Source of the DNA: Aequorivita sp. UBA3180
GTDB lineage: Bacteria; Bacteroidota; Bacteroidia; Flavobacteriales; Flavobacteriaceae
Reading direction: 5' to 3'
Assembly: GCA_002364215.1 (NCBI GenBank)
Contig: DEXQ01000018.1
Span: forward strand, 183,287 to 247,286
DNA: 64,000 nt
Under the pieces are notes generated by a model. It saw nothing but the letters and a program-made list of their open reading frames with translations. It did not search any database and was not told where the DNA came from. Shown here piece by piece: positions 1 through 64,000 of this stretch; within the stretch, counting starts at the first letter, position 1, and each line of letters begins with the position of its first letter. A program made the translations under genes and the position numbers.

Positions 1-738
1 TTTAACAATGCTGAAAAAGATTACCAACGTTTTCAAAACTTATTTGCAGAAAATAGTGCAAGCCAGAAGGAACTTGACGACCAACGCGCCCGCTACGAAA
101 TGGCAAAAGCCAGATTGGAAGGCGCAAAACAGATGAAGAACGAAGTGCAATCGCAGTTTGCCTATGTAAATCTTCGTGCGCCTTTTAATGGAGTTGTAAC
201 AAGTAAGAATATTGAAGCTGGCGATATGGCAAACCCAGGAATGCCTTTAGTTTCAGTAGAGGGTCCGGGCAATTTTGAAGTAACCGCTTCAGTGCCCGAA
301 AGTGAGATTTCAAAAATAAAATCGGGAACGGCAGTACAGGTGATTGTAAAATCGTTTGATAAAACACTTCCGGGAACAGTAACCGAAGTAAGTACTTCCG
401 CCAAAAACACTGGCGGCCAATATTTGGTAAAAGTGGTTTTGGACAAAACAGAGGTAGATATTCTTTCGGGTATGTACGCTACGGTACAATTCCCCATAGA
501 AAAGAAAACGGATGTGAGTATGGTTTTAGTGCCACAGCAAGCTATTGTAAAACGCGGACAATTAACAGGGATATACACGGTGAGCCAAAGCAATACAGCA
601 ATGCTTCGTTGGTTGCGATTGGGAAGAACTTTCGGAGATAATGTGGAAGTACTTTCGGGTTTGGCCGCAGATGAAAACTATATAGTTTCAGCCGAGGGAA
701 AGCTCTATAACGGTGCAAACATAACCATTAAACAATAA
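1..738 (+). CDS. RND efflux periplasmic adaptor (MFP), 5'-truncated by window edge
   Basis: Frame is open from base 1 (FNNAEKDYQRFQNLFAENSASQKELDD...). Has the lipoyl-like motif LRAPFNGVVT..I.AGD...PG and sits directly upstream of an AcrB-type gene. Confidence 0.9.
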   Translation, partial: FNNAEKDYQRFQNLFAENSASQKELDDQRARYEMAKARLEGAKQMKNEVQSQFAYVNLRAPFNGVVTSKNIEAGDMANPGMPLVSVEGPGNFEVTASVPESEISKIKSGTAVQVIVKSFDKTLPGTVTEVSTSAKNTGGQYLVKVVLDKTEVDILSGMYATVQFPIEKKTDVSMVLVPQQAIVKRGQLTGIYTVSQSNTAMLRWLRLGRTFGDNVEVLSGLAADENYIVSAEGKLYNGANITIKQ

Positions 739-740
739 TC

Positions 741-3700
741 ATGAAGGACGGATTAGCAGGCAAAATTGCCAAGTTATTTATAGGCTCAAAGCTTACGGTG
801 CTGTTGATGATCGTGTTTATGGTCGTAGGCGTGTGGAGCTCGTTTTTAATACCGCGCGAGGAAGAACCGCAGATTGATGTGGCCATGGCCGACATCTTTG
901 TGGGCTACCCTGGCGCATCGCCAACCGAGGTAGAATCGAGGGTGGTAAAACCTTTAGAGAAATTGGTTTCCAACATTCCGGGAGTTGAATATGTGTATTC
1001 CACTTCCTCAAATGAAGGGGCAATGGTAATAGTACAGTTTTATGTGGGTGAGGATATTGAGCGTTCCTTCGTGAAACTTTACAACGAAATGAACAAGCAT
1101 ATGGACCAAATGCCCCCGGGCGTTACCATGCCGCTTGTAAAACCCCGTGCTATTGATGATGTTCCGATGTTGGGGATAACGCTATGGAGCGAAAATTATG
1201 ACGATTTTCAACTGAAACAGATTGCAGACGAGCTTACCCAGGAAATTGAAGAAGTAAACCAAGTTTCCGCTACCCAGAAAATAGGGGGTAGAAACAGACA
1301 GTTGCGGGTGGTATTGGATAAAGATAAACTGGCAGCAAGTGGTTTGGACTTTTTGGGCGTTGCCGAAATGATAAAGGCAAACAACCAGCAAATGGGCTCG
1401 GGCGGTTTTGATAAGAACGATACGGAGTTTTTGGTTACCACCGGAAATTTCCTAAAATCCGCAACCGATGTTGAAAACTTGGTTGTTGGGGTACAGCAGA
1501 ACCAGCCTATTTATTTAAAGCAAGTTGCAGCTATTTTTGACGGTCCCGAAATTCCGAGGCAATATGTTTCCTTTGGGTTTGGGGGCGCAAGTGATAATAT
1601 TTCAAAGTATCCTTCGGAATATCCAGCCGTGACCATTTCGGTAGCAAAAAGAAAAGGCGCCGATGCAATGAAAATTGCAGATGTGATTATTGATAAAGTA
1701 GATCATTTGCGAAGCAATTTAATTCCAGATGACGTTCACGTGGAAATCACGCGAAATTACGGGGAAACCGCTTCCCAAAAAGTTTCGGAATTGTTGATGC
1801 ACCTAATAGGGGCAATCCTTGCCGTTACCTTGATTGTAATGCTCGCAATGGGCTGGCGCGGTGGTTTGGTGGTATTTCTTTCAGTACCAATTACGTTTGC
1901 ACTAACGCTTTTGAGCTATTATTTGCTTGATTATACATTGAATAGAATTACACTTTTCGCCTTGGTATTTGTAACGGGAATTGTGGTGGACGACTCTATT
2001 ATAATTGCCGAAAATATGCACCGGCATTTCAAGATGAAACGCTTGCCTTTTAAGCAGGCTGCCATTTACGCCATAAACGAAGTAGGAAACCCAACCATTT
2101 TGGCAACCTTTACGGTAATCGCTTCGGTATTGCCAATGGCTTTTGTTTCGGGATTGATGGGGCCATATATGTCTCCAATGCCAATTGGAGCTTCCATTGC
2201 AATGATACTTTCATTGTTTGTGGCTTTAACGATAACACCTTATTTGGGCTACATTTTCCTAAGAGAAAAAGAGAAGAAAGGAAAAACTCCAAAAGAAGAA
2301 AAACCTTTGGAAAGTACATTCATTTACAGGATTTATTCAAAAATGGAAACGCCTTTAATTGAAAACAAAAAGACGCGTTGGCTGTTTTTAGGAATTACCG
2401 TTGTAATGCTTTTGGGTTCTGTAATGATGTTCTTTACAAAATCGGTTGCCGTGAAAATGCTGCCTTTCGACAATAAAAACGAAATGCAGGTAGTGATCGA
2501 TATGCCCGAGGGAACCACCTTGGAGCGCACCGCAGTGGTTGCCCGCGAAATTGGACAATACCTTTCCACACAACCGCTGGTAGTGAATTATCAAAATTAT
2601 GTGGGTACTTCGGCACCGATAACCTTTAACGGTTTGGTACGTCACTACGACCTGCGTGGCGGAAGTAATATGGCCGATATACAAGTGAATCTGGTAGGAA
2701 AGGGAGACCGGAGCGAACAGAGCCACGATATAGCAAAATTGATTCGTCCACGTATTCAAGAAATAGGAAAGAAGTTTGGCGCCAATGTGAAGATAGTAGA
2801 AGTGCCACCGGGACCGCCTGTGCTTTCTACTATAGTTGCTGAAATATATGGGCCGGATTATGACCAGCAAATTGCAGTTGCAAAAAGTGTTGAGAACATT
2901 CTAAACGAAACCCAAGATGTAGTAGATGTGGATTGGATGGTGGAAGCCGACCAAATAGAATACGAATTCGTAATAGACAAAGAAAAGGCAATGCGCTACG
3001 GCGTGGCGCCGCAACAGATTGTTTATACGATGAATATGGCGCTTTCGGATAGACCCGTTACCAATCTGTATGACGAAACCGTTACCAAACAAGTAGGGAT
3101 TTTGCTTGCATTGGATGAAAAGGAAAAATCGACCATTCAGGATATTTCACAGTTAAAGATTGCTTCCAAACAAGGCAATATGGTTACTGTGGGCGATTTG
3201 GTAAACATCCAGGAAAGCACCCGTGCAAAAAGCATTTATCGCAAAAACCAAAAACGTGTGGTTTATGTGTTGGCCGATATGGCGGGAGAACTCGAGAGTC
3301 CTGTTTACGCTATTTTAGGAATGACCGATAAGCTGAATAATATTGAACTACCAGCTGGTTACAAAATGAACGAATTGTATTTGCAACAGCCCGAGCACGA
3401 AGACGACTTTACCGTGAAATGGGATGGTGAATGGCAGATTACGCTGGAAGTATTCCGCGATTTGGGAATTGCTTTTTTGGGAGTAATCATAATTATTTAC
3501 ATTTTGATTGTAGGTTGGTTCCAAAACTTTAAAGCGCCTGTGGTAATGATGGTTGCAATACCATTATCTTTAATCGGGATTGTACTTGGCCACTGGATTA
3601 TGGGGGCGTTTTTCACCGCAACCTCCTTTATTGGGATGATCGCACTTGCGGGAATTATGGTACGGAACTCGGTATTGTTGATTGATTTCGTCAACCTTAG

Positions 3701-3935
3701 AACTGCGGAAGGAATTCCGTTAAAACAGGCCGTAATTGAAGCTGGCGCGGTGCGAACCACCCCAATATTATTGACGGCAGGAACTGTTGTTATTGGAGCA
3801 TTTGTAATTCTTTTCGATCCAATTTTTCAAGGGCTTGCCATTTCACTTATGGGTGGAACTATTGTTTCCACGGTGCTGACGCTACTAGTTGTGCCATTGG
3901 TTTACTATATGATTGAGCGGAAAAACTATAAATAG
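741..3935 (+). CDS. AcrB/AcrD/AcrF family RND transporter permease
   Basis: 1064 aa with 12-TM RND layout, PREEEPQI, TM4 IVVDDSIIIAEN and GAVRTTPILLTAG. Confidence 0.95.
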   Translation: MKDGLAGKIAKLFIGSKLTVLLMIVFMVVGVWSSFLIPREEEPQIDVAMADIFVGYPGASPTEVESRVVKPLEKLVSNIPGVEYVYSTSSNEGAMVIVQFYVGEDIERSFVKLYNEMNKHMDQMPPGVTMPLVKPRAIDDVPMLGITLWSENYDDFQLKQIADELTQEIEEVNQVSATQKIGGRNRQLRVVLDKDKLAASGLDFLGVAEMIKANNQQMGSGGFDKNDTEFLVTTGNFLKSATDVENLVVGVQQNQPIYLKQVAAIFDGPEIPRQYVSFGFGGASDNISKYPSEYPAVTISVAKRKGADAMKIADVIIDKVDHLRSNLIPDDVHVEITRNYGETASQKVSELLMHLIGAILAVTLIVMLAMGWRGGLVVFLSVPITFALTLLSYYLLDYTLNRITLFALVFVTGIVVDDSIIIAENMHRHFKMKRLPFKQAAIYAINEVGNPTILATFTVIASVLPMAFVSGLMGPYMSPMPIGASIAMILSLFVALTITPYLGYIFLREKEKKGKTPKEEKPLESTFIYRIYSKMETPLIENKKTRWLFLGITVVMLLGSVMMFFTKSVAVKMLPFDNKNEMQVVIDMPEGTTLERTAVVAREIGQYLSTQPLVVNYQNYVGTSAPITFNGLVRHYDLRGGSNMADIQVNLVGKGDRSEQSHDIAKLIRPRIQEIGKKFGANVKIVEVPPGPPVLSTIVAEIYGPDYDQQIAVAKSVENILNETQDVVDVDWMVEADQIEYEFVIDKEKAMRYGVAPQQIVYTMNMALSDRPVTNLYDETVTKQVGILLALDEKEKSTIQDISQLKIASKQGNMVTVGDLVNIQESTRAKSIYRKNQKRVVYVLADMAGELESPVYAILGMTDKLNNIELPAGYKMNELYLQQPEHEDDFTVKWDGEWQITLEVFRDLGIAFLGVIIIIYILIVGWFQNFKAPVVMMVAIPLSLIGIVLGHWIMGAFFTATSFIGMIALAGIMVRNSVLLIDFVNLRTAEGIPLKQAVIEAGAVRTTPILLTAGTVVIGAFVILFDPIFQGLAISLMGGTIVSTVLTLLVVPLVYYMIERKNYK

Positions 3936-4027
3936 ACTTAAGACCGCTGCGCTTTAGGACATAAGACATAAGAATAAAGAACAGATTTGTTTTAATAAAA
4001 AATATAATATCAATAAAAAATGAACCA

Positions 4028-4333
4028 ATGAAACTACTAATTGTAACCGTTGTGGACGAATATCAAAAAGACGTGCTGCAACTTTTCAAAAAAGCGAATA
4101 TTGAGAGCTACAGCGGCTCTGATATTGAAGGCTATAAAAATGCTTCGTCTTTCATGATGAATTCCAGTTGGTTTCCATCGGAAAAAGGAGGGGCGGACAG
4201 CAGTATGTTTTTCTCATTTACTGAAGATGAAAAGATTGATTTGTTTTTCAGCTTAGTGGTTCAATTCAATGAAACGTTGGAGACCAACAACCCAATTCAC
4301 GCGGTGGTGGTGCCCATAGAGCGGAGCATTTAA
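4028..4333 (+). CDS. Small conserved protein, possible P-II/GlnB-like fold
   Basis: 101 aa ORF after the RND gene. The beta-alpha-beta start MKLLIVTV...V..LFKKANI..YS resembles P-II-like proteins (fold is inference). Confidence 0.55.
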   Translation: MKLLIVTVVDEYQKDVLQLFKKANIESYSGSDIEGYKNASSFMMNSSWFPSEKGGADSSMFFSFTEDEKIDLFFSLVVQFNETLETNNPIHAVVVPIERSI

Positions 4334-4341
4334 GCAATTAA

Positions 4342-4418
4342 CAGTTATCAGTTATCAGTTATCAGTTGTCGGTTTTCTGTTGCTTGTTGTCTGTTTTGGG
4401 TTTTCAGTAATAAGTTAT
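4342..4418 (+). repeat. Degenerate 7-bp tandem repeat (CAGTTAT-type, about 11 units)
   Basis: cagttat x3, cagttgt, cggtttt, ctgttgc, ttgttgt, ctgtttt, gggtttt, cagtaat, aagttat read directly. Confidence 0.75.
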
Positions 4419-4479
4419 TAATTCTCACCACTCACTACTAAATATTAATAAACTCTATAAGAACTTAAATTAAATAATT

Positions 4480-4686
4480 ATGATTAACAGATATATTAGG
4501 GCAATTGCCGGAACTTTTATTTTGATCAGCCTTATTTTGGCTGTTTATGTGAATATAAATTGGTTGTGGTTCACAGGTTTTGTGGGTGCCAACTTGCTAC
4601 AATCATCATTTACAAAATGGTGCTTGATGGAAAAAATCCTTAAAAAACTTGGCGTAAAGGACGAAGGAGAGAGCTGTTGCGCTTAG
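4480..4686 (+). CDS. DUF2892 (YgaP-like) small membrane protein
   Basis: 68 aa; R..RAIAG.FIL.SL.L...VN.NWL.FT.FVGANL.QS.FTKWC.M pattern. Confidence 0.85.
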   Translation: MINRYIRAIAGTFILISLILAVYVNINWLWFTGFVGANLLQSSFTKWCLMEKILKKLGVKDEGESCCA

Positions 4687-4714
4687 TGTTCCTCATCAAA
4701 AAAACTATTTATAC

Positions 4715-4750
4715 AAATCCCGCTGCAGAAAATTGTAAGTGGGATTTTTT
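4715..4750 (+). terminator. Rho-independent terminator
   Basis: aaatcccgctgca...tgtaagtgggattt imperfect stem followed by a T tract. Confidence 0.6.
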
Positions 4751-4767
4751 ATGAATACCATTACAAT

Positions 4768-4781
4768 ATGACTTTAGTCAT
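4768..4781 (+). promoter_or_regulatory. FNR-like box upstream of hpf-usp
   Basis: ATGAC-TTTA-GTCAT; TATATTTG at 4804 (22-bp gap). Confidence 0.8.
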
Positions 4782-4837
4782 TTTAAAACCCACAAATTCT
4801 GGATATATTTGAGATGTATAAAAAAATTAAGAGTATC

Positions 4838-5137
4838 ATGACTATAAACATTCAGTATGTGAAAATGCCCACCAGTGAGGCGATGAACGAATATGTTGAA
4901 AAAAAACTTCAAAAACTTGCAGAAAAGTATGAGTGGCTTATTAGAGCCGATGTAAGTTTTAAGTTGGAAAACAACGTTTACGGCAAAGGCAATATATGTG
5001 AAATGGAACTGAGCCTTCCGGGACCTAAAATTTTTGCAACATCAAAAGAGGCAACTTTTGAAGCGGCCGCAAAAGAAACAATTTCAGACCTTGAAAAACA
5101 GCTTAAAAAGCGCAAGGCAAAATTCACAACACACTAA
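4838..5137 (+). CDS. hpf: Ribosome hibernation promoting factor / RaiA family (short form)
   Basis: MTINIQ...SEAMNEYVEKKLQKL...C.....LPG..IFA......FEAA..E....LEKQL.KRK. The ATG at 4838 is preferred over 4814 because of the promoter position. Confidence 0.85.
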   Translation: MTINIQYVKMPTSEAMNEYVEKKLQKLAEKYEWLIRADVSFKLENNVYGKGNICEMELSLPGPKIFATSKEATFEAAAKETISDLEKQLKKRKAKFTTH

Positions 5138-5149
5138 AAACCAGTACAG

Positions 5150-5986
5150 ATGAAAAAAATATTAGTCCCCGTAGATTTTTCCGACCATTCAGAATATGCG
5201 TTGGAAGTAGCTGCTAACATTGCAAAAAAGCAAAATGCCGAAATCGTTGCGGTACATATGATGGGTCTTAGTGACGCAGTTTTAACGCGCGATGAAAGCA
5301 AGGAAGTTTTTGAGGCGATGTTTTATATGAAACTTGCAGAAAAGCGTTTTGCCGAATTCCTTGACAAAGAATACCTAAAAGGAATTACGGTTACCGATGC
5401 GGTCCACAATTATAAAATTTTTAGTGAATTGAATGATGTGGCCCGAGATTTTGGAGCAGATTTAATAGTAATGGGATCTCACGGAAGTTCCGGTTTAAAA
5501 GAGGTTTTCGTAGGAAGTAACACAGAAAAAGTAGTGCGCACTTCCGAAATACCTGTTTTGGTAATAAAGCACCGTCATGAAAATTTCAATCCAGAATTTG
5601 GGGTGTTCGCCTGCGACTTTTTGGAAAACTCAATAGGACCGTACAAGCGCGCCCAAAAAATGTTTGATGCTTTGGGGATAGAGATGCAAACGCTTTATGT
5701 AAACCTAGCAGGCGATTTCCGCAGCACCCGTGAAATTGAAAAAAGAATCCTCGGGTTTTTGAAAAGCGCAGGAGAGGCAAACCCACTTGAAACACTGAAC
5801 AAAGTAGCACAGTACAATGAATATTCTGTAGAAGCTGGAATTTTTGGCTACAGCCAAGTAAGTAATGCCGATATTATTGCATTGCCTACGCAAGGCCGTC
5901 AAGGTTTGGCACATTTCTTTTCTGGAAGTATAGGCGAAGATGTAGTAAACCATTCTGACTTGCCGGTAATGACTTTTAAAGTTTAG
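5150..5986 (+). CDS. Universal stress protein (tandem USP domains)
   Basis: MKKILVPVDFS, DLIVMGSHGSSG...GSNTEKVVR...PVLVI. Confidence 0.95.
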   Translation: MKKILVPVDFSDHSEYALEVAANIAKKQNAEIVAVHMMGLSDAVLTRDESKEVFEAMFYMKLAEKRFAEFLDKEYLKGITVTDAVHNYKIFSELNDVARDFGADLIVMGSHGSSGLKEVFVGSNTEKVVRTSEIPVLVIKHRHENFNPEFGVFACDFLENSIGPYKRAQKMFDALGIEMQTLYVNLAGDFRSTREIEKRILGFLKSAGEANPLETLNKVAQYNEYSVEAGIFGYSQVSNADIIALPTQGRQGLAHFFSGSIGEDVVNHSDLPVMTFKV

Positions 5987-6016
5987 TTAATTGCTATCGA
6001 CATCAATTAACGATGA

Positions 6017-6054
6017 AAGAGCAGAAATTTCGTAGATGGGTTTCTGCTTTTTTT
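6017..6054. terminator. Bidirectional terminator between convergent usp and deoD
   Basis: agcagaaa / tttctgct stem with an A run before and a T run after. Confidence 0.65.
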
Positions 6055-6057
6055 ATT

Positions 6058-6768
6058 TCACAAAAGGGTGTTGAGCGCAATCTCAATCATTTTTGAAAAA
6101 CTGCCCTCACGTTCGTCGGCAGTTGTACTTTCACCTGTAACTAATGAATCGGAGATTGTTAAAATAGCCAAAGCCTTTACATTGAATTTTGCCGCTATGG
6201 TATAAAGTCCGGCGGCTTCCATTTCAACGCAGAGCACTCCAAAATCTGCCCACTTTTTATAGTTGTTGAAGTCATCTTCATAAAACTGATCGCTGGAAAG
6301 CACATTGCCTGCTTTTATGGGAATATTGTTTTCCTTGGCATAAAGTGCGGCTTTCATAAACAGATCGAAATCGGCAGTGGGCGAGTAGTCGCAATTTACA
6401 AAACGGGTGTTGTTAATGCCCGAAGTGGAAGAGGCTGCCATTGCAATAACGATATCACGAATATTAATATCCTTTTGATAGCTTCCAGCTGAACCAACGC
6501 GAATTAAATTTTTCACCCCGTAATCGTTAATAAGTTCGTGGCAATATATCAACGCTGAAGGAATGCCCATGCCCGTGCCTTGTACTGAAATAGGTTTTCC
6601 TTGGAAAGTCCCAGTATATCCCAACATGCCGCGTACGTCGTTATAGCATTTGGCATTGTCAAGAAAAGTTTCCGCAATCCATTTGGCGCGCATCGGGTCG
6701 CCGGGAAGTAAAACCGATTCTGCAATCTCACCTTTTTTTGCTTCAATATGTGTGCTCATCTTTGTCAT
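6058..6768 (-). CDS. deoD: Purine nucleoside phosphorylase (DeoD type)
   Basis: LLPGDPMRAKWIA, GTGMGIPS, LIRVGSAG, VEMEAAGLY, TISDSL. Confidence 0.95.
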   Translation of the reverse strand: MTKMSTHIEAKKGEIAESVLLPGDPMRAKWIAETFLDNAKCYNDVRGMLGYTGTFQGKPISVQGTGMGIPSALIYCHELINDYGVKNLIRVGSAGSYQKDINIRDIVIAMAASSTSGINNTRFVNCDYSPTADFDLFMKAALYAKENNIPIKAGNVLSSDQFYEDDFNNYKKWADFGVLCVEMEAAGLYTIAAKFNVKALAILTISDSLVTGESTTADEREGSFSKMIEIALNTLL

Positions 6769-7414
6769 TTTTGGCGGCGGTTACAATTTCAATTCCCGAA
6801 GAGGTTCCAATTCTGTTAACGCCTATTTCTATATATTTTTTGGCGGTAGCGGCATCTTTTATTCCGCCAGAGGCTTTTATTTTTAGACTATCGCCCACTT
6901 CTTCAACCATTATTTTTACTGCATTTTCAGTTGCGCCGCCTGTTCCGAAGCCTGTTGAGGTCTTTACATAATCGGCACCCGCCTGTTTCGCAATCTGGCA
7001 AGCTATCTGTATTTCATTATCTGTTAAATAGCAAGTTTCAAGGATTACTTTTAAGGTTTGGCTACCAATTGCTTTTTTCACGGCAGCAATTTCCTCTTGA
7101 ACTTGCTTGTGCAATTCAGCTTTAAGAAAACCTATGTTTAGTACCATATCAATTTCATCGGCACCGTCAATTATACATTGTTCTGCTTCACATACTTTGG
7201 CCTGAAGATTATTTGCACCCAAAGGAAATCCAACTACTGAAGCTACTTTTACATCGCTGTTCTTTAATTCATTTGCAGCTAATGAAACGTAACAACTGTT
7301 TACGCAAACCGCGTAAAAGTTATGTTTTTTTGCTTCATTACAGAGCTTTACAATTTCATTCGGAATAGCAGAGGCTTTTAGGAGGGTATGGTCTATGTAA
7401 TGGCTCAGTTCCAT
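6743..7414 (-). CDS. deoC: Deoxyribose-phosphate aldolase
   Basis: IDHTLLK, VVGFPLG, EIDMV.N, KVILET, YVKTSTGF, KASGGI, RIGTSSG. Likely ATG at 7414 overlaps the trxA stop. Confidence 0.95.
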   Translation of the reverse strand: MELSHYIDHTLLKASAIPNEIVKLCNEAKKHNFYAVCVNSCYVSLAANELKNSDVKVASVVGFPLGANNLQAKVCEAEQCIIDGADEIDMVLNIGFLKAELHKQVQEEIAAVKKAIGSQTLKVILETCYLTDNEIQIACQIAKQAGADYVKTSTGFGTGGATENAVKIMVEEVGDSLKIKASGGIKDAATAKKYIEIGVNRIGTSSGIEIVTAAKNDKDEHTY

Positions 7415-7716
7415 TAATTTTTGTGTTGATTGATGATGGAAACCAAATCGTTTTTCTGCAGGACGCCACTTTGTCGCCAAAGTTGCTTGCCGTTTTTGAA
7501 TAGAATCATCGTTGGCACCCCGCGCACTTGGAATTGCGCGGCCAAGGGTTGGTTTTTGTCAACATCTATTTTTACGATTTTTACGGCATCGCCCAATTCG
7601 TCTTTCACCTGTTTTAGGATGGGGGCAAGCATTTTGCAGGGGCCGCACCAATCTGCAAAAAAGTCAACCAATACGGGAGTATTGGAATTGATTATGTCTT
7701 TGAAGTTGCTTTTCAT
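7414..7716 (-). CDS. trxA: Thioredoxin
   Basis: VDFFADWCGPCKM, KIDVD, VRGVPT. Confidence 0.93.
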   Translation of the reverse strand: MKSNFKDIINSNTPVLVDFFADWCGPCKMLAPILKQVKDELGDAVKIVKIDVDKNQPLAAQFQVRGVPTMILFKNGKQLWRQSGVLQKNDLVSIINQHKN

Positions 7717-7767
7717 TGGAAGAGTTGTCGGTTATCTGTTGTCGGTTTTAATCTGTTTTCTTTTATT

Positions 7768-8637
7768 TCAACCAAGCAATGGGTTCTTTTTATACTTTCG
7801 TAAAACAGGCATTAGCATTTCCAGCGGAATTTTGATGGAATAGGTTCCTGTGTAGGATGGGCAGATTACGCAGTCGTCAAAATAAAACTCTACTACATCA
7901 TCATTTATTACGAAGTTGTTTTTTGCGTCAAAGAAATCGTCGGCAGAAATAGCCCAACAGTCGTAATACATTTCGCCCGAATTTATTTTTTCCTTTAAAA
8001 GTGTATTTAAGATTTCGCGAAGTTCCTCTTCAGAACCGCTGTTAAAAAAATCTTCGTAGTTCATAAAAACGGCCCGTTCCAGATCAAAGTTCAAACAATC
8101 AAACGTATAGGCTGCGTGGGCTGCGCCTGTGTAATGGTTTTCTTTGTAAAAAAGCACGCTGATAAGGCGGTCGTTTAGGTTGTAGATTTTATAATCAACT
8201 GTTCGCAATTCGTTTTGTTTTGGAATTCCTAGGGAGTCGCAGAGCCGCTTTTCTTCCAGAATCTGTTTTTCAACTCCTTTGGCATCCAGGTAATATTTGC
8301 TGATGTATTCGTTGAAATTTTCGAACTGAGGCCTTATTTTTTCGTTTAGATATGGATATTTAAAATCGAGGGTGTACCAATCGCCTTCCTTTAAAAATGA
8401 TTTTGAAATCAGTAGTTTCTCAAGTTCTTCTTTTGAGTCTTTTTTCTCAAGCAACTCCTTTCGTTTTATAATAAGGGTTTGTTGCTGCGTTTCCAGATTT
8501 TTATCAGAAACCTTTAGGGAATCAACAATTTCTTCTTGATTATTGATAGGGGTAGAAGTATCAACCTCCTCCTTTTTGGGATCGTTTTTACAGGCGATTA
8601 ATGTGAAAAAAAATAAAATTGGAAGAAAAACTTTCAT
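7768..8637 (-). CDS. Lipoprotein, DUF3298/RsiV-like
   Basis: Lipobox LIAC; C-terminal YTGAAH....F....FDL and F.I.DD...FYF...I.PSY.G...I.IP patterns. Confidence 0.65.
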   Translation of the reverse strand: MKVFLPILFFFTLIACKNDPKKEEVDTSTPINNQEEIVDSLKVSDKNLETQQQTLIIKRKELLEKKDSKEELEKLLISKSFLKEGDWYTLDFKYPYLNEKIRPQFENFNEYISKYYLDAKGVEKQILEEKRLCDSLGIPKQNELRTVDYKIYNLNDRLISVLFYKENHYTGAAHAAYTFDCLNFDLERAVFMNYEDFFNSGSEEELREILNTLLKEKINSGEMYYDCWAISADDFFDAKNNFVINDDVVEFYFDDCVICPSYTGTYSIKIPLEMLMPVLRKYKKNPLLG

Positions 8638-8710
8638 GTTTTTTGGGGTTTTAAATCATAAAAATAGGGAAAGAATGATAGTGATAAAAGCGAAAGTTTA
8701 ATTATGTATA

Positions 8711-9115
8711 TTAATTTTCCAACAGCATTTTTAATTTTGCAAGCATAATCACTTCACTTTTGTTCTTTGCTGCAAAGGAACTGGCAATAGCGTTTGCTGT
8801 CTTCCAGATTAGATCCTTTCGTTCTTTGGTGAAAAGCTTGGGGTTCTCTTTTTTATAATCTGCAAAACTCTCAAAACAATCGCTTGCGTCAAGCTGTTCG
8901 TAGTCAAACCAATCAAATACAACTTCTATCTGGTATGCGGCATCTGAATGGAAGGGATCCTCATAATCGTCCAGGTTTTTCCATTGTTCCGCCACAATGT
9001 TTTTCAAAATATCATATTCTGCTTTCCGCACCACTTTGTCCGCCGCGGCAATGGCGTAAAAAAGTTCGCCCATTTTTTGATAAAACAGGAGTTGAGGTTT
9101 ATCAACGGTTCCCAT
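8711..9115 (-). CDS. TerB-like protein
   Basis: LFYAIAAADKVVRKAE matches the TerB AADG....E motif. Confidence 0.6.
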   Translation of the reverse strand: MGTVDKPQLLFYQKMGELFYAIAAADKVVRKAEYDILKNIVAEQWKNLDDYEDPFHSDAAYQIEVVFDWFDYEQLDASDCFESFADYKKENPKLFTKERKDLIWKTANAIASSFAAKNKSEVIMLAKLKMLLEN

Positions 9116-9174
9116 ATTCTTTAATTTAATGATTCTTAAAGGTGTAAAACTAAATAGTTTTCAAACGAAATTTT

Positions 9175-9188
9175 ATGATAAAAATCAG
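9175..9188 (-). promoter_or_regulatory. FNR-like box in the divergent terB-like / kinase promoter
   Basis: Minus strand CTGAT-TTTT-ATCAT with TAGTTTTA (9145-9152) at a 22-bp gap. On the plus strand TACTTTTG (9213) is at 24 bp. Confidence 0.7.
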
Positions 9189-9224
9189 TTCCAAAAAACT
9201 GTTTAAAATCCTTACTTTTGGGGG

Positions 9225-10460
9225 ATGAAGGTTTTTGAGGGAAAAAAAGGCAATATTTTTAAGATTCTTTCCGAAGCAATATCGGAAGGTATTGTGATAG
9301 TTAACGAAAACCAGGAAATTGTGACCTCAAATGAAGCTGCAGACCGCATGTTTGGTTATGAAGCAAAGGAACTTTTGGGAGAAAATATAAACTTGCTGAT
9401 TCCTCGAGAGTATAGGCACAGCCATACCGAACAGGTTGAGGAATACTTGGAAAAGAGCGATCCGCGCCAAATGGGCCACGGGCGTGATCTTTACGGCCGG
9501 CGCAAGGACGGTAGCGTTTTTCCGGTGGAAGCGGGCTTGAACCCCTTTGAAATTTATGGCAGTAAATATGTAATGGCGCTAGTAACCGATATTACCGTTC
9601 GTAAAACCCAAGAGAAGGAAATTATAGAGCTCAACCTGCATTTGGAGCAAAAAGTGGAGGCGCGAACCAAAGAACTTAAGCAAACAATAAAAGAGTTAAA
9701 GGAGGAAGTTTCAAAACGCAAGGAAGCAGAATATAAAATCATGGAATCGCTTCGAAAAGAAAGAGAGCTCAACGAATTGAAAACGAAATTCCTCTCGTTG
9801 GTTTCCCATGAGTTCAAGACGCCTTTAAGCGGTATTCTTACTTCAGCTACCCTTGTGGGGAAATATACAGAGACAGAGCATCAGGAAAAGCGCGAAAAGC
9901 ATTTAAGAACTATTCAAAATAAAGTGAAATACCTGAATAATATTTTGAACGATTTCCTTTCTATTGAACGTTTAGAGTCTGGCAAGGCTACTTATAAATT
10001 TGATGTCTTCCCGCTGAGCAAAGTAGTGAACGAAGTGATTTATAACGCAAATATGCTTTTGAAGGATGGCCAGCGTATAAATTATCCACAGAACATAGAC
10101 GATATTTTGGTGAATTTTGATGAAAAGATCCTTGAATTATCACTTACCAATCTTATAAACAATGCCATAAAATATTCGCCAGCACACACAGTTATAGATG
10201 TAGTGGTAATTCCACAAAAAGATTCCTTGAGTATAAAAATTATAGATGAAGGGATGGGTATTCCCGAAAAGGAACAGAAATATATTTTCAATAGGTATTT
10301 CCGTGCAGAAAACGCTCTGCTAGACCAAGGCACAGGTATTGGTCTGAATATTGTGAAAAGCCATTTGGAAAGCCTAGATGGTACAATTACCTTTGAAAGC
10401 GAACAGAGCAAAGGCAGTACGTTTACAATTACCTTTCCCACAAATAACAATACAAATTAG
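9225..10460 (+). CDS. PAS-domain sensor histidine kinase, FixL-like heme PAS
   Basis: PAS LIPREYRHSHTEQVEEYL...DPRQMGHGRDLYGRRKDG; HisKA SHEFKTPL; HATPase NLINNAIKYS, DEGMGIP, GTGIGL. Confidence 0.9.
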   Translation: MKVFEGKKGNIFKILSEAISEGIVIVNENQEIVTSNEAADRMFGYEAKELLGENINLLIPREYRHSHTEQVEEYLEKSDPRQMGHGRDLYGRRKDGSVFPVEAGLNPFEIYGSKYVMALVTDITVRKTQEKEIIELNLHLEQKVEARTKELKQTIKELKEEVSKRKEAEYKIMESLRKERELNELKTKFLSLVSHEFKTPLSGILTSATLVGKYTETEHQEKREKHLRTIQNKVKYLNNILNDFLSIERLESGKATYKFDVFPLSKVVNEVIYNANMLLKDGQRINYPQNIDDILVNFDEKILELSLTNLINNAIKYSPAHTVIDVVVIPQKDSLSIKIIDEGMGIPEKEQKYIFNRYFRAENALLDQGTGIGLNIVKSHLESLDGTITFESEQSKGSTFTITFPTNNNTN

Positions 10461-10461
10461 C

Positions 10462-11514
10462 ATGAAGACAATACTTCTTATTGAAGACGATACCGCATTA
10501 AGAGAAAATACAGCTGAACTTTTGGAGCTTTCCGGCTATACCGTTTTTACCGCACCCAATGGTAAAATTGGCATTGAAAGAGCAAAAAAGGAAAACCCGA
10601 GCATCATTGTTTGTGACATAATGATGCCAGAAATTGACGGCTATGGAGTACTTGAAAGTGTAGCTTCGGAAGAAAAAACGAAGCATATCCCTTTTATCTT
10701 TCTTTCGGCAAAAACGGAGCACAAAGAAATTCGCAAAGGTATGGATATGGGGGCGGACGACTACCTTACCAAACCATTTGACGAAGAGGAGTTGTTAAGT
10801 GCCGTAGAAAGCCGTTTGGCAAAAGCGAGTATTTTGGCAATGCGCAAGAACAATAAAGTTGCGGAGACCGATGAGGGTGATGAAAACCCACAGAACCTGA
10901 ACCAGTTGAAAAACTTTTTTTGTGATGAAGGCGAAGTGTCCAATTATAAAAAAGGAGAAACCGTTTACCAAAAAGGTGACCACTCCAACAGTATGTTCCT
11001 AATCTTGAAAGGGGTTGTGAAAACACATACGATGGACGCCAATGCGAAAGAGTTAATTACAGGGCTATACAAAGCCGATGACTTTTTGGGTTTCACTTCT
11101 TTTGACGATAACATTCCCTATAATGAAACCGCTACAGCTGTGGAAGACACTGAAGTTGTGGGAATTTCAAAAACCTATGTGAAGGATATTCTGAAAAAAA
11201 GCCAAGATGTTTCCTTAGAATTGATGAATCTTTTAACCGATAATCTTTCTGAAATAAAGCAGCAATTGGTTAAAATGGCCTACAGCTCCGTTCGGAAAAA
11301 AACGGCCAGCACCATTCTTCAATTTGTGGAGATTATGGACAAAAAACCGGATGCGCCCCTTCGCATCTCACGCAATGACCTTGCTACAACTGCCGGAATT
11401 GCTACCGAAAGCTTGATAAGAACCCTTTCAGATTTCAAAAAAGATGGTATTATTGAAATTGAAGGCCGCGATATTCGCATCGTAGATTTGGATGGTCTTC
11501 GTGATATAAACTAA
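10462..11514 (+). CDS. Response regulator with REC + cNMP-binding + Crp/Fnr HTH domains
   Basis: ILLIEDD, CDIMMP, FLSAK, YLTKPF; then YKKGETVYQKGD..LILKG.VK and ISRNDLATTAGIATESLIRTLSDF. ATG at 10462 follows the kinase stop. Confidence 0.92.
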   Translation: MKTILLIEDDTALRENTAELLELSGYTVFTAPNGKIGIERAKKENPSIIVCDIMMPEIDGYGVLESVASEEKTKHIPFIFLSAKTEHKEIRKGMDMGADDYLTKPFDEEELLSAVESRLAKASILAMRKNNKVAETDEGDENPQNLNQLKNFFCDEGEVSNYKKGETVYQKGDHSNSMFLILKGVVKTHTMDANAKELITGLYKADDFLGFTSFDDNIPYNETATAVEDTEVVGISKTYVKDILKKSQDVSLELMNLLTDNLSEIKQQLVKMAYSSVRKKTASTILQFVEIMDKKPDAPLRISRNDLATTAGIATESLIRTLSDFKKDGIIEIEGRDIRIVDLDGLRDIN

Positions 11515-11539
11515 TATCCCAGGTCATTTTTTCTTAAAG

Positions 11540-11553
11540 CTGATTTTTATCAT
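11540..11553 (+). promoter_or_regulatory. FNR-like box upstream of usp
   Basis: CTGAT-TTTT-ATCAT; TAATTTTG at 11576 (22-bp gap). Confidence 0.8.
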
Positions 11554-11602
11554 TTTCTGTACCGACCTATAAAGATAATTTTGTCGGTAAGATTATGATG
11601 CT

Positions 11603-12442
11603 ATGATGAACGTATTGATCCCGACGGATTTTTCTGAAAATTCACACAACGCCATTAAGTATGCGCTGACATATTTTTCTGACGTTGCCGTTAATTTTTA
11701 TATTCTTCATGTCTCACCTAAAAATTCAGATTACAAAGAAGAAGAACAACACAGGTTTTCAGATTTTGAGGCTGAGATGCAGACAGTCCAGAGTACTTCC
11801 GTTTTATTAAAGGAAGAAATAAAGACATGCCAGTTTCAGTCCAAGAACCAAGCTCATAAATTCCTTCCCCTGCAGGAAAACATGAATTTGGTGGAAGCCA
11901 TTAGGAAGCAAGTGGCTGAAAAGGAAATAGACTATATTTTAATGGGCACCAAGGGCACTTCAAAATCCAATAGAAGTGAATTGGGAAGCAACACTTGTGA
12001 TGTAATTACTAAGGTAAAATGTCCCATACTTGTAATTCCCGAACATGCAAGGTTCAATGGCATTAAAAACATTGCTTTCTTAACGGATTATAATTGCATT
12101 TACCGCAACAAGGTAATCTCTTCGCTTTCTGAAACGTTGGATTTGCACCGTTCACCACTGCGAGTGCTTCACATAAAAGCGCGAAATAGTGATCTTACCG
12201 CATCACAAACTGACAACAAAGGGTTTTTACATTACTTTTTCAAAGATAAAAAGCACAGTTTCCATTTTGTTGAAAACAAAGACTTGGAAATAGGCATTCA
12301 GGATTTTGTAGAAACCTGGGAAATTAGTCTTGTTTCCATCGTGGCCAAAAACCTTAATCTTATACAAAGACTTTTATTGCGTCCTACGCTAAAATCTGTT
12401 AGTTACACTGCAGATGTGCCCTTTTTGGTACTTCATGAATAG
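11603..12442 (+). CDS. Universal stress protein (tandem)
   Basis: VLIPTDFSENS, ILMGTKG, GSNTCDVITKVKCPILVIP. Confidence 0.93.
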   Translation: MMNVLIPTDFSENSHNAIKYALTYFSDVAVNFYILHVSPKNSDYKEEEQHRFSDFEAEMQTVQSTSVLLKEEIKTCQFQSKNQAHKFLPLQENMNLVEAIRKQVAEKEIDYILMGTKGTSKSNRSELGSNTCDVITKVKCPILVIPEHARFNGIKNIAFLTDYNCIYRNKVISSLSETLDLHRSPLRVLHIKARNSDLTASQTDNKGFLHYFFKDKKHSFHFVENKDLEIGIQDFVETWEISLVSIVAKNLNLIQRLLLRPTLKSVSYTADVPFLVLHE

Positions 12443-12493
12443 TTATCAATAGTAGTTAAATTTGGCTATTACTGAAATTGGGGCATTACAAAT

Positions 12494-12718
12494 TCATTCT
12501 TCTCGACCAATTGGGTAATCCTCATAAAAATCCTCAAAGGTTTTAATGGTGGTGTAATTATCTTTTAAAACCTTAAAGACTGAGAATATTAAAAAAGCTT
12601 GACCAAAGACAGTTAAATAAAATACCCAACTAAACGGAAAATCCATAGTGGCAAAGACAGCAACTGTTACCAGAACAAAGGTGGTTATTACAAGATATGT
12701 GATAGCAGAAAAATTCAT
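12494..12718 (-). CDS. Small 2-TM membrane protein
   Basis: 74 aa with two hydrophobic segments and the C-terminal tail KVLKDNYTT.KTFEDFYED. It fills the gap between usp genes. Confidence 0.65.
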   Translation of the reverse strand: MNFSAITYLVITTFVLVTVAVFATMDFPFSWVFYLTVFGQAFLIFSVFKVLKDNYTTIKTFEDFYEDYPIGREE

Positions 12719-12791
12719 AACTTTTTAGTTTTAAATTACGAAATAAATAGTTGGTCTGCTCTTAATGATTCCTTAAAAATCAGGATGTTAA

Positions 12792-12805
12792 TTGATATTT
12801 GTCAT
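12792..12805 (+). promoter_or_regulatory. FNR-like box upstream of the usp-usp-usp-ATPcone-MBL operon
   Basis: TTGAT-ATTT-GTCAT; TATCTTTA at 12828 (22-bp gap). Confidence 0.78.
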
Positions 12806-12859
12806 ATTTTAACTCTACTGTAATGGTTATCTTTACGTAATTATTTTAAAGAGTTTGCT

Positions 12860-13705
12860 ATGCGAAAAATACTCATCCCAACTGATTTCTCTGAAAATTC
12901 AATGAATGCTGTTAAATATGCTACCGAGCTTTTTAAATATGAACGTTCAGAACTATACTTGCTTCACGCTTTTTCCGATTCGGTTTATGAAGATAAGGCC
13001 CGATTAGCCGATGCGGTTTTTGAGGAATTACAGCAAAAGGCACTTCAAAAAGCAAAGGATAATCTAGAGGAAACTCGGAAACAAATTATCGGTTTTTCCC
13101 CTAATCCAAAACACAATTTACACACCATTGCAGAGTTTGGCCTTTTAGTAGATTCGGTAAATGATTGGGTGGAAAAGGAAAATATAGATGTAGTAGTTAT
13201 GGGCACCAAGGGCGAAACTGCCGATAAAAAAATTACTTTTGGCAGCAACACACTTCAGGTAATAAAATATGTAAAATGCCCAGTGCTTGCTATTCCGGCT
13301 GTTTATGGTGATGTGCACCCGAAGCATCTACTGTTCCCAACCGATTATCAATTGCCGTACAAACGCCGCGAGTTAAAACTGGTGAGCAATATTGCAAAAT
13401 GTTTTGTTTCGAAAATGGATTTCCTTTACGTTTCAAAATTTCCGTCACTCTCATTGCGACAGCAGGATAACAAAAAATTTCTGGAAGTCTCTTTCTGTGA
13501 TAACCAAACCAATTTTCATCAAGTTTCTGGAACAAACGTTACAAAAGCCATCAATACCTTTATCATTGAAAACCCAATAGATATGCTTGTCATGGTAAAT
13601 ACCCGCCATTCCTATTTGGAAAACATACTCTACCAGTCTACCATTGAAAAGATAGGGCTCAAAATAGACATTCCTTTTTTAGTACTTCAAAATCTACCGA
13701 GATAA
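12860..13705 (+). CDS. Universal stress protein (tandem)
   Basis: MRKILIPTDFSENS, VVMGTKG, GSNTLQVIKYVKCPVLAIP. Confidence 0.95.
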   Translation: MRKILIPTDFSENSMNAVKYATELFKYERSELYLLHAFSDSVYEDKARLADAVFEELQQKALQKAKDNLEETRKQIIGFSPNPKHNLHTIAEFGLLVDSVNDWVEKENIDVVVMGTKGETADKKITFGSNTLQVIKYVKCPVLAIPAVYGDVHPKHLLFPTDYQLPYKRRELKLVSNIAKCFVSKMDFLYVSKFPSLSLRQQDNKKFLEVSFCDNQTNFHQVSGTNVTKAINTFIIENPIDMLVMVNTRHSYLENILYQSTIEKIGLKIDIPFLVLQNLPR

Positions 13706-13724
13706 ACCTTTAAAAATATTGACA

Positions 13725-14573
13725 ATGAAAAAAATTCTTGTTCCAACCGATTTCTCAAAAAACGCTTATGCTGCTTTGTTTTATGTTACAAAACTCTTTA
13801 GTGATGAAGCGCTGCAAATTACAATTCTCCATTCCTTTGGTGAAGAAGTAGGTAAGCTAACAAGCCGTGTGGATATTGGACGTTCTGAAAATATAATTGA
13901 AAAACTATATCGTCAATCAGATGAGGATGGAGAACAACTGGTTCATAAAATAAAACTTGATTCCTCTAAAGTTGCACACAATTTTGAAGTCATTTCCACC
14001 CCCGCCACTCTATCAAAGACCATTAATAAATTGGTTTCTACGGAAGGGATAGATCTCGTGGTAATGGGCAGCAAGGGCCGCACGGGTGCCGAAGATGTTC
14101 TGGTGGGAAGTACAACTGTAAAAATAACCAAATCTTTAGAAGGGTGTCCGCTGCTCATCGTACCTAGGGAAGTTGATTTTGTTGTTCCCACAAATATAGC
14201 TTTCGCGACAGACTACAATGATTTCTATCAACTTTCAAAATTGAGACCAATCGTTCGTTTGGTGCGACAGTACAATTCAAATATACATATGCTACACGTG
14301 GGGAGTGAAAATGAATTGGATGCCAAACAACAACAAAATCTTGAACAATACCGAAATGACCTTACTGAATATGACACAGAGTTCCATTTCATACCTAAAA
14401 AGGAAAATATTTCAAAAACACTGCACAACTTCATTGATAGCAATAAAATGGACTTATTGGCCTTGGTGTACCACAAACATGCTTTTTTAAAGCAACTCTT
14501 CCGCGAGCCAGTAGTTAGTAGGGTAGGGAAGCACACGCATACACCTACTTTGGTAATTCCTATTAAAAACTAA
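13725..14573 (+). CDS. Universal stress protein (tandem)
   Basis: MKKILVPTDFSKNA, LVVMGSKG..G......GSTT. ATG at 13725. Confidence 0.95.
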   Translation: MKKILVPTDFSKNAYAALFYVTKLFSDEALQITILHSFGEEVGKLTSRVDIGRSENIIEKLYRQSDEDGEQLVHKIKLDSSKVAHNFEVISTPATLSKTINKLVSTEGIDLVVMGSKGRTGAEDVLVGSTTVKITKSLEGCPLLIVPREVDFVVPTNIAFATDYNDFYQLSKLRPIVRLVRQYNSNIHMLHVGSENELDAKQQQNLEQYRNDLTEYDTEFHFIPKKENISKTLHNFIDSNKMDLLALVYHKHAFLKQLFREPVVSRVGKHTHTPTLVIPIKN

Positions 14574-14584
14574 AATTTCAAAAA

Positions 14585-15436
14585 ATGAAAAAGCGAATAT
14601 TAATACCCACAGATTTTTCAAGAAACGCATGGAATGCAATAAAATATGCCATGGAGCTCTATAAGAGGGAATATGTGGAGTTTTTCATATTGCACACCTA
14701 TTACCTTTCAGGGTATTCAAAAGAAAACCTATTGAGTCCTGAACCTACGGAAAAAGATCTAAAAAAAGTTCAGGAAGCTTCAGAGAAAGACATGGAGAAG
14801 CTGAAGGTGCAAATGGGTTTCTATGAAGAAAATGACAACCACACATTTCAATATATGAGTGAATTTGGCTCGTTCTTCGATGTGATGAAAAAGACTGTGG
14901 AAAAGCAGGACATAGAATTGGTAGTTATGGGAACCCAAGGAGAGACGGACAATAAAACCGTTATTTTGGGCAGTAACGCAGTAAATGCAATGGAAAAAAT
15001 TAGAAATTGCCCAGTGCTTGCCATTCCTTCAAATGTGTTATTCAAAGATCCGAATGAAATTGTATTTCCCACTAGCTTTAGAACACATTACAAAGAAAAG
15101 GAATTGGCTACTTTAGTAGAAATTTCACGCTGCACTAACTCCCCAATCCGTATTTTGCATATTCAAAAAGGAAAAAATCTTTCAAAATCGCAACTGGAAA
15201 ATAAAGCTTTGTTGGAAAAAATTCTGGAAGCTGCCAATTACACCCATCATACCCTATACGACATCGAGATTAATGACGGCGTACGCTGTTTCGTGCAAAG
15301 CCGACAGAGCGAGATGATTGCCATTGTAAACAAGAAGCACAATTTCTTTGGAAGTGTATTTTCAAATCCGATGGTCAAAGAACTCGGCAAGCACAGTAAC
15401 GTGCCACTTTTGGCGATGCACGATTTAAGAAATTGA
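14585..15436 (+). CDS. Universal stress protein (tandem)
   Basis: ILIPTDFSRNA, LVVMGTQG, GSNAV..M.K...CPVLAIP. Confidence 0.95.
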   Translation: MKKRILIPTDFSRNAWNAIKYAMELYKREYVEFFILHTYYLSGYSKENLLSPEPTEKDLKKVQEASEKDMEKLKVQMGFYEENDNHTFQYMSEFGSFFDVMKKTVEKQDIELVVMGTQGETDNKTVILGSNAVNAMEKIRNCPVLAIPSNVLFKDPNEIVFPTSFRTHYKEKELATLVEISRCTNSPIRILHIQKGKNLSKSQLENKALLEKILEAANYTHHTLYDIEINDGVRCFVQSRQSEMIAIVNKKHNFFGSVFSNPMVKELGKHSNVPLLAMHDLRN

Positions 15437-16287
15437 GCAAAATGTCAAAAAATCATCAGGATATTGAAGTAATAAAACATTCAGGCCAAAAGGCGAAGTT
15501 TTCAATTGAAAAACTAAAAGGCTCGCTACGGAAAAGCGGCGCGGATGAAGCATTGGTCAACGAAATTGCAAATAACGTCCGCGATGAGCTTTATCAGGGT
15601 ATTTCAACTAAAGAAATCTACAATCGTGCCTTTGCGCTTCTCAAAAAAAAGAAAAAAGGCTACGCTTCAAAATATAAGTTGAAAAAAGCAATTTACGAGC
15701 TTGGTCCCACAGGTTTTCCTTTTGAAAAATTTGTTGGGGCAATCCTTTTTTACAGTGGTTATGAAGTAAAGACAGGGCAGTTTTTACAGGGAAAATGCGT
15801 AACCCACGAAGTAGATGTGGTAGCGCATAAAAACGGACAGTATGTTGTGGCTGAGTGTAAATTCCATAGTGATGAGGGGCGTAATTGTGATATAAAAGTT
15901 CCACTCTATATACATTCCCGCTATCGCGACATTCTCAATTTTTACGCCAATAGTAACAATGGTGAAAAACCAAACGAAGGTTGGGTAGTTACCAATACCC
16001 GTTTTACCGAAGATGCCATAAAATATGGGGAATGCGTTGGCCTCCACCTTTTAAGCTGGGATCTTCCGAAAGATAATGGTATCAAGGACCGTATAGACCG
16101 TTTGGGACTCTATCCTGTTACCGTTTCCACCTTACTAAGTCAGCGAGAGAAACAGTTTTTGCTCAGCCGTGATGTAGTGCTCTGCAAGCAATTGATAAAT
16201 GATCATTTCTATTTGGACCATTTGGGAATTTCAGAAAAAAGAAAAGAGAGGATATTAAATGAGATTGAACAATTATGCAAAAAATAA
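15433..16287 (+). CDS. ATP-cone domain + Mrr-like PD-(D/E)xK restriction endonuclease domain protein (copy 1)
   Basis: N-terminal VIKHSG....F..EKL..SL..SG (ATP cone); C-terminal FEKFV..IL...GY, HEVDVVA, AECKFH. Confidence 0.8.
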   Translation: MSKMSKNHQDIEVIKHSGQKAKFSIEKLKGSLRKSGADEALVNEIANNVRDELYQGISTKEIYNRAFALLKKKKKGYASKYKLKKAIYELGPTGFPFEKFVGAILFYSGYEVKTGQFLQGKCVTHEVDVVAHKNGQYVVAECKFHSDEGRNCDIKVPLYIHSRYRDILNFYANSNNGEKPNEGWVVTNTRFTEDAIKYGECVGLHLLSWDLPKDNGIKDRIDRLGLYPVTVSTLLSQREKQFLLSRDVVLCKQLINDHFYLDHLGISEKRKERILNEIEQLCKK

Positions 16288-17645
16288 AAATCCATTTCCT
16301 CGGTGCAGCGGGAACCGTAACGGGTTCGAAATATTTAATTGAAACTTCTGAAAAGAATATTTTAATAGACTGTGGCATGTTTCAGGGTCTAAAGGAATTG
16401 CGCGAAAAGAATTGGGAGTATTTGCCTATAGATGTTTCAACGATAGATATAGTACTTTTAACACACGGCCATTTAGACCATACGGGCTATTTGCCGCGAT
16501 TGGTAAAACAAGGTTTCCGCGGAAAGATAATCGGAACTGCACCAACACTGGCAATTACTAAAATAATTTTGCTGGACAGTGCCAAAATCCACGAAGAAGA
16601 AGCTGAAAGAGCGAATGAAGGAGGCTATTCCAAACACAAACCCGCCGAGCCGTTTTATAGTGGTGAAGAAGCTGAGGTTACATTAGGTTTTTTCCATGCT
16701 GAAGAAAAAGATAAATGGATTAAACTTTCAGAAAATATACAATATCGGTTTCGGTATAACGGGCATATTATTGGTGCTACTTTCATTGAGCTGGAAATTT
16801 TCGGAAAAATATTTGTCTTTTCGGGTGATATTGGTCGTGAGCACGATTTATTGCTTTCCCCGCCCGAAAAACCGCAATGGGCAGACTATCTTTTTATGGA
16901 AAGCACTTACGGAAACAAATTGCATCCAAAGGAAAGCGTTACGGATAAATTGGTTGAACTCATCACGAAAACCATTCACAACCGCGGCAATTTGATAATT
17001 CCTTCCTTTGCGGTGGAACGCTTACAGACGCTGATGTTTTTACTTTGGAAATTGTATAACGAAAATAAAATTCCAAACATCCCAATTTTTATTGATAGTC
17101 CGATGGGCAATAATGTACTTTCGGTATTTCAAAATTTTCCGGATTGGCACAAACTGCCGATGAAGGATTTTAACGCAATGAACAACCGGATGAATATTAT
17201 TACTTCCTATAAGGAAACTTGGGAAACCATTGACAATCCGCAGCCGAAAGTTGTTATTGCAGGTAGTGGAATGGTTACCGGCGGAAGGGTTCTTACTTAT
17301 TTGAAACAGATGATTGATAAGACAAATACGACCGTTTTATTGGTAGGCTACCAAGCCGAAGGAACCCGAGGAAGACAACTTTTGGAAGGTGCGTATGAGT
17401 TGAAATTCTTTGGAAAATACTATCCCGTAAAAGCTGAAGTCCATCATATAGAAAGTCTTTCAGCCCACGCTGACCAGCAGGGACTTTTGGATTGGACGAG
17501 CAAAATAAAAAATATACCCGAAGAAGTATTTCTAATTCACGGCGAGCCTACGGCGCAGGATGCTTTTCGGGTGAAATTGCATGATACCTATGGATGGAAT
17601 GTAACCATTCCGATGTTATATGAAATAAAGGAGATTGTGATTTAA
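16275..17645 (+). CDS. MBL-fold beta-CASP hydrolase (RNA-processing family)
   Basis: FLGAAGTVTGS, THGHLDH, FSGDIG, MESTYG, PSFAVER, SAHAD, IHGE. Confidence 0.92.
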   Translation: MQKIKIHFLGAAGTVTGSKYLIETSEKNILIDCGMFQGLKELREKNWEYLPIDVSTIDIVLLTHGHLDHTGYLPRLVKQGFRGKIIGTAPTLAITKIILLDSAKIHEEEAERANEGGYSKHKPAEPFYSGEEAEVTLGFFHAEEKDKWIKLSENIQYRFRYNGHIIGATFIELEIFGKIFVFSGDIGREHDLLLSPPEKPQWADYLFMESTYGNKLHPKESVTDKLVELITKTIHNRGNLIIPSFAVERLQTLMFLLWKLYNENKIPNIPIFIDSPMGNNVLSVFQNFPDWHKLPMKDFNAMNNRMNIITSYKETWETIDNPQPKVVIAGSGMVTGGRVLTYLKQMIDKTNTTVLLVGYQAEGTRGRQLLEGAYELKFFGKYYPVKAEVHHIESLSAHADQQGLLDWTSKIKNIPEEVFLIHGEPTAQDAFRVKLHDTYGWNVTIPMLYEIKEIVI

Positions 17646-17650
17646 AATTT

Positions 17651-18226
17651 TTATGCAAATGCAACTACTCCATTGAGAAGGGTATAGATAATAGCGGTTA
17701 TTAACCCTATTAAAAAGATAATGACTGAAACAAATAGAAGTCGCTGTTTATGGGTGATTATTTTGCCTAAAAAATACAAATCGATTATCATTTCGTCATA
17801 AATATTTTGGCCTTTTTTCATTATTCGTTTAAACTCGTTTTTAAATTCAGTTAGCGACAGTTTTGCAAAATTTTCGGCATATAAGGTTCCTTTGTAACCA
17901 CTTTTTTTATAAGATGATCCAAAATATCGATGTGGCACCATACTGAATAGTGCGAAGATCATTGATAGCAAGCTGCAGATTATCAAAATTCGAGTGCCTA
18001 TTTCCAACGGAACTTTCTGCGATTTGGGAACTACAAATAACAAACCTAAAAGTAGTGACGTTATGATAGAATTTACCGTTAGCACTATCCTAGCTTTATT
18101 GTCAACCATTTTTAGAAGATTGTAGTGATTTCGAGAGAGGGTTTTAAATAAAGTTTGCACACCTCGGGCATCATAGCGCTCCAATTTTTCTTGTTTATGA
18201 ATGGTTTCTTTTTCCATAATAAGCAA
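17651..18226 (-). CDS. Pycsar-effector-family (DUF5706) transmembrane protein, stand-alone
   Basis: RNHYNLLKMVDNKARIVLTVNSII, S...ALFSMVP, IYDEM..DLYFLG.I...K..LL..S..IF.IG. Likely ATG at 18217. Confidence 0.75.
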   Translation of the reverse strand: MLIMEKETIHKQEKLERYDARGVQTLFKTLSRNHYNLLKMVDNKARIVLTVNSIITSLLLGLLFVVPKSQKVPLEIGTRILIICSLLSMIFALFSMVPHRYFGSSYKKSGYKGTLYAENFAKLSLTEFKNEFKRIMKKGQNIYDEMIIDLYFLGKIITHKQRLLFVSVIIFLIGLITAIIYTLLNGVVAFA

Positions 18227-19069
18227 TTATAAGTCACATAATTTTTTTATTTCGTTTAAAACTTTTTCCTTTCTCAGTGTAGAAATTCCAATTTTATCCA
18301 ACAAATGAGAGTCTTTATAAAGCTCTTTGGTAAGGATTACATTGTATTTAATGAGGAGATGTTTTTCATTTTTTGTCAATGTGGTTAAGGTGGTGATGGG
18401 GTAGAGGGCAAACTTGTCCACATTCTGTTTTATGCCGTTGTTTTTTGGATAGTCCCAACTCAATAAATGTAGCCCCACACACTTGGCGTAATCAATTGCA
18501 TCGGTTGAAAAGCGCGTGTTAGTTACCAACCAGCCTTGTTTTAAATGAGATGCTTTTTTTGAGTCGTTGTTCCAACATTTTTGAATATCCAAAAACCTGG
18601 AGTTTATGTATAGCGGGACTTTAACATTGCTAACGGCCTTGGGGTCTGCATGGAATTTACATTCAACCGTATAAGTATTACCATCTTTTTCGGCCAGAAC
18701 GTCTACTTCGTGGGTAATACATTCACCTTGCATAATAATGCCCACTTGCGTACTATAGCCGTGATGCTTCAGCAAGGCACTTACCAACTGTTCAAAAGGA
18801 TAGCCTGTTGGGCCTAAATCTAAAATTGCGCGCTTCAAACTGTATTTAGAAGCTGAAGTGCGATTGTGTTTCTTTAAAAGGGAAAAAGCTTTTTTGTAGA
18901 TTTCTTTGGAAGGCATACCATCATATAGCGTGGGCATTATTTGTTCCACAATTTCGTCTATTTCACTTTCTGAGGCTTTGCTTCGCCTTAGCGAAGTTTT
19001 CAACTTTTCCGCATTGAATGTTTCAATTTCTCCGTTGAATTTCTTTATTTCTATGCTGTCATTTTTCAT
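18227..19069 (-). CDS. ATP-cone + restriction endonuclease domain protein (copy 2)
   Basis: IKKFNGEIETFNAEKLKTSLRRS; LGPTGYPFEQLV, HEVDVLA, ECKFH, KVPLYINSR. Clear paralogue of 15433-16287. Confidence 0.8.
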   Translation of the reverse strand: MKNDSIEIKKFNGEIETFNAEKLKTSLRRSKASESEIDEIVEQIMPTLYDGMPSKEIYKKAFSLLKKHNRTSASKYSLKRAILDLGPTGYPFEQLVSALLKHHGYSTQVGIIMQGECITHEVDVLAEKDGNTYTVECKFHADPKAVSNVKVPLYINSRFLDIQKCWNNDSKKASHLKQGWLVTNTRFSTDAIDYAKCVGLHLLSWDYPKNNGIKQNVDKFALYPITTLTTLTKNEKHLLIKYNVILTKELYKDSHLLDKIGISTLRKEKVLNEIKKLCDL

Positions 19070-19080
19070 AATATATCAAG

Positions 19081-19980
19081 TCAAAATCGTAATATTTCAG
19101 TCATTAAACCGAAACGAATAATATCCAGTTGATGTTGAAAGTAAATATTATAATAATCCAAACCGTGATAAAACTTGATAAAAAAACCGATATCTTCCAA
19201 AAATTTTGGATGATAATAAAATGTGAAAGCACCGCTGAAACGTTTTGTATCAAAGATTTTCCAGTCGTTAATTTCATCAAACATCCAAGTGGTTTCAATT
19301 TTTAATGAAAAGTTTGCCTTTCTTTCCTTACTGAAAAAATCACGATCCAGTGGAAGCTTATAGGCAAAAAACGAATTGTGCCATCGCAGCCCGCTATATT
19401 GTCCCTTTAACTCGTCAAGCATCCAGCTTTTGGGATGGATTTCCAAAGAACTTTTAAAGAATTTTACTGCGTTTACCTGAGAACCATAAGAAGTGTCAAT
19501 GAAACCTATTTCAAGAAAATTGGTTGCAAAATTTCCAGATTGTAAATTTATGGAAGTATCGCTATTGTAAAAATTACCGTCTTGGCCATTGGAATGATGT
19601 GCTATTCTTGCAAACATAGTGGTGTGATGGGCCAATTTCGGGTAGCCAAAGAGATAATACAAAGAGAGTTGTGGAATATAGCTTGGCGTTTTCACAGGAT
19701 ACGACTCTTCATTAAACATTCTAATGGTAATCTGAGGTGTTAGGACCATCATCATTCTTGAATCTGCCCTTTTTCTGACCACAAAATTGGGGTTGAGGTT
19801 GGCCTCGAACATAAGCGGCTCAATATTTCCGACGTCCGTTGGAAATGTTATATAGCTATCGCTTTGATTAATGTGGGCAATTTGAACAAGATATAGTCGA
19901 GGGACTGTATCTGTTTGCTGTTGCGCAAAACTGCTGACAATGCACAATAGAAATACTACGATGTGGAATGTATGAGTCAT
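19081..19980 (-). CDS. Outer-membrane beta-barrel, phospholipase A (OMPLA/PldA)-like
   Basis: Signal peptide; RMFNEES.PV.TPSY.P and RIAHHSNGQ resemble the OMPLA HxSNG catalytic motif; aromatic C-terminus. Confidence 0.55.
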   Translation of the reverse strand: MTHTFHIVVFLLCIVSSFAQQQTDTVPRLYLVQIAHINQSDSYITFPTDVGNIEPLMFEANLNPNFVVRKRADSRMMMVLTPQITIRMFNEESYPVKTPSYIPQLSLYYLFGYPKLAHHTTMFARIAHHSNGQDGNFYNSDTSINLQSGNFATNFLEIGFIDTSYGSQVNAVKFFKSSLEIHPKSWMLDELKGQYSGLRWHNSFFAYKLPLDRDFFSKERKANFSLKIETTWMFDEINDWKIFDTKRFSGAFTFYYHPKFLEDIGFFIKFYHGLDYYNIYFQHQLDIIRFGLMTEILRF

Positions 19981-20369
19981 GTTTTTTTCTTCAAACCATA
20001 GTATATCATTCCTGCAAAAAACAATGTAACCAAAATCCTAAAAAGCATAGCTCCAATGGTACGGCTTTCATACAGGCCATCATTATTGATATAAATGAAC
20101 AGCCCAATATATGCCAGAACGAGTATTATGGCCGCAATTAGCATAACAGATAATGACCATTTTTTTAAAAAAAGATACCCGTAGGAAGCCAAAAGGTATA
20201 AAAGACTTACCATAAAATTTGCCCAAACCACCAAAGGCACATAATTGCCTTCCTTTGCACGTATTCCGAACCAATCAAATATTACGGAACTGCTCAAAAA
20301 AAGTGTGAGCAATGCAAATACAATTAGTAGAACTGCAATAACGTATCTAAATACTTTATTTTTTTTCAT
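19977..20369 (-). CDS. 4-TM membrane protein of unknown function
   Basis: 130 aa with four hydrophobic helices, translationally coupled to neighbours. Confidence 0.7.
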   Translation of the reverse strand: MKKNKVFRYVIAVLLIVFALLTLFLSSSVIFDWFGIRAKEGNYVPLVVWANFMVSLLYLLASYGYLFLKKWSLSVMLIAAIILVLAYIGLFIYINNDGLYESRTIGAMLFRILVTLFFAGMIYYGLKKKT

Positions 20370-20380
20370 GATTCAACGAT

Positions 20381-21130
20381 TTAAAATTTTCTTCGGTTTT
20401 CACCATACCACCATTTTGGTTTGTATTGTTTTTTCACCAATCCAAATCTTTTAATGGCGTGAATTTTTATATGCGCTACAACTTCTTCAGCAGAATCGGT
20501 TACGAAAAGTAGTTTCATATCCTCGTGGCTAATGCTTTCGTTATCTGCCATTGATTGAATGTGGTGACAAAGCTCTTTGTGGTATTCAGAATCGAAAATA
20601 ACAATAGGGAAATTTTCGATTAGTTTAGTTTGTATCAATGTAATTGCTTCAAAGAGTTCATCTAAAGTTCCCATTCCACCAGGCATTACTACGTAGGCAT
20701 AAGAATATTTCATCAATAAAAACTTTCTAACAAAGAAATAGGGAATGTCTATCCATTTGTGCAAATAGGGGTTTGGTTTTTGCTCAAAAGGCAGAATAAT
20801 ATTCACTCCCACAGAATAGCCGCCAGCCTCAAAAGCGCCTTTGTTGGCGGCTTCCATAATACCCGGACCACCTCCTGTCATAATAGTGAACCCTAATTTT
20901 GAAAGTTCAGCTCCAATTTTTTCTGCATTTTGATAGTGTTTGGAATCTGGAGTGAACCGTGCCGAGCCAAAAACAGTAACACAGGGTCCGATAAAGTGCA
21001 TTTTCCGAAAACCACGTACAAATTGGTACAACACCCTTAAAGCAAACCCCAATTCTTTAAACCTTGAAAGGGGCCCCCGAAGGAATGGCGATTCGCTTTT
21101 TTGTAAATGATATTTGATGTTATTTTCCAT
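20381..21130 (-). CDS. LOG family (TIGR00730 Rossmann-fold) nucleotide hydrolase
   Basis: TVFGSAR, TGGGPGIMEAANKG, YFFVRK, MPGGMGTLDELFE. Confidence 0.93.
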   Translation of the reverse strand: MENNIKYHLQKSESPFLRGPLSRFKELGFALRVLYQFVRGFRKMHFIGPCVTVFGSARFTPDSKHYQNAEKIGAELSKLGFTIMTGGGPGIMEAANKGAFEAGGYSVGVNIILPFEQKPNPYLHKWIDIPYFFVRKFLLMKYSYAYVVMPGGMGTLDELFEAITLIQTKLIENFPIVIFDSEYHKELCHHIQSMADNESISHEDMKLLFVTDSAEEVVAHIKIHAIKRFGLVKKQYKPKWWYGENRRKF

Positions 21131-22251
21131 TAATTTACTTTTTTATAGCTCCAAACCGCCAAACCGTTCATTATAATTGCATATAGCAGCGTTTTCCACA
21201 GCTGTGGTAAAATATCCATAAAGCCGGAGCCTTTCAGCATAACCATGCGTACAATCTCTACAAAATATTTTATAGGGTTAAATTCCGTAACTATCTGTGC
21301 CCATTTTGGCATGCTTTCTATTGGTGTAAACAAGCCGCTCATTAAAATAAAAATCACGACAAAAAACCAAGCGATAAACATAGCCTGTTGTTGGGTGTCG
21401 GTGAAATTTGAAATTAGTAGCCCCATTCCTAAAATCACTAAAATATAAATGGAAGTGTATGCGTATAGAAGTATTATGCTGCCTAACATTGGAACATTGA
21501 AAATTACTTTTGCAAGTATCAGCCCAATAGTTAGCAAGCCCATTCCAATTACCCAAAACGGAAATAATTTCCCGATAATAAACTGACTTTTGCGAATGGG
21601 GGTCACGTTGATTTGTTCCAAAGTGCCTATTTCTTTTTCTCTAACAATATTCATCCCAGAGAGAAATAGGGTAATCATAGTTACCAATAGCACTAAAATA
21701 CCTGGGACCATGAAGGTTTTATAATCTAAAGTAGTATTGTACCAAAAGGAAGGGATGCTCTCAATTGTAACGGGCCGTCCAATTTTCTTAGATTTATCCA
21801 TTAAATTAATTTTCACATCTTTATTAAAACTTTGGACAATTTGATTTACATAACCACTTTCCACTCCGGCAGCGGCACCGTCAATAGCGTTAATAGTGAT
21901 GGATAAATTGGTTGTTTTTTCCTTTAGGAGATTTAGTTCAAAATGATTTGGGATTTCCATCACCACATCAACTTCTCCAGCTAACATTGCAGAGCTCGCT
22001 TTTTCTTGTGAGGGAAAATCGGTTAATACATCGAAATAAGTAGAAGCATTAAACTTTTCAATCAATGCGCGGGAGGATGAGGTATGATCGTAATCTATGT
22101 ATGCGAATTTTATGTTTTTTACTTCATAAGTAGCTGCATTGGAGAGTATAACCAATTGGAGAATTGGAAGGATGAAAATGATTGGCAACATCCCTTTATT
22201 TCTAAAGATTTGTTTGAATTCTTTTTGTATTATGTAACCGATAGTCTTCAT
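21130..22251 (-). CDS. ABC-2 type permease (YbhR-like)
   Basis: IQKEFKQIFR, IVREKEIGTLEQINVTP, SGLFTPIESMP. Confidence 0.92.
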   Translation of the reverse strand: MKTIGYIIQKEFKQIFRNKGMLPIIFILPILQLVILSNAATYEVKNIKFAYIDYDHTSSSRALIEKFNASTYFDVLTDFPSQEKASSAMLAGEVDVVMEIPNHFELNLLKEKTTNLSITINAIDGAAAGVESGYVNQIVQSFNKDVKINLMDKSKKIGRPVTIESIPSFWYNTTLDYKTFMVPGILVLLVTMITLFLSGMNIVREKEIGTLEQINVTPIRKSQFIIGKLFPFWVIGMGLLTIGLILAKVIFNVPMLGSIILLYAYTSIYILVILGMGLLISNFTDTQQQAMFIAWFFVVIFILMSGLFTPIESMPKWAQIVTEFNPIKYFVEIVRMVMLKGSGFMDILPQLWKTLLYAIIMNGLAVWSYKKVN

Positions 22252-23357
22252 TATTCCAAGCGTATTTTATATTTTTTCACACTTAACCCAATAAAGAAAA
22301 GGGTCATTCCAATCAAAATCAGCGTTTCTTTCCAGACATATGCCATTCCAACGCCTTTCAGCATGATGCCCTTTATAATGATGATAAACCATTTAGCAGG
22401 AATGATGTTACTGATTACTTGTAATGGTGCTGGCATACTGGATATTGGAAAGATAAATCCAGAAAGTAATATTACGGGAAGCATCAAACCCATCAACGAA
22501 ATCATCATTGCAGACTGTTGAGTTTCTGCGATGGTTGAGATTAAAATTCCCAACGCTAATGATGTGATTATAAACAAAACACTTTCTGTACCCAATAAAA
22601 ATAGACTGCCCTGAACTGGCATCTTAAATATAAAAATGCTCAAAACAACTATTACCGCTGCATTTATAACAGATAGAAAAATATACGGAACCACTTTCCC
22701 GATAATAACCTGAAATGGTTTTAAGGGTGAAACAAGTAGAATTTCCATGGTGCCCAATTCCTTTTCGCGGGTTATGGAGATTGAGGTCATCATAGCCGAA
22801 ACCAGCATTAAAATAATAGTCATAACGCCGGGAACGAACATAAAAACACTTTTAAGTTCTGGATTGTAAACCATCCGTGTCTGCGGAATTATCTGATACT
22901 CTATTACTATATCTTTATTTTTAGATTGTTGATAGTTTTGAAGTATTGAATTGATATAGTTAGTGATCGAATTTGCAGTATTTGGGTCGGTGGCGTCAGT
23001 TATTATTTGAATGGTAGCCTTCTGCTCTTTTATAAGATTTTTGCTGAAATCTTTTTCAAAATTCAAAACTGCTTTTATTTTTCCTTTTTTGAAAGCTGTT
23101 TCAATATCGGTTTCCCGAACAATCATTTGTTTAATGGTGAAATATTTTGAAGCTGAAATCTTATTAATTATTTCTTCTGTGGTAGTATCTTTTGAATGGT
23201 CCAAAATGGCAATATCAACGTTATTGATTTCATTGGTGATAGCAAACCCGAAAAGCAATATTTGGGCAATGGGCATCCCAAAAAGAATGAACAACGACCG
23301 TCTATCCCTGAAGATATGGTAAAACTCCTTTTTTATAAAACCTATAAATCGTTTCAT
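22251..23357 (-). CDS. ABC-2 type permease (YbhS-like)
   Basis: KKEFYHIFRD, ITREKELGTMEILLVSP, LSGFIFPISSMP. Confidence 0.92.
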   Translation of the reverse strand: MKRFIGFIKKEFYHIFRDRRSLFILFGMPIAQILLFGFAITNEINNVDIAILDHSKDTTTEEIINKISASKYFTIKQMIVRETDIETAFKKGKIKAVLNFEKDFSKNLIKEQKATIQIITDATDPNTANSITNYINSILQNYQQSKNKDIVIEYQIIPQTRMVYNPELKSVFMFVPGVMTIILMLVSAMMTSISITREKELGTMEILLVSPLKPFQVIIGKVVPYIFLSVINAAVIVVLSIFIFKMPVQGSLFLLGTESVLFIITSLALGILISTIAETQQSAMMISLMGLMLPVILLSGFIFPISSMPAPLQVISNIIPAKWFIIIIKGIMLKGVGMAYVWKETLILIGMTLFFIGLSVKKYKIRLE

Positions 23358-23360
23358 TTT

Positions 23361-23457
23361 CCCCTCTAACTCCCCAAAGGGGAGAACTTATTTCGTTGTT
23401 AATTTTTAATTGCAATCGGTATTTTTTCCCTTTCCTTTGGGAAGGGTCGGGGATGGG
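23361..23457. repeat. Inverted pair of REP-like CCC..CCCCAAAGGGGAG hairpin elements
   Basis: cccctctaactccccaaaggggag (23361-23384, +) and cccatccccgacccttcccaaaggaaaggg (23428-23457, -). Confidence 0.65.
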
Positions 23458-24182
23458 ATTCTAGCCAATTTCAAAAACACATCGTTCATAGAGTCTACCT
23501 TAAATTGTTCTTTCAATTTCTTTGGTGTGTCCAAAGCTTCTATTTTTCCTTCCACCATTATAGAAACACGGTCGCAGTATTCGGCTTCGTCCATATAATG
23601 CGTGGTTACGAAAATAGTGGTGCCCTGGTCGGCGGCCTTATAGATCATTTCCCAAAACTGTCTTCGGGTTATGGGGTCAACGCCGCCAGTGGGCTCATCC
23701 AAGAAAACAATTTTTGGTTCGTGCAAAAGTGAAACCGAAAATGAAAGCTTTTGTTTCCAGCCCAAAGGCAAGGAGCCAACTAATTTATTACTGATATTTT
23801 CCAGCCCCAATTCAGAAATTAATTCTTCCCTTTTCTCCTTAATTTTTTTTTTGGACAAACCATAAATACCTCCAAAAAATGTAATGTTCTCTTTTACTGT
23901 TAAATCATCATAAAGTGCGAATTTTTGGCTCATATAGCCTATGTTTTTTTTGATGTTTTCGGGCTGGGAATACACATCAAACCCTGCAACAGTAGCTTGG
24001 CCCGAGGAAGGCTTTGAGATTCCTATCAGCATTTTCATAGCCGTGGTTTTTCCTGCGCCGTTCGCTCCCAAAAACCCAAAGATTTCACCTTTTTTGACTT
24101 CAAAACTGATAGTGTTTACAGCTGTGAAATCACCAAATGTTTTGGTTAATTGATTGACTTCTATTACATTTTCTTCTTTCAT
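23406..24182 (-). CDS. ABC transporter ATP-binding protein
   Basis: GANGAGKTT, LPLGWKQ, FLDEPTGG, TTHYMDEAE. Confidence 0.95.
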   Translation of the reverse strand: MKEENVIEVNQLTKTFGDFTAVNTISFEVKKGEIFGFLGANGAGKTTAMKMLIGISKPSSGQATVAGFDVYSQPENIKKNIGYMSQKFALYDDLTVKENITFFGGIYGLSKKKIKEKREELISELGLENISNKLVGSLPLGWKQKLSFSVSLLHEPKIVFLDEPTGGVDPITRRQFWEMIYKAADQGTTIFVTTHYMDEAEYCDRVSIMVEGKIEALDTPKKLKEQFKVDSMNDVFLKLARIPSPTLPKGKGKNTDCN

Positions 24183-25084
24183 TACCGCGCTAATTCCATA
24201 AAGGCATCCTCTATATTTGCTTTGGTAGATTCTATGTGAATAGCTGTTAGGCCTTCTTTTTCCAAATAGGATTGCAAATCACTTATTTCAAATAAATCCC
24301 TCTTGTCGGTATAATGCACAAATTCGCCAAAGGGAAAGACGCTATATACGTGCTCGTATTGCTGCAGCGATTGGATCAATTTGTACATATTAACTGCGCC
24401 CACATTGTAAATGGTTTTCGGGAATTGGCTTACAATGGCTTCGGGTGTGTCGATTTTTAAAATCTTGCCGCCCTGTATCAAGGCAATCCTGTCGCATAAT
24501 GCCGCTTCGTCCATATATGGAGTTGAAACCAAAATGGTAATCCCTTTTTTCTGTAAACGTTTCAACATTTCCCAAAATTCCTTTCGCGAAACCGGGTCAA
24601 CGCCGGTCGTGGGTTCGTCCAGAAAAAGCACTTTAGGTTTGTGAATCAATGCGCAACAGAGGGCGAGTTTTTGCTTCATTCCGCCAGAAAGTTTTCCTGC
24701 GCGTCGATTTTTGAAAGGTTCAATTTGAACGTAAATATCTTCAATCAAATCGTAATTTTCTTCAATCGTAGTTCCGAAAATAGTGGCGAAAAACGCCAGG
24801 TTTTCCTCTACAGTCAAATCTTGGTAAAGCGAAAAGCGCCCGGGCATATAGCCCACTGCCTTTCGAATGGCCTTATAATCTTTTACAACATCAAATCCGG
24901 CAACGGTGGCAGTCCCTTCATCGGAAATTAACAGCGTGGTCAAAATCCTGAAAATGGTGGTTTTCCCGGCGCCATCTGGCCCGATTAGGCCAAAGAGTTC
25001 GCCCGGGTTCACATCAAACGAAATGTCCTGAACTGCTTTTACCTTTTTATAGGATTTGCTGATATTGCTTAGGGAAATGCTCAT
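24182..25084 (-). CDS. ABC transporter ATP-binding protein
   Basis: GPDGAGKTT, LSGGMKQ, FLDEPTTG. Confidence 0.95.
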   Translation of the reverse strand: MSISLSNISKSYKKVKAVQDISFDVNPGELFGLIGPDGAGKTTIFRILTTLLISDEGTATVAGFDVVKDYKAIRKAVGYMPGRFSLYQDLTVEENLAFFATIFGTTIEENYDLIEDIYVQIEPFKNRRAGKLSGGMKQKLALCCALIHKPKVLFLDEPTTGVDPVSRKEFWEMLKRLQKKGITILVSTPYMDEAALCDRIALIQGGKILKIDTPEAIVSQFPKTIYNVGAVNMYKLIQSLQQYEHVYSVFPFGEFVHYTDKRDLFEISDLQSYLEKEGLTAIHIESTKANIEDAFMELAR

Positions 25085-25106
25085 TTCTTTTGTTATTAAA
25101 TTATTA

Positions 25107-25170
25107 AGTTATTGGGTTACTGAGTTATTGGGTTATTCTGAAGTGTTAATAACTGAGTAACCCAATAACT
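25107..25170. repeat. Intergenic inverted repeat built of heptamer-like units
   Basis: agttattgggttact (25107-25121) and its perfect complement agtaacccaataact (25156-25170), plus a second partial copy inside. Confidence 0.7.
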
Positions 25171-25184
25171 CCGTAACTTTTCCC

Positions 25185-25643
25185 TTAATTTTCAACTTTG
25201 ACGGTAACTTCCATTGTAACCTTCGATTTTATTGAGTTTGAAATCAAACAAGCCGCTTCCGATTTTTGGAGGATGCGTTCTGCTCGTTCCCGATCTTTTT
25301 CATCTTTAATGGTTACGATGGGTTGTAGAATTACTTCCGTCATTAAATATTTGCCGTCCACTTTTTCCAAAACACCTTTCGATTTACAGCTGAATCCTGT
25401 GAAATCCAGTTTTGAATTTTCAGCAATTGCCAAAAAAGTAGTCATCAAGCAACTGCTTACTGCTGCTGTAAAAAGATGTTCGGGCGACCAAATATTAGGC
25501 ATTCCCTTTGGAAATTCGGGAGGTGTAGCAACTTCAATGCAATTTGCTGAATGCGTATTACCTTCTGCCAATTCTGGCGAGCACATCATTCCTTTCCGGT
25601 CCTCGCGCCAAGTGATATCTATGTTATAATTATGTTTTTCCAT
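25185..25643 (-). CDS. OsmC/Ohr family protein
   Basis: WSPEHLFTAAVSSCLMTTF and AACLISNS (two conserved Cys). Confidence 0.9.
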   Translation of the reverse strand: MEKHNYNIDITWREDRKGMMCSPELAEGNTHSANCIEVATPPEFPKGMPNIWSPEHLFTAAVSSCLMTTFLAIAENSKLDFTGFSCKSKGVLEKVDGKYLMTEVILQPIVTIKDEKDRERAERILQKSEAACLISNSIKSKVTMEVTVKVEN

Positions 25644-25656
25644 GATTCAGAATATT

Positions 25657-26157
25657 TTATTGAAAGTAATTGTAATAACCTTCTAGGTTTTCTTTGATGC
25701 TTGCTAAAGTTTCAGCGCCTTCATCTGTATTTGAAACTTTTCCCAGAGCCTCAATTTTCTCGATAAGCGGATGTAGAAAAACGTGCAGGTTATCGTGCGA
25801 AGGACCTTCCATCGTACATTTTTTAACTACTACATTTTTATCCTCGTTCAGTTTTGAAGCAAGCGCGTGATAATCTTCCACGGTTTTGGGGGCGCTGGAT
25901 TTTACCAAATTGAGCATTTTGTCCACCCCTTCAGTTGTTTCCAGGTTGGCTTCCCATTTGTTGCCGTTGTCTAACTTTATCTCGTTTACCCAAGCGTTGT
26001 TCAGGGCATGGGTTTCTTCGGCCATTTCTTCCATATCGTGTTCGTGAACTCCTTCGGTGGTTTCAACGATATCAGTACTTTCCTGTTTATGTTTTGTTTC
26101 GTTACAGCTTATTAATAATGCTGAAATGATTGCTGTTGTTAAGATTGTTTTTTTCAT
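25657..26157 (-). CDS. His-rich lipoprotein, possibly DnrO-like
   Basis: Lipobox LISC; HEHDM, KLDNGNKWEANLETTEG, CTMEGPSHDNLHVFLHP. Family call is recollection. Confidence 0.5.
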   Translation of the reverse strand: MKKTILTTAIISALLISCNETKHKQESTDIVETTEGVHEHDMEEMAEETHALNNAWVNEIKLDNGNKWEANLETTEGVDKMLNLVKSSAPKTVEDYHALASKLNEDKNVVVKKCTMEGPSHDNLHVFLHPLIEKIEALGKVSNTDEGAETLASIKENLEGYYNYFQ

Positions 26158-26176
26158 AATATTAAATTTTACGTGT

Positions 26177-26575
26177 TTATAGTTTAGAGTTTATTGTTGT
26201 TTTGGCGAAAGCAATTATATGACCGTCCAGGTCGGCTATATATCCCACGGTGTCGCCCCAATCGCGTGTTTGAAATTCACTGATATTTTTTGCGCCCAAT
26301 TGGATGCCGCGTTCCAAATAATCGGCGGGATTTGTTACTTTTAAATATATTTCACAACGCGGGATACCGTTGGCAATTTTGGGATGTGGCATTGTTGGAC
26401 AAAGAATATTCGAGATACCGCTTTCGGGCATCAACCCAAGTTTTACGGTTTTTGAAAGGTGGAACTCTGTCATGCCCGGCACATTCAAAGTAGGAGTTAA
26501 ATCAAGCAATTTTCCATAAAATTTAGTACTCCGCACTTGATCTGAAACATATAATATAAATTCAACTGTTTTCAT
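26177..26575 (-). CDS. VOC/glyoxalase family protein
   Basis: ILYVSDQ.RS..FY..LL, EIYL.V, RDWGD.VGY.AD.DGHII.F. Confidence 0.85.
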   Translation of the reverse strand: MKTVEFILYVSDQVRSTKFYGKLLDLTPTLNVPGMTEFHLSKTVKLGLMPESGISNILCPTMPHPKIANGIPRCEIYLKVTNPADYLERGIQLGAKNISEFQTRDWGDTVGYIADLDGHIIAFAKTTINSKL

Positions 26576-26592
26576 ATTTTTTGTTTTTTTTC

Positions 26593-26662
26593 CTACTGAC
26601 TACTGACTACTGACTACTGACTACTGACTACTGACTACTGACTACTGACTACTGACTACTGA
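26593..26662 (+). repeat. Perfect heptamer tandem repeat (CTACTGA)10
   Basis: Ten exact copies counted. The last copy contains the stop codon of the hlyD-like gene. Confidence 0.95.
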
Positions 26663-27540
26663 GAAATCCACATTTCCGCAGGCATTCCAATTTTCAGGCT
26701 GCCGTTGTTTTTTACTATCACTTTCACGGCATAAACAAGGTTTACCCGTTCTTCTTTGGTTTGAATTATTTTTGGGGTGAATTCTGCCGAAGCTGAAATC
26801 CAGCTTATGATTCCAGCATAATCTTTCATTGCTTCACCAGAATCGATTTTTACGGTTACTTGCTGTCCTATTTTAATGTTTGGGAGCTGCGTTTCGCTTA
26901 TGTAAACACGCAGCGTCATTTCTTCCAAATCGGCAATTTTATAAAGCGGTTTTCCGAAGGAAACAATCTCGCCTGGCTCTGAATATTTCGTTAATACAGT
27001 TCCATTTATTGGATTGATAATACTGCTTTTTGAAAGTTGTTCTTCAATTTGAGCAACTTTCGCATCAATGGATTTTACCTCATTTACGATAGGTGCATTT
27101 TGTGTTTCCACATTTTGAATTTGTTTTTTCAAAACGTCCACTTGACTGTTGACTTGATCCAATTGGCGCTGGGTGGCAGCGTTTTCGGCAAACATATTTT
27201 GAATACGCTGTTGCTCCGTTTTTGCCGTTTGCAATTGTTGGTTCAAAACGCTCACTTGCGACCAAACGCCTCCAGATTTTGATGCAGCTGTTTCCTTTGA
27301 AGCAAGAAGTTGTTCTTTGCTTAAATAAAGTTGAAGGGTATCCACGAGTCCGACGACTGTTCCTTTTTCCAAAATTTGTCCTTCCTCCAAATTCAAAAAT
27401 TCCAGTTTTCCGTTTGCTTCGGACGAGATTGTGATTTCAGTGGCTTCAAAATTGCCATAGCCATCGGCTTTTTCGCTGTTGGAACAGGAGGAAAGAAATC
27501 CAATTAGGACTGCTGTTATAATAACAATTGATTTTTTCAT
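26656..27540 (-). CDS. HlyD family efflux adaptor lipoprotein (YbhG-like)
   Basis: Lipobox LSSC, YGNFEATE, coiled coil, I.NPINGTVL.K..E.GE, EFTPK.IQT..ER..LVY, LKIGMP. Confidence 0.9.
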   Translation of the reverse strand: MKKSIVIITAVLIGFLSSCSNSEKADGYGNFEATEITISSEANGKLEFLNLEEGQILEKGTVVGLVDTLQLYLSKEQLLASKETAASKSGGVWSQVSVLNQQLQTAKTEQQRIQNMFAENAATQRQLDQVNSQVDVLKKQIQNVETQNAPIVNEVKSIDAKVAQIEEQLSKSSIINPINGTVLTKYSEPGEIVSFGKPLYKIADLEEMTLRVYISETQLPNIKIGQQVTVKIDSGEAMKDYAGIISWISASAEFTPKIIQTKEERVNLVYAVKVIVKNNGSLKIGMPAEMWISQ

Positions 27541-27554
27541 CTATATGTTTTTTT

Positions 27555-27663
27555 ACCACGAACACACGAATTTTAGGTGTTTCGCAGGTTAGCTGTAATT
27601 TTTTCAATGCCCTGCCAGCAGGTTGTTGCATAAAAAATGATATAATATTCGTGTATTCGTGGT
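27555..27663. repeat. 109-bp element with 17-bp terminal inverted repeats (MITE/REPIN-like)
   Basis: accacgaacacacgaat ... attcgtgtattcgtggt (16/17 complementary). Confidence 0.65.
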
Positions 27664-27670
27664 CACTTTT

Positions 27671-28927
27671 TTAATTTCCTTTGATTATTTTATAATTCGC
27701 CTTTGCGAGCGCCAATTGAACTTCGTGCAATTGTTGGTCAATTTTTGCTTCGTAAAGATTATTCAGTTCTGTGATGTATTCCGAAGAAGTGATTGCGCCA
27801 TTCTGCAATTGGGAAGTCGTGGCCTGTAAAACTTGTTCACGCAATCCAATAATTTCTTCGTCTTTTTTTAACATTACTTCATATTTATTTATGTCACTTT
27901 CTGCTTCTTTTTGTTGCATTTCGTTGTTCAACAAAAAGGTTTCTTTTTCGGTGGAAACTATTTCTTTTGAAATATCAATGGCTTGTTTTTTCTTCTTCGT
28001 TTTTCCCCAATCGAAAATATTCCAGTTCAATTTCAAGCCAACCATATAGAAATCCTGAAAAGAATTGTCAAGCATATTCAATCCCGGATTGCCGTAACCA
28101 GCCTGCGCAAAACCTAATAATTTTGGATAATTGCTTTTAGAAATCACTTCTTTTGAAGTTTCCAATTGCGTTTCCTGCAAATTGAAAAGTTCCAATTCAG
28201 GTCGCTGTGATTCAGTTGCTGCCGTAACCAAAATCTCTGGATTTGTTAAAGTTGTAGTGTTGTCCAAATTCTGAAAAATCAACAAGGAGAGGTTTTTCAA
28301 CGCTTTTTCCCTGTCGAAATTTACTTGCGAAAGTTGCTGTTCCAGTTTCAGTTGTTCGGCTTTCAATAGCTGCTTGGAAGCGGGGAGGACCGCGCCATAT
28401 TTTACTCCAACACTTGTTTCTTTTAATCGTGCTTCGAGCTGTTCCATTTTTGAAAGCAGCAACTTTTCCTGTTCTTGAAAAAGTAAAACGTTGAAATAAT
28501 TTTGATTAATCCTCGACTTTAAGGTGTAAAGATTTACCGCAATTTGTTGTTGTTGCGCTGCAAGTTCGGCAGTTTTCAATTTTGTATTCGCCGCAATATT
28601 TCCGCCGTTATAAATTAATTGGTTTGCATCCAGCGTGGCGCGATACTGGTCTTTATTGGGCGGTTCAATATTTGAATTTGGAATTTGCAACGGAAACTCA
28701 ATAACATCTGATTGATAGGTGGCCTGTGCGTTCAGGTCTAATTTGGGCAGCCTTTCTTTTTCCAAAACCTTGATTTCAGAATTTGTTTTTGCTTCCAATA
28801 AAGCGGTTTGCTTCGACAAAGGGTAATTTTTTTCAGCAAGCGAATAACACTCTTCCAAAGTCAAAACTTGCTGTGCAGAAAGGAGTAGGGGGGCGAGGCT
28901 GAAGATTGTAAAGAGAAGCCGTTTCAT
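27671..28927 (-). CDS. TolC family outer membrane efflux protein
   Basis: Signal peptide, LPKLDLNAQATYQSD, WNIFDWG, repeated helical coiled-coil pattern. Confidence 0.9.
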   Translation of the reverse strand: MKRLLFTIFSLAPLLLSAQQVLTLEECYSLAEKNYPLSKQTALLEAKTNSEIKVLEKERLPKLDLNAQATYQSDVIEFPLQIPNSNIEPPNKDQYRATLDANQLIYNGGNIAANTKLKTAELAAQQQQIAVNLYTLKSRINQNYFNVLLFQEQEKLLLSKMEQLEARLKETSVGVKYGAVLPASKQLLKAEQLKLEQQLSQVNFDREKALKNLSLLIFQNLDNTTTLTNPEILVTAATESQRPELELFNLQETQLETSKEVISKSNYPKLLGFAQAGYGNPGLNMLDNSFQDFYMVGLKLNWNIFDWGKTKKKKQAIDISKEIVSTEKETFLLNNEMQQKEAESDINKYEVMLKKDEEIIGLREQVLQATTSQLQNGAITSSEYITELNNLYEAKIDQQLHEVQLALAKANYKIIKGN

Positions 28928-28930
28928 TTT

Positions 28931-29545
28931 TTACTTTTTTATGGAATTGATTATAAACTCAGAAACAGAGACTTTTCGTTCTTCCATCATTTTTTTGAAA
29001 GCCTTGTCGTCAATCTTCAAAAACCCTTTTATTAAGGGTGTTGCCACAAAAGGAAAAATATTCAGCGAAATAATATTTACAAAAAGTTGCTCCCCATCTA
29101 TGGGTTTCAGAATGCCCTTTTCCACTTCTTCGTTCACTTGATTTTTAAATTTTTCCAGTGTTGGAAAAGCTGCGTTTTGTTGGATTTTCTCAAAAAACTT
29201 AGGATTCCGATTCAATTCCTGAATTATGAAATTGGGCAGATAGGGATGCTTTGATATAAAAGTGATGTAATTGTGTGTGAAGTTTTTCACTTTGTCCTCA
29301 ATGGAGGAATCATCGTTCAGAATTTTATTGAGCTGTGGTGCTAAAAGAGAAAAGGCATTGCTGAAAACCGCTTCAAAAAGCAATTGTTTGCTTCGGTAGT
29401 AATAATGCAGCATCGCTTTGTTAATGCCCGCCTCGTCTGCAATTTCCTGCATACGCGCGCCATCCATTCCTTTCTTTTGGAATACGCTTTCGGCAGCGTT
29501 CAGTATTTGCCCCTCCGTATCCTGATTTTTATTTGTCTTTGCCAT
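28931..29545 (-). CDS. TetR/AcrR family regulator
   Basis: ILNAAESVFQKKGMDGARMQEIADEAGINKAMLHYYYRSK. Confidence 0.95.
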   Translation of the reverse strand: MAKTNKNQDTEGQILNAAESVFQKKGMDGARMQEIADEAGINKAMLHYYYRSKQLLFEAVFSNAFSLLAPQLNKILNDDSSIEDKVKNFTHNYITFISKHPYLPNFIIQELNRNPKFFEKIQQNAAFPTLEKFKNQVNEEVEKGILKPIDGEQLFVNIISLNIFPFVATPLIKGFLKIDDKAFKKMMEERKVSVSEFIINSIKK

Positions 29546-29561
29546 TTTTTAACTTTATGGT

Positions 29562-29577
29562 TTAACCATTTGGTTAA
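29562..29577. promoter_or_regulatory. Putative TetR operator
   Basis: Perfect inverted repeat TTAACCA-TT-TGGTTAA lying 17 bp upstream of the tetR start. Confidence 0.65.
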
Positions 29578-29645
29578 CAAAGATAGATAATTTACTTTTA
29601 CTAAAACTAATTTTAGAAATAAGTTTAAAAGTTTTTTGTGGATAA

Positions 29646-29659
29646 TTGATTTATATCAT
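29646..29659 (+). promoter_or_regulatory. FNR-like box upstream of lipoprotein gene
   Basis: TTGAT-TTAT-ATCAT; TAAGTTTA at 29682 (22-bp gap). Confidence 0.75.
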
Positions 29660-29780
29660 TCCTACAAGTGAAGAAATACCTTAAGTTTATTGCCTCTTTT
29701 GTAATTACTTAATAATTAGAAAAAGAGAAGCGTATATTTACATATCCTTCTGAAGAATTAACTTTTTAAAAAATAATAGT

Positions 29781-30413
29781 ATGCAAAAATTATTGGTCAT
29801 AACAATTTTTGTCACGTTACTTTCCGGGTGTTCCAGCAGCCGTTTGGTTGATGAATACATAAATACAGAAGCGCCAAATTTTCAGGCCAATAAAGTTTTG
29901 GTGGTTGGGTTAACACCAGACGCAGTTTTGCAGCGCCAATTTGAATATAGTCTTTCGCAAGCTTTGGAAGCCGAAGGGGTGATTACCGTAAAAAGTGTTG
30001 AATATTTTGAAAGTACCTTCTCAGAAAACAATCAAACGGAAGAAAATTTAAAAAGCATAGAAAATGAACTTTTAAATGCAGGTTTTGATGCGGTGCTTTT
30101 TTCAAAAGTTACGGGGCAGGAAAGCAAGGTAACCATTGGGCAATCTTATAGAAATCTTGCAAAATCCTTTGAGTCATTCAGTGATTATTATAATGAAAAT
30201 AGGCCTGTGTATGGCAATGAGCAGATTGAAGACTACCCAGTTTATAATACCGAAACCTCTTTGTATTGTCTCTGCCCCGGCAAGGAGCGTGATTTAATCT
30301 GGCGAGGAAAGATAGACATTGTCAATCCGCCGGGAGCTGCATCCACCATTCGTGATTATGTAAAAACAATTGTGCAAACGCTTAAAAGGAATAATCTTCT
30401 AATTTTATTGTGA
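29781..30413 (+). CDS. Lipoprotein of unknown function (DUF4136-like)
   Basis: Lipobox LSGC; alpha/beta domain ending ETSLY.L......LIW.G. Confidence 0.7.
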   Translation: MQKLLVITIFVTLLSGCSSSRLVDEYINTEAPNFQANKVLVVGLTPDAVLQRQFEYSLSQALEAEGVITVKSVEYFESTFSENNQTEENLKSIENELLNAGFDAVLFSKVTGQESKVTIGQSYRNLAKSFESFSDYYNENRPVYGNEQIEDYPVYNTETSLYCLCPGKERDLIWRGKIDIVNPPGAASTIRDYVKTIVQTLKRNNLLILL

Positions 30414-30419
30414 AATAAT

Positions 30420-31247
30420 TCACTTGTGAAGTACCAAAAGTGGTACAAGTGAACCATAATTTATTTTTGAGGTTTCTGAACCAAAGATAAAACGATCAAA
30501 AAAACTTTTGCGCTCCACAATCATGGCGTGAAGTTGAACGGGAATTAACTGCTCAAAAGCATTAATGGCCATTGAGGCAGGTATATTTTTAATTGAAAAA
30601 CGTTCAAATCCTATTTCTTTGAAAACCTCTTCAGTATGGTTTCTTTGTGAGGATAGCTCTATACTTTCTTCCTCTATTTCAAGAATTTTTAATGAGGCGT
30701 TGTGTTTGTTTACTATTTCCGAAATGATTTTGAGCGATTTGTTTGCTACATCATATTGATAATTTAGCGATAGCAAAACCGATTTAATTTTTTCAAAAGC
30801 AAAACCTTCGGGAATCACAATAACGGGACAATCAACGTTTCGTATAATTTTCAAGGTGTTACTTCCAAAAATAACTTCTGCAGCACCTGTTGCACCGTTG
30901 GACCCCATTATTATTAATTCAATATTGTTTAGCGCTACAGCTTGGTTTACAGCATCAACAATATTGTCAAAATCTACTTTTGGAACAAAGGTGAAATCTT
31001 CTCCCTCAGAAATTGATTTACAAAATTGGACCATTTTTTCAAGCTCCTTTTTATTGTCATTCAAAATGCCTTCATAGACCGATGTGCCGGGAGCGCCGTA
31101 AAGTACATCGGCAGTTATATAGCCAGAAGGTTTTTGCGAATTGAGAATGTGAAATGTACATTTTTCACCTTCAAAAAACTTCAGGGCATACTTAATTGCA
31201 TTCTTGGAGTTTTTTGAAAAATCTGTGGGCAAGAGTATGTTATTCAT
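30420..31247 (-). CDS. Universal stress protein (tandem)
   Basis: ILLPTDFSKNS, LIIMGSNGATG...IFGSNT..II..VDCPVIVIP. Confidence 0.95.
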   Translation of the reverse strand: MNNILLPTDFSKNSKNAIKYALKFFEGEKCTFHILNSQKPSGYITADVLYGAPGTSVYEGILNDNKKELEKMVQFCKSISEGEDFTFVPKVDFDNIVDAVNQAVALNNIELIIMGSNGATGAAEVIFGSNTLKIIRNVDCPVIVIPEGFAFEKIKSVLLSLNYQYDVANKSLKIISEIVNKHNASLKILEIEEESIELSSQRNHTEEVFKEIGFERFSIKNIPASMAINAFEQLIPVQLHAMIVERKSFFDRFIFGSETSKINYGSLVPLLVLHK

Positions 31248-31294
31248 CTTTTTTTGAATTTCTTCAAAATTAATTTTTAGACGTGATATCTAAA

Positions 31295-31308
31295 ATGATT
31301 TTCCTCAT
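31295..31308 (-). promoter_or_regulatory. FNR-like box for minus-strand usp
   Basis: Minus strand ATGAG-GAAA-ATCAT; TAATTTTG at 31265-31272 (22-bp gap). Confidence 0.72.
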
Positions 31309-31403
31309 ACTTTAAGCGGTAAAGTACATAGATATTTGTACTTGGAAGGGGGTTTTTAAGTAGCCTATTTCGAAGTAAAAAAAGAGATTAAATTATCTCG
31401 TAT

Positions 31404-31417
31404 ATGACAAAAATCAT
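31404..31417 (+). promoter_or_regulatory. FNR-like box for the nos operon
   Basis: ATGAC-AAAA-ATCAT; TAATTTTG at 31440 (22-bp gap). Confidence 0.82.
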
Positions 31418-31471
31418 ATTATATCTATTCCTTGAGTACTAATTTTGTCACGTAAATTAATCTTAACAACT

Positions 31472-31984
31472 ATGAAAATTATAATGAAATCACTAGCCGC
31501 ATTAGCAATTGTAACCTTGATAAGCTGTGGCGGAAAAGAAGAAAAGAAAAGTAACGATATTCAGATTGGCCAAAAGCCAGCTGCAACCGAAGCATCTGCT
31601 GACAGTACCACAAGCGCAGCCTCTGATGTGAAACCTTCAGAAACAGTTGATCTTACCAATAAGGGTATTGGGCCGATTAAAAATGTTGAGCTTGCAGCCG
31701 AAATTGACCAGGCAATGGCTGCCAAAGGAATGGAAGTTTATAAAACTAAATGTATGGCTTGCCATAAACCAGACAAGAAGTTTATTGGTCCTGCCCCAAC
31801 AGGAATTTTGGAAAGACGTACTCCGGAGTGGATTATGAACATGATCTTGAATCCTGAAGAAATGACCAAAAATGACCCGCTAGCGAAAGCGCTTTTGATT
31901 GAGTTCAACGGATCGCCTATGGCAAACCAGAACTTGACAGAGGAAGAGGCAAGACAAGTATTGGAATATTTTAGAACACTTTAA
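31472..31984 (+). CDS. Monoheme cytochrome c lipoprotein (probable NosZ electron donor)
   Basis: Lipobox LISC; CMACH; distal Met in GSPMANQ; first gene of the nos cluster. Confidence 0.9.
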   Translation: MKIIMKSLAALAIVTLISCGGKEEKKSNDIQIGQKPAATEASADSTTSAASDVKPSETVDLTNKGIGPIKNVELAAEIDQAMAAKGMEVYKTKCMACHKPDKKFIGPAPTGILERRTPEWIMNMILNPEEMTKNDPLAKALLIEFNGSPMANQNLTEEEARQVLEYFRTL

Positions 31985-32054
31985 TATATACTTAAGCAAC
32001 CAACCCCCTTGCAGGATTGTGATGGTCCTGCAAGGGTTAAAAACCACAATCAAG

Positions 32055-32633
32055 ATGAAAACAGCAATTAAACTACTATTTGTTTCGGCTGCACTGCTCG
32101 TGTTTTCGGCCTGCAAAAACGAAACTAAAACCGAAGGAGATGGAACTGTTGTAGATAATTCAGCAACTACAAGTGTAAGTTCCGAAAGACAAGGTCAAGC
32201 CTTTATTGAAGGGGACGAATCTACTCCAAACATTCTTCAAGTTGCAATTGGCTCTCCAGACCACACTACACTTGTGGCGGCGGTTCAAGCAGCCAATCTT
32301 GAAAATGCATTGGTAAACGCAGGTCCCTTGATGGTGTTTGCGCCTACAAATGCAGCTTTTGAAGCGCTACCTGCCGGAACTGTTGAAAATTTGCTAAAGC
32401 CTGAAAATAAAGATCAGCTTGCAAGCATTTTGAAAAATCACGTTACTCCGGGTAATTACTCCAAAGACTTTTTGAAAAAGTTTAAAAAATTGGGACAAGC
32501 CGGTGGTCAAGACGTAACCGTCGAAGTAAATGGAGATGATGTTTATGTTGGTGGTGCAAAGATCATTGCAAGCGTGGAGGCCGGAAACGGGATTATACAC
32601 GTAGTGGATAAAGTAATACTTCCTGCAAACTAA
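32055..32633 (+). CDS. Fasciclin (FAS1) domain lipoprotein
   Basis: Lipobox FSAC; HTTLVAAV.AA.L, VFAPTNAAF, NGIIHVVDKV. Confidence 0.92.
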   Translation: MKTAIKLLFVSAALLVFSACKNETKTEGDGTVVDNSATTSVSSERQGQAFIEGDESTPNILQVAIGSPDHTTLVAAVQAANLENALVNAGPLMVFAPTNAAFEALPAGTVENLLKPENKDQLASILKNHVTPGNYSKDFLKKFKKLGQAGGQDVTVEVNGDDVYVGGAKIIASVEAGNGIIHVVDKVILPAN

Positions 32634-32667
32634 ACAATTGAAAAACTTAAATTAAAACAATAGAACA

Positions 32668-34635
32668 ATGAAAAAAACAATTAATATTTTAGTTTCCCTT
32701 GTTATGGTTGCCGGATTGGTAAGCTGTAATAATGGTGATAACAAAAAACAAAGTAAGGGGCAGGGTGGTTTGGCCACCAACGCCGCTGAAAAAGTTTACG
32801 TAGCACCCGGCGAACACGATGATTATTACGCATTCTTCTCTGGAGGGTATAGTGGTAACCTTACCGTTTACGGGCTTCCATCTGGACGTATGTTCAAGGA
32901 AATTCCGGTATTTTCGCAATTCCCTACCAGTGGTTATGGCTATTCAGAAGAAACCTTGCCTATGTTCAACACCTCATTTGGTTTTGTGCCTTGGGACGAT
33001 TCCCACCACCCTGATATTTCACAAACAAACGGGAAATTGGACGGACGATGGATTTTTATAAATGGAAATAATACGCCCCGTATTGCCCGAATCGATTTGG
33101 AAACTTTTGAAACTGTAGAAATTATCGAGCTGCCAAATAGTGCAGGAAACCACAGTTCTTCCTTCATTACCGAAAATACCGAATACGTTGTAGCTGGAAC
33201 TCGTTTCTCTGTACCAGTGCCACAACGTGATATGCCGATAAAAGATTACAAAGGTAACTTTAAAGGCGCACTTTCATTCGTGAGTGTAGATCAGGAAACT
33301 GGTCGTATGGGCATTAAATTTCAATTGATGATGCCAGGTTTTAACTATGACCTTTCACACCCTGGACGTGACAAATCTCACGGATGGTTTTTCTTTACTA
33401 CCTATAATACTGAGGAAGCAAATACATTGATGGAGGTAAATTCATCACAAAATGACAAGGATTTCATTGCGGCTGTAAACTGGAAAGTAATTGAAGAATA
33501 TGTAAATAACGGAGGCGGAACAAAAATGCCGGCTAACTATGCGCATAACGTATATGATCATAATACGCATATGGCCACATCAACTATGGAAAAAGAGGTG
33601 CTAACTGTAGATCCTACCAAAGTTCCCGGCGCAGTTTTCTTTCTTCCTACACCAAAGTCTCCACACGGTTGTGACGTAGATCCAACTGGAGAATACATAA
33701 TAGGTAACGGTAAACTTTCTGCTGACCTTACAGTACACTCTTTCACTAAAATGATTGATGCTATTGAAAATAAAAAGTTTGATGGCGAAGCTTATGGAAT
33801 TCCTATCTTAAAATTTGAGGATGTATTGGCAGGTACTGTAAAACAACCAGGATTAGGCCCATTACACACTGAGTTTGATGGCAAAGGAAATGCTTATACC
33901 ACCTTCTTTATTTCTTCTGAAGTAGTAAAATGGAAACTAGGAACTTGGGAAGTTTTGGACCGCCAACCAGTATTTTATTCTGTGGGTCACGGCATGATTC
34001 CTGGTGGAAACTCACGTGAGCCTTTCGGTAAATATTTTGTTGCAATGAACAAGATTACAAAAGACCGTTACTTGCCAACAGGACCAGAACTGGAACACTC
34101 TGCACAGTTGTTTGATATTTCCGGAGACAAGATGGAATTGCTGTTAGATTTCCCAACCCATGGGGAACCACATTATGCTGCTGGTATTGCTGCAGATATA
34201 TTGAAGAAAAATGCTAAGCAATTTTACAAATTGTCAGAAAATACAAACCCTTATGCCACACTTTCTGAAGCAGATGCACGTGTAGAGCGCAAAGGCAACG
34301 AAGTTCATATTTATATGACTACCATACGAAGTCACTTTACTCCAGATAATATTGAGGGTGTAAAAGTGGGTGACAAGGTATTCTTCCATATTACAAACCA
34401 CGAACAGGATTTTGATGTACCACACGGATTTGCAATGATAGGCGCAAATAACGCTGAATTATTGATAATGCCTGGACAAACCAAAACCTTGGTTTGGGAA
34501 CCAAAACAAGTGGGAGTATGGCCATTCTATTGTACAGATTTCTGTTCTGCACTTCACCAGGAAATGCAAGGTTACGTTCGCGTGAGCCCAGCAAATTCCA
34601 ATATGGAGCTTAGTTGGTCCTTGGGTGAAGATTAA
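32668..34635 (+). CDS. nosZ: Nitrous oxide reductase, clade II (Sec/lipoprotein signal)
   Basis: FFSGGYSG, DDSHHP, GNHSS, KSPHGCD, GPLHT, CuA motif HGF...CTDFCSALHQEM. Signal LVSC with no twin-Arg. Confidence 0.97.
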   Translation: MKKTINILVSLVMVAGLVSCNNGDNKKQSKGQGGLATNAAEKVYVAPGEHDDYYAFFSGGYSGNLTVYGLPSGRMFKEIPVFSQFPTSGYGYSEETLPMFNTSFGFVPWDDSHHPDISQTNGKLDGRWIFINGNNTPRIARIDLETFETVEIIELPNSAGNHSSSFITENTEYVVAGTRFSVPVPQRDMPIKDYKGNFKGALSFVSVDQETGRMGIKFQLMMPGFNYDLSHPGRDKSHGWFFFTTYNTEEANTLMEVNSSQNDKDFIAAVNWKVIEEYVNNGGGTKMPANYAHNVYDHNTHMATSTMEKEVLTVDPTKVPGAVFFLPTPKSPHGCDVDPTGEYIIGNGKLSADLTVHSFTKMIDAIENKKFDGEAYGIPILKFEDVLAGTVKQPGLGPLHTEFDGKGNAYTTFFISSEVVKWKLGTWEVLDRQPVFYSVGHGMIPGGNSREPFGKYFVAMNKITKDRYLPTGPELEHSAQLFDISGDKMELLLDFPTHGEPHYAAGIAADILKKNAKQFYKLSENTNPYATLSEADARVERKGNEVHIYMTTIRSHFTPDNIEGVKVGDKVFFHITNHEQDFDVPHGFAMIGANNAELLIMPGQTKTLVWEPKQVGVWPFYCTDFCSALHQEMQGYVRVSPANSNMELSWSLGED

Positions 34636-34692
34636 TTAAGAAGTTTTTAGTTGTGGAAATACTAGATTAGTGATTGATGGTATTTTCAAAGG

Positions 34693-34731
34693 AAAGACGG
34701 GGGTTCGTTGATTTTCCCCCGTCTTTTAAAA
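34693..34731 (+). terminator. Hairpin/terminator after nosZ
   Basis: aaagacggggg / cccccgtcttt 11-bp stem. Confidence 0.7.
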
Positions 34732-34845
34732 AAATTGTAGAAGTGATTACACTTCATACATCTCAAAACCAACCCCACACCATCTGCACGAAGACTTAAA
34801 CCGAAAACCAACCGCACGGACGTTTAAGAATTAAAATTCAAAAAA

Positions 34846-35463
34846 ATGAAAAAAGCAGGAATAATAATGATAATTGGATCCTTGCTGCTATTGGGTCTCT
34901 TTAAATTCCCGTTGTGGAATATTATGCTGGGTGCGCCCCAGTATCCAGACCCATTGGGAATGGACATCTATATCCAGGGAATTCAGGGCGTAGAGGAATT
35001 TGACATTCAAAATATTGATGGCCTTAACCACTATATTGGAATGAAGACAATTCCAAAAGTAGAGGATATGTGGGAATTTGAAGTTTTTCCTATCGTAATA
35101 GGGATAATGGTTGCGCTGGGAGTAATAATAGGGTTGCTTGGTTTCTTAGGAAAATTGAGCTACAAATGGTTCTTGGGCTGGTTTTTGGTAATGTCCATAC
35201 TTGGAATAATGGGTATGTACGACTTTAACTTGTGGTTGATTGATTATGGAACCGATCTAGACCCCAAGGCTATCATGAAACTTGAAAATCCGGATGGAAC
35301 CCCAATGACTTATAAACCACCCTTGTTGGGTTATCAAAAAATGTTGAATTTTGATGTAGATTCTTGGCCAGGAGCGGGAGCATATATGATTTTTGTAGGG
35401 ATGATGCTTACCGTAGTAGCTTTCTTTGTTGGAAAGAAAGAATATAATAAAATAGAAAAATAA
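34846..35463 (+). CDS. NosB-like membrane protein of clade II nos clusters
   Basis: PLW.I.L.APQYP..LGM.IYI, IDGLNHYIGM, Y.PPLLG; located between nosZ and nosL. Confidence 0.75.
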   Translation: MKKAGIIMIIGSLLLLGLFKFPLWNIMLGAPQYPDPLGMDIYIQGIQGVEEFDIQNIDGLNHYIGMKTIPKVEDMWEFEVFPIVIGIMVALGVIIGLLGFLGKLSYKWFLGWFLVMSILGIMGMYDFNLWLIDYGTDLDPKAIMKLENPDGTPMTYKPPLLGYQKMLNFDVDSWPGAGAYMIFVGMMLTVVAFFVGKKEYNKIEK

Positions 35464-35489
35464 TCAACTTGTTAAAACAGTACAGCATA

Positions 35490-35924
35490 ATGAAACATTT
35501 CATCTTTTTGGGTATAATAACCGCTTTGCTTGTTTCCTGCAACGTGAGCCCGCAACATATAGAATACGGCTCAGACACTTGCCATTATTGCAATATGACT
35601 ATTGTGGACCGTCAGCATGCATCGCAGGTTGTAAGCACTAAAGGTAAAGCCTTTAAGTATGATGCCATTGAATGTATGGTTCATTCGTTACAGGATGATA
35701 TGAAAGATACAGAAATTGCATTGTATTTGGTTGCAGATTTCCATCAGCCAGGACAATTGATGGATGCTACAACGGCATCATATCTTATTAGCGATCAAAT
35801 TTCTAGCCCTATGGGTGCCAACCTTTCAGCTTTTGAAAATGAAAAGGTAGGTTTAAAGGCACAGGAGAAATTTACCGGAGAATTATATTCTTGGGAAGAA
35901 ATCCAAAAACACTTAAAGCTATAA
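35490..35924 (+). CDS. nosL: NosL copper chaperone lipoprotein
   Basis: Lipobox LVSC; CHYCNMTI, KYDAIECM, SPMGANL. Confidence 0.92.
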   Translation: MKHFIFLGIITALLVSCNVSPQHIEYGSDTCHYCNMTIVDRQHASQVVSTKGKAFKYDAIECMVHSLQDDMKDTEIALYLVADFHQPGQLMDATTASYLISDQISSPMGANLSAFENEKVGLKAQEKFTGELYSWEEIQKHLKL

Positions 35925-36130
35925 TGTTTTTGAAAATTAGGGCCTCAGAAAGTTTCACTTTTTATTTATAACAAAAGGGAGATTACTGAGGTCTTTCTTA
36001 TAGATTTTTTTGATAATAACATTCTCAGAAATTGTAAAAAGCACCAAAAAAATTCAAATTCCTTTTTATCCATTAAATTCAGTATCTTCCATCTTTTTTA
36101 ATTCAAAGCTGTTTTTTTTATGGCTTTGTA

Positions 36131-37405
36131 TTGTCTAATTTTGCTTCAGTTTTGAAAAAAATACTTCACATATTTACTCTCACTTTTTTGTTTTTTGCCA
36201 CAGCAACCAGTTTGGCCAAAACCATAACCGTTTGCAATACATGTGATGTAAAAACTATTCAGCAAGGCATAAACTTGGCTGCCGATGGCGATACCGTCTT
36301 GGTAAAAAAAGGGATTTATAAGGAGGTAAATATTATAGTTGATAAAAGTATTATCCTACTCGGCGAAAACCTGCCAACCATTGATGGAGAGGACAAAGGT
36401 GAAATCATTAAAATTGTAGCTGATAATGTTACGGTGGACGGTTTTAAGATTATAAACGTAGGCACCAGCTATACCTCAGATTATGCCGCTATTCGGGTAA
36501 TCAAAAAGAATGGATATCTCATCCAAAATCTTCAGCTCGAAAAACTTTTCTTCGGAATATATTTGGAAAGATCCAATAATGGCAAAGTATTGAACAATAC
36601 CATTAAGGGTGATGCCGTAAACGAATATAACTCCGGCAACGGTATCCAACTGTGGTACTGCAATGACGTTGAGGTACGTGGAAACAATGTCCAGAACGTT
36701 CGCGATGGCATTTATCTGGAATTTTCAGACAATATAAAAATAACTCGCAACCTTAGTAAAAACAACCTGCGTTATGGGCTACACTTTATGTTCAGCAACA
36801 ATGATATTTATGAGTACAATACTTTTGAGAACAATGGTGCCGGAGTAGCCGTGATGTTTTCAAAATTTATAGAAATGAACAGCAATATTTTCAAGGAAAA
36901 CTGGGGCACGGCAGCCTTCGGTCTTCTTTTGAAAGAAATAAACGATGCCACCATTTCTAACAATATCTTTAAGGAGAATACGGTAGGAATAAATATTGAG
37001 GGCAGTAACAGGGTAACCTATAAAAACAATGATTTCATTAGCAACGGTTGGGCCATAAAGGTTCGGGGTGCCTGTTATGCCAACGCTTTTACTGAAAATA
37101 ATTTTCTCTATAATTCCTTCGATATTTCATATAACAGTAATATGAACGATAATGAGTTTGACAATAACTATTGGAGCAATTACACAGGTTACGACCTTAA
37201 CCGAAACGGAATTGGCGATGTGCCTTATCGCCCAGTAAAACTCTTTACTTACATTGTAAACCGCACCCCCGAAACCATTATTTTAATGCGAAGTCTTTTT
37301 ATAGATATTATTGATTTTTCCGAAAAAGTTTCCCCTGTTTTCACACCAGATAATTTGGTGGACGAAAACCCAAAAATGAAGCCCATAGACCATGATAGAA
37401 GTTAA
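36131..37405 (+). CDS. nosD: NosD maturation protein (beta-helix)
   Basis: PbH1 repeats, RDGIYLEFS, RYGLHFMFS, NYWS.Y.GYDL...GIGD.PY. Start position uncertain. Confidence 0.93.
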   Translation: MSNFASVLKKILHIFTLTFLFFATATSLAKTITVCNTCDVKTIQQGINLAADGDTVLVKKGIYKEVNIIVDKSIILLGENLPTIDGEDKGEIIKIVADNVTVDGFKIINVGTSYTSDYAAIRVIKKNGYLIQNLQLEKLFFGIYLERSNNGKVLNNTIKGDAVNEYNSGNGIQLWYCNDVEVRGNNVQNVRDGIYLEFSDNIKITRNLSKNNLRYGLHFMFSNNDIYEYNTFENNGAGVAVMFSKFIEMNSNIFKENWGTAAFGLLLKEINDATISNNIFKENTVGINIEGSNRVTYKNNDFISNGWAIKVRGACYANAFTENNFLYNSFDISYNSNMNDNEFDNNYWSNYTGYDLNRNGIGDVPYRPVKLFTYIVNRTPETIILMRSLFIDIIDFSEKVSPVFTPDNLVDENPKMKPIDHDRS

Positions 37406-38102
37406 GGATTTATATAAAAAATTTGGGAAGAACGAAGTGCTCAAGGGCATTGATCTCAACATAGAGCGAGGTGGAATTTTCTCCGTTTTGGGGCCGAACG
37501 GCTCAGGAAAAACCACGCTCATTAAATGTATTCTGGGAATGGTTTTGCCCGATTCGGGAAATATTTCCATAAATGGTAAAGCGTTGAAAAACAATTACAA
37601 ATACCGAAATGAAATTGATTATCTGCCGCAAATAGCCAACTTTCCCGGAAACCTAAAGGTAAGCGAACTCATTGCCATGATCAAAGATTTGCGCGATTCA
37701 AAAGCCACCAAAGATCAGGAATTGATCGAGCTTTTTAAACTGCAGCCCTTTCTCAATAAAAAATTGGCTAACCTTTCAGGCGGTACTAAACAGAAAGTGA
37801 ATTTAGTACTCACCTTTATGTTTGACAGTCCTTTGATAATCCTCGATGAGCCTACGAGCGGCCTCGATCCAATTTCGCATTTGCGTTTAAAGAATTTAAT
37901 CTTTTCCGAAAGGGAAAAAGGCAAGACTATTTTGGTTACCTCGCACATCTTAAGTTTTGTGGAAGAAATTGCCGACGAGATTGTTTTTCTTTTGGAAGGA
38001 AAAATATATTTTAAAGGGAGTATTCCAGATTTGAAAGCAAAGACAGAACAACCCGATTTTGAACACGCCATAGCCTCCATTTTATCTTCAAGTTATGCTT
38101 AA
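37392..38102 (+). CDS. nosF: NosF ABC ATPase
   Basis: GPNGSGKTT, LSGGTKQ, LDEPTSG; located between nosD and nosY. Confidence 0.88.
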   Translation: MIEVKDLYKKFGKNEVLKGIDLNIERGGIFSVLGPNGSGKTTLIKCILGMVLPDSGNISINGKALKNNYKYRNEIDYLPQIANFPGNLKVSELIAMIKDLRDSKATKDQELIELFKLQPFLNKKLANLSGGTKQKVNLVLTFMFDSPLIILDEPTSGLDPISHLRLKNLIFSEREKGKTILVTSHILSFVEEIADEIVFLLEGKIYFKGSIPDLKAKTEQPDFEHAIASILSSSYA

Positions 38103-38877
38103 AATATTAAAATACAGTTTTTACGATTTAATGCGAAGCCGTTGGAGCTACGTCTATTTTCTGTTCTATTTATTGCTCGGCGTGGTGCTTCTATTTTTGA
38201 ACAACGACCTTTCAAAGGCTGTGATAACGCTGATGAACGTAATCATTATTTTGGTGCCGCTTATCGGGACTATTTTTGGGGTGATGTATTATTACAACTC
38301 CCGCGAGTTTACCGAACTGCTCTTGGCACAGCCCGTAAAGCGGAGCTCCATCTTTTTGGGGCAGTATTTTGGGGTTGCCACCTCACTGTCTATGAGTTTG
38401 GTAATTGGGCTGGGAATGCCCTTTGTTTTCTACGGAATTTTTAACAGTAACGCTATTTGGGATTTTTCATTATTGCTTGTAACCGGTGCGTTTTTGACCT
38501 TCATTTTTACGGCATTAGCTTTTGTAATAGCCCTTTCCAACGAAAACAAAATCAAGGGTTTCGGGTACGCCATCCTGCTTTGGCTGTTTATGGCCGTAAT
38601 TTATGACGGAATCTTTTTAATGTCACTATTATATTTTGAAGACTATCCATTAGATAATTTTTCGCTCATCGCCACCATGCTAAATCCAGTAGATTTATCG
38701 CGGGTTTTGATACTTTTAAAGCTGGATATTTCAGCACTTTTGGGTTATACCGGCGCCGTGTTTCAGAAATTCTTTGGAACCAACTTTGGGTTGTTGCTAT
38801 CGTCAGCAATGTTAATAGTTTGGGTAGTGGTACCTACTTTCTTTATTTGGCGAATTGCGAAACGGAAGGATTTTTAA
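38095..38877 (+). CDS. nosY: NosY ABC permease
   Basis: SREFTELLLAQPV.RS, NPVDLSR; multi-TM. Confidence 0.88.
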   Translation: MLKILKYSFYDLMRSRWSYVYFLFYLLLGVVLLFLNNDLSKAVITLMNVIIILVPLIGTIFGVMYYYNSREFTELLLAQPVKRSSIFLGQYFGVATSLSMSLVIGLGMPFVFYGIFNSNAIWDFSLLLVTGAFLTFIFTALAFVIALSNENKIKGFGYAILLWLFMAVIYDGIFLMSLLYFEDYPLDNFSLIATMLNPVDLSRVLILLKLDISALLGYTGAVFQKFFGTNFGLLLSSAMLIVWVVVPTFFIWRIAKRKDF

Positions 38878-38926
38878 AATAAGAATGACATTTCTTGTGT
38901 TTTAAAAAGACTAAAATGTATTTTTT

Positions 38927-38940
38927 ATGACTTTGGTCAT
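38927..38940 (+). promoter_or_regulatory. FNR-like box upstream of 600-aa gene
   Basis: ATGAC-TTTG-GTCAT; weak -7 element CACCTTTA at 38963 (22-bp gap). Confidence 0.72.
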
Positions 38941-38998
38941 ACTATAAAACTTTTTGAATCATCACCTTTACCGCATTTTCAATCCAAATTCTTTTTAA

Positions 38999-40801
38999 AT
39001 GCAAAGCACCAGTCCGCACACCTTCCACATCCCTGTTATGGGGATTTCATACACCATAGATAGTCCCATAAAAGTGGCATGTTTTGGCATAAACTCAGCA
39101 ATTTCGGTTATTGAGGACAATATTTTGGAAGTAATGCGGAAATACTACTACCAACAAAACAATGAGCCGTACATTGCCATAACCATAAAAGATGAAGATT
39201 ACCGGGCGCGGCGCATTACAGATTATCTAAACCTGATGCAGCGCATTGTTACTTCAAAAATGGATAAGATAAAAACTTCTACTTTCGAGGCAGGTTCAGA
39301 TTTGGTAAAATATTTTGAGATGCTACCCGATACAAGCATGCTAAAGGAAAAGTATCATGAATGGCTATTTACCTCCAATCCTGAAAAGAAGGGAATGTTG
39401 GAAAATTTTCTACGTAAACTCGTGGTTCCGGGTTCGGTGGAAGTAAATATAATGACCAAAGTTGACAAGGAAAATCTAGATAAAAACAAAGATATAATTG
39501 AAAACGGATCTGATGCTTTAACGGCGCTAAAAGGGTATGCTAAGAGCGAACTCACCAATTCGTCCCTTATTTTTTCTGCAGGAATGAATCCGCGGCTCTA
39601 TAATTATATGGAAAGCTTTTCAGACTTTGATGCATACCAATGGGGCTGTTTTCATAAAAAAGTAGTCATAAAGGTTAGCGATTACCGTTCGGCTTTGATC
39701 CAGGGAAAATATCTGGCAAAAAAAGGAATCTGGGTGAGTGAGTTTCGTATTGAGTCCGGACTTAATTGTGGCGGACACGTTTTTGCTACCCAAGGCTTGC
39801 TTATGGGACCAATACTTCAGGAATTTAAGGAGAATAAGCAGGAATTGCAGGACAGTCTTTTTGAACTTTACAATCCCGCTATTATCGCCAAAGGAAAGGT
39901 TGGTTTTTCACAGCCGCATCCCATAAAAATCACGGTTCAGGGTGGTATTGGAACAAATGAAGAAGATAACTTATTACGAGATTTTTACAAAGTGGACGGC
40001 ACGGGTTGGGGCACACCATTTTTGCTATGCCCAGAAGCAACCACCGTTGATGAAAGCACACTTAAGCTGCTCTGCCAATCAAAAAAAAAAGATGTGGTTC
40101 GCAGCAAGGCATCACCTTTGGGAGTACAGTTTAATTATTTAAAAGGAACCACTGCTGAAAAGGAACGACTTGACCGGATAGCAAAAAATAAGCCCGGTAG
40201 TCCGTGTACTGAAAAGCTATTGGTCTCAAATACCGAATTTACCAAAGAGCCAATTTGCACCGCTTCAAGCAAGTATCAAAAGTTGAAACTGGAACAATTG
40301 GGAACTCTTAATCTTTCCAAAGAGGAGCTGAAGCGCCAACGGGAAGATGTTTTGGCGAAGGAATGTCTTTGTATCGGCTTGAGTAATTCGGCTGCCATAA
40401 ATTATGATGTTCCATTTCTTAAAAAATTAACTGCGGTAACCATTTGTCCGGGGCCGAATATTGTGAATTTTTCAAAAGTTACAGGCTTACGTGAAATGAC
40501 AGACCATATTTACGGTCGTAAAAACGTAATGCAACAACCCCATAGACCAATGATGTTTATTGCCGAATTGAGGCTGTACATTGATTATCTGAAAAAAGAG
40601 ATAAAGAGTACCTTCTCGCCAACTGCCCGCGATTTTAAAGGATGGGAAAAATTTAGTGCGAATCTTCTCGATGGCATCGCGCATTACTATGATTTGGCCA
40701 CTACTTATACCTTGAACAATACCGAACAATTTGAGCATGATTTAAAGGAAGCCCAAAACGAAATTTTAAAAATTCAGGAATCGCAGTTGCAGTTGGGGTA
40801 G
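38999..40801 (+). CDS. Uncharacterised protein, probable NMO/FabK/FabX-like FMN TIM-barrel oxidoreductase with Cys cluster
   Basis: HIPVMG, IESGLNCGGH, VQGGIG, GTGWGTPFLLCPEA, SPLGVQF, and Cys in SPCTEK, PICTAS, ECLCIGL. Confidence 0.5.
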   Translation: MQSTSPHTFHIPVMGISYTIDSPIKVACFGINSAISVIEDNILEVMRKYYYQQNNEPYIAITIKDEDYRARRITDYLNLMQRIVTSKMDKIKTSTFEAGSDLVKYFEMLPDTSMLKEKYHEWLFTSNPEKKGMLENFLRKLVVPGSVEVNIMTKVDKENLDKNKDIIENGSDALTALKGYAKSELTNSSLIFSAGMNPRLYNYMESFSDFDAYQWGCFHKKVVIKVSDYRSALIQGKYLAKKGIWVSEFRIESGLNCGGHVFATQGLLMGPILQEFKENKQELQDSLFELYNPAIIAKGKVGFSQPHPIKITVQGGIGTNEEDNLLRDFYKVDGTGWGTPFLLCPEATTVDESTLKLLCQSKKKDVVRSKASPLGVQFNYLKGTTAEKERLDRIAKNKPGSPCTEKLLVSNTEFTKEPICTASSKYQKLKLEQLGTLNLSKEELKRQREDVLAKECLCIGLSNSAAINYDVPFLKKLTAVTICPGPNIVNFSKVTGLREMTDHIYGRKNVMQQPHRPMMFIAELRLYIDYLKKEIKSTFSPTARDFKGWEKFSANLLDGIAHYYDLATTYTLNNTEQFEHDLKEAQNEILKIQESQLQLG

Positions 40802-41100
40802 AGGTAATGGGTATTTTCATTTAGATATATTTTAGCCGTTATGTCGAGTGAATTTAAGGTCTTGCGATTTATTCTATACTTGAATAAATTGTGAGAATAA
40901 GTTCAGTATCCCTACATAAGCCTTTGCCCGTCAATAATGTCTTCACACGGAAATAGAAATAGTTTCCGAATATCTTTCTCCGCCTTTAGAATTCTTACAA
41001 ACATTCTAAATTTTAAATCCGTTATGAAGTAATAAAGCTGAAATCTTGCATTTTTCCATCGTACCTATTCTTAAAAAATTCGAAAATAACTTTTCTAAAT

Positions 41101-41114
41101 ATGATAATGGTCAT
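41101..41114 (+). promoter_or_regulatory. FNR-like box for the nor operon
   Basis: ATGAT-AATG-GTCAT; TTATTTTG at 41137 (22-bp gap). Confidence 0.78.
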
Positions 41115-41148
41115 AAATCATTTTTTGTGAATGTTTTTATTTTGCTAT

Positions 41149-41166
41149 TAAGATATATATGTCTTA
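41149..41166. promoter_or_regulatory. Putative Rrf2/NsrR-like operator upstream of norC
   Basis: TAAGATATATATGTCTTA near-perfect palindrome just downstream of the -7 element; matches sites at 56771 and 58147. Confidence 0.68.
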
Positions 41167-41192
41167 AATAAACAATTTAAAACCTGACCAAT

Positions 41193-41639
41193 ATGTTAAG
41201 CAAACAACAAGCACGGGCATTTTTCCTTGGCGGAACGCTCGTAACATTCCTGATTTTTATTGGCCTTACCATTTATTCATTTAGCGATGGCAACGACCAA
41301 ACCAACTATGAAAACATTACCGAACAAGTAGTGCGCGGCAAGGTTATCTGGGAAGAGAACAACTGTATGGGCTGCCACACCATTCTTGGGGAAGGTGCCT
41401 ATTATGCACCCGAACTTACCAAGGTAATTGAACGCCGTGGCGAAGGCTACGTAAAAGCAGTGCTTATGACTCCAGTGCCTTGGGCACCAAACGATCGCAA
41501 AATGGTAGCCTACGGTTTTTCCGAAGAAGAAGCTATGGATGTCATCGCCTTTTTTAATTGGATTGGGGAGATAGACCTAAATGGCTTTGACCGTATTGTG
41601 TCGCCGTTGGCAAAAGACAAGCAACTAACCAATAACTAA
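41193..41639 (+). CDS. norC: Nitric oxide reductase cytochrome c subunit
   Basis: N-terminal TM, GKVIWEENNCMGCHTILGEGAYYAPELT. Confidence 0.93.
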   Translation: MLSKQQARAFFLGGTLVTFLIFIGLTIYSFSDGNDQTNYENITEQVVRGKVIWEENNCMGCHTILGEGAYYAPELTKVIERRGEGYVKAVLMTPVPWAPNDRKMVAYGFSEEEAMDVIAFFNWIGEIDLNGFDRIVSPLAKDKQLTNN

Positions 41640-41661
41640 CCAAAAATAAAATTTTATACTG

Positions 41662-43011
41662 ATGAAATATAAATCTCAAAAAGTAGCGTACTGGTTTTTT
41701 GCACTCTCTATGCTTTTACTGGTACTTCAAATAACCTATGGCTTTATTATGGGTTTCGCCCGAATCGGAATGGATGGCTTGCACGAATTTATTCCTTTTA
41801 ACACAGCGCGTGCTGTTCATACCAACCTGCTTGTAGTTTGGTTGCTCTCCGGATTTATGGGAGCTGCCTATTACATTATCCCCGAAGAGGCCCAACGCGA
41901 GCTCGTTAGCGTAAAGTTGGCGTATGTGCAGCTTATTTCACTTGCAGCCGTGGGTGTTGCAGCAATTGTAGGCTATCACTTTAACTGGTGGGAAGGCCGT
42001 AAGTTTTTGGAAATTCCACGCCAGCTCGACTATTTGGTAGTTTTAAATGTATTATTGTTTTTGGCATTAATACTCTTGACGCTCTTCAAAGGAAAACGAA
42101 AAACCACAACGGCACTTGTGCTTACTATGGGGCTTTTGTTTGCTGCTTTGTTATACATTCCCGGAATGTTACCGTTTGACAGCCAGGTAACCGACAGCTT
42201 TTTCCGCTGGTGGGTTGTTCACCTTTGGGTTGAGGGCGTTTGGGAGCTTATCATGGGCGGTATCCTTGCCTTCCTATTAATAAAGTTAACAGGTGTTGAC
42301 CGTGAGGTTATCGAAAAATGGCTTTACGTAATCGTGGGTCTCACATTCCTTTCCGGAGTACTGGGTACCGGGCACCACTACTATTATATTGGTGTGAATA
42401 AAATCTGGCTTATCGTTGGTGGAATTTTCTCAGCTCTGGAGCCATTGGCTTTTCTTGCAATGGCACTTTTCGCAGTAAATATGTACCGCAAGGGTGAAAA
42501 GAAACACCCCAACAAAATAGCTTTGTTTTGGACGCTGGGCGCTGCAATTGTATCCTTCGTGGGTGCGGGACTTTTAGGATTTGCACACACTCTGCCACAA
42601 ACAAACCTTTATACCCACGGAACCTTGGTAACCGCGATGCACGGCCACTTAGCGTTTTGGGGTGCTTACGCCATGATTGTTTTGGCAATTATAAGCTACA
42701 GCCTTCCAAATATGACGGGACGTAAATTTTATGATGGCGTGCGTGGCCGCGTGGCATTTTGGACAGCCAATATAGGGATGATCGGGATGACGATGGCCTT
42801 TGGAGTAGCTGGGGTGGCACAGGTTTATTTGGAACGGAAATTTGGGATGGAATTTATGGCGGTTCAAAAAGAAATTAGCATCCACTTTGTAGTGTTGATT
42901 ATCTGCGCCAGTCTATTCGCCGTAGGTATTTTAACCTATATCTATGATTTTTATAAGCACGGTCGCCCAACAGATGAAGCTTTGGAAACCGTGGAAAGTA
43001 CATACCTATAA
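41662..43011 (+). CDS. norB: Nitric oxide reductase large subunit (cNOR)
   Basis: RAVHTN, WWVVHLWVEGVWE, GTGHHYY, ALEP, AMHGHLAFWG. All six His and the conserved Glu are present. Confidence 0.96.
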   Translation: MKYKSQKVAYWFFALSMLLLVLQITYGFIMGFARIGMDGLHEFIPFNTARAVHTNLLVVWLLSGFMGAAYYIIPEEAQRELVSVKLAYVQLISLAAVGVAAIVGYHFNWWEGRKFLEIPRQLDYLVVLNVLLFLALILLTLFKGKRKTTTALVLTMGLLFAALLYIPGMLPFDSQVTDSFFRWWVVHLWVEGVWELIMGGILAFLLIKLTGVDREVIEKWLYVIVGLTFLSGVLGTGHHYYYIGVNKIWLIVGGIFSALEPLAFLAMALFAVNMYRKGEKKHPNKIALFWTLGAAIVSFVGAGLLGFAHTLPQTNLYTHGTLVTAMHGHLAFWGAYAMIVLAIISYSLPNMTGRKFYDGVRGRVAFWTANIGMIGMTMAFGVAGVAQVYLERKFGMEFMAVQKEISIHFVVLIICASLFAVGILTYIYDFYKHGRPTDEALETVESTYL

Positions 43012-43133
43012 TAAATTAAAGGCCTGAAATGGGTTACGCTCTTATACCTGAAAACCTGGGAATTAATTCATATAAAACAGTTTTAAGTCATTCCCAACCA
43101 GAACCAAGTTTCGGGCCTTTTTAATAAATTGTT

Positions 43134-43230
43134 TGTCTGGTCGAGCCCTTCGGCAGACTCAGGATAAACTAAAGTCGTGATCTAATTAGCAGTAGGAAAC
43201 TTAGCGTTTTCGACTGCACTCGAACTGACA
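43134..43230. repeat. REP/REPIN-like palindromic intergenic element
   Basis: Outer arms tgtctggtcgag / ctcgaactgaca (10/12 complementary) with an internal cccttcggcagactcagg unit. Confidence 0.55.
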
Positions 43231-43247
43231 TTTAAAAATTTAGCATT

Positions 43248-44069
43248 ATGTCCACTACAGATACTATCAATATAAAACCATTAACAGAGCTTTCTTCGGA
43301 AACACCTTTTTATAAACCCATTTCGCGGGAGGTGGAAGTTTTTCAGCACGCGTTCAAAAATAAATTGCCTATTTTGCTGAAAGGCCCCACGGGAACTGGA
43401 AAAACTAGGTTTGTAGATTTTATGGCGCATCAGTTAGAGCAACCGCTCATCACCGTTTCCTGCCATGAGGAAACCTCTTCCACAGATCTTATTGGGCGCT
43501 ACATCATCAAGGGTGCCGAGACCATTTGGGTGGACGGGCCGTTGACGAAAGCCGTAAAAGAGGGCGCCATTCTTTATTTGGATGAAATTGCCGAAGCCCG
43601 TCCGGACGTTGTGGTTGCGATACATTCCTTGACGGATCACAGAAAGGAACTTTATATTGACAAATTAGGCATTACCGTAAAGGCACATCCCGATTTTATG
43701 CTCGTGGCGTCTTTCAATCCGGGTTACCAAAAAGGTTTTAAGGAATTAAAACCATCTACCCGCCAGCGTTTTGTGGCGCTTTCGTTTCAATATCCGACCT
43801 CAAAAGACGAAACCGAAATCGTTGCAACTGAAACTGGCTTGGACAAAGACACTTCAAAAAAACTGGTGAACATCGCCAATAAAATCCGCAATCTCACCGA
43901 GTTGGGGCTTACTGAAACCGTTTCCACCCGTTTGTTGGTGGACGCGGCAATGCTTATAAACAGTGGCCTTCCGAAGCGGCTTTCGGTAAAAGTAGCCATA
44001 GTGGAACCGTTGACCGACGACGCGGAAATTACCCAAGCACTCACCGACCTCTGCGATTTGATGATTTAA
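43248..44069 (+). CDS. norQ: NorQ (CbbQ/NirQ/NorQ) AAA+ ATPase
   Basis: KGPTGTGKTRFV, YLDEIAEAR, KPSTRQRF, VSTRLLV. Confidence 0.93.
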   Translation: MSTTDTINIKPLTELSSETPFYKPISREVEVFQHAFKNKLPILLKGPTGTGKTRFVDFMAHQLEQPLITVSCHEETSSTDLIGRYIIKGAETIWVDGPLTKAVKEGAILYLDEIAEARPDVVVAIHSLTDHRKELYIDKLGITVKAHPDFMLVASFNPGYQKGFKELKPSTRQRFVALSFQYPTSKDETEIVATETGLDKDTSKKLVNIANKIRNLTELGLTETVSTRLLVDAAMLINSGLPKRLSVKVAIVEPLTDDAEITQALTDLCDLMI

Positions 44070-44079
44070 GCCAAAAGCC

Positions 44080-45849
44080 ATGTTTGAACCCGATGAGTTT
44101 ATCTTTGCCAAGGTTGCAAAATTCCTAAAACACCGAAAAAAAAGTGCGAGGGAAGCCATTGCGCACACCGTAAAGCTTAGTGAAATAAAGTCTCGGCTTA
44201 CTTTGGTGGCCCGCGCCGTAACCGGCCATCCCATCGAAATTTTTGAGGCAGAGCAGGAGGGCGGTTATAAGAACAACGCCTTCTTTTTACCCGAACGGTT
44301 TTCGGGTTCTGATACTTCAGAAAAAAATCTGGCTTTTTATATTTTTAGGACGCTTTATCTTTCAATTCAAAAAAGTTTTCAGCTTAATTATGAATTGGGC
44401 GAAGAACATACGTTGGAAGCGGCCCGGCAAATTTCACAAGAAAATTCTGAAAAAGTCTTAAAGGAGATTTTCAGCCAATTCCCGGGAACTGAAACCATTT
44501 ATACCGAACTGAAATTGCTTTTTGAAGAAAATACTTCGGAAAAAAATCCGCCCGACTATTACTTCATCTATGGGAAATGGATGGAAAATTCTCCAGAAAC
44601 TCCGAAGAAAAAAGTGCTTCAGAATATTTCAGAAAAAGTAAAATCTGCTATCGGAGAAGAGATAAATACTATTTTGAAGGCTAATGCGGTGGAGGAGATT
44701 AAATCCATTGAAGTTGACAAAAAAGCGCAAGAAGATTACGTGCTCACCCACAATTTTGAAAAGGCCGAAACCGCGGAAGAGTGGGAGGGCGGCTGGCGCG
44801 ATTTTGATGGCGATGACGAGCTGAACGACCACGCCAACGCGCTCGAAGATTTAAATATGAAACAGACCGTGCGGGTGGACGACCCCACGCATTCCATATA
44901 TCAGGCGGAGTTTATTGAAAATACCACAATTTCAGAAAGCGCTGAAATTGAAAATGCCAACTACAACATTTTGTATGACGAATGGGACTATTCCAAACGT
45001 GTTTACAAACCAGATTTTTGCAAAGTTTATCCGCAAACACAGACTGAAACCGATTCTGATTATTATAGAAATACCCTACGGGAACACGCTTCGACTTTGA
45101 TGGGGCTTCGGAAAATGCTCACTTCGGTAAATAATAAATACCAGCAGCAACGCAGGCAGCTGCAGGGCGAAGAATTTGACCTCGATGCACTCACGGATTT
45201 ATATGTGGACGTTCATTCGGGCCACACGCCTTCGGAAAATATTTACCTATCAAAACGCAAAAAGGAAAAAGACCTTTCCATTTTGATGCTTTTAGACAGC
45301 AGCCTTTCCAGCGATGGCTATGCCGCGGACAATCGGGTAATTGATGTGGAAAAGCAGGTTTCCATCATTTTTGGAGAAATTTTGGAGGAATTCAACGTAG
45401 ATTTTTCTATTGCTGGTTTCTATTCCAAAACCCGCAACCACAGTTCCTATTTAACTTTAAAGGATTTTGACGAACCGTGGCAAAAGGCAAAACACAAAGT
45501 GGGAGCATTGCAGCCAAGTGGCTATACACGCATTGGTACGGCGTTGCGGCATTCCGGAGCTTTGCTGGACAAGCGCGACACCAAAAACAAATGGGTTATC
45601 CTGATTTCTGATGGAAAACCTAATGATTACGACAAGTACGAAGGCAAATACGGCATCAACGATGTGAAGCAGGCGCTTCGCGAGCTGAACCAGCGGAATA
45701 TCAATTCGTATGCATTGGCAATCGAAGCACAGGCAAAATATTACTTGCCGCAGATGTTTGGGCAGAACCATTTCCAGATTTTGACTACGCCCGTTGAATT
45801 GCTGCAATCGCTTGTAAAACTCTACGACAAAATAAAGCACCAAAGCTAA
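44080..45849 (+). CDS. norD: NorD von Willebrand factor A activation protein
   Basis: Y.EWDYS, GEEFDLDA, LLDSSLS (MIDAS), YTRIGTALRH, ISDGKPND.D.YEG.YG..D. Confidence 0.92.
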   Translation: MFEPDEFIFAKVAKFLKHRKKSAREAIAHTVKLSEIKSRLTLVARAVTGHPIEIFEAEQEGGYKNNAFFLPERFSGSDTSEKNLAFYIFRTLYLSIQKSFQLNYELGEEHTLEAARQISQENSEKVLKEIFSQFPGTETIYTELKLLFEENTSEKNPPDYYFIYGKWMENSPETPKKKVLQNISEKVKSAIGEEINTILKANAVEEIKSIEVDKKAQEDYVLTHNFEKAETAEEWEGGWRDFDGDDELNDHANALEDLNMKQTVRVDDPTHSIYQAEFIENTTISESAEIENANYNILYDEWDYSKRVYKPDFCKVYPQTQTETDSDYYRNTLREHASTLMGLRKMLTSVNNKYQQQRRQLQGEEFDLDALTDLYVDVHSGHTPSENIYLSKRKKEKDLSILMLLDSSLSSDGYAADNRVIDVEKQVSIIFGEILEEFNVDFSIAGFYSKTRNHSSYLTLKDFDEPWQKAKHKVGALQPSGYTRIGTALRHSGALLDKRDTKNKWVILISDGKPNDYDKYEGKYGINDVKQALRELNQRNINSYALAIEAQAKYYLPQMFGQNHFQILTTPVELLQSLVKLYDKIKHQS

Positions 45850-45850
45850 A

Positions 45851-46435
45851 ATGGAAAGTACGGCCAAAATAGATTACAAAAATATTTTTTACCCACCGGG
45901 AGGAATCCTGATATGGATTATTATTTATTTGGAATTGGTAACCTTCGGGATTGCCTTGGTTTTTATGGCGCTGAACGCAAGGGCAGAGCCCGAACTTTTT
46001 CACGAATCCCGCCTGTTGCTAAACACGGCTTATGGCGCCATAAACACCGTTTTTCTGCTCAGCAGCGGTTGGTGCATGGCGCAGTCGGTGCATTTTCTGA
46101 AATTGGGAAATTTTGGCAAAAGCAAGTTGTTTCTTCGGTTGACCATTCTCGGCGGAATGCTGTTTTTGGTTCTGAAAGCCGTGGAATACGTCGATAAGAT
46201 TGAAGCAGGATTGACGGTGGGTTACAATGCATTTTTTGAATATTATTGGATGCTCACCCTTTTTCACGTAATACACGTGGTGGTGGGGGTTATTATTTTG
46301 CTGGTTTTGGGAAGAACCCTCAGCAAAAAACCCGAAACTCTCAAAATTGCTGATTACGAATCGGGCGCAGCCTTTTGGCATATGTGCGATTTGATTTGGC
46401 TGTTGCTCTTCCCCATAATCTATTTACTTTTTTAA
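45851..46435 (+). CDS. Cytochrome c oxidase subunit III-like protein (NorE-like)
   Basis: NT.FLLSS, KAVEY..K, YWMLTLFHVIHV, FWHMCDLIW..LFP..Y. Confidence 0.85.
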   Translation: MESTAKIDYKNIFYPPGGILIWIIIYLELVTFGIALVFMALNARAEPELFHESRLLLNTAYGAINTVFLLSSGWCMAQSVHFLKLGNFGKSKLFLRLTILGGMLFLVLKAVEYVDKIEAGLTVGYNAFFEYYWMLTLFHVIHVVVGVIILLVLGRTLSKKPETLKIADYESGAAFWHMCDLIWLLLFPIIYLLF

Positions 46436-46437
46436 AA

Positions 46438-46671
46438 ATGGAACGCACTTTTAACATCACTTGGCTTGTTTTAATTGGCTTGACCCTCCTTTCCGCGGTG
46501 TTCGCCAATTTGGATTTTCCCTATGTTGCAATAATCATTTTAGGGCTTTCCTTTTTGAAATTTATAGGCGTGGCATTCTTTTTTATGGAACTTAAAAAGG
46601 CGAATGCTTTTTGGAAGGTACTGCTCGTGGCGTTTTTGACGCTATTGCTTGTTGTGGTTTGGGCGGTTTAA
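46438..46671 (+). CDS. Cytochrome c oxidase subunit IV-like protein (NorF-like)
   Basis: TWLVLIGLT, KF..VA.FFMELK.A; three TM helices; ATG at 46438. Confidence 0.75.
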   Translation: MERTFNITWLVLIGLTLLSAVFANLDFPYVAIIILGLSFLKFIGVAFFFMELKKANAFWKVLLVAFLTLLLVVVWAV

Positions 46672-46748
46672 ATAATCACGAAAAGTATTGCTTTTGAAGA
46701 ACGGAATTAGTGCTTTTCATAGGATGCGTTGTTGGTAACTGGCTATAT

Positions 46749-47351
46749 TCAGTCGTAAATTCTAATTATTTCGCCATTTCCTTTTCCGTTAACACTTCTA
46801 ACATATCCATTAATTACTTTCTTCATCGGTATAGGATTGTGTCCTGGAAAATAGTCTTTGTACTTTTCGTATGCATCTTCGACCATTCCAGAAGAAACGA
46901 CATTTACTCTAATTCCGTTTTCAATTTCAAGGGCAACTGCTTTTACAAAACTGTGTATTCCGCCATTAACCATAGCGGCACTTGTGGTCTTTACAACTGG
47001 GTCGTCTGCCAAAATTCCTGTTGACAAAGTAATCGAGCCATTCGAATTTAAATAATGCTGTCCTATACGTACAAGGTTGACTTGTCCCATTAATTTACTC
47101 TTTAATCCAATATAATAGTCATCCTCGGTAAGTTCATTAAAATCTGCCCATTTGGCTTCTCCAGCGATACAAATTATAGCGTCCACTTTACCAATCTTTT
47201 CAAACATTGATTTTATTGAGTTACTATCAACAATATCAACGGTCACGTCTCCATTGGTTCGTCCAGCTATTAAAATTTCGTTTTCTTCTTTAAAGTGTGA
47301 AACAACAGTTTTTCCTATTGTTCCGCTTCCTCCAATAATTAAAATTTTCAT
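46749..47351 (-). CDS. Short-chain dehydrogenase/reductase
   Basis: IIGGSGTIG, SK.MGQVNL, RVN.VS.G. Confidence 0.9.
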   Translation of the reverse strand: MKILIIGGSGTIGKTVVSHFKEENEILIAGRTNGDVTVDIVDSNSIKSMFEKIGKVDAIICIAGEAKWADFNELTEDDYYIGLKSKLMGQVNLVRIGQHYLNSNGSITLSTGILADDPVVKTTSAAMVNGGIHSFVKAVALEIENGIRVNVVSSGMVEDAYEKYKDYFPGHNPIPMKKVINGYVRSVNGKGNGEIIRIYD

Positions 47352-47361
47352 TATTCCTTTA

Positions 47362-47631
47362 TTAAGTTAAACATTGAGTTTTGGTGCAATTTTCTTTTTT
47401 ATTTCTTGATTTGTAAATGGTTAAAGTTGCAATCACGCTCCAAAGTAAATTGGTTACAAATGGTGGAATTGCATTGTAGTAATAACAGTTTATGGCTATT
47501 AAAAGTCCCCCAAGCAAATTCAAATATTTGCCAAAGCCCAAATATTTTTTGTTTTCAATTAGGGTTAGGGCATAGGCAAAGATTATGAATCCTGAACCTG
47601 ACCAACCTAAAATATCAATGAATAATTTCAT
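47362..47631 (-). CDS. Small membrane protein (CBU_0592-like)
   Basis: DILGW.GS..II.AY, LNLLGG.L.AIN, P..TN..W..IA. Confidence 0.7.
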   Translation of the reverse strand: MKLFIDILGWSGSGFIIFAYALTLIENKKYLGFGKYLNLLGGLLIAINCYYYNAIPPFVTNLLWSVIATLTIYKSRNKKENCTKTQCLT

Positions 47632-47675
47632 AGTTTGTTATATTGCGAAATGTAGATATGTATTAGTAAATTTTT

Positions 47676-47978
47676 TTACATCAGAAAGTTCATAAACTGT
47701 TTAATTGTTTTTTCGTTCCTTTTCAGATATGACCATTTCCCGTGTCTTGTCGATATTAAAAGGCCACACTTTTCCATATTGGTTAGATAGGTTGAAATAG
47801 TGGATTGGGAGAGTCCAGCTTTTTCTTGAATATAGGTAACACAAACACCATCATTAAAATGTTTTAGTGTTTCGTGGGGTGGAAAGTGTTTTTCTGGTTG
47901 CTTCAGCCATTCCAATATTTGGAACCTGGTTTGGTTAGATAAACATTTACCGATTTCTGTCGCTGTTTTCAAATCCAT
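47676..47978 (-). CDS. ArsR/SmtB family regulator
   Basis: K.LSN.TR.QIL.WL, CV..I..K.GLSQSTIS.YL, GKW.Y. Confidence 0.9.
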   Translation of the reverse strand: MDLKTATEIGKCLSNQTRFQILEWLKQPEKHFPPHETLKHFNDGVCVTYIQEKAGLSQSTISTYLTNMEKCGLLISTRHGKWSYLKRNEKTIKQFMNFLM

Positions 47979-48191
47979 AGCGCAAACATATCTATAATTC
48001 CCGATATATGAAAATGAATTCTTATTTTTTTGAAGTTATATATTTTTTCAGATTGTTGCCAACTATTGTATATATGCAATTTACCAAAAAAAATGCGTAT
48101 ATACATCGTAATCAGTACGGTAAACATCAAGTTTTAGTGCAAGTGCGTATATACGTACTTTTAAGATTATAAAGTTTTTATAAATAAAACT

Positions 48192-50246
48192 TTACCCAAC
48201 CCGCACCCGAGCATCAACGGCAACTATATTTTTCTGGGTGCCAATCAACGGATTGATGTCCATTTCGGTAATTTCCGGGGCGGCCTCCACCAAAGCCGAA
48301 AGCCGTTGGATGATTTCCACAAACTGGTTTTCGTCAACGCCCTCTCGGCCCCGCGCACCTTGAATGAGTTTATACCCGCGAAGCGATTGTACCATTTGCT
48401 GCGCTTCGTTATTTGAAATAGGGCTTAAACCCGCCGAAATATCGTTCAGCACTTCTATAAAAATCCCACCCAAACCGCATAGAATGGTGTGGTTGAAACC
48501 GGGCTCCTTCATTACGCCCACAAACAGTTCCAGTCCCGCCAGTTGCGGCTGCACCATTACGGCAGTGGCCGAATCTATTTTCATCAGTAAATCGAAAGTT
48601 TCGGCGGCTTCAGTTTCGTTGGCTATATTTAAAACCACGCCTTGCGCATCACTTTTATGGAGCGGGCCAACCACTTTCATCACTACGGGAAAGTCTGTTG
48701 CTTCCATAGCTGCAAGCAATTTTTCTTTTGAATTTTCTACAATTTCATGAACCCGCGGAATGCCAGCCGAATCCAATAAAGCTACAGATTGTTTGGGAGA
48801 TAGATATCCGTCAGTCGCGGCATCAATGATTTTTCTAATGCCTATAACATCAATTTTTGGCAGTGATATTTTTTGAGATTGCGGGTCGGGCGTATTATAA
48901 ACTTGTGAAAGCGCCTTTCCCAAAACCACTTCATCGGGAAAATGAATGTGCCCCTTCTTTAGAAATGATTGAATTTCGCGCTGTGCATTTACAACGGAAG
49001 GCAAAACGGGAAAAATTGGTTTGTTGCAGATTTCGAGTTTTACGCTTAAAACGTTGTACACATTTTCAACATCAAAAAGGCCCGCACTTCCAAAAACTAC
49101 GACCATAGCATCTATAGAATCAAATTTATGCTCGCAATAATCTATAATGATGCCCAACTGCTCGGCGGTACCGGTTGCCAAAAAGTCTATGGGATTTGCA
49201 ATTGAAGAACCGGGATAAAGAAACGATTTTAATTTTTCTGCGTCGGGTCCTGAAATTTCGGGAACTTTTAATCCACCTTTTGAAAGCTGGTCTGCCAACA
49301 TTACCGCCGAACCACCTGCATGGGTGATAATGGCAATATTCTTCCCCTTTAATTTTTTATAGTTGAAAATAGCCGCCACGCTCAACAATTGTTCTCTACT
49401 GCTGCAATACACAATTCCAGCTTTGTTGAACAGGGCGCGCACCGTCATATCGCTACTGGCAATGGCGCCCGTGTGCGAAGTGGCGGCACGGCTGCCCTCG
49501 GCGGTGCTTCCTGCTTTTATGGCCGCTATTTTCGCGCCTTTTTTTATGAGGGAAGACGCGTGTTTCAGCAATTTTTGCGGATTGGAAATGGTTTCCAAAT
49601 AAAGCAATTTTATAAGCGGATCTTTTTCAGCATCAAAATGATCGTCCATATATTCCAAAATATCCTCAACGCTGGTCTGTGCGGCATTCCCGACGGAAAA
49701 AACGTTGGCAAAAGTAACGCCTAGCGACATTCCCGCCTCCATAATAAAAACCGCCGTTGCGCCCGAACCCGAAATAAGGTCGCAGCCTTTTGGATTGAAA
49801 GGCGGCACCGGGGCGGTAAAAACACCCTTATAATTTTTGGTTATAACCCCAATGCAGTTTGGACCAATTAGGCAACCATTAACCGAATCGACCGTCGAAA
49901 CTATCTGCTGTTCCCATTTTTTTCCCTGTTCACCAGCTTCGCCAAAACCTGCGGAAATTATTATAAAAGCTTTCGTATTCTTTTCTTCAGCTAAAATATT
50001 TACAGTTTCGGGACAGTATTTTGCGGGAATGGCAAGAATGGCAAGGTCGGTTTGGGGAATTTCATTTACTTCAGCATAACTTTTTATGCCCTGAACCTTT
50101 TCCTCCTTGGGGTTAACAACATACAATTCTCCACCGAAATTCCCTGAAATTATATTTTTCAGCATATTGCCGCCAGGTTTTGTGGAGTCGTTGGAAGCGC
50201 CGATTATAGCGATGCTTTTTGGGTTAAGAAGTTGTTTGTTAACCAT
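48192..50246 (-). CDS. ADP-forming acetate/acyl-CoA ligase (single chain, CoA-binding + ATP-grasp)
   Basis: PKSIAIIGAS, IGPNCIG, SHTGAIAS, NPIDF, PVVMKV....HKSD..GV, EMDINP. Confidence 0.9.
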   Translation of the reverse strand: MVNKQLLNPKSIAIIGASNDSTKPGGNMLKNIISGNFGGELYVVNPKEEKVQGIKSYAEVNEIPQTDLAILAIPAKYCPETVNILAEEKNTKAFIIISAGFGEAGEQGKKWEQQIVSTVDSVNGCLIGPNCIGVITKNYKGVFTAPVPPFNPKGCDLISGSGATAVFIMEAGMSLGVTFANVFSVGNAAQTSVEDILEYMDDHFDAEKDPLIKLLYLETISNPQKLLKHASSLIKKGAKIAAIKAGSTAEGSRAATSHTGAIASSDMTVRALFNKAGIVYCSSREQLLSVAAIFNYKKLKGKNIAIITHAGGSAVMLADQLSKGGLKVPEISGPDAEKLKSFLYPGSSIANPIDFLATGTAEQLGIIIDYCEHKFDSIDAMVVVFGSAGLFDVENVYNVLSVKLEICNKPIFPVLPSVVNAQREIQSFLKKGHIHFPDEVVLGKALSQVYNTPDPQSQKISLPKIDVIGIRKIIDAATDGYLSPKQSVALLDSAGIPRVHEIVENSKEKLLAAMEATDFPVVMKVVGPLHKSDAQGVVLNIANETEAAETFDLLMKIDSATAVMVQPQLAGLELFVGVMKEPGFNHTILCGLGGIFIEVLNDISAGLSPISNNEAQQMVQSLRGYKLIQGARGREGVDENQFVEIIQRLSALVEAAPEITEMDINPLIGTQKNIVAVDARVRVG

Positions 50247-50334
50247 TTTGTATAAAGATGATTTTAAAATAAAAATATTAGGAAAAACATTGGTTCGCCA
50301 AAAGCGAAATTAAAAGATGTTTTAGTCCTAAAAA

Positions 50335-50348
50335 CTGATATTTATCAT
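50335..50348 (+). promoter_or_regulatory. FNR-like box, possibly bidirectional
   Basis: CTGAT-ATTT-ATCAT; TATTTTTA at 50371 (+, 22-bp gap) and TAATTTCG at 50305-50312 (-, 22-bp gap). Confidence 0.78.
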
Positions 50349-50400
50349 ATTTCAGGCAAGAGTGATAGGGTATTTTTACGACCAAATAATTCAATTTGAA

Positions 50401-50832
50401 ATGGTCTCCAATCCAAGGCCTTATATTTTTATTATGGCGGTTCTGCTCGCCCTCTTCGGTTTTTATAATTATATAATCTATAATACCGATGGGTACGTGG
50501 CCGTGGAAAAATTATCCCCTGTGGCAGTACAAGGCCAGCAACTGTTCCAAAGCAACCGTTGTTGGTCCTGTCATCAATTGTACGGTTTGGGTGGCTATTT
50601 GGGTCCGGATTTAACAAACGTATATTCCGCCGAAGGCAAAGGTGCAAATTATATAAAAGCGTTTTTGAACAGTGGTGTGAAAAGTATGCCACAATTCCAC
50701 TTTACGGAAGAGGAGAAAGAGGCGCTGGTGCAATACTTAAAACAAGTAGATGAAACGGGAATTTACCCAAATTACGATGCCGAAATTGAAGCAACGGGCT
50801 GGGTGAAAATAAAATATAGAAATGAAGAATAA
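50401..50832 (+). CDS. NorC-like membrane-anchored monoheme cytochrome c (second copy)
   Basis: N-terminal TM, GQQLFQSNRCWSCHQLYGLGGYLGPDLT, SMPQF. Confidence 0.85.
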   Translation: MVSNPRPYIFIMAVLLALFGFYNYIIYNTDGYVAVEKLSPVAVQGQQLFQSNRCWSCHQLYGLGGYLGPDLTNVYSAEGKGANYIKAFLNSGVKSMPQFHFTEEEKEALVQYLKQVDETGIYPNYDAEIEATGWVKIKYRNEE

Positions 50833-52147
50833 AGTGCCGCTCCTGTTTTTGTTGTTTGCGCTCACCGCCCTCTTTTTGGGAATGCTCTTTGGGCTTACAG
50901 CTTCACTTCAGTATTTGTTGCCAGAATTTTTAAAGGAAACGGTGCCCTTTTCCAAACTTCGACCATTTCACGTAACTTCTGAAACTTCTTGGATTGTGCT
51001 TGCAGCCACGGGCAGTATTTATTTTTTTATCGCTTCGGTTGAGAAGTTTGAGCTCTTTTCACCAAAATTCCAGTTGCTTCATTTCATACTTTTCCTGTTG
51101 ACGGGCGTTGCCATTTATTTTTCTTTCGCTTTCGATTATACCGAGGGCCGCGAATATTTCGCATTTAAACCTATTTTAATGATTCCAATTTTGATAGGTT
51201 GGGTACTTTTCGCAATCAACTATTTTAAAACGCTCTACACCAATATGAAGGGCTGGCCTGTCTATTACTGGATGTGGGGCACGGGCATCGTCTTTATGTG
51301 CTATCATTTAATGGAGGCACATTTTTGGCTGTTCGATTTTTTTAGGTTGAATTTTATAAAAGATTTTGCCGTCCAGTGGAAATCGACCGGTTCGTTTACG
51401 GGCTCGTGGAATATGCTGGTTTACGGTATTTCAATTTATCTGATGTCCGAAATCAAAAAGGATACCGATGTGGCCACCAATAAAATTGCGTTTTTCTTTT
51501 ACTTTTTGGGGTTGACGAATTTAATGTTCGGCTGGGCGCACCATACCTATTTATTGCCAACCCAACCGTGGATTCGGTATGTGGCTTACGCAATAAGTAT
51601 GACGGAGTGGATTGTGCTTGCATCGATAATTTACAATTGGAAACGTTCGGTTTTAAAGATTGAAAAGGAAAATCACCCCATGGCATACAGGTTTTTGTTG
51701 GCAACCGATTTTTGGATTTTTATCAACATTATTTTGGCGCTATTATTCTCCATTCCCGCCATTAATTTCTTTACCCACGGCACGCACGTTACCGTGGCAC
51801 ATTCCATGGGCACTACCATTGGCATTAATACAACGATACTTTTTTCGGCCTTGTTTTTTATTGCGCATTATGTGCGGCCACAGCTAAAAACCGATACCAA
51901 ATGGGTTAAGCGTGGGTTTGTTGCTTTCAATATCTCGCTGTTTATCTTTTTCGTTTCATTGATAATTGCCGGTGCTAAACGCAGCTACTGGATGTACGTT
52001 TCAAAGGAAGGATCGTTTGCGGAAATGCAGGATTCAATCGTGCCGTACTATATTTCGTTTTTCATCTTTGGAATTGGGATATTTATTTCGCTTTTAATAG
52101 TAGCGACGCCTATTTTCAAAGTTTTGCTTCACAAAATAAAATCATAA
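50822..52147 (+). CDS. Divergent NorB-like heme-copper oxidase superfamily subunit I with substituted metal ligands
   Basis: LRPFHV, GWAHHTY, GTHVTVAHSMG align with NorB helices II, VII and X. Helix VI lacks the His and Glu. Confidence 0.75.
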   Translation: MKNKVPLLFLLFALTALFLGMLFGLTASLQYLLPEFLKETVPFSKLRPFHVTSETSWIVLAATGSIYFFIASVEKFELFSPKFQLLHFILFLLTGVAIYFSFAFDYTEGREYFAFKPILMIPILIGWVLFAINYFKTLYTNMKGWPVYYWMWGTGIVFMCYHLMEAHFWLFDFFRLNFIKDFAVQWKSTGSFTGSWNMLVYGISIYLMSEIKKDTDVATNKIAFFFYFLGLTNLMFGWAHHTYLLPTQPWIRYVAYAISMTEWIVLASIIYNWKRSVLKIEKENHPMAYRFLLATDFWIFINIILALLFSIPAINFFTHGTHVTVAHSMGTTIGINTTILFSALFFIAHYVRPQLKTDTKWVKRGFVAFNISLFIFFVSLIIAGAKRSYWMYVSKEGSFAEMQDSIVPYYISFFIFGIGIFISLLIVATPIFKVLLHKIKS

Positions 52148-52153
52148 GTACCG

Positions 52154-53080
52154 ATGGATTTACATCAAAAAATAAAAGAGCTTAAAACGCAAAAAAATGC
52201 TGTAATTCTCGCACACTATTACCAAGTGCCCGAAATTCAGGAAGTGGCAGATTATGTGGGCGATAGCTTGGGGCTTTCGCAAAAAGCAGCAGAAACCGAT
52301 GCCGAAATGATCGTCTTTGCTGGCGTGCATTTTATGGCGGAAACGGCCAAAATTTTGAACCCCGCTAAAAAAGTTTTGCTTCCCGATTTAATGGCGGGCT
52401 GTTCGCTGGCAGATTCGTGTCCGCCCATTGCTTTTAAAAAATTGGTGGACGCCCATCCGGACCACGTGGTAATAACGTATGTGAATTGTTCTGCAGAAGT
52501 AAAGGCCTTGAGTGATATTATTTGCACCTCTTCCAACGCCGAAAAAATAGTGAATTCGGTGCCAAAGGACGTACCGATTATTTTTGCGCCCGATAAAAAT
52601 TTGGGGAAATATATTCAGAAGAAAACTGGGCGGAACATGCTGCTTTGGGATGGAGCTTGCATTGTGCACGAAGCCTTTTCGATGGATAAACTGCTGAAAT
52701 TATACAAAGAAAATCCGGGTTCAAAAATAATTGCCCACCCCGAAAGCGAGAGCCATATTTTGGAAACTGCAACCTATATCGGTTCCACGGCGGGAATGAT
52801 TGATTATGTGAAAAAGCATCCTTCGGAAAAATTTATTGTTGCCACTGAAGCTGGAATTCTTCATAAAATGCAGCAGGAAGTACCGCAAGCGGTACTGATT
52901 CCAGCCCCTGCGGAAGAAGACAACACCTGCGCATGCAGCGAATGTGCGTTTATGAAAATGAACACTTTGCAAAAATTATACTACTGTCTGCTGAATGAAA
53001 ATCCACAAATAGAAGTTACCGAAGAAATACGTAAAAAAGCAATTCTGCCCATTGAGCGAATGCTGGAATTATCGAAGTAG
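52154..53080 (+). CDS. nadA: Quinolinate synthase
   Basis: [38 protein letters not shown]. Confidence 0.96.
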
Positions 53081-53082
53081 TG

Positions 53083-54651
53083 ATGGAAACCAATTTTTTG
53101 ATTATCGGTTCGGGCGCTGCGGGTTTGACGCTTGCAGTGAAACTTGCTGCGGAATTTCCAAAGAAAAAAATCACGGTGGTGACCAAGGCGCACCAGTCGG
53201 AATCGAACACCAAATATGCGCAGGGCGGCGTGGCGGCGGTTTTTGATTTAAAGGAAGATTCCTTTCAAAAACACATTGAGGATACGCTGATTGCGGGTGA
53301 CGGACTATGCGACAGAGCGGTTGTGGAAATGGTCATAAAAGAAGGCCCAAAAAGATTGCGCGAACTGATGGCATGGGGCGCCAAATTTGATACCGATGCC
53401 AATGGCGAACTCAATTTAGGTAGGGAAGGAGGCCATTCAGAATTTAGGGTAATCCATCATAAAGACACAACGGGCAACGAGATTGAGCGTGCGCTTTTGG
53501 AACGTACCAATCAACTTTCGAATCTTATGTTGCTGCCGCATCATTTCGCAATAGACTTGATTACGGAGCATCATTTTTCAGAAAATAAAACTGAAAATCT
53601 TTCGTGTTACGGGGCTTATGTTTTGGACCAAATTTCGGGGAATATTTTTACCATAAAAGCAGACTGCACCACACTCGCTTCGGGCGGAATGGGGCAGGTT
53701 TACGGCCATACCACCAATCCCAAAGTAGCAACGGGCGATGGTATTGCCATGGCATATCGGGCAAAGGCGAGGATCAAAAACATGGAGTTTATCCAGTTTC
53801 ATCCCACCGCGCTTTACGACGGGAATAATGGCGCTTCGTTTTTAATTTCTGAGGCAGTTCGTGGTTTTGGAGCGTTTCTTCGGAATAAAAATGGCGAACG
53901 GTTTATGTTGAATTATGATGAACGGGGCGAATTGGCTTCCCGTGATATTGTTTCGCGTGCCATAGATTCTGAAATAAAAAAATCGGGCGATGACTGTGTT
54001 TTCTTAGATTGTACACATTTGAATATCGAAGATTTCAAAAAACATTTTCCAAACATATATGAAACTTGTTTGCAGAAGAATATAAAAATTGCGAAAGATT
54101 GGATTCCCGTGGTTCCCGCATCGCATTATTTGTGCGGCGGGGTGGTTGTGGATATGGATGGAAAGACTTCGGTGAAAAATCTTTTTGCCTGTGGCGAATG
54201 TTCGTACACCGGTTTGCACGGCGCCAACCGGCTGGCATCCAATTCGTTGTTGGAAGCTTTGGTCTATGCAGACCGTATTTTTAAATATCTCTGTAAACAT
54301 CAGCCCTCACAGACGACCAAAGCCATTCCGGAATGGAATGATGCTGGGACGGTTTTATTGAAGGATTCTGAAACACTTCAGCAAAAAACCTTAGAATTAC
54401 AAGAATTAATGCGAAGATTTGCCGGGGTGGTGCGAGAAAGTGAAGATTTAAGAAAGGCATCCCTTCAACTTGAAAAATTGTATTTTGAAACGGAAGCGCT
54501 TTATCAGAAACACAAACTAAACACGGTACTTTCAGAGCTTCGGAATATGGTAAATGTGGCGCATTTGATCATCCAGCAATCCCTGAAACGAAAGGAAAAC
54601 CGTGGTGGATATTTTAATGAAGATTATATAAAAGTAAAAGAAATAAGATGA
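53083..54651 (+). CDS. nadB: L-aspartate oxidase
   Basis: IIGSGAAG, NT.YAQGG, REGGHS..R..H, EFIQFHPT, SEAVRG, SHYLCGG, HGANRLASNSLLE. Confidence 0.96.
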   Translation: METNFLIIGSGAAGLTLAVKLAAEFPKKKITVVTKAHQSESNTKYAQGGVAAVFDLKEDSFQKHIEDTLIAGDGLCDRAVVEMVIKEGPKRLRELMAWGAKFDTDANGELNLGREGGHSEFRVIHHKDTTGNEIERALLERTNQLSNLMLLPHHFAIDLITEHHFSENKTENLSCYGAYVLDQISGNIFTIKADCTTLASGGMGQVYGHTTNPKVATGDGIAMAYRAKARIKNMEFIQFHPTALYDGNNGASFLISEAVRGFGAFLRNKNGERFMLNYDERGELASRDIVSRAIDSEIKKSGDDCVFLDCTHLNIEDFKKHFPNIYETCLQKNIKIAKDWIPVVPASHYLCGGVVVDMDGKTSVKNLFACGECSYTGLHGANRLASNSLLEALVYADRIFKYLCKHQPSQTTKAIPEWNDAGTVLLKDSETLQQKTLELQELMRRFAGVVRESEDLRKASLQLEKLYFETEALYQKHKLNTVLSELRNMVNVAHLIIQQSLKRKENRGGYFNEDYIKVKEIR

Positions 54652-55244
54652 AAAATTTGATAGAAAGCTCGGTAAACAAAGCAATGGATTATACACAATA
54701 CAACTTGCTTTTTAAAAAACTGGTGGCGGAAGGCCGAACTACTGGCGAAGAAACCCAAGAAAAAATTGATTATACAAAACTGAATTTTAGTCGAACAAAG
54801 CGTTTGGACAAAACCGCTGAAATTTCTGAAGAAGCAATTGAGGTTTTCAAGAATATTTCAGAAAAACAAACTTGGCTCGTAATCAGCGAACCATGGTGTG
54901 GTGATGCCGCGCAAACGCTTCCGTTTTTGAATAAAATTGCACAACTTTTAGAAATCATCGATTTGAAGATTGTGCTTCGCGATGAAAATCCGGAGTTGAT
55001 GGATAAATTTCTTACCAATGGCTCCCAATCCATACCTGTGGTTATTATGCTCGATTCGGACTTCAACGTAATAAATACTTTTGGTCCGCGCTCTAAGGCC
55101 GCGACAAAATTGGTTATCGATTACAAGGAACATCACGGAAAAATAGACGACGCCTTTAAGGAAATGCTACAGCTTTGGTATAATAATGATAAGGGAATTT
55201 CAATAATTAATGATATTTTGGAAACCCTGAGTGTAAAAGCGTAA
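54648..55244 (+). CDS. Thioredoxin-fold protein (single-Cys WCGD type)
   Basis: ISEPWCGDAAQ, RDEN.ELMD.FLTNG..SIP, FGPR. Confidence 0.85.
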   Translation: MKNLIESSVNKAMDYTQYNLLFKKLVAEGRTTGEETQEKIDYTKLNFSRTKRLDKTAEISEEAIEVFKNISEKQTWLVISEPWCGDAAQTLPFLNKIAQLLEIIDLKIVLRDENPELMDKFLTNGSQSIPVVIMLDSDFNVINTFGPRSKAATKLVIDYKEHHGKIDDAFKEMLQLWYNNDKGISIINDILETLSVKA

Positions 55245-55395
55245 AAGGAATCAAGACGACGATTTGACCCACGACCGCTTCGCTACAAGACCCACGACAA
55301 AAAGAATAATTACTATTACTCGGGTTTCTAACCGTTGTGCTTCCAATAGTCGTAATTTCAACCGTCGTGGCTCAAAAGTTCAATTTCCAAAAAAT

Positions 55396-55409
55396 CTGAC
55401 CAAAGTCAT
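55396..55409 (+). promoter_or_regulatory. FNR-like box upstream of CoA transferase
   Basis: CTGAC-CAAA-GTCAT; AACCTTTG at 55432 (22-bp gap). Confidence 0.72.
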
Positions 55410-55454
55410 TTCAGGAACAGTTTAGATTCCCAACCTTTGACAAAAATTAAAATT

Positions 55455-56723
55455 ATGCAAATCGTTTCCGCACAAGAGGCCGTATCCATAGTAAAATCTG
55501 ATAATCGTGTATTTTTTCAGGGAGCTGCGATGACTCCAAATTTGTTGATAGACACTTTATGCGAGCGCTATCTAGAATTGAACAATGTTGAAATAATACA
55601 AATACATACCCACGGCGAAGCCAAATATACCCAGGCTCCATACACTGACGCTTTTAAACTTTCAAGCTGTTTTGTAGGCGATAACGTTCGGAAAGGCGTG
55701 AACACCATTCACGGCGATTATATTCCAGTATTTCTAAGTGAAATCCATTGGCTTTTCAGAAGAAATATCCTTCCATTAGATGTGGCTTTTATCCAAGTTT
55801 CTACGCCAGACAAGCACGGGTACTGCTCTTTGGGTGTTTCGGTTGATGTCACCTTGCCAGCAATTCAAACTGCAAAACACGTTGTTGCCCTTATCAACCC
55901 AAATGTACCAAGAACCCACGGCGACGGAATTATTCATATAAATAGTATTGATTTTGGAGTAGAAATAGATACGCCCATTTATGCTTCCATTTTAGGGGAA
56001 CCTTCCCAAATTGAAGCGACCATCGGTAGAAATGTGGCTGAGTTGGTGGAAGATGGCGCCACCCTTCAAATGGGCATCGGCAATATTCCAAATGCGGTGC
56101 TCCACAACCTGGGCAACCATAAACGATTGGGAATCCACACCGAAATGTTCAGCGATGGCATACTTCCTTTGGTTGAAAAGGGAATAATCACGGGCGAGGA
56201 CAAAGAAATAAAAACGGGTAAAATAGTAACCTGTTTCGCCATGGGTACCAAAAAATTATACGATTTTATTGATGATAACCCAATAGTTCATTTTAAGGAA
56301 GCTGGATATACAAACGATACGGCAATAATTCGCCGTAACCCAAAAGTAACTGCAATTAACAGTGCCATTGAAATTGATTTGACCGGACAGGTTTGTGCAG
56401 ATAGTATTGGAATGTACCAGTATTCTGGAGTTGGAGGGCAGATGGATTTTATTCGTGGTGCTTCGCTTTCGGAAGGAGGGAAGCCTATTATTGCGATGCC
56501 ATCAATCACCAATAAAGGCATTTCCAAAATCACCCCCTTTTTAAAGGAAGGTGCCAGCGTTACTACCACCAGGGCTCACGTTCATTATGTGGTAACCGAA
56601 TATGGAGTAGTGAATCTTTTCGGAAAAGGGATTGAGCAACGAGCCAAAGCGCTTATTTCAATTGCACATCCCGATCATCGGGAAGCGTTGGAACGTGAGG
56701 CGCGAATGCGTTTTCACAGCTAA
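55455..56723 (+). CDS. Acetyl-CoA hydrolase/transferase family (4-hydroxybutyrate CoA-transferase-like)
   Basis: LQMGIG.IP, IHTEMF, AINSAIEIDLTGQV, SGVGGQ.DF, VTEYG. Confidence 0.92.
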   Translation: MQIVSAQEAVSIVKSDNRVFFQGAAMTPNLLIDTLCERYLELNNVEIIQIHTHGEAKYTQAPYTDAFKLSSCFVGDNVRKGVNTIHGDYIPVFLSEIHWLFRRNILPLDVAFIQVSTPDKHGYCSLGVSVDVTLPAIQTAKHVVALINPNVPRTHGDGIIHINSIDFGVEIDTPIYASILGEPSQIEATIGRNVAELVEDGATLQMGIGNIPNAVLHNLGNHKRLGIHTEMFSDGILPLVEKGIITGEDKEIKTGKIVTCFAMGTKKLYDFIDDNPIVHFKEAGYTNDTAIIRRNPKVTAINSAIEIDLTGQVCADSIGMYQYSGVGGQMDFIRGASLSEGGKPIIAMPSITNKGISKITPFLKEGASVTTTRAHVHYVVTEYGVVNLFGKGIEQRAKALISIAHPDHREALEREARMRFHS

Positions 56724-56770
56724 AGATATAATTTTGCTGTTTTTAGGGTGGATGAAAGAGTGCTGTTTTT

Positions 56771-56788
56771 TAAGATAGATTTATCCTT
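56771..56788. promoter_or_regulatory. Putative Rrf2 autoregulatory operator
   Basis: TAAGATAGATTTATCCTT lying 43 bp upstream of the rrf2 start. Confidence 0.65.
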
Positions 56789-56831
56789 GAATAATATTGT
56801 TATTACTTACTTTTGAAGAAAATAAATCTAT

Positions 56832-57260
56832 ATGTTTTCAAAAGCTTGTGAATATGGTATTCGGGCCGTTCTATTTATAGCAAAACAATCTCAAAAAGAT
56901 TTGCGACCAAATATCTCAGAAATATCCAAAGCAGTGGACTCACCGGAACCATTTACTGCCAAGGTTTGCCAACAACTTGCACGTGCGGGTATAATCTTAT
57001 CCAAAAAAGGGCCCAACGGTGGGTTTTATTTAGAAAAGAATTCGACCCTGCGATTGGCCGATATTGTTTCTGAAATAGATGGCGATCAAATATTTAACGG
57101 TTGTAGTCTCGGCTTACGCGAGTGCTCCTCGGAGCATCCCTGTCCCGTACACGATCAATTTATGGACGTACGCAACGGTTTAAGACAAATGTGCGAGAAT
57201 ACGTTGGTGATGGATCTTGCCAGTAATTTGGAAGAAGGCCAAACATTTTTAAAAGTTTAA
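56832..57260 (+). CDS. Rrf2 family regulator with Fe-S Cys motif (NsrR/IscR-like)
   Basis: MFSKACEYGIRA, S.KGPNGGF.L, CSLGLRECSSEHPCPVH. Confidence 0.92.
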   Translation: MFSKACEYGIRAVLFIAKQSQKDLRPNISEISKAVDSPEPFTAKVCQQLARAGIILSKKGPNGGFYLEKNSTLRLADIVSEIDGDQIFNGCSLGLRECSSEHPCPVHDQFMDVRNGLRQMCENTLVMDLASNLEEGQTFLKV

Positions 57261-57269
57261 GACAGAAGT

Positions 57270-57662
57270 ATGACGACGGATATAATGAAATTGAATGATG
57301 TAAAGCATTTGGTAGATTCCTTTTATGGAAAAATACGGGAAGATATCCTATTGAAGGATATTTTCAACAATATAATCCAAGACCGCTGGCCCGAGCATCT
57401 TGAAAAAATGTATACCTTTTGGCAAACCGTTCTTTTGAGTGAGCATACTTATTACGGCAGCCCTTTCCCGCCCCATGCAAAAATGCCCATTGATAAAGAG
57501 CACTTTGACCGATGGTTACAATTATTCTTTGAAACCATCGATGAAAATTTTACGGGTGAAGTGGCCGAGGAAGCAAAATGGCGCTCATCTAAAATGGCCG
57601 AGATGTTTCAGTTTAAAATAAATTATATGCGTGAAAACTCAGGCTCTAAATACGTTCAATAA
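57270..57662 (+). CDS. Group III truncated hemoglobin
   Basis: LVDSFYGKIRED.LL..IF, W..HL.KMY.FW..VLL, Y.G.PF..H, F.RWL.LF. Confidence 0.92.
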   Translation: MTTDIMKLNDVKHLVDSFYGKIREDILLKDIFNNIIQDRWPEHLEKMYTFWQTVLLSEHTYYGSPFPPHAKMPIDKEHFDRWLQLFFETIDENFTGEVAEEAKWRSSKMAEMFQFKINYMRENSGSKYVQ

Positions 57663-58129
57663 TGGAAAAGAAAAAACCGATTAAAAGACACACTGCCTTA
57701 CAGCCCTTAAGCCGGCAGCATCATTTTGGGCTACTTTTCAGTTGGAAATTGCGCAAGGGTTTCAGCAAAAATATTGCTCCCGAAAGACTTCAAAAATATG
57801 CCGCTTGGTTTTTTGAGGAAGAAATAAAGCCTCATTTTGAAGCCGAGGAAAAGCATGTTTTTACGGTTTTGAATGAAGACAATGAGTTAATTGTCCGTGC
57901 CTTAAAAGAACACAGGCGAATAGAGCGCCTTTTTAAGGAAAACGAAAATCCTGAAAAATCCCTAAGCCAGTTGGAGGAAGAGCTCGATGCGCATATCCGT
58001 TTTGAGGAGCGTATTCTTTTTAATGAAATCCAAAAAGTAGCCACCGAAAGTCAACTCCAAAAAATTTCAGAAATCCATTCTGAAAATGTAACACCACCTG
58101 AATATTCTGATCCATTCTGGGAAAATTAA
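57662..58129 (+). CDS. Hemerythrin/HHE domain protein
   Basis: LSRQHH, PHFEAEE, EH..I, HIRFEER.LF. Confidence 0.88.
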   Translation: MEKKKPIKRHTALQPLSRQHHFGLLFSWKLRKGFSKNIAPERLQKYAAWFFEEEIKPHFEAEEKHVFTVLNEDNELIVRALKEHRRIERLFKENENPEKSLSQLEEELDAHIRFEERILFNEIQKVATESQLQKISEIHSENVTPPEYSDPFWEN

Positions 58130-58146
58130 CCTTATTAAGTCTATTT

Positions 58147-58164
58147 TAAGATAAAAATATCCTT
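58147..58164. promoter_or_regulatory. Putative Rrf2 operator upstream of ric
   Basis: TAAGATAAAAATATCCTT, 2 bp from the FNR-like box. Confidence 0.68.
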
Positions 58165-58166
58165 TT

Positions 58167-58180
58167 ATGATTTAGGTCAT
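58167..58180 (+). promoter_or_regulatory. FNR-like box upstream of ric
   Basis: ATGAT-TTAG-GTCAT; GAAATTTG at 58203 (22-bp gap). Confidence 0.75.
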
Positions 58181-58240
58181 ATTTTGGGTGTGAATTTATG
58201 CTGAAATTTGCCCCATATTATTCATAAAAAGATATTTACC

Positions 58241-58966
58241 ATGACAACACTTCAAGAAAAAACAGTAGCCGATGTGGTTACGGAAAACATAAAAGCAGCC
58301 CACATTTTCAAAAAGCACGGCATTGATTTTTGCTGTGGGGGTGGAGTTAGCATTAAGAGAGCCTGTGAAAAAGCTAAGATAGATCCCGCTATTTTGATGG
58401 CAGAACTATTGAGTCTAGACACAGTGCAGGATAGAGCAAAAGATTATAACAGTTGGAAACTGGATTTTCTAACAGACCACATAATTAACGTACACCATAC
58501 CTATGTAGAAGAAAATAGCCCTATGCTACTTCAATATGCGCAGCGAGTAAACCATGTACATGGACATCATTACACAGAGCTCGGACAGATTGAGGCTTTG
58601 GTAAAACAAGTGGTGCAGGAGTTGGCTTCGCATATGAAAAAGGAAGAGTTGATACTTTTTCCTTTCATAAAAAAATTGGTAAAAGCTGAACGCGATGGAG
58701 AGGAAATTCCCGCAATTCATTTTGGAACTGTTGAGAATCCCATAAAAATGATGGAAGCTGAACACGAGGAGGCTGGCGAAATATTGCGTCAAATTGCAAA
58801 GTTGAGCAATAACTTCACACCACCACAGGGTGCTTGCAATACCTACCGTGCTTTTTATGCCAAACTTGATGAATTTGAGCAGGATTTGCATCAGCATGTT
58901 CATTTGGAAAATAATATTCTTTTCCCAAAAGCCTTGAACTTGGAAAAGAAATTAAAGAAAGATTAA
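58241..58966 (+). CDS. ric: Iron-sulfur cluster repair di-iron protein (Ric/YtfE/ScdA)
   Basis: IDFCCGG, HHTY, HMKKEELILFP, EH..AG, H.HLENNILFP. Confidence 0.95.
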   Translation: MTTLQEKTVADVVTENIKAAHIFKKHGIDFCCGGGVSIKRACEKAKIDPAILMAELLSLDTVQDRAKDYNSWKLDFLTDHIINVHHTYVEENSPMLLQYAQRVNHVHGHHYTELGQIEALVKQVVQELASHMKKEELILFPFIKKLVKAERDGEEIPAIHFGTVENPIKMMEAEHEEAGEILRQIAKLSNNFTPPQGACNTYRAFYAKLDEFEQDLHQHVHLENNILFPKALNLEKKLKKD

Positions 58967-59025
58967 CCTTCGTTTAAGATTATCCCCAGCCCCAAATCTT
59001 GATTTTTATTTGATTGGTTTTTAGG

Positions 59026-59088
59026 ACAGTTCGGAAAATTGGCAACTTTGAATGTTTGCTGCCAAAAATCCGGACTGTTTTTTTAATT
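59026..59088 (+). terminator. Long hairpin/terminator after ric
   Basis: acagttcgga...tccggactgt outer stem, ttggca/tgccaa inner stem, then a T tract. Confidence 0.5.
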
Positions 59089-59098
59089 TTGAACCTTG

Positions 59099-60310
59099 AT
59101 GGATTTACGAAAACACATAGCCATTGGGCTTTTCTATTTTCTGCTCGTGGCGCTGATGGGAGTTCTACTTCGTTTTTTTTTCGTAACGCCCATCTCGCTC
59201 AATTATAAATATATTCTACATGCGCATTCGCATACGGCTCTGCTCGGTTGGATTTATTTGGGGTTGACAACCTTAATTTATAAAGTATTTCTTTCAAAAG
59301 CAGAAAAGACAAAACATTATAAACGCATTTATATATTTACGAATCTTTGCATTGTAGGGATGCTCATAACCTTTCCCATTCAGGGTTATGCCTTGTATTC
59401 CATTATTTTTTCTACGCTGTTTCTATTTGCTTCGTACTGGTTTGCCTGGTTTGCGATGAAGCATATTCCGGCGCATTTTAAGCAACGCTTTTCTTGGAAG
59501 CTTATAAAAACCGCCCTATGGTATTTGGTTATTTCCAGTATTGGTCCCTGGGCGATCGGTGGGGTGATGGCGACTCTGGGGCCGGAGTCCATTTGGTATA
59601 AATCCTCCATTTATTTCTATCTCCATTTTCAGTATAATGGTTGGTTCATTTTCGCTTTGCTCGGTATTTTGTTTTACGTTTTTGAAGAAAAGGGAATCAA
59701 GTTTAATCCTGAAAAACTCAAATCGTTTTTTCTTCTCTTGAATTTTGGCGTCCTGTTCACTGTCTTTCTATCGTTCCTTTGGTTTGTCCCGCCCACGGTA
59801 ATTTATGTTTTAGGATTGGCTGGAGCCGTGGCGCAGCTATTGGCATTTTCGGAACTCTATTCAATGTTAAAAATAAATTTTCAGTTCCTAAAAAATGAAT
59901 TTGGCCCAAGCTGTTTGTTTCTTTTGAAATTTGCCGGTATTCTATTTGTTCTAAAACTGTTTATGCAGCTTTTCTCGGCTTTTCCCTATCTGGCCGACTT
60001 AGCTTTTCGGTTGAAGGATTTTGTAATTGGGTATCTACATATGGTTTTTTTGGGAATCGTAATTACCGCAATGCTCGCTTTTCTGAAATATTTTAAATTA
60101 ATACTGTTGCCCAAAAGCTTTTTTTGGCTCTATATGTTTGCATTCCTAAGCACGGAAGTGCTCATTTTTTATAAAGCCTGCGCACTTTGGCTAGGTTTGC
60201 CATTCGTTGCGGAATACTATTGGTTGCTTACCATTTTAAGCTGCGCGTTCCCCATTGCGGTGGGAATTTTATTTTTCAGAAACATTAAAAGTTTATATCT
60301 TTCTGCTTGA
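59099..60310 (+). CDS. Polytopic membrane protein with His motifs (NnrS/HCO-fold-like)
   Basis: About 12 TM; LHAHSHTALLGW, YLHFQYNGW, GYLHMVFLG. Confidence 0.6.
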   Translation: MDLRKHIAIGLFYFLLVALMGVLLRFFFVTPISLNYKYILHAHSHTALLGWIYLGLTTLIYKVFLSKAEKTKHYKRIYIFTNLCIVGMLITFPIQGYALYSIIFSTLFLFASYWFAWFAMKHIPAHFKQRFSWKLIKTALWYLVISSIGPWAIGGVMATLGPESIWYKSSIYFYLHFQYNGWFIFALLGILFYVFEEKGIKFNPEKLKSFFLLLNFGVLFTVFLSFLWFVPPTVIYVLGLAGAVAQLLAFSELYSMLKINFQFLKNEFGPSCLFLLKFAGILFVLKLFMQLFSAFPYLADLAFRLKDFVIGYLHMVFLGIVITAMLAFLKYFKLILLPKSFFWLYMFAFLSTEVLIFYKACALWLGLPFVAEYYWLLTILSCAFPIAVGILFFRNIKSLYLSA

Positions 60311-60341
60311 AGTGAAAAACCTGCGATAATTAAGGTAAAAG

Positions 60342-60355
60342 CTGATAATTGTCAT
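60342..60355 (+). promoter_or_regulatory. FNR-like box upstream of ccoI
   Basis: CTGAT-AATT-GTCAT; AACCTTTG at 60378 (22-bp gap). Confidence 0.75.
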
Positions 60356-60415
60356 TTGGCGAAACCAAATCTCTTTCAACCTTTGCAACAGGTATAACGA
60401 GCAATTTTTTAATTG

Positions 60416-62821
60416 ATGGCAAACTGTTTCCATTGTGGTGATGCGTGTTTGGACGTTGAAATTAAACATGAGGAAAAATCCTTCTGCTGTCACGGCTGTA
60501 AGACGGTTTTTGATATTCTACACGACAACGATTTAAGTTACTATTACGATCTTGAAAAAACCCCGGGCATTTCCCCAAAGGAAATCGCCGGTAAATACGA
60601 TTTTCTCGACAATGAGGCCATTGTTGAAAAGTTACTGGAATTTAACGATGGCACTACCCAGATTGTTTCATTTTTAATTCCGTCGATACATTGCAGCAGT
60701 TGCATTTGGATATTGGAAAATCTGAATAAACTAAATCCTACCGTTACATCCTCACAAGTTAACTTTCCCGAAAAAACGGTACGGATTACTTTTTCTGCTG
60801 AAGAGAATTCGCTTAAAAATTTAGTGATTCTTTTAAGCCGAATAGGTTACGAACCCTATATTTCGCTGGAGGATTCCGAAAAAAAAGAAAAATATATCAA
60901 CCGAAGCCTGATCTACAAACTGGGCATTGCGGGATTTGCCTTTGGAAATATTATGTTCCTCTCATTTCCTGAATATTTTGAGCCTTCCGAATTCTGGCTG
61001 GACCAGTTTAAGCCGTTTTTCCGTTGGTTGATGTTTGCGTTTTCACTACCGGTGGTTTTTTACTCAGGGAGTGCGTATTTTACTTCGGCATACAAGGGGC
61101 TTCGTTCCAAAATCTTAAATATAGACGTCCCCATAGCTTTGGGAATTGCGGTTCTTTTTATACGAAGCACGATAGACATAGTATTCGACTTGGGCACAGG
61201 CTTTTTTGACAGTCTCTCTGGCTTGGTTTTCTTTTTATTATTGGGGAAATTTTTTCAGCAGAAAACCTATAGCTATCTTTCCTTTGAACGCGATTACAAA
61301 TCATACTTCCCGATTGCCGTTACACGACTTTTCAAAAATGCTGATGGAAATACCGTAGAAGAACAAGCTGAGGTTTACACCGTAAAAAAAGGCGACCGCT
61401 TGCTTATTCGCAACAATGAAATATTACCAGTGGATGCCATATTAATTAAAGGGAATGCGCTTATTGACTACAGTTTTGTAACTGGTGAAGCAGAACCTAT
61501 TACAAAACAAAGCGGCGACAAACTTTTTGCGGGCGGAAAGCAACAAGCCGGTATTTTGGAAGTGGAAGTTCTTAAACCCGTAGCCCAAAGCTACCTTACC
61601 CAACTGTGGAGCAACGACGTTTTCAGCAAGGATAAAACCGGCCTTTTTGAATCGATTACGGACAGTATCAGCAAACGATTTACGGTCGTTCTGCTTACCA
61701 TAGCATTTATTTCTACCATTTTTTGGCTTGTGGTCGATCCTTCCAAAGCCTTTAATGTGTTCACCTCGGTTTTAATTGTGGCCTGTCCGTGCGCCATTGC
61801 ACTTGCCGCGCCATTTACTTTGGGCAATGTGCTGCGCATTTTCGGAAGGGAAAAACTCTATTTGAAGGAAGCCTCAGTAATCGAACAAATGGCGAAGCTG
61901 GACACCGTTGTATTTGACAAAACGGGAACCCTCACTACCAACCAAAAAAATATGATTAGCTATGAAGGCATTGCGCTTTCAGAGGAAGAAAAGCAATTGC
62001 TCACGAGTACACTTCGGGCATCGAGCCATCCTTTGAGTCGCTCGCTTTACAATATGCTCGACAAAAATAATATCCAAACCTTGGATGAATTTGCAGAAGA
62101 AGTAGGGAAGGGGATTTCCGCAACTGCTAAAAACAATTCCATAAAAGTGGGATCCTATGAATTTGTGGGGTATTCTGATCAATTGACTTTCGAAGTAAAA
62201 AATAGAACCACGGTACACATCAGTGCAAATCAAGTTTACAAAGGCTGTTACATTTTTAACAGTGAGTACAGAAAAGGTGTTGCCGAAATTTTTGAACAAT
62301 TGGGTGCCAATAAAGATGTGGTTGTCCTTTCGGGCGACAACGAAGGCGAGCGTGAACGGCTTGAAGAATTACTGCCCAAAGGCACGAAACTATATTTCAA
62401 CCAAAAACCGGACGACAAGTTGAATTTTATAAAAACCCTTCAGCAAAAAGGAAAGCAGGTGCTTATGATTGGAGACGGTCTGAACGATGCAGGAGCGCTA
62501 AAACAGAGCAATGTAGGTTTTGTGATTTCAGAAAATACAAACGTTTTTTCACCAGCCTGTGATGGTATTTTGGATGCTTCACAGTTTCACAGAATTGGCG
62601 ATTTTTTAAATCTTTCCATTAAAGGTGTGAAAATCATAAAATGGGCGTTTTTATTTTCGCTATTTTACAATTTAATAGGTTTGGCATTTGCTGTTACAGG
62701 ACATTTAAAACCGGTAGTTGCGGCAATATTAATGCCTTTAAGCTCAATAAGCATTGTTGTTTTCACCACAGTTGCAACCCAATTTGTGGGAAAGAAATTA
62801 AGAACGGATATAAATAAGTAA
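60416..62821 (+). CDS. ccoI: Cu-translocating P1B ATPase for cbb3 oxidase assembly (CcoI/FixI)
   Basis: CFHCG, FCCHGC, CSSC, TGEA, ACPCA, DKTGT, GDGLND; adjacent to ccoS and ccoN. Confidence 0.9.
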   Translation: MANCFHCGDACLDVEIKHEEKSFCCHGCKTVFDILHDNDLSYYYDLEKTPGISPKEIAGKYDFLDNEAIVEKLLEFNDGTTQIVSFLIPSIHCSSCIWILENLNKLNPTVTSSQVNFPEKTVRITFSAEENSLKNLVILLSRIGYEPYISLEDSEKKEKYINRSLIYKLGIAGFAFGNIMFLSFPEYFEPSEFWLDQFKPFFRWLMFAFSLPVVFYSGSAYFTSAYKGLRSKILNIDVPIALGIAVLFIRSTIDIVFDLGTGFFDSLSGLVFFLLLGKFFQQKTYSYLSFERDYKSYFPIAVTRLFKNADGNTVEEQAEVYTVKKGDRLLIRNNEILPVDAILIKGNALIDYSFVTGEAEPITKQSGDKLFAGGKQQAGILEVEVLKPVAQSYLTQLWSNDVFSKDKTGLFESITDSISKRFTVVLLTIAFISTIFWLVVDPSKAFNVFTSVLIVACPCAIALAAPFTLGNVLRIFGREKLYLKEASVIEQMAKLDTVVFDKTGTLTTNQKNMISYEGIALSEEEKQLLTSTLRASSHPLSRSLYNMLDKNNIQTLDEFAEEVGKGISATAKNNSIKVGSYEFVGYSDQLTFEVKNRTTVHISANQVYKGCYIFNSEYRKGVAEIFEQLGANKDVVVLSGDNEGERERLEELLPKGTKLYFNQKPDDKLNFIKTLQQKGKQVLMIGDGLNDAGALKQSNVGFVISENTNVFSPACDGILDASQFHRIGDFLNLSIKGVKIIKWAFLFSLFYNLIGLAFAVTGHLKPVVAAILMPLSSISIVVFTTVATQFVGKKLRTDINK

Positions 62822-62823
62822 AA

Positions 62824-62837
62824 TTGACAAATGTCAT
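62824..62837 (+). promoter_or_regulatory. FNR-like box upstream of ccoS-ccoN
   Basis: TTGAC-AAAT-GTCAT; TAATTTTG at 62860 (22-bp gap). Confidence 0.8.
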
Positions 62838-62884
62838 ATTTTAAGGACCTTTGCAATAATAATTTTGAATACTAATTATCAGGT

Positions 62885-63091
62885 ATGACCATAATCTATA
62901 TGCTATTGGCAATCAGTGTTTTTGTAGCGCTCATATTTTTTGTGCTGTTTATCTTTTCAGTAAAAAAGGGCCAGTATGATGATACCTATACTCCTTCCGT
63001 GCGTATGCTTTTTGATGATGAACTGGTAAAAGAAGGTCCTTCAAATAAAAAGAATACTTCAAAAGAAATTAAAACCAATCCAGAAAAATAA
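62885..63091 (+). CDS. ccoS: cbb3 oxidase maturation protein CcoS/FixS
   Basis: N-terminal TM, then [18 protein letters not shown]. Confidence 0.92.
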
Positions 63092-63104
63092 CTCTATTAA
63101 CACT

Positions 63105-64000
63105 ATGCAAACAGAACAGTTTTACTACGACAACCAGATTGTCAAAAAATTCATCAATGCGACCATTTTTTGGGGCCTCATTGGTATGAGCGTGGGCTTA
63201 TTGCTGGCCTTTATGTTTTTGTTCCCAAACCTAACCGACGGGATATCGTGGCTCAGTTTCGGGCGTTTACGGCCTTTGCACACAAACGCGGTTATTTTTG
63301 CATTTGTGGGCAACGCTATTTTTGCTGGGGTATATTATTCTACCCAGCGTTTGTTGAAAGCGCGTATGTGGAGTGACTTTCTTAGCAACCTGAATTTTTG
63401 GGGTTGGCAAGCCATTATTGTTGGTGCCGCCATTACACTGCCGTTGGGATACACCACTTCAAAGGAATATGCAGAATTGGAGTGGCCATTTGATATTGCC
63501 ATTGCGGTAATCTGGGTGGCGTTTGGTATAAACCTGATAATGACAATGGTGAAAAGACGCCAGCGCCATTTGTATGTTGCGCTTTGGTTTTATCTGGGAA
63601 CTTGGGTAACTGTGGCGGTACTGCATATTGTTAATAGTATGGCCATTCCCGTAGGAGCATTGAAAAGTTATTCAATGTACTCAGGCGTTCAGGATGCACT
63701 GGTACAGTGGTGGTACGGGCATAATGCGGTAGCGTTTTTCCTTACTACGCCTTTCCTTGGTTTAATGTATTATTTTGTGCCGAAAGCGGCCAACAGACCA
63801 GTATATTCTTACCGACTTTCCATTGTACACTTTTGGTCATTAATCTTTATTTATATCTGGGCTGGACCTCACCACTTGTTATACTCTGCTCTTCCAGAAT
63901 GGGCTCAAAATTTGGGGGTAGCATTCTCGGTAATGCTAATTGCTCCATCTTGGGGAGGTATGATAAATGGACTCTTGACCCTACGCGGCGCTTGGGATAA
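63105..64000 (+). CDS. ccoN: cbb3-type cytochrome c oxidase subunit I (3'-truncated; absent from the ORF track)
   Basis: Translated by hand: [16 protein letters not shown]...[17 protein letters not shown]...KEYAELEWP...[14 protein letters not shown]...WAGPHHLLY. The frame is open to the window end. Confidence 0.95.

Follow-up and report, generated by a model that had tools for sequence, protein, structure and literature searches.

The question raised by this locus is what a 600-residue protein without a named family is doing between the genes for N2O reductase and those for NO reductase. In the window (the whole 64,000-nucleotide stretch of Aequorivita sp. UBA3180 DNA that was analysed), the gene is placed between nosY (38095-38877) and norC (41193-41639), as an earlier note on this DNA had described, and the motif series and FNR-like box that the note had quoted were likewise all recovered, in the order given, from the ORF translation and a site scan. 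The gene encodes a 68-kDa protein that is predicted to be cytoplasmic and soluble, neither a signal peptide nor a membrane helix being predicted. The arrangement is as follows:

31405..38877, + strand: adjoining nos operon (cytochrome c, fasciclin, nosZ, nosB, nosL, nosD, nosF, nosY), with its own box at 31405
38927..38940, no strand assigned: FNR/Crp-type box ATGACTTTGGTCAT, core TGAC-N4-GTCA, a perfect 5-4-5 palindrome 71 bp before the start codon of the 600-residue protein gene
38999..40801, + strand: gene of the 600-residue protein, a single ORF with an ATG start (ORF listing and translation)
40948..40968, + strand: terminator-like hairpin, 146 bp past the stop codon of the same gene (consensus scan)
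41102..46435, + strand: adjoining nor operon (norC-norB-norQ-norD and a COX3-like gene)

The nosB gene of the nos operon was identified after published work (PMC9697520). The nor operon has its own FNR-type box (41102) together with an Rrf2-type palindrome (41149-41166), and the hairpin, a weak hint, could part the 600-residue protein gene from this operon. An Rfam scan of 38700-41300 returned nothing credible, and a sigma-70 promoter scan is uninformative in Bacteroidota. The window as a whole is an NO/hypoxia island that also encodes Rrf2, a truncated globin, hemerythrin and RIC.

Fold of the protein and its family status

The AlphaFold model (pLDDT 87.2, pTM 0.88) contains a clean, regular (βα)8 barrel, with predicted strands at residues 9-11 (β1), 32-36 (β2), 147-152 (β3), 188-193 (β4), 220-226 (β5), 248-252 (β6), 310-314 (β7) and 334-336 (β8). 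Along the coding sequence, the parts of the protein are:

39023..40036, + strand: (βα)8 barrel, residues 9-346 (AlphaFold model; Foldseek)
39116..39421, + strand: helical insertion of ~100 residues (40-141) between β2 and β3 (secondary structure and alignment)
39749..39778, + strand: post-β6 loop IESGLNCGGH, residues 251-260, which holds C257 and H260
39935..40021, + strand: predicted phosphate-binding loops, post-β7 VQGGIG (313-318) and post-β8 GWGTPF (336-341)
40040..40558, + strand: Cys-rich C-terminal domain, residues 348-520, with C403, C420, C456, C458 and C483 (conservation)
40553..40795, + strand: C-terminal helical tail, residues 519-599, three long helices (AlphaFold model)

Searched against the PDB with Foldseek, the model retrieved FabX first (E 5.8e-9), followed by the trans-acting enoyl reductases (DfnA/MlnA), PfaD, FabK and nitronate monooxygenase (NMO), with a probability of 1.0. 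All 25 matches with E <1e-3 are FabX, trans-acting enoyl reductases, PfaD, FabK, NMO or a related IMPDH-like barrel, and the first 18 matches are without exception acyl-ACP enzymes (FabX, DfnA/MlnA, PfaD, FabK), ranking above the NMOs. At the level of fold, the modelled protein almost certainly belongs to the NMO/FabK/FabX flavin-barrel superfamily, and its barrel would probably hold a flavin, most likely FMN. The earlier note had staked its reading on an FMN-type TIM barrel and on conservation of the GGH histidine and the cysteines; the AlphaFold model and Foldseek give a barrel of NMO/FabK/FabX type, and the residues in question are essentially invariant (at least 263 of 265 homologues).

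The quoted motifs comprise HIPVMG (10-15), IESGLNCGGH (251-260), VQGGIG (313-318), GTGWGTPFLLCPEA (334-347) and SPLG (372-375), followed in the cysteine-bearing part by SPC (401-403), C420, ECLCIGL (455-461) and ICPGPN (482-487). Each barrel motif falls at the end of a predicted β-strand of the model, with counterparts on every barrel strand; that of IESGLNCGGH in NMO and FabK is EGxEAGGH, and neither of these enzymes has the ~100-residue β2-β3 helical insertion. Among 265 homologues with 29-100% identity to the protein, H260 and C257 are each kept in 264, G259 in 265 and Q314-G315-G316 in at least 263, while C403, C420 and C458 are kept in 265, C456 in 264 and C483 in 263; G336 is present in 264 of 264 and F341 in 259 of 264. 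Because H260 and the cysteines are conserved across this set and the motifs are placed at strand ends, the motifs represent more than chance resemblance.

At the level of sequence, Pfam matched no family at E up to 1, PF03060 (NMO) included, and NCBIfam, PDB phmmer and PDB hmmsearch gave no matches for the protein or its family. When compared by hhalign with a local FabK alignment, the family gave only an out-of-register local match at 10-35% probability, and the outcome was the same whether the family alignment was used in full or after removal of the helical insert. Membership of the Pfam NMO family at the sequence level was rejected because PF03060 is unmatched and there is no in-register hhalign match, and membership of the FabX family because the cysteines are spaced differently and FabX is not retrieved by the Cys domain on its own. 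Of the earlier description of the protein as an expanded NMO/FabX-type enzyme, the TIM-barrel fold and FabX as the top PDB match thus stand, and sequence-level NMO membership (PF03060, hhalign) falls away. The best explanation is that the protein represents a family of its own, as yet unnamed, within the NMO/FabK/FabX flavin-barrel superfamily. Its homologues number more than 8000, in 956 clusters at 50% identity, and every one is labelled 'hypothetical'; a literature search found no publication describing the family, which ranks among the larger enzyme families yet to be named.

The cysteine domain, natural fusions and comparison with known enzymes

The conserved cysteines are spaced C403-x16-C420-x35-C456-x-C458-x24-C483, and the domain that carries them is a probable metal or Fe-S site. 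Modelled in isolation (residues 348-520, pLDDT 87), the domain found no significant match in the PDB and did not retrieve FabX, its sole and weak match being DfnA (E 7.8e-3). Because the isolated domain has no significant fold match, an Fe-S cluster is something that we infer, and zinc is possible; the balance tips towards the C-terminal cysteines binding an Fe-S cluster. The more specific proposal of a FabX-like pairing of FMN with [4Fe-4S], made in the earlier note, lost ground, since FabX spaces its cysteines differently and its cluster subdomain was not retrieved by the isolated domain, so that this pairing stays conjectural.

FabX (HP0773) of Helicobacter pylori is an acyl-ACP dehydrogenase/isomerase with FMN and a [4Fe-4S] cluster (PDB 7e1q, 9lt5), in which His182 is a catalytic residue and the cluster cysteines are arranged as C300-x3-C304-x3-C308-x11-C320 (PMC8626469). 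It is the best structural match to the 600-residue protein (TM 0.57-0.63, normalised to FabX), and the two have in common an NMO-type barrel, the GGH-loop histidine and a cysteine-bearing extension after the barrel, where FabK has its NAD(P)H site. According to a work cited in PMC11300592, Neisseria requires its FabX relative in order to make unsaturated fatty acids anaerobically, a role that the probable FNR-type control of the 600-residue protein gene echoes. The differences are nonetheless considerable: the structural alignment has 14% identity, with no sequence or profile match; FabX has 363 residues, whereas the 600-residue protein includes a helical insert (100 residues) and a helical tail (80 residues); and the five cysteines of the latter are spaced x16, x35, x1 and x24, as against x3, x3 and x11 in FabX. 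The FMN- and NAD(P)H-dependent enoyl-ACP reductases FabK, PfaD, DfnA and MlnA, at ranks 4-18 of the fold search, have the same barrel, and PfaD and DfnA resemble the protein further in having extra domains around it, but in these enzymes NAD(P)H is bound directly and a conserved cysteine cluster is lacking. Fold and motif themes (P-[IV]-x-x-G, SAG-x-P, E-x-G-x-x-GGH, GGI, G-[ST]-x-F) are also common to NMO and the PA1024 NADH:quinone reductase (PF03060), which differ in using O2 or quinone, in having no cysteine domain and in belonging to a Pfam family that the 600-residue protein does not match.

Natural fusions of the CysJ-like and PlsC types point to an electron-fed enzyme working on acyl chains. 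In 13 clusters, the protein is fused to Flavodoxin_1, FAD_binding_1 and NAD_binding_1 domains, which constitute a CysJ-like NADPH diflavin reductase, and this fusion is seen as single ORFs on several contigs; such a form is a self-sufficient enzyme that can be screened directly for substrates. Fusion to a PF01553 (PlsC-type) acyltransferase is found in two diverged proteins and also on two independent contigs, from which the lipid-enzyme idea of the earlier note gains support. Single chimeric-looking fusions (TonB plug, UxaC, OLD-TOPRIM, glycosyltransferase) were set aside as likely artefacts, and TetR fusions occur in 4 clusters. The supports of the lipid link are one fusion lineage, the TetR fusions and SDR neighbours.

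An FMN barrel, a [4Fe-4S] cluster and an NAD(P)H-flavin module are combined in FadH (2,4-dienoyl-CoA reductase), in enoate reductases and in dihydropyrimidine dehydrogenase, where such wiring reduces activated C=C bonds. The CysJ-fused members of the family recreate this overall wiring, from NADPH through flavin(s) and a metal centre to the barrel flavin. The FadH-type enzymes, however, have Old-Yellow-Enzyme or DHODH-type barrels and classical cluster motifs, whereas the reductase module of the 600-residue family is a CysJ/CPR-type diflavin unit, present in one lineage only.

Regulation and genomic setting

Sites of the form TGAY-N4-RTCA number 14 in the window, and 13 of them are intergenic, lying 26-280 bp before a start codon (12 of these at 26-134 bp). 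Boxes precede the genes for HPF, a PAS kinase and USPs, nos, the 600-residue protein gene and nor, and further ones precede the second norCB pair and the genes for acetyl-CoA enzymes, RIC and CcoI. Among orthologue loci, 38 of 100 have such a box at most 250 bp upstream, where background density predicts ~3%, a degree of conservation that fits the hypoxia regulation suggested by the earlier note. Standing at promoter distance, and common to known anaerobic genes, the box has the sequence attributes expected in the host's FNR/Crp-type low-oxygen regulon, and on this ground the gene very probably belongs to a low-O2/NO regulon. It would be transcribed from its own FNR-type box, within the cell's low-oxygen and N-oxide programme, and the enzyme itself would stand outside the N2O- and NO-reductase machinery. 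Candidate regulators encoded in the window are a REC-Crp protein (10378-11514) and the Rrf2 protein (56832-57260). An Rrf2-type palindrome, TAAGATA-N4-TATCTTA, stands at norC, rrf2 and ric, where it has no more than 2 mismatches, and no Rrf2/NsrR-type palindrome was found in the promoter of the 600-residue protein gene in the host genome. A candidate second operator upstream of the gene, the palindrome AAGAATGACATTTCTT at 38881 (element 38880-38897), has 4 mismatches to the Rrf2-type palindrome and was rejected; it occurs just once in the window and does not exceed chance expectation.

The family is present in 110 of 301 Bacteroidota genomes (~37%) and also in several anaerobic phyla, where some of its bearers are strict anaerobes, non-denitrifying ones among them. 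Its co-occurrence with nosZ across Bacteroidota, a check that the earlier note had proposed, has an odds ratio of 2.6 (p = 1.5e-4, genomes counted irrespective of phylogeny), but nosZ is absent from 57 of the 110 family-bearing genomes. Where both are present, the family gene lies at most 15 kb from nosZ in 20 of 53 genomes. The link to denitrification suggested earlier is facultative, given the genomes that have no nosZ and the strict-anaerobe homologues. Within four genes, nor, nos, Rrf2 or RIC genes occur in 31 of 101 loci (NorB 15; Rrf2 14, with five tight same-strand pairs; ScdA/RIC 7), and the other neighbours in these loci include PNPOx-like proteins (13, of which 10 are directly upstream on the same strand), PTPS (13), U32 peptidase (8), NadA (5) and HemN-like radical SAM proteins (4). 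In distant phyla and on fusion-bearing contigs, the family gene is monocistronic and its neighbours are uninformative. Because the gene is mostly monocistronic overall and its neighbours vary, gene context yields no substrate.

Proposed function and alternative readings

The reading preferred here, which taken whole stands at about an even chance, is that of a stand-alone cytoplasmic redox enzyme composed of a flavin barrel, a helical insert, a Cys cluster domain and a helical tail. Electrons would enter from a flavodoxin- or ferredoxin-type donor, supplied in cis by the CysJ-like NADPH diflavin reductase in some lineages, and would travel via the cysteine-bound cluster to the barrel flavin, which together with H260 and C257 would act on a C=C bond in an acyl or enoyl thioester, either reducing or isomerising it. 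An acyl chain is put forward only tentatively as the substrate, and the purpose might be to adjust membrane lipid when O2-dependent desaturation fails.

It is possible to read the protein instead as a nitrosative-stress enzyme, one that reduces or detoxifies a nitrogen-oxide-derived compound, for instance a nitroalkene, nitronate, nitroso species or nitrosylated iron, in an NsrR/Rrf2-type NO response. Such a role would suit the NorB, Rrf2 and ScdA/RIC neighbours (15, 14 and 7 of the 101 loci), the nitronate monooxygenase fold and the setting in an NO/hypoxia island, but it is unlikely, since the Rrf2-type palindrome at norC, rrf2 and ric is absent before this gene, acyl-ACP enzymes rank above NMOs in the fold search, and the acyltransferase fusion indicates lipid. 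NMO chemistry moreover requires O2, and because the protein is found in strict anaerobes, the nitro-compound detoxifier that the earlier note had entertained is unlikely to work by O2-dependent nitronate-monooxygenase chemistry. The recurrent PNPOx-like, PTPS, U32 peptidase, NadA and HemN-like neighbours suggest another role, that of an O2-independent substitute for an O2-requiring cofactor or RNA-modification step, together with a U32-family hydroxylase, a PNPOx/YhbP-like flavoprotein, PTPS or NadA. FNR-type control suits the logic of an anaerobic back-up enzyme, yet no partner is found in more than 13% of loci, cases of tight coupling are few (four loci for each), none of the partners adjoins the gene in the window, and PTPS seems to be paired with norB and not with the family gene, all of which leaves this substitute quite unlikely.

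The barrel itself could also be of a non-flavin, IMPDH/GMP-reductase type, in which C257 would attack a phosphorylated substrate as a nucleophile, with structural zinc bound by the C-terminal cysteines. IMPDH and GMPR were retrieved in the fold search too (E 4e-3 to 2e-2). The GGIG and GxG loops bind phosphate in a general way and are shared by non-flavin barrels, that of IMPDH included; no Fe-S fold was matched by the Cys domain; and the near-invariant C257 lies in the post-β6 loop, the position of the catalytic cysteine in IMPDH. That NMO-superfamily matches are better by five to six orders of magnitude, that the GGH histidine, a hallmark of NMO and FabK, is kept in 264 of 265 homologues, and that the NADPH diflavin reductase fusion argues for an electron-accepting cofactor together make a barrel of this type very unlikely. 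Location between nosY and norC, the distance of at most 15 kb from nosZ in 20 of 53 genomes and the odds ratio of 2.6 might suggest a dedicated N2O- or NO-reductase accessory, concerned with maturation or electron supply. An accessory of this kind would occur only together with nosZ or norB and act in the periplasm or membrane, a pattern that the family does not follow: 57 of 110 family-bearing genomes have no nosZ, the protein is predicted to be cytoplasmic and soluble whereas NosZ is periplasmic, the gene has its own promoter box, and homologues are found in non-denitrifying strict anaerobes. Such an accessory function is extremely unlikely.

The host genome encodes an orthodox FabK (E 7.5e-116 to PDB 4iql) and one O2-dependent desaturase, and a search for FabX in this genome found none. 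A bolder form of the preferred redox-enzyme reading, and on the present evidence a quite improbable one, would make the family the missing O2-independent route for making or remodelling unsaturated or otherwise modified acyl chains in aerobic and microaerophilic Bacteroidota, at times when their O2-dependent desaturase is out of action. On this view the enzyme would be an FMN/Fe-S isomerase or reductase of acyl chains, driven by ferredoxin or flavodoxin, with an origin separate from that of FabX and with regulation in common with N2O and NO respiration. The Bacteroidota concerned have FabK and a desaturase, and are without FabA or FabX.

Among the clade II N2O consumers of soil, sediment and wastewater, Bacteroidota are a major group. 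Given its N2O-/NO-reductase, Rrf2 and RIC neighbours and the conserved FNR-type box, the family is likely to contribute, in a way so far unrecognised, to the survival of Bacteroidota when oxygen is lost and, if an acyl-chain substrate proves true, it would represent a new solution to anaerobic lipid remodelling.

The gene and the regulatory sites around it

The window contains an uninterrupted frame of 600 codons that lies, as the earlier note had placed it, between nos and nor. Genes for a cytochrome c, a fasciclin protein and then nosZ, nosB, nosL, nosD, nosF and nosY precede it in that order, and norC, norB, norQ and norD follow. The FNR-like box attributed to the gene is ATGACTTTGGTCAT, a perfect palindrome 71 bp 5' of the start codon.

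Genes and sites of the window's low-oxygen and NO region
4769, 9176, 11541, 12793, 29647, 31405, 38928, 41102, 50336, 55397, 58168, 60343, 62825: intergenic FNR/Crp-type boxes
9225-11514: PAS histidine kinase, overlapping a 378-aa receiver-Crp hybrid regulator (10378-11514)
34846-35463: nosB, a 205-aa ORF between nosZ and nosL without Pfam match, which matches the flavobacterial NosB of PMC9697520
38999-40801 (+): the 600-aa gene
50362-55244: second cytochrome c and NorB-like pair (156 and 441 aa), running without gaps into nadA, nadB and a Thioredoxin_9 protein, the whole run headed by the box at 50336
56832-58966: compact NO-stress cluster of the genome's sole Rrf2 gene (56832-57260), a truncated globin (57270-57662), a hemerythrin-domain protein (57662-58129) and ScdA/RIC (58208-58966)
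41149-41166 (norC), 56771-56788 (rrf2), 58147-58164 (ScdA/RIC): TAAGATA-N4-TATCTTA palindromes, at most 2 mismatches

The window contains 14 TGAY-N4-RTCA sites, 13 of them intergenic and preceding starts by 26-280 bp (12 of the 13 by 26-134 bp). Besides the 600-aa gene, the genes so preceded include those for a ribosome hibernation factor (HPF), the PAS histidine kinase, several universal stress proteins, the nos operon, norCBQD, the second norCB-like pair followed by nadA-nadB, ADP-forming acetyl-CoA synthetase, acetyl-CoA hydrolase/transferase, RIC and CcoI, and together the 13 sites would mark out an extensive low-oxygen regulon of the FNR type that spans the window. Of 100 orthologues, 38 have a box in the 250 bp before the gene, for the most part 57-130 bp away, against the roughly 3% that background density predicts. 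The TAAGATA palindrome, probably an Rrf2/NsrR operator, is absent before the 600-aa gene. The receiver-Crp regulator shares 41% identity with a protein of Response_reg + cNMP + HTH_Crp architecture that another genome encodes two genes from its homologue, and similar hybrids occur two to four genes from the homologue at loci L037, L110, L123 and L126.

Predicted fold and conserved residues

An AlphaFold2 model built with 29 homologues as input (pLDDT 87.2, pTM 0.88) is the TIM barrel on which the earlier proposal of an expanded NMO/FabX-type enzyme depended, with a regular (βα)8 pattern (strands 9-11, 32-36, 147-152, 188-193, 220-226, 248-252, 310-314 and 334-336). Between β2 and β3 lies a helical insert (residues 40-141), and a mixed domain (residues 350-520) is followed by three long C-terminal helices. 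Foldseek returned Helicobacter pylori FabX as the best PDB match (9lt5, E 5.8e-9; TM 0.57-0.63 normalised to FabX), followed by the trans-acting enoyl reductases DfnA/MlnA, PfaD, FabK and nitronate monooxygenases/PA1024, all at probability 1.0.

All the motifs quoted in that note are present in the translation (residues 10-15, 251-260, 313-318, 334-347, 372-375, 401-403, 420, 455-461 and 482-487). Compared by eye with an alignment of the FabK-type proteins that this genome encodes, every barrel motif pairs with a FabK-type motif on the same strand.

Barrel motifs, FabK-type and 600-aa protein
PIIQAGM: HIPVMG
FGVNV: VEVNIM
TSAGNP: FSAGMNP
VVHVVSS..A: VIKVSDYRSA
AEGFEAGGH: RIESGLNCGGH
AAGGI: VQGGIG
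GVQxGSRF: GTGWGTPF

This pairing was not recovered by hhalign of the family against the FabK-type alignment, placing the kinship at the level of fold or superfamily rather than family. A Pfam search found no family at E up to 1, an NCBIfam search gave only noise, and neither phmmer nor hmmsearch with the family profile matched the PDB. Thus the proposed NMO/FabK/FabX relationship stands at the superfamily level, through Foldseek, and falls at the family level.

Among 265 homologues (29-100% identity), K225, Q235, E248, E252, G259, S372, P373, C403, C420 and C458 are invariant, as is N150 in the 264 that cover it; H260, C257 and C456 are each kept in 264 and C483 in 263. The histidine and cysteines essential to the earlier proposal are therefore conserved. 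In FabX the [4Fe-4S] cluster is ligated by C300, C304, C308 and C320, and the C-terminal subdomain containing these residues takes the place of FabK's NAD(P)H site (PMC8626469); the cysteines here are spaced x16, x35, x1 and x24. The isolated cysteine domain (residues 348-520, modelled from 54 sequences; pLDDT 87) did not retrieve FabX in a PDB fold search, its sole match being a weak one to DfnA (E 7.8e-3). The invariance of the five cysteines, together with the fusions described below, suggests that they hold an Fe-S cluster.

Family distribution and fusions

A collection of 5.8 billion sequences holds more than 8000 family proteins, every one labelled 'hypothetical', the nearest relatives being from Aequorivita; at 50% identity there are 956 clusters with E < 1e-3, and matching genome records exceed 600. 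No paper on the family was found. In an evenly drawn sample of Bacteroidota the family occurs in 110 of 301 genomes, mostly single-copy and at 41-58% identity, and members extend to Desulfosarcina sp. BuS5, Thermodesulfobacteriota, Kiritimatiellia, Krumholzibacteriia, Omnitrophota, Ignavibacteria and one Planctomycetales MAG. Homologues on contigs L086, L102 and L106, titled Bordetella parapertussis, Asaia bogorensis and Rhizobium MAGs, are 56-59% identical to the Aequorivita protein, and these contigs are probably mis-binned Bacteroidota sequence.

In 13 clusters (~1160-1177 aa), and in one partial Kiritimatiellia-MAG protein, a family copy, complete in the 13 clusters, is joined to Flavodoxin_1, FAD_binding_1 and NAD_binding_1 domains, that is, to a CysJ/CPR-type NADPH diflavin reductase. 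Several independent contigs carry the fusion as a single ORF, isolated among its neighbours, which argues that the family protein is an electron-accepting catalytic unit that normally depends on a flavodoxin or ferredoxin encoded apart from it and operates in a reductive or reduced-flavin-dependent direction. A complete copy is also fused to a PlsC-type acyltransferase (PF01553) in a pair of diverged proteins: P0152, of 981 aa and present on two independent contigs, and P0390, of 1051 aa, which over 579 residues matches the window protein at 42% identity. In their C-terminal part the pair share 67% identity. An N-terminal TetR regulator occurs in four clusters, or five if P0131, the representative scanned first, is counted; in P0131, P0350, P0354 and P0367 (~812 aa) a complete TetR, with both N- and C-terminal domains, stands ahead of a complete homologue, an unusual joining of enzyme and DNA-binding repressor. 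The remaining one-off chimeras look like artefacts.

Genomic neighbours and possible function

The gene and nosZ occur together in 53 of the 301 genomes, the gene only in 57, nosZ only in 50 and neither in 141 (odds ratio 2.6, Fisher p = 1.5e-4, uncorrected for phylogeny). They lie within 15 kb in 20 of the 53, mostly 4-7 kb apart, so that the gene adjoins the nos cluster. Within four genes at 101 homologue loci, the recurrent neighbours were a NorB-type oxidase (15 loci), Rrf2 (14), a PNPOx/YhbP-like small protein (13; directly upstream on the same strand in 10), PTPS (13), histidine kinase (10), NosY (9), U32 peptidase, SDR and tryptophanase-like lyase (8 each), ScdA/RIC (7), NadA and Crp/Fnr regulators (5 each), and CcoI and HemN-like radical SAM (4 each). 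Nor, Nos, Rrf2 or RIC, singly or together, are among these neighbours at 31 of the 101 loci. At the 13 PTPS loci the QueD-like gene (~148 aa) adjoins a NorB-type gene (e.g. L073:616-2513). Tight same-strand partners are scarce (Rrf2 at 5 loci, PTPS and the PNPOx-like gene at 4 each), the gene being otherwise monocistronic. Family members are often found in low-oxygen and NO islands.

A lipid (acyl-chain) substrate is a tentative reading, to which we give about one chance in three. It draws on the best structural relatives, which all act on acyl-ACP, the PlsC-type and TetR fusions, the SDR neighbours, and a genome that has FabK and one O2-dependent desaturase and in which no FabX was found. In this scheme the barrel would carry FMN, an Fe-S cluster on the five cysteines would pass on electrons received from a donor of the flavodoxin or ferredoxin type, and the flavin, H260 and C257 would together form the catalytic site, acting on an acyl or enoyl thioester at its activated C=C bond.

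Several explanations compete with a lipid role. One is a nitrosative-stress reductase. Another is an O2-independent helper in cofactor biosynthesis or RNA modification. At L023, L069, L071, L088 and L108 (Chitinophagaceae-type) the homologue is grouped with genes for a U32 peptidase and a PNPOx/YhbP-like protein of 140-150 aa; in L023, L069 and L088 these two stand in that order on the homologue's strand, possibly as an oxygen-independent modification module. A non-flavin IMPDH-like barrel is a further rival, IMPDH and GMP reductase reaching only E ~1e-2 in the Foldseek search of the PDB. The last rival, a dedicated nos/nor accessory, is very unlikely in view of the 57 nosZ-free genomes, the loose context and a protein with no signal peptide or membrane helix.

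The family is best seen as an unnamed and new variant inside a known superfamily, with which it has the barrel in common and to which the helical insert, five-cysteine domain and helical tail are its own additions, and, judging from sequence, it appears to be tied to low-oxygen and NO regulons.

What the first reader, a model, noticed from the sequence alone, without database searches (positions are those of the whole stretch)
50401..52147. Second norCB-like pair with a rewired active site (His to Thr, Glu to Thr/Asn, His to Met)
Seen, by aligning with the canonical NorB in the same window: helix II His is kept (RPFHV vs RAVHT). Helix VI WWVVHLWVEGVWE becomes QWKSTGSFTGSWN, losing the FeB His and both Glu. 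Helix VII HH is kept (WAHH). Helix X GTLVTAMHGHLAFWG becomes GTHVTVAHSMGTTIG, so the low-spin heme His is replaced by Met. A new HLMEAH appears in the preceding helix. The gene is intact, paired with its own NorC-like cytochrome (CWSCH) and has its own FNR-like box. Established: the six His are near-invariant in heme-copper oxidases and NORs, and ligand-substituted qNOR variants have been proposed as NO dismutases. Inference: a possibly undescribed HCO-superfamily member with non-canonical chemistry, or an electron-transfer or sensing role.
Basis: partly seen in the sequence, partly recalled or inferred. Interest (0 to 1): 0.86.

Follow-up and report, generated by a model that had tools for sequence, protein, structure and literature searches.

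The report
Rebuilt NorCB-like haem enzyme pair
Beside its ordinary nitric-oxide reductase, this Aequorivita flavobacterium has an intact, strongly conserved second enzyme pair of the same superfamily with a differently built catalytic site; the pair belongs to a large family that is probably already catalogued but has never been tested biochemically, and that most likely handles NO or N2O under low oxygen.

Summary
Window 50401-50832 encodes a membrane-anchored monohaem cytochrome c (CWSCH). It overlaps by 11 bp a 441-aa haem-copper-oxidase subunit I homologue (50822-52147).

This protein keeps:
- the helix II His (H50)
- the HH pair (H240/H241)
- the haem b3 His (H327)
- the Ca-site Glu (E111)

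It lacks the helix VI His and both helix VI Glu of cNOR, and it has Met329 in place of the second low-spin haem His.

It is not a relic. dN/dS is about 0.04, and the substitutions are fixed in 314 full-length relatives. The family covers well over 1000 species, mainly Bacteroidota, Gemmatimonadota and Planctomycetota.

In a tree the family is a separate clade, sister to cNOR+qNOR. That is the position Murali et al. (PNAS 2024) give to an uncharacterised 'putative N2O reductase' family. I could not verify that the two are the same.

The only universal neighbour is the cytochrome c gene. In Bacteroidia the recurrent neighbours are Rrf2/NsrR-type regulators, RIC, NrdDG, Crp/Fnr, norCBQD and nadAB. 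A conserved TGAT-N4-ATCA box lies about 65 nt upstream.

Best reading: a cytochrome c-fed NO (or N2O) reductase induced by low oxygen, with a rebuilt non-haem site (H240, H241, K187, E262). The chemistry is untested.

The parts
50314..50329 (.). Degenerate remnant of an Rrf2 (NsrR-type) palindrome, AAGATGTTTTAGTCCT
   Evidence: At the same offset (-87 from the cytochrome c start), 12 Aequorivita-clade loci carry AAGATA-N4-TATCTT with 0-2 mismatches. This window's copy has more than 2 mismatches. Good copies lie at 41150, 56772 and 58148 in the window.
50336..50347 (.). Crp/Fnr-type box TGATATTTATCA, 65 nt upstream of the ATG at 50401
   Evidence: There are five exact TGAT-N4-ATCA sites in the window against 1.33 expected. 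The same box is exact in 30 of 76 orthologous loci, mostly at -55 to -68. One-mismatch versions occupy the same place in many other loci.
50401..50832 (+). NorC-like membrane-anchored monohaem cytochrome c (143 aa from the ATG; an in-frame GTG lies at 50362)
   Evidence: Pfam Cytochrome_CBB3 and Cytochrom_C match. It is 29% identical to the window's NorC. C..CHQ.YGLGGYLGPDLTN and a distal MP are conserved in 78 orthologues. It lies immediately upstream of the HCO gene in 75 of 80 group A loci and 80 of 80 A2 loci. Most group B loci (46 of 80) have a dihaem cytochrome c in that position and 16 of 18 group C loci a monohaem one.
50822..52147 (+). 441-aa haem-copper-oxidase subunit I homologue (NorB-like) with a rebuilt ligand set
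   Evidence: Pfam COX1 matches at E 2.5e-29. A profile search of the PDB gives cNOR NorB 4xyd at 3e-19 and 3o0r at 1e-16. The AF2 model has pTM 0.89 and TM 0.87 to 4xyd. dN/dS is 0.036-0.052.
52154..53080 (+). nadA (quinolinate synthase), 6 bp downstream; probably the same transcript
   Evidence: It was assigned by reading the ORF; no family search was run on it. A homologue lies within 5 kb of the pair in 45 of 80 Flavobacteriales loci and within the 6-kb flanks in 20 of 80 other Bacteroidia loci.
53080..54651 (+). nadB (L-aspartate oxidase), overlapping the nadA stop
   Evidence: ORF reading. A homologue is present in 43 of 80 and 20 of 80 loci.
54648..55244 (+). Thioredoxin_9-family protein, overlapping the nadB stop; last gene of the apparent operon
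   Evidence: Pfam PF14595 matches at E 9.5e-40. It is syntenic in Aequorivita loci.

Best explanation
The two overlapping genes encode a functional two-subunit membrane haem enzyme. One subunit is a single-helix-anchored monohaem cytochrome c. The other is a 12-helix subunit of the haem-copper oxidoreductase superfamily.

The enzyme belongs to a large, ancient clade that is sister to cNOR+qNOR. This is very probably the family that Murali et al. 2024 listed as an uncharacterised 'putative N2O reductase'.

**Shown**
- The gene pair is intact and under strong purifying selection.
- Its ligand pattern is fixed across the family.
- Its obligate partner is the cytochrome c.
- It sits behind a conserved Crp/Fnr-type box, in an operon with nadA, nadB and a thioredoxin-like gene.
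- It lies inside an island for anoxia and NO stress.

**Inferred mechanism**
- Electrons pass from periplasmic cytochrome c to the subunit's own haem c.
- They then reach a His50/Met329 low-spin haem b, whose potential should be higher than that of a bis-His haem.
- From there they reach a high-spin haem b3 on His327. The Ca site Glu111 is retained.
- Haem b3 faces a non-haem metal site rebuilt from other positions: His240, His241 and Lys187 (one turn before the lost helix VI His, which is now Gly190), plus the carboxylate of Glu262.
- This recreates a three-nitrogen, one-carboxylate sphere like FeB of cNOR.
- The universally conserved Glu165 and Asn197 probably serve proton delivery from the periplasmic side.

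**Proposed role**
The enzyme is made when oxygen is low. In related Aequorivita it is also made when an NsrR-type repressor is relieved by NO. It reduces NO (less likely N2O). This protects Fe-S enzymes such as the co-transcribed NadA, independently of the respiratory cNOR.
For: **Fold and relatives**
- Pfam COX1 matches over the full length.
- cNOR NorB is the best match among solved structures, by profile and by fold (TM 0.87).
- In the tree, cbb3 branches first, and cNOR+qNOR are sister (SH-aLRT 97) to a clade (95) that holds all family members.

**Selection and conservation**
- dN/dS is 0.036-0.052.
- Among 314 full-length members: H50 in 313, E111 in 310, E165 in 314, N197 in 311, H240 in 312, H241 in 311, H327 in 313 and M329 in 310.
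- Positions 187/190/262 are K/G/E in 295 members and H/D/A in 13. A nitrogen donor and a carboxylate are therefore always present.

**Partner**
- The cytochrome c gene lies directly upstream of the HCO gene in 75 of 80 group A and 80 of 80 A2 loci. Most group B loci have a dihaem cytochrome c there and 16 of 18 group C loci a monohaem one.
- Some members are fused to FixO and dihaem c domains.

**Regulation and context**
- The TGAT-N4-ATCA box is conserved.
- An Rrf2 palindrome lies at -87 in 12 relatives.
- Rrf2 regulator genes lie nearby in 24 of 80 and 38 of 80 loci.
- Other recurrent neighbours are RIC, NrdDG, Crp/Fnr, norQD and nadAB.
- The window itself carries nos, norCBQD, rrf2-globin-hemerythrin, ric and ccoNO.

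**Distribution**
- The pair occurs in genomes without Nir, cNOR, NosZ or NorD. This fits a stand-alone detoxifying enzyme.
Against: - No biochemical or genetic data exist for any family member.
- In cNOR, the helix VI His and Glu211 are FeB ligands and Glu215 is a further conserved active-site Glu. All three are absent here, so NO reductase chemistry cannot be assumed.
- The role of K187 and E262 as ligands rests on alignment and on a single phylogenetic split (group C against A+B). It does not rest on repeated covariation or on coordinates.
- The AF2 model has pLDDT below 50 at residues 180-189 and 239-246, and its coordinates could not be inspected.
- The genome already has a canonical cNOR, so the NO reductase function would be redundant here.
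- The only published suggestion for the probable family is N2O reduction, not NO reduction.
- The NsrR-type box is degenerate in this strain.
- The nadAB linkage could be inherited synteny rather than functional coupling.
Confidence: 0.45

Rival explanations
1. It is a membrane-bound, cytochrome c-dependent N2O reductase of the haem-copper superfamily. This is what Murali et al. 2024 suggested for the cNOR-related family, by reference to the acetylene- and sulfide-insensitive membrane N2O reductase of Flexibacter (now Solitalea) canadensis.
For: - The tree position matches that of the paper's 'N2O red' family.
- The family is mainly found in Bacteroidota, as is S. canadensis.
- Five of eight Flavobacteriales genomes with the pair lack NosZ.
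- A His/Met low-spin haem suits a high-potential acceptor.
Against: - The paper gives the idea in one sentence, without data.
- This window already has a full nosZDFY cluster about 15 kb upstream.
- I could not show that S. canadensis encodes a family member.
- To my knowledge, N2O reduction at a haem/non-haem site has no precedent.
- The NsrR, RIC and globin context points to NO rather than N2O.
Confidence: 0.2
2. It is a low-oxygen terminal oxidase or oxygen scavenger. It would stand in for cbb3, reducing O2 with electrons from cytochrome c.
For: - It has an FNR-type box like ccoNOQP operons.
- Some members are fused to FixO and dihaem c domains, the cbb3 architecture.
- In four small genomes of one genus, it is the only HCO besides an A-type oxidase, and there is no cbb3.
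Against: - The helix VI His is absent, so no His-Tyr cross-link is possible.
- The cbb3 helix VII Tyr position (6 residues before HH) is Leu234.
- The TIGR00780 ccoN score is 34.9 against a cut-off of 583.
- Murali et al. argue that HCO families without the active-site Tyr do not reduce O2.
Confidence: 0.08
3. It is not an NO, N2O or O2 reductase. It would be a haem-based electron-transfer or sensing module, or an enzyme for another small oxidant such as nitrite, hydroxylamine or peroxide.
For: - The active site differs from every characterised HCO.
- The distribution is independent of denitrification genes.
- The tight linkage to nadAB has no obvious respiratory logic.
Against: - Both haem sites, the HH pair, the Ca-site Glu and a dedicated cytochrome c are all retained.
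- Fusions to CcoO/CcoP-like domains exist.
- Together these argue for through-put of electrons to a bound substrate.
- No signalling output domain or partner is conserved nearby.
Confidence: 0.15
4. It is a decaying duplicate of norCB, that is, a relic.
For: It lies 7 kb from a canonical norCBQD cluster and has lost canonical ligands.
Against: - It is only about 25% identical to the window's NorB, and only over the N-terminus.
- It forms a separate deep clade.
- dN/dS is about 0.04.
- The substitutions are invariant in hundreds of species from several phyla.
Confidence: 0.01

Closest known systems
'N2O red' family of Murali et al., PNAS 2024 (PMC11214002): an HCO family 'closely related to cNOR', putative sulfide- and acetylene-insensitive N2O reductase
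   Same: - It has the same place in the HCO tree: the C-family branch, separate from cNOR/qNOR but next to them.
- It lacks the active-site Tyr.
- Its frequency is of the same order. The paper reports 293 GTDB r202 genomes. Here I found over 1000 species among 185,579, from pattern-limited and possibly overlapping counts.
- It has a link to Bacteroidota.
   Different: - Identity could not be verified, because the paper's datasets are not held.
- The main text does not describe the family's ligands.
- The paper calls gNOR 'the first' HCO to replace an active-site His. This sits awkwardly with a family that lacks the helix VI His.
- The proposed function is untested.
cNOR (NorCB), e.g. P. aeruginosa 3O0R, Roseobacter denitrificans 4XYD, and the window's own norCB (41193-43011)
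   Same: - It has a two-gene unit: a TM-anchored monohaem cytochrome c followed by a 12-TM subunit of about 450 aa.
- cNOR is the best match by fold and by profile.
- It shares the Ca-site GRE(Y/F) Glu, the HH pair, the haem b3 His, the THGT motif and the Glu280 equivalent (E262).
   Different: - It is a sister clade, not a member.
- The helix VI His, Glu211 and Glu215 are absent.
- The low-spin haem is His/Met, not bis-His.
- Lys187, Glu165 and Asn197 are family-specific invariants.
- There is no dependence on NorQD by co-occurrence: NorD is absent from 6 of 8 genomes.
cbb3 oxidase (CcoNOP), 3MK7
   Same: - It shares the DxxVQW motif before helix VI.
- It uses cytochrome c subunits.
- Some family members are fused to FixO and dihaem c domains.
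- It has FNR-type regulation.
   Different: - It has no helix VI His and no helix VII cross-link Tyr.
- The TIGR00780 score is far below the cut-off.
- cbb3 branches outside the cNOR+family clade.
Ligand-substituted NORs: NOD (qNOR-derived), gNOR (His to Asp) and nNOR (His/Met low-spin haem)
   Same: - They share the idea of an HCO with one active-site His replaced. Group C of this family has Asp at that position, as described for gNOR.
- nNOR also has a His/Met low-spin haem.
   Different: - NOD is a fused enzyme of about 800 aa inside the qNOR clade.
[quoted passage not shown]
- This family is on the C-branch and has a cytochrome c partner.

Membership tests
Haem-copper oxidoreductase superfamily, subunit I | 12-TM COX1 fold | tested here: met
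   PF00115 matches at E 2.5e-29 over residues 7-417. The AF2 model has pTM 0.89 and TM 0.81-0.87 to cNOR and cbb3 subunits.
Haem-copper oxidoreductase superfamily, subunit I | Six canonical His ligands (helix II; helix VI; helix VII HH; helix X H-x-H) | tested here: not met
   Four of the six are present: H50, H240, H241 and H327. The helix VI His is replaced by T189 or G190, and the second helix X His by M329.
cNOR (NorCB) | Placement inside the cNOR clade | tested here: not met
   It forms a separate clade (SH-aLRT 95), sister to cNOR+qNOR (97).
cNOR (NorCB) | FeB ligands His207, His258, His259 and Glu211, plus Glu215 and Glu280 | tested here: not met
   Only the HH pair and the Glu280 equivalent (E262) are kept. 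His207, Glu211 and Glu215 are replaced.
cNOR (NorCB) | Adjacent NorC-type membrane-anchored monohaem cytochrome c | tested here: met
   The genes overlap by 11 bp. The partner has CWSCH and a conserved MP, and is 29% identical to NorC.
cNOR (NorCB) | Co-occurrence with the NorQ/NorD maturation factors | tested here: not met
   NorD was found only in the 2 of 8 pair-bearing genomes that also have cNOR. Note that qNOR also works without NorQD, so this says nothing about the presence of a metal.
cNOR (NorCB) | NO reductase activity | not testable with these tools
   This needs enzyme assays.
cbb3 oxidase (CcoN) | Three CuB His and the helix VII cross-link Tyr; the NCBIfam ccoN equivalog score | tested here: not met
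   TIGR00780 scores 34.9 bits against a cut-off of 583. Leu234 occupies the Tyr position, and there is no helix VI His.
Murali et al. 2024 'N2O red' HCO family | A clade on the C-family branch next to cNOR, lacking the active-site Tyr | tested here: met
   See the tree and the paper's text.
Murali et al. 2024 'N2O red' HCO family | Sequence identity with the paper's family members or HMM; presence in Solitalea (Flexibacter) canadensis | tested here: inconclusive
   The supplements are not held. S. canadensis did not appear among the best 80 or 120 hits of three searches, which list only the closest relatives.
Murali et al. 2024 'N2O red' HCO family | N2O reduction | not testable with these tools
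   This needs enzyme or whole-cell assays.
NO dismutase (NOD) | qNOR-type fused protein of about 800 aa inside the qNOR clade | tested here: not met
   The protein is 441 aa with a separate cytochrome c, and it lies outside the qNOR clade.

The most novel reading that the evidence does not exclude
The family is a distinct catalytic class of haem-copper-superfamily enzyme. Its non-haem metal site has been rebuilt from new positions: His240, His241, Lys187 and Glu262 in groups A and B, and His187 with Asp190 in group C. This site sits opposite haem b3 and is fed through a His/Met haem b. The enzyme would carry out a reaction that differs from cNOR, for example NosZ-independent, acetylene-insensitive reduction of N2O to N2, or high-affinity NO scavenging. 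If so, over a thousand mostly non-denitrifying species of Bacteroidota, Gemmatimonadota and Planctomycetota would be an unrecognised sink or source in the N2O budget.
Probability: 0.3. Interest if true: 0.85.

Novelty: new member of a known kind. Interest (0 to 1): 0.55.

Why it matters
- Databases label these proteins 'cbb3-type cytochrome c oxidase subunit I' or 'nitric oxide reductase subunit B'. They fail the defining tests of both. Metagenomic inventories of NO and N2O metabolism therefore miscount them.
- The family is large and deeply conserved. It occurs in many organisms that have no other denitrification enzyme.
- If it reduces N2O, it would be a second, NosZ-independent biological N2O sink. 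If it reduces NO, it would be an unrecognised N2O source and a nitrosative-stress defence.
- Its fixed Lys/Gly/Glu (or His/Asp/Ala) pattern and its His/Met haem offer a natural experiment on how many ways an HCO active site can be built.
- This window offers a clean case. The pair sits beside a canonical cNOR and NosZ in a cultivable genus, with a defined promoter box.

Tried and rejected
- **Relic or pseudogene:** rejected on dN/dS and on cross-phylum conservation.
- **Ordinary cNOR or cbb3:** rejected by the ligand set, the model scores and the tree.
- **The 14-mer TTGAT-N4-ATCAA with up to 2 mismatches:** not enriched in the window (81 matches against 70 +/- 9 expected). Only the exact 12-mer core and its cross-species conservation carry weight.
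- **Linking the family to Solitalea (Flexibacter) canadensis, and so to Murali's family:** all attempts were inconclusive.
  - The taxonomy look-up gave the current name.
  - The cluster look-up returned no names.
  - A locus scan centred on non-flavobacterial Bacteroidia returned only MAGs.
  - A homologue search seeded with a protein from a Sphingobacteriaceae MAG returned only MAGs.
- **Literature searches:** apart from Murali et al., I found no characterisation of the family.
- **AF2 model:** it could not be inspected at residue level because no coordinates are returned. Whether K187, E165 and E262 reach the haem b3 pocket therefore remains an inference.
- **NorD co-occurrence:** the test was run. 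I do not use it as evidence against a non-haem metal, because qNOR also lacks NorQD.
Full report
**1. What is at the coordinates**

The window comes from an Aequorivita species (Flavobacteriaceae); the best homologues are 94-95% identical proteins of A. aquimaris, A. vladivostokensis and A. nionensis.

Two + strand ORFs overlap by 11 bp:
- 50401(ATG)-50832, 143 aa. An in-frame GTG lies at 50362, but orthologue alignments start at the ATG.
- 50822-52147, 441 aa.

The small protein is a cytochrome c (Pfam Cytochrome_CBB3 and Cytochrom_C). It has an N-terminal hydrophobic helix and the CWSCH motif. It is 29% identical to the window's NorC (E 1e-14). In 78 orthologues the block C..CHQ.YGLGGYLGPDLTN and a distal Met-Pro are conserved.

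The large protein matches Pfam COX1 over its full length (E 2.5e-29). It scores far below the curated ccoN cut-off (34.9 against 583 bits). It is only about 25% identical to the window's NorB, and only over the first 110 residues by BLASTP.

A canonical norCBQD cluster with COX3-like and COX4-like genes lies at 41193-46671. A nosZ-nosDFY cluster lies at 32668-38877.

**2. The ligand pattern**

Three independent alignments agree on what is kept and what is lost. They are HMMER against PDB NorB sequences, MAFFT L-INS-i with 80 family representatives, and MAFFT with cNOR, qNOR, cbb3 and A-type references.

Kept:
- H50 (RPFH, helix II)
- H240/H241 (WAHH, helix VII)
- H319 (THGT)
- H327 (haem b3 ligand)
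- E111 in GREY (the haem-bridging Ca site of cNOR and cbb3)
- E262 in SMTEW (equivalent to Glu280 of P. aeruginosa cNOR)

Lost:
- The helix VI His. It aligns with T189 or G190, depending on a one-residue indel. The DxxVQW anchor shared with cbb3 ([10 protein letters not shown]) favours G190.
- Glu211, which aligns with T193 or a gap.
- Glu215, which aligns with N197.
- The second helix X His, which is M329.

**3. Not a relic; a large and deep family**

- Against close orthologues, dN/dS is 0.036-0.052 for the large gene and 0.02-0.09 for the cytochrome gene. This is like nadA, at 0.03-0.04.
- A word-indexed search found more than 1881 relatives. An exhaustive search of 50%-identity representatives found 115 clusters below 1e-30.
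- Genome scans found at least 481 species with the Flavobacteriales-type motifs (group A).
- They found at least 587 species with motifs of other Bacteroidia, such as Chitinophagaceae, Saprospiraceae and Ferruginibacter (group A2).
- They found at least 266 species in Gemmatimonadota (including Palauibacter), Planctomycetota, Acidobacteriota and others (group B).
- They found 18 species in a distant group C: Alpha- and Gammaproteobacteria, Verrucomicrobiota, Leptospirales and some Bacteroidota.

Conservation among 314 full-length members:

| Residue | Members with it |
|---|---|
| H50 | 313 |
| E111 | 310 |
| E165 | 314 |
| N197 | 311 |
| H240 | 312 |
| H241 | 311 |
| Y243 | 308 |
| H319 | 312 |
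| H327 | 313 |
| M329 | 310 |

Positions 187, 190 and 262 occur as K/G/E in 295 sequences, H/D/A in 13 and Q/D/A in 2. This is one phylogenetic split (group C against A+B), so it counts as one event, not repeated covariation. It does mean that every member offers, beside the HH pair, one more nitrogen donor and one carboxylate near helix VI or VIII.

**4. Phylogenetic place**

I built an IQ-TREE (LG+C20, quick search) of 47 family members together with cNOR, qNOR, cbb3 and A-type references taken from Bacteroidota genomes. A-type was the outgroup.
- cbb3 branches first.
- cNOR+qNOR (SH-aLRT 100) is then sister (97) to a clade (95) that holds groups C, B and A.
- The references come from one phylum and the search was quick, so deep branch support should be read with care.
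- The profile and fold rankings agree, with cNOR ahead of cbb3 ahead of A/B-type.

**5. Is it already known?**

Murali et al. [quoted passage not shown] They cite work on Flexibacter canadensis. They place the family on the C-family branch with cNOR, qNOR and NOD, and count it in 293 GTDB genomes.

The place in the tree, the Bacteroidota connection and the order of magnitude of its frequency all fit the family studied here. Flexibacter canadensis is now Solitalea canadensis, in Sphingobacteriaceae.

I could not verify identity. The supplements are not held. My three attempts to reach S. canadensis returned only closer relatives or unnamed MAG proteins.

The main text does not describe this family's ligands. 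No other paper in the library characterises it. I put the identity at roughly 75-80%.

Earlier notes of this scan show that the same family was met in at least eight other windows, with similar conclusions. These are leads, not evidence. I re-derived each claim used here.

**6. Genomic context and regulation**

The one universal neighbour is the upstream cytochrome c. It is monohaem in groups A, A2 and C, and dihaem in most of group B. A few members are fused at the C-terminus to FixO-like and dihaem c domains.

Neighbour counts in Bacteroidia:

| Neighbour | 80 Flavobacteriales loci | 80 other Bacteroidia loci |
|---|---|---|
| nadA | 45 | 20 |
| nadB | 43 | 20 |
| Rrf2 regulator | 24 | 38 |
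| RIC (ScdA_N + hemerythrin) | 20 | 14 |
| NrdD | 19 | 10 |
| 600-aa protein without Pfam match (window 38999-40801) | 19 | 20 |
| norD | 21 | 4 |
| Crp/Fnr regulator | 14 | 6 |

In the window the pair is followed by nadA at a 6-bp gap. nadB and a Thioredoxin_9 gene then follow with overlapping stop and start codons, so this is probably a five-gene operon.

Downstream in the window lie:
- an Rrf2 regulator, a truncated-globin-like gene and a hemerythrin
- RIC
- a 404-aa membrane protein that is itself homologous to a recurrent neighbour
- a CcoI-type ATPase and ccoNO

The FNR-like box is TGATATTTATCA at 50336-50347.
- The exact core TGAT-N4-ATCA occurs five times in the window against 1.33 expected.
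- Four of the five sites are intergenic. They lie 49-134 nt before gene starts, including a PAS kinase and a REC-Crp hybrid regulator pair.
- In orthologous loci the exact box occurs in 30 of 76, nearly always at -55 to -68 from the cytochrome start. The background is 0.023 per 270 bp. One-mismatch versions sit at the same place in many of the other loci.
- Loci where the pair directly follows another gene lack the box.

In 12 Aequorivita-clade loci an Rrf2-type palindrome, AAGATA-N4-TATCTT, sits at -87, just upstream of the FNR box. In this window that site is degenerate, while good copies lie before norC, rrf2 and ric.

**7. Distribution against other nitrogen-oxide enzymes**

In 201 evenly drawn Flavobacteriales genomes, the pair occurs in 8, cNOR in 10 and NosZ in 28. 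Two genomes share the pair and cNOR, and three share the pair and NosZ.

Among the eight genomes with the pair:
- three have NirK and none has NirS
- two have qNOR-like genes
- four small genomes of one genus have only an A-type oxidase besides the pair
- NorD is present only where cNOR is present

The pair is therefore not a dedicated part of denitrification.

**8. Interpretation**

Shown:
- It is a functional, selected, two-subunit haem protein of a cNOR-sister clade.
- Its ligand set is fixed and non-canonical.
- It has a dedicated cytochrome c and a conserved Crp/Fnr-type box.
- Its neighbourhood is dominated by NO-stress and anoxia genes.

Inferred:
- Electron flow runs from cytochrome c to haem c, to the His/Met haem b, to haem b3.
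- A non-haem site is rebuilt from H240, H241, K187 and E262, giving a three-nitrogen, one-carboxylate sphere like FeB.
- E165 and N197 act in proton delivery.
- NO is the most likely substrate and N2O the main alternative.

The main weaknesses:
- There are no biochemical data for any member.
- Model confidence is low exactly at residues 180-189 and 239-246, and I had no access to coordinates.
- This genome also has a canonical cNOR.

I rate the NO-handling reading at about 0.45, N2O reduction at 0.2, another substrate or role at 0.15, an oxidase at 0.08 and a relic at 0.01.

**9. Verdict**

- It is a new member of a known but uncharacterised kind.
- It is of moderate to high interest as an experimental target, not as a discovery.

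Noticed in passing
window 38999-40801 (+): A 600-aa protein with no Pfam match lies between nos and nor. Homologues recur next to the NorCB-like pair in 19 of 80 Flavobacteriales loci and 20 of 80 other Bacteroidia loci, so it looks like a further member of the same regulon.
   Followed up: partly
window 41150, 56772, 58148: Rrf2-type palindromes AAGATA-N4-TATCTT (1 mismatch each) lie before norC, before an rrf2-globin-hemerythrin cluster (56832-58129) and before ric (58208-58966). The equivalent site before the NorCB-like pair (50314-50329) is degenerate in this strain but intact in 12 related loci.
   Followed up: partly
window 9176-9187 and 11541-11552; genes 9225-11514 and 11603-12442: Exact TGAT-N4-ATCA boxes lie 49 nt before a PAS histidine kinase, which is followed by a REC-cNMP-HTH_Crp hybrid regulator, and 62 nt before a universal stress protein gene. 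The hybrid regulator is a candidate binder of the box found in front of the pair.
   Followed up: partly
window 59096-60310 (+): A 404-aa polytopic membrane protein without a Pfam match is 39% identical to a 413-aa protein that recurs near the pair in 12 of 80 loci. It is possibly an NnrS-like protein, but this was not tested.
   Followed up: partly
P0134, P0152, P0159, P0200 (about 800 aa); locus L081 906-3308: Some family members are fused at the C-terminus to a FixO-like domain and a dihaem cytochrome c domain. This is a cbb3-like CcoN-O-P architecture in a single chain. In L081 such a fusion still has a separate cytochrome c gene upstream and a beta-eliminating lyase gene next to it.
   Followed up: partly
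genomes G094, G120, G136, G152 (one genus, 1.6-2.1 Mb): In these small Flavobacteriales genomes the NorCB-like pair is the only haem-copper enzyme besides an A-type oxidase. They have no cbb3, no NOR and no Nir, and only G120 has NosZ.
   Followed up: partly
genome G005, C1:2380029-2381369: A canonical NorB orthologue, 89% identical to the window's, contains one in-frame TAA. It may be a pseudogene or a sequencing error.
   Followed up: no
window 45851-46671 (+): COX3-like and COX4_pro-like genes follow norD. The same two small genes sit between norD and the NorCB-like pair in about 20 related loci.
   Followed up: partly
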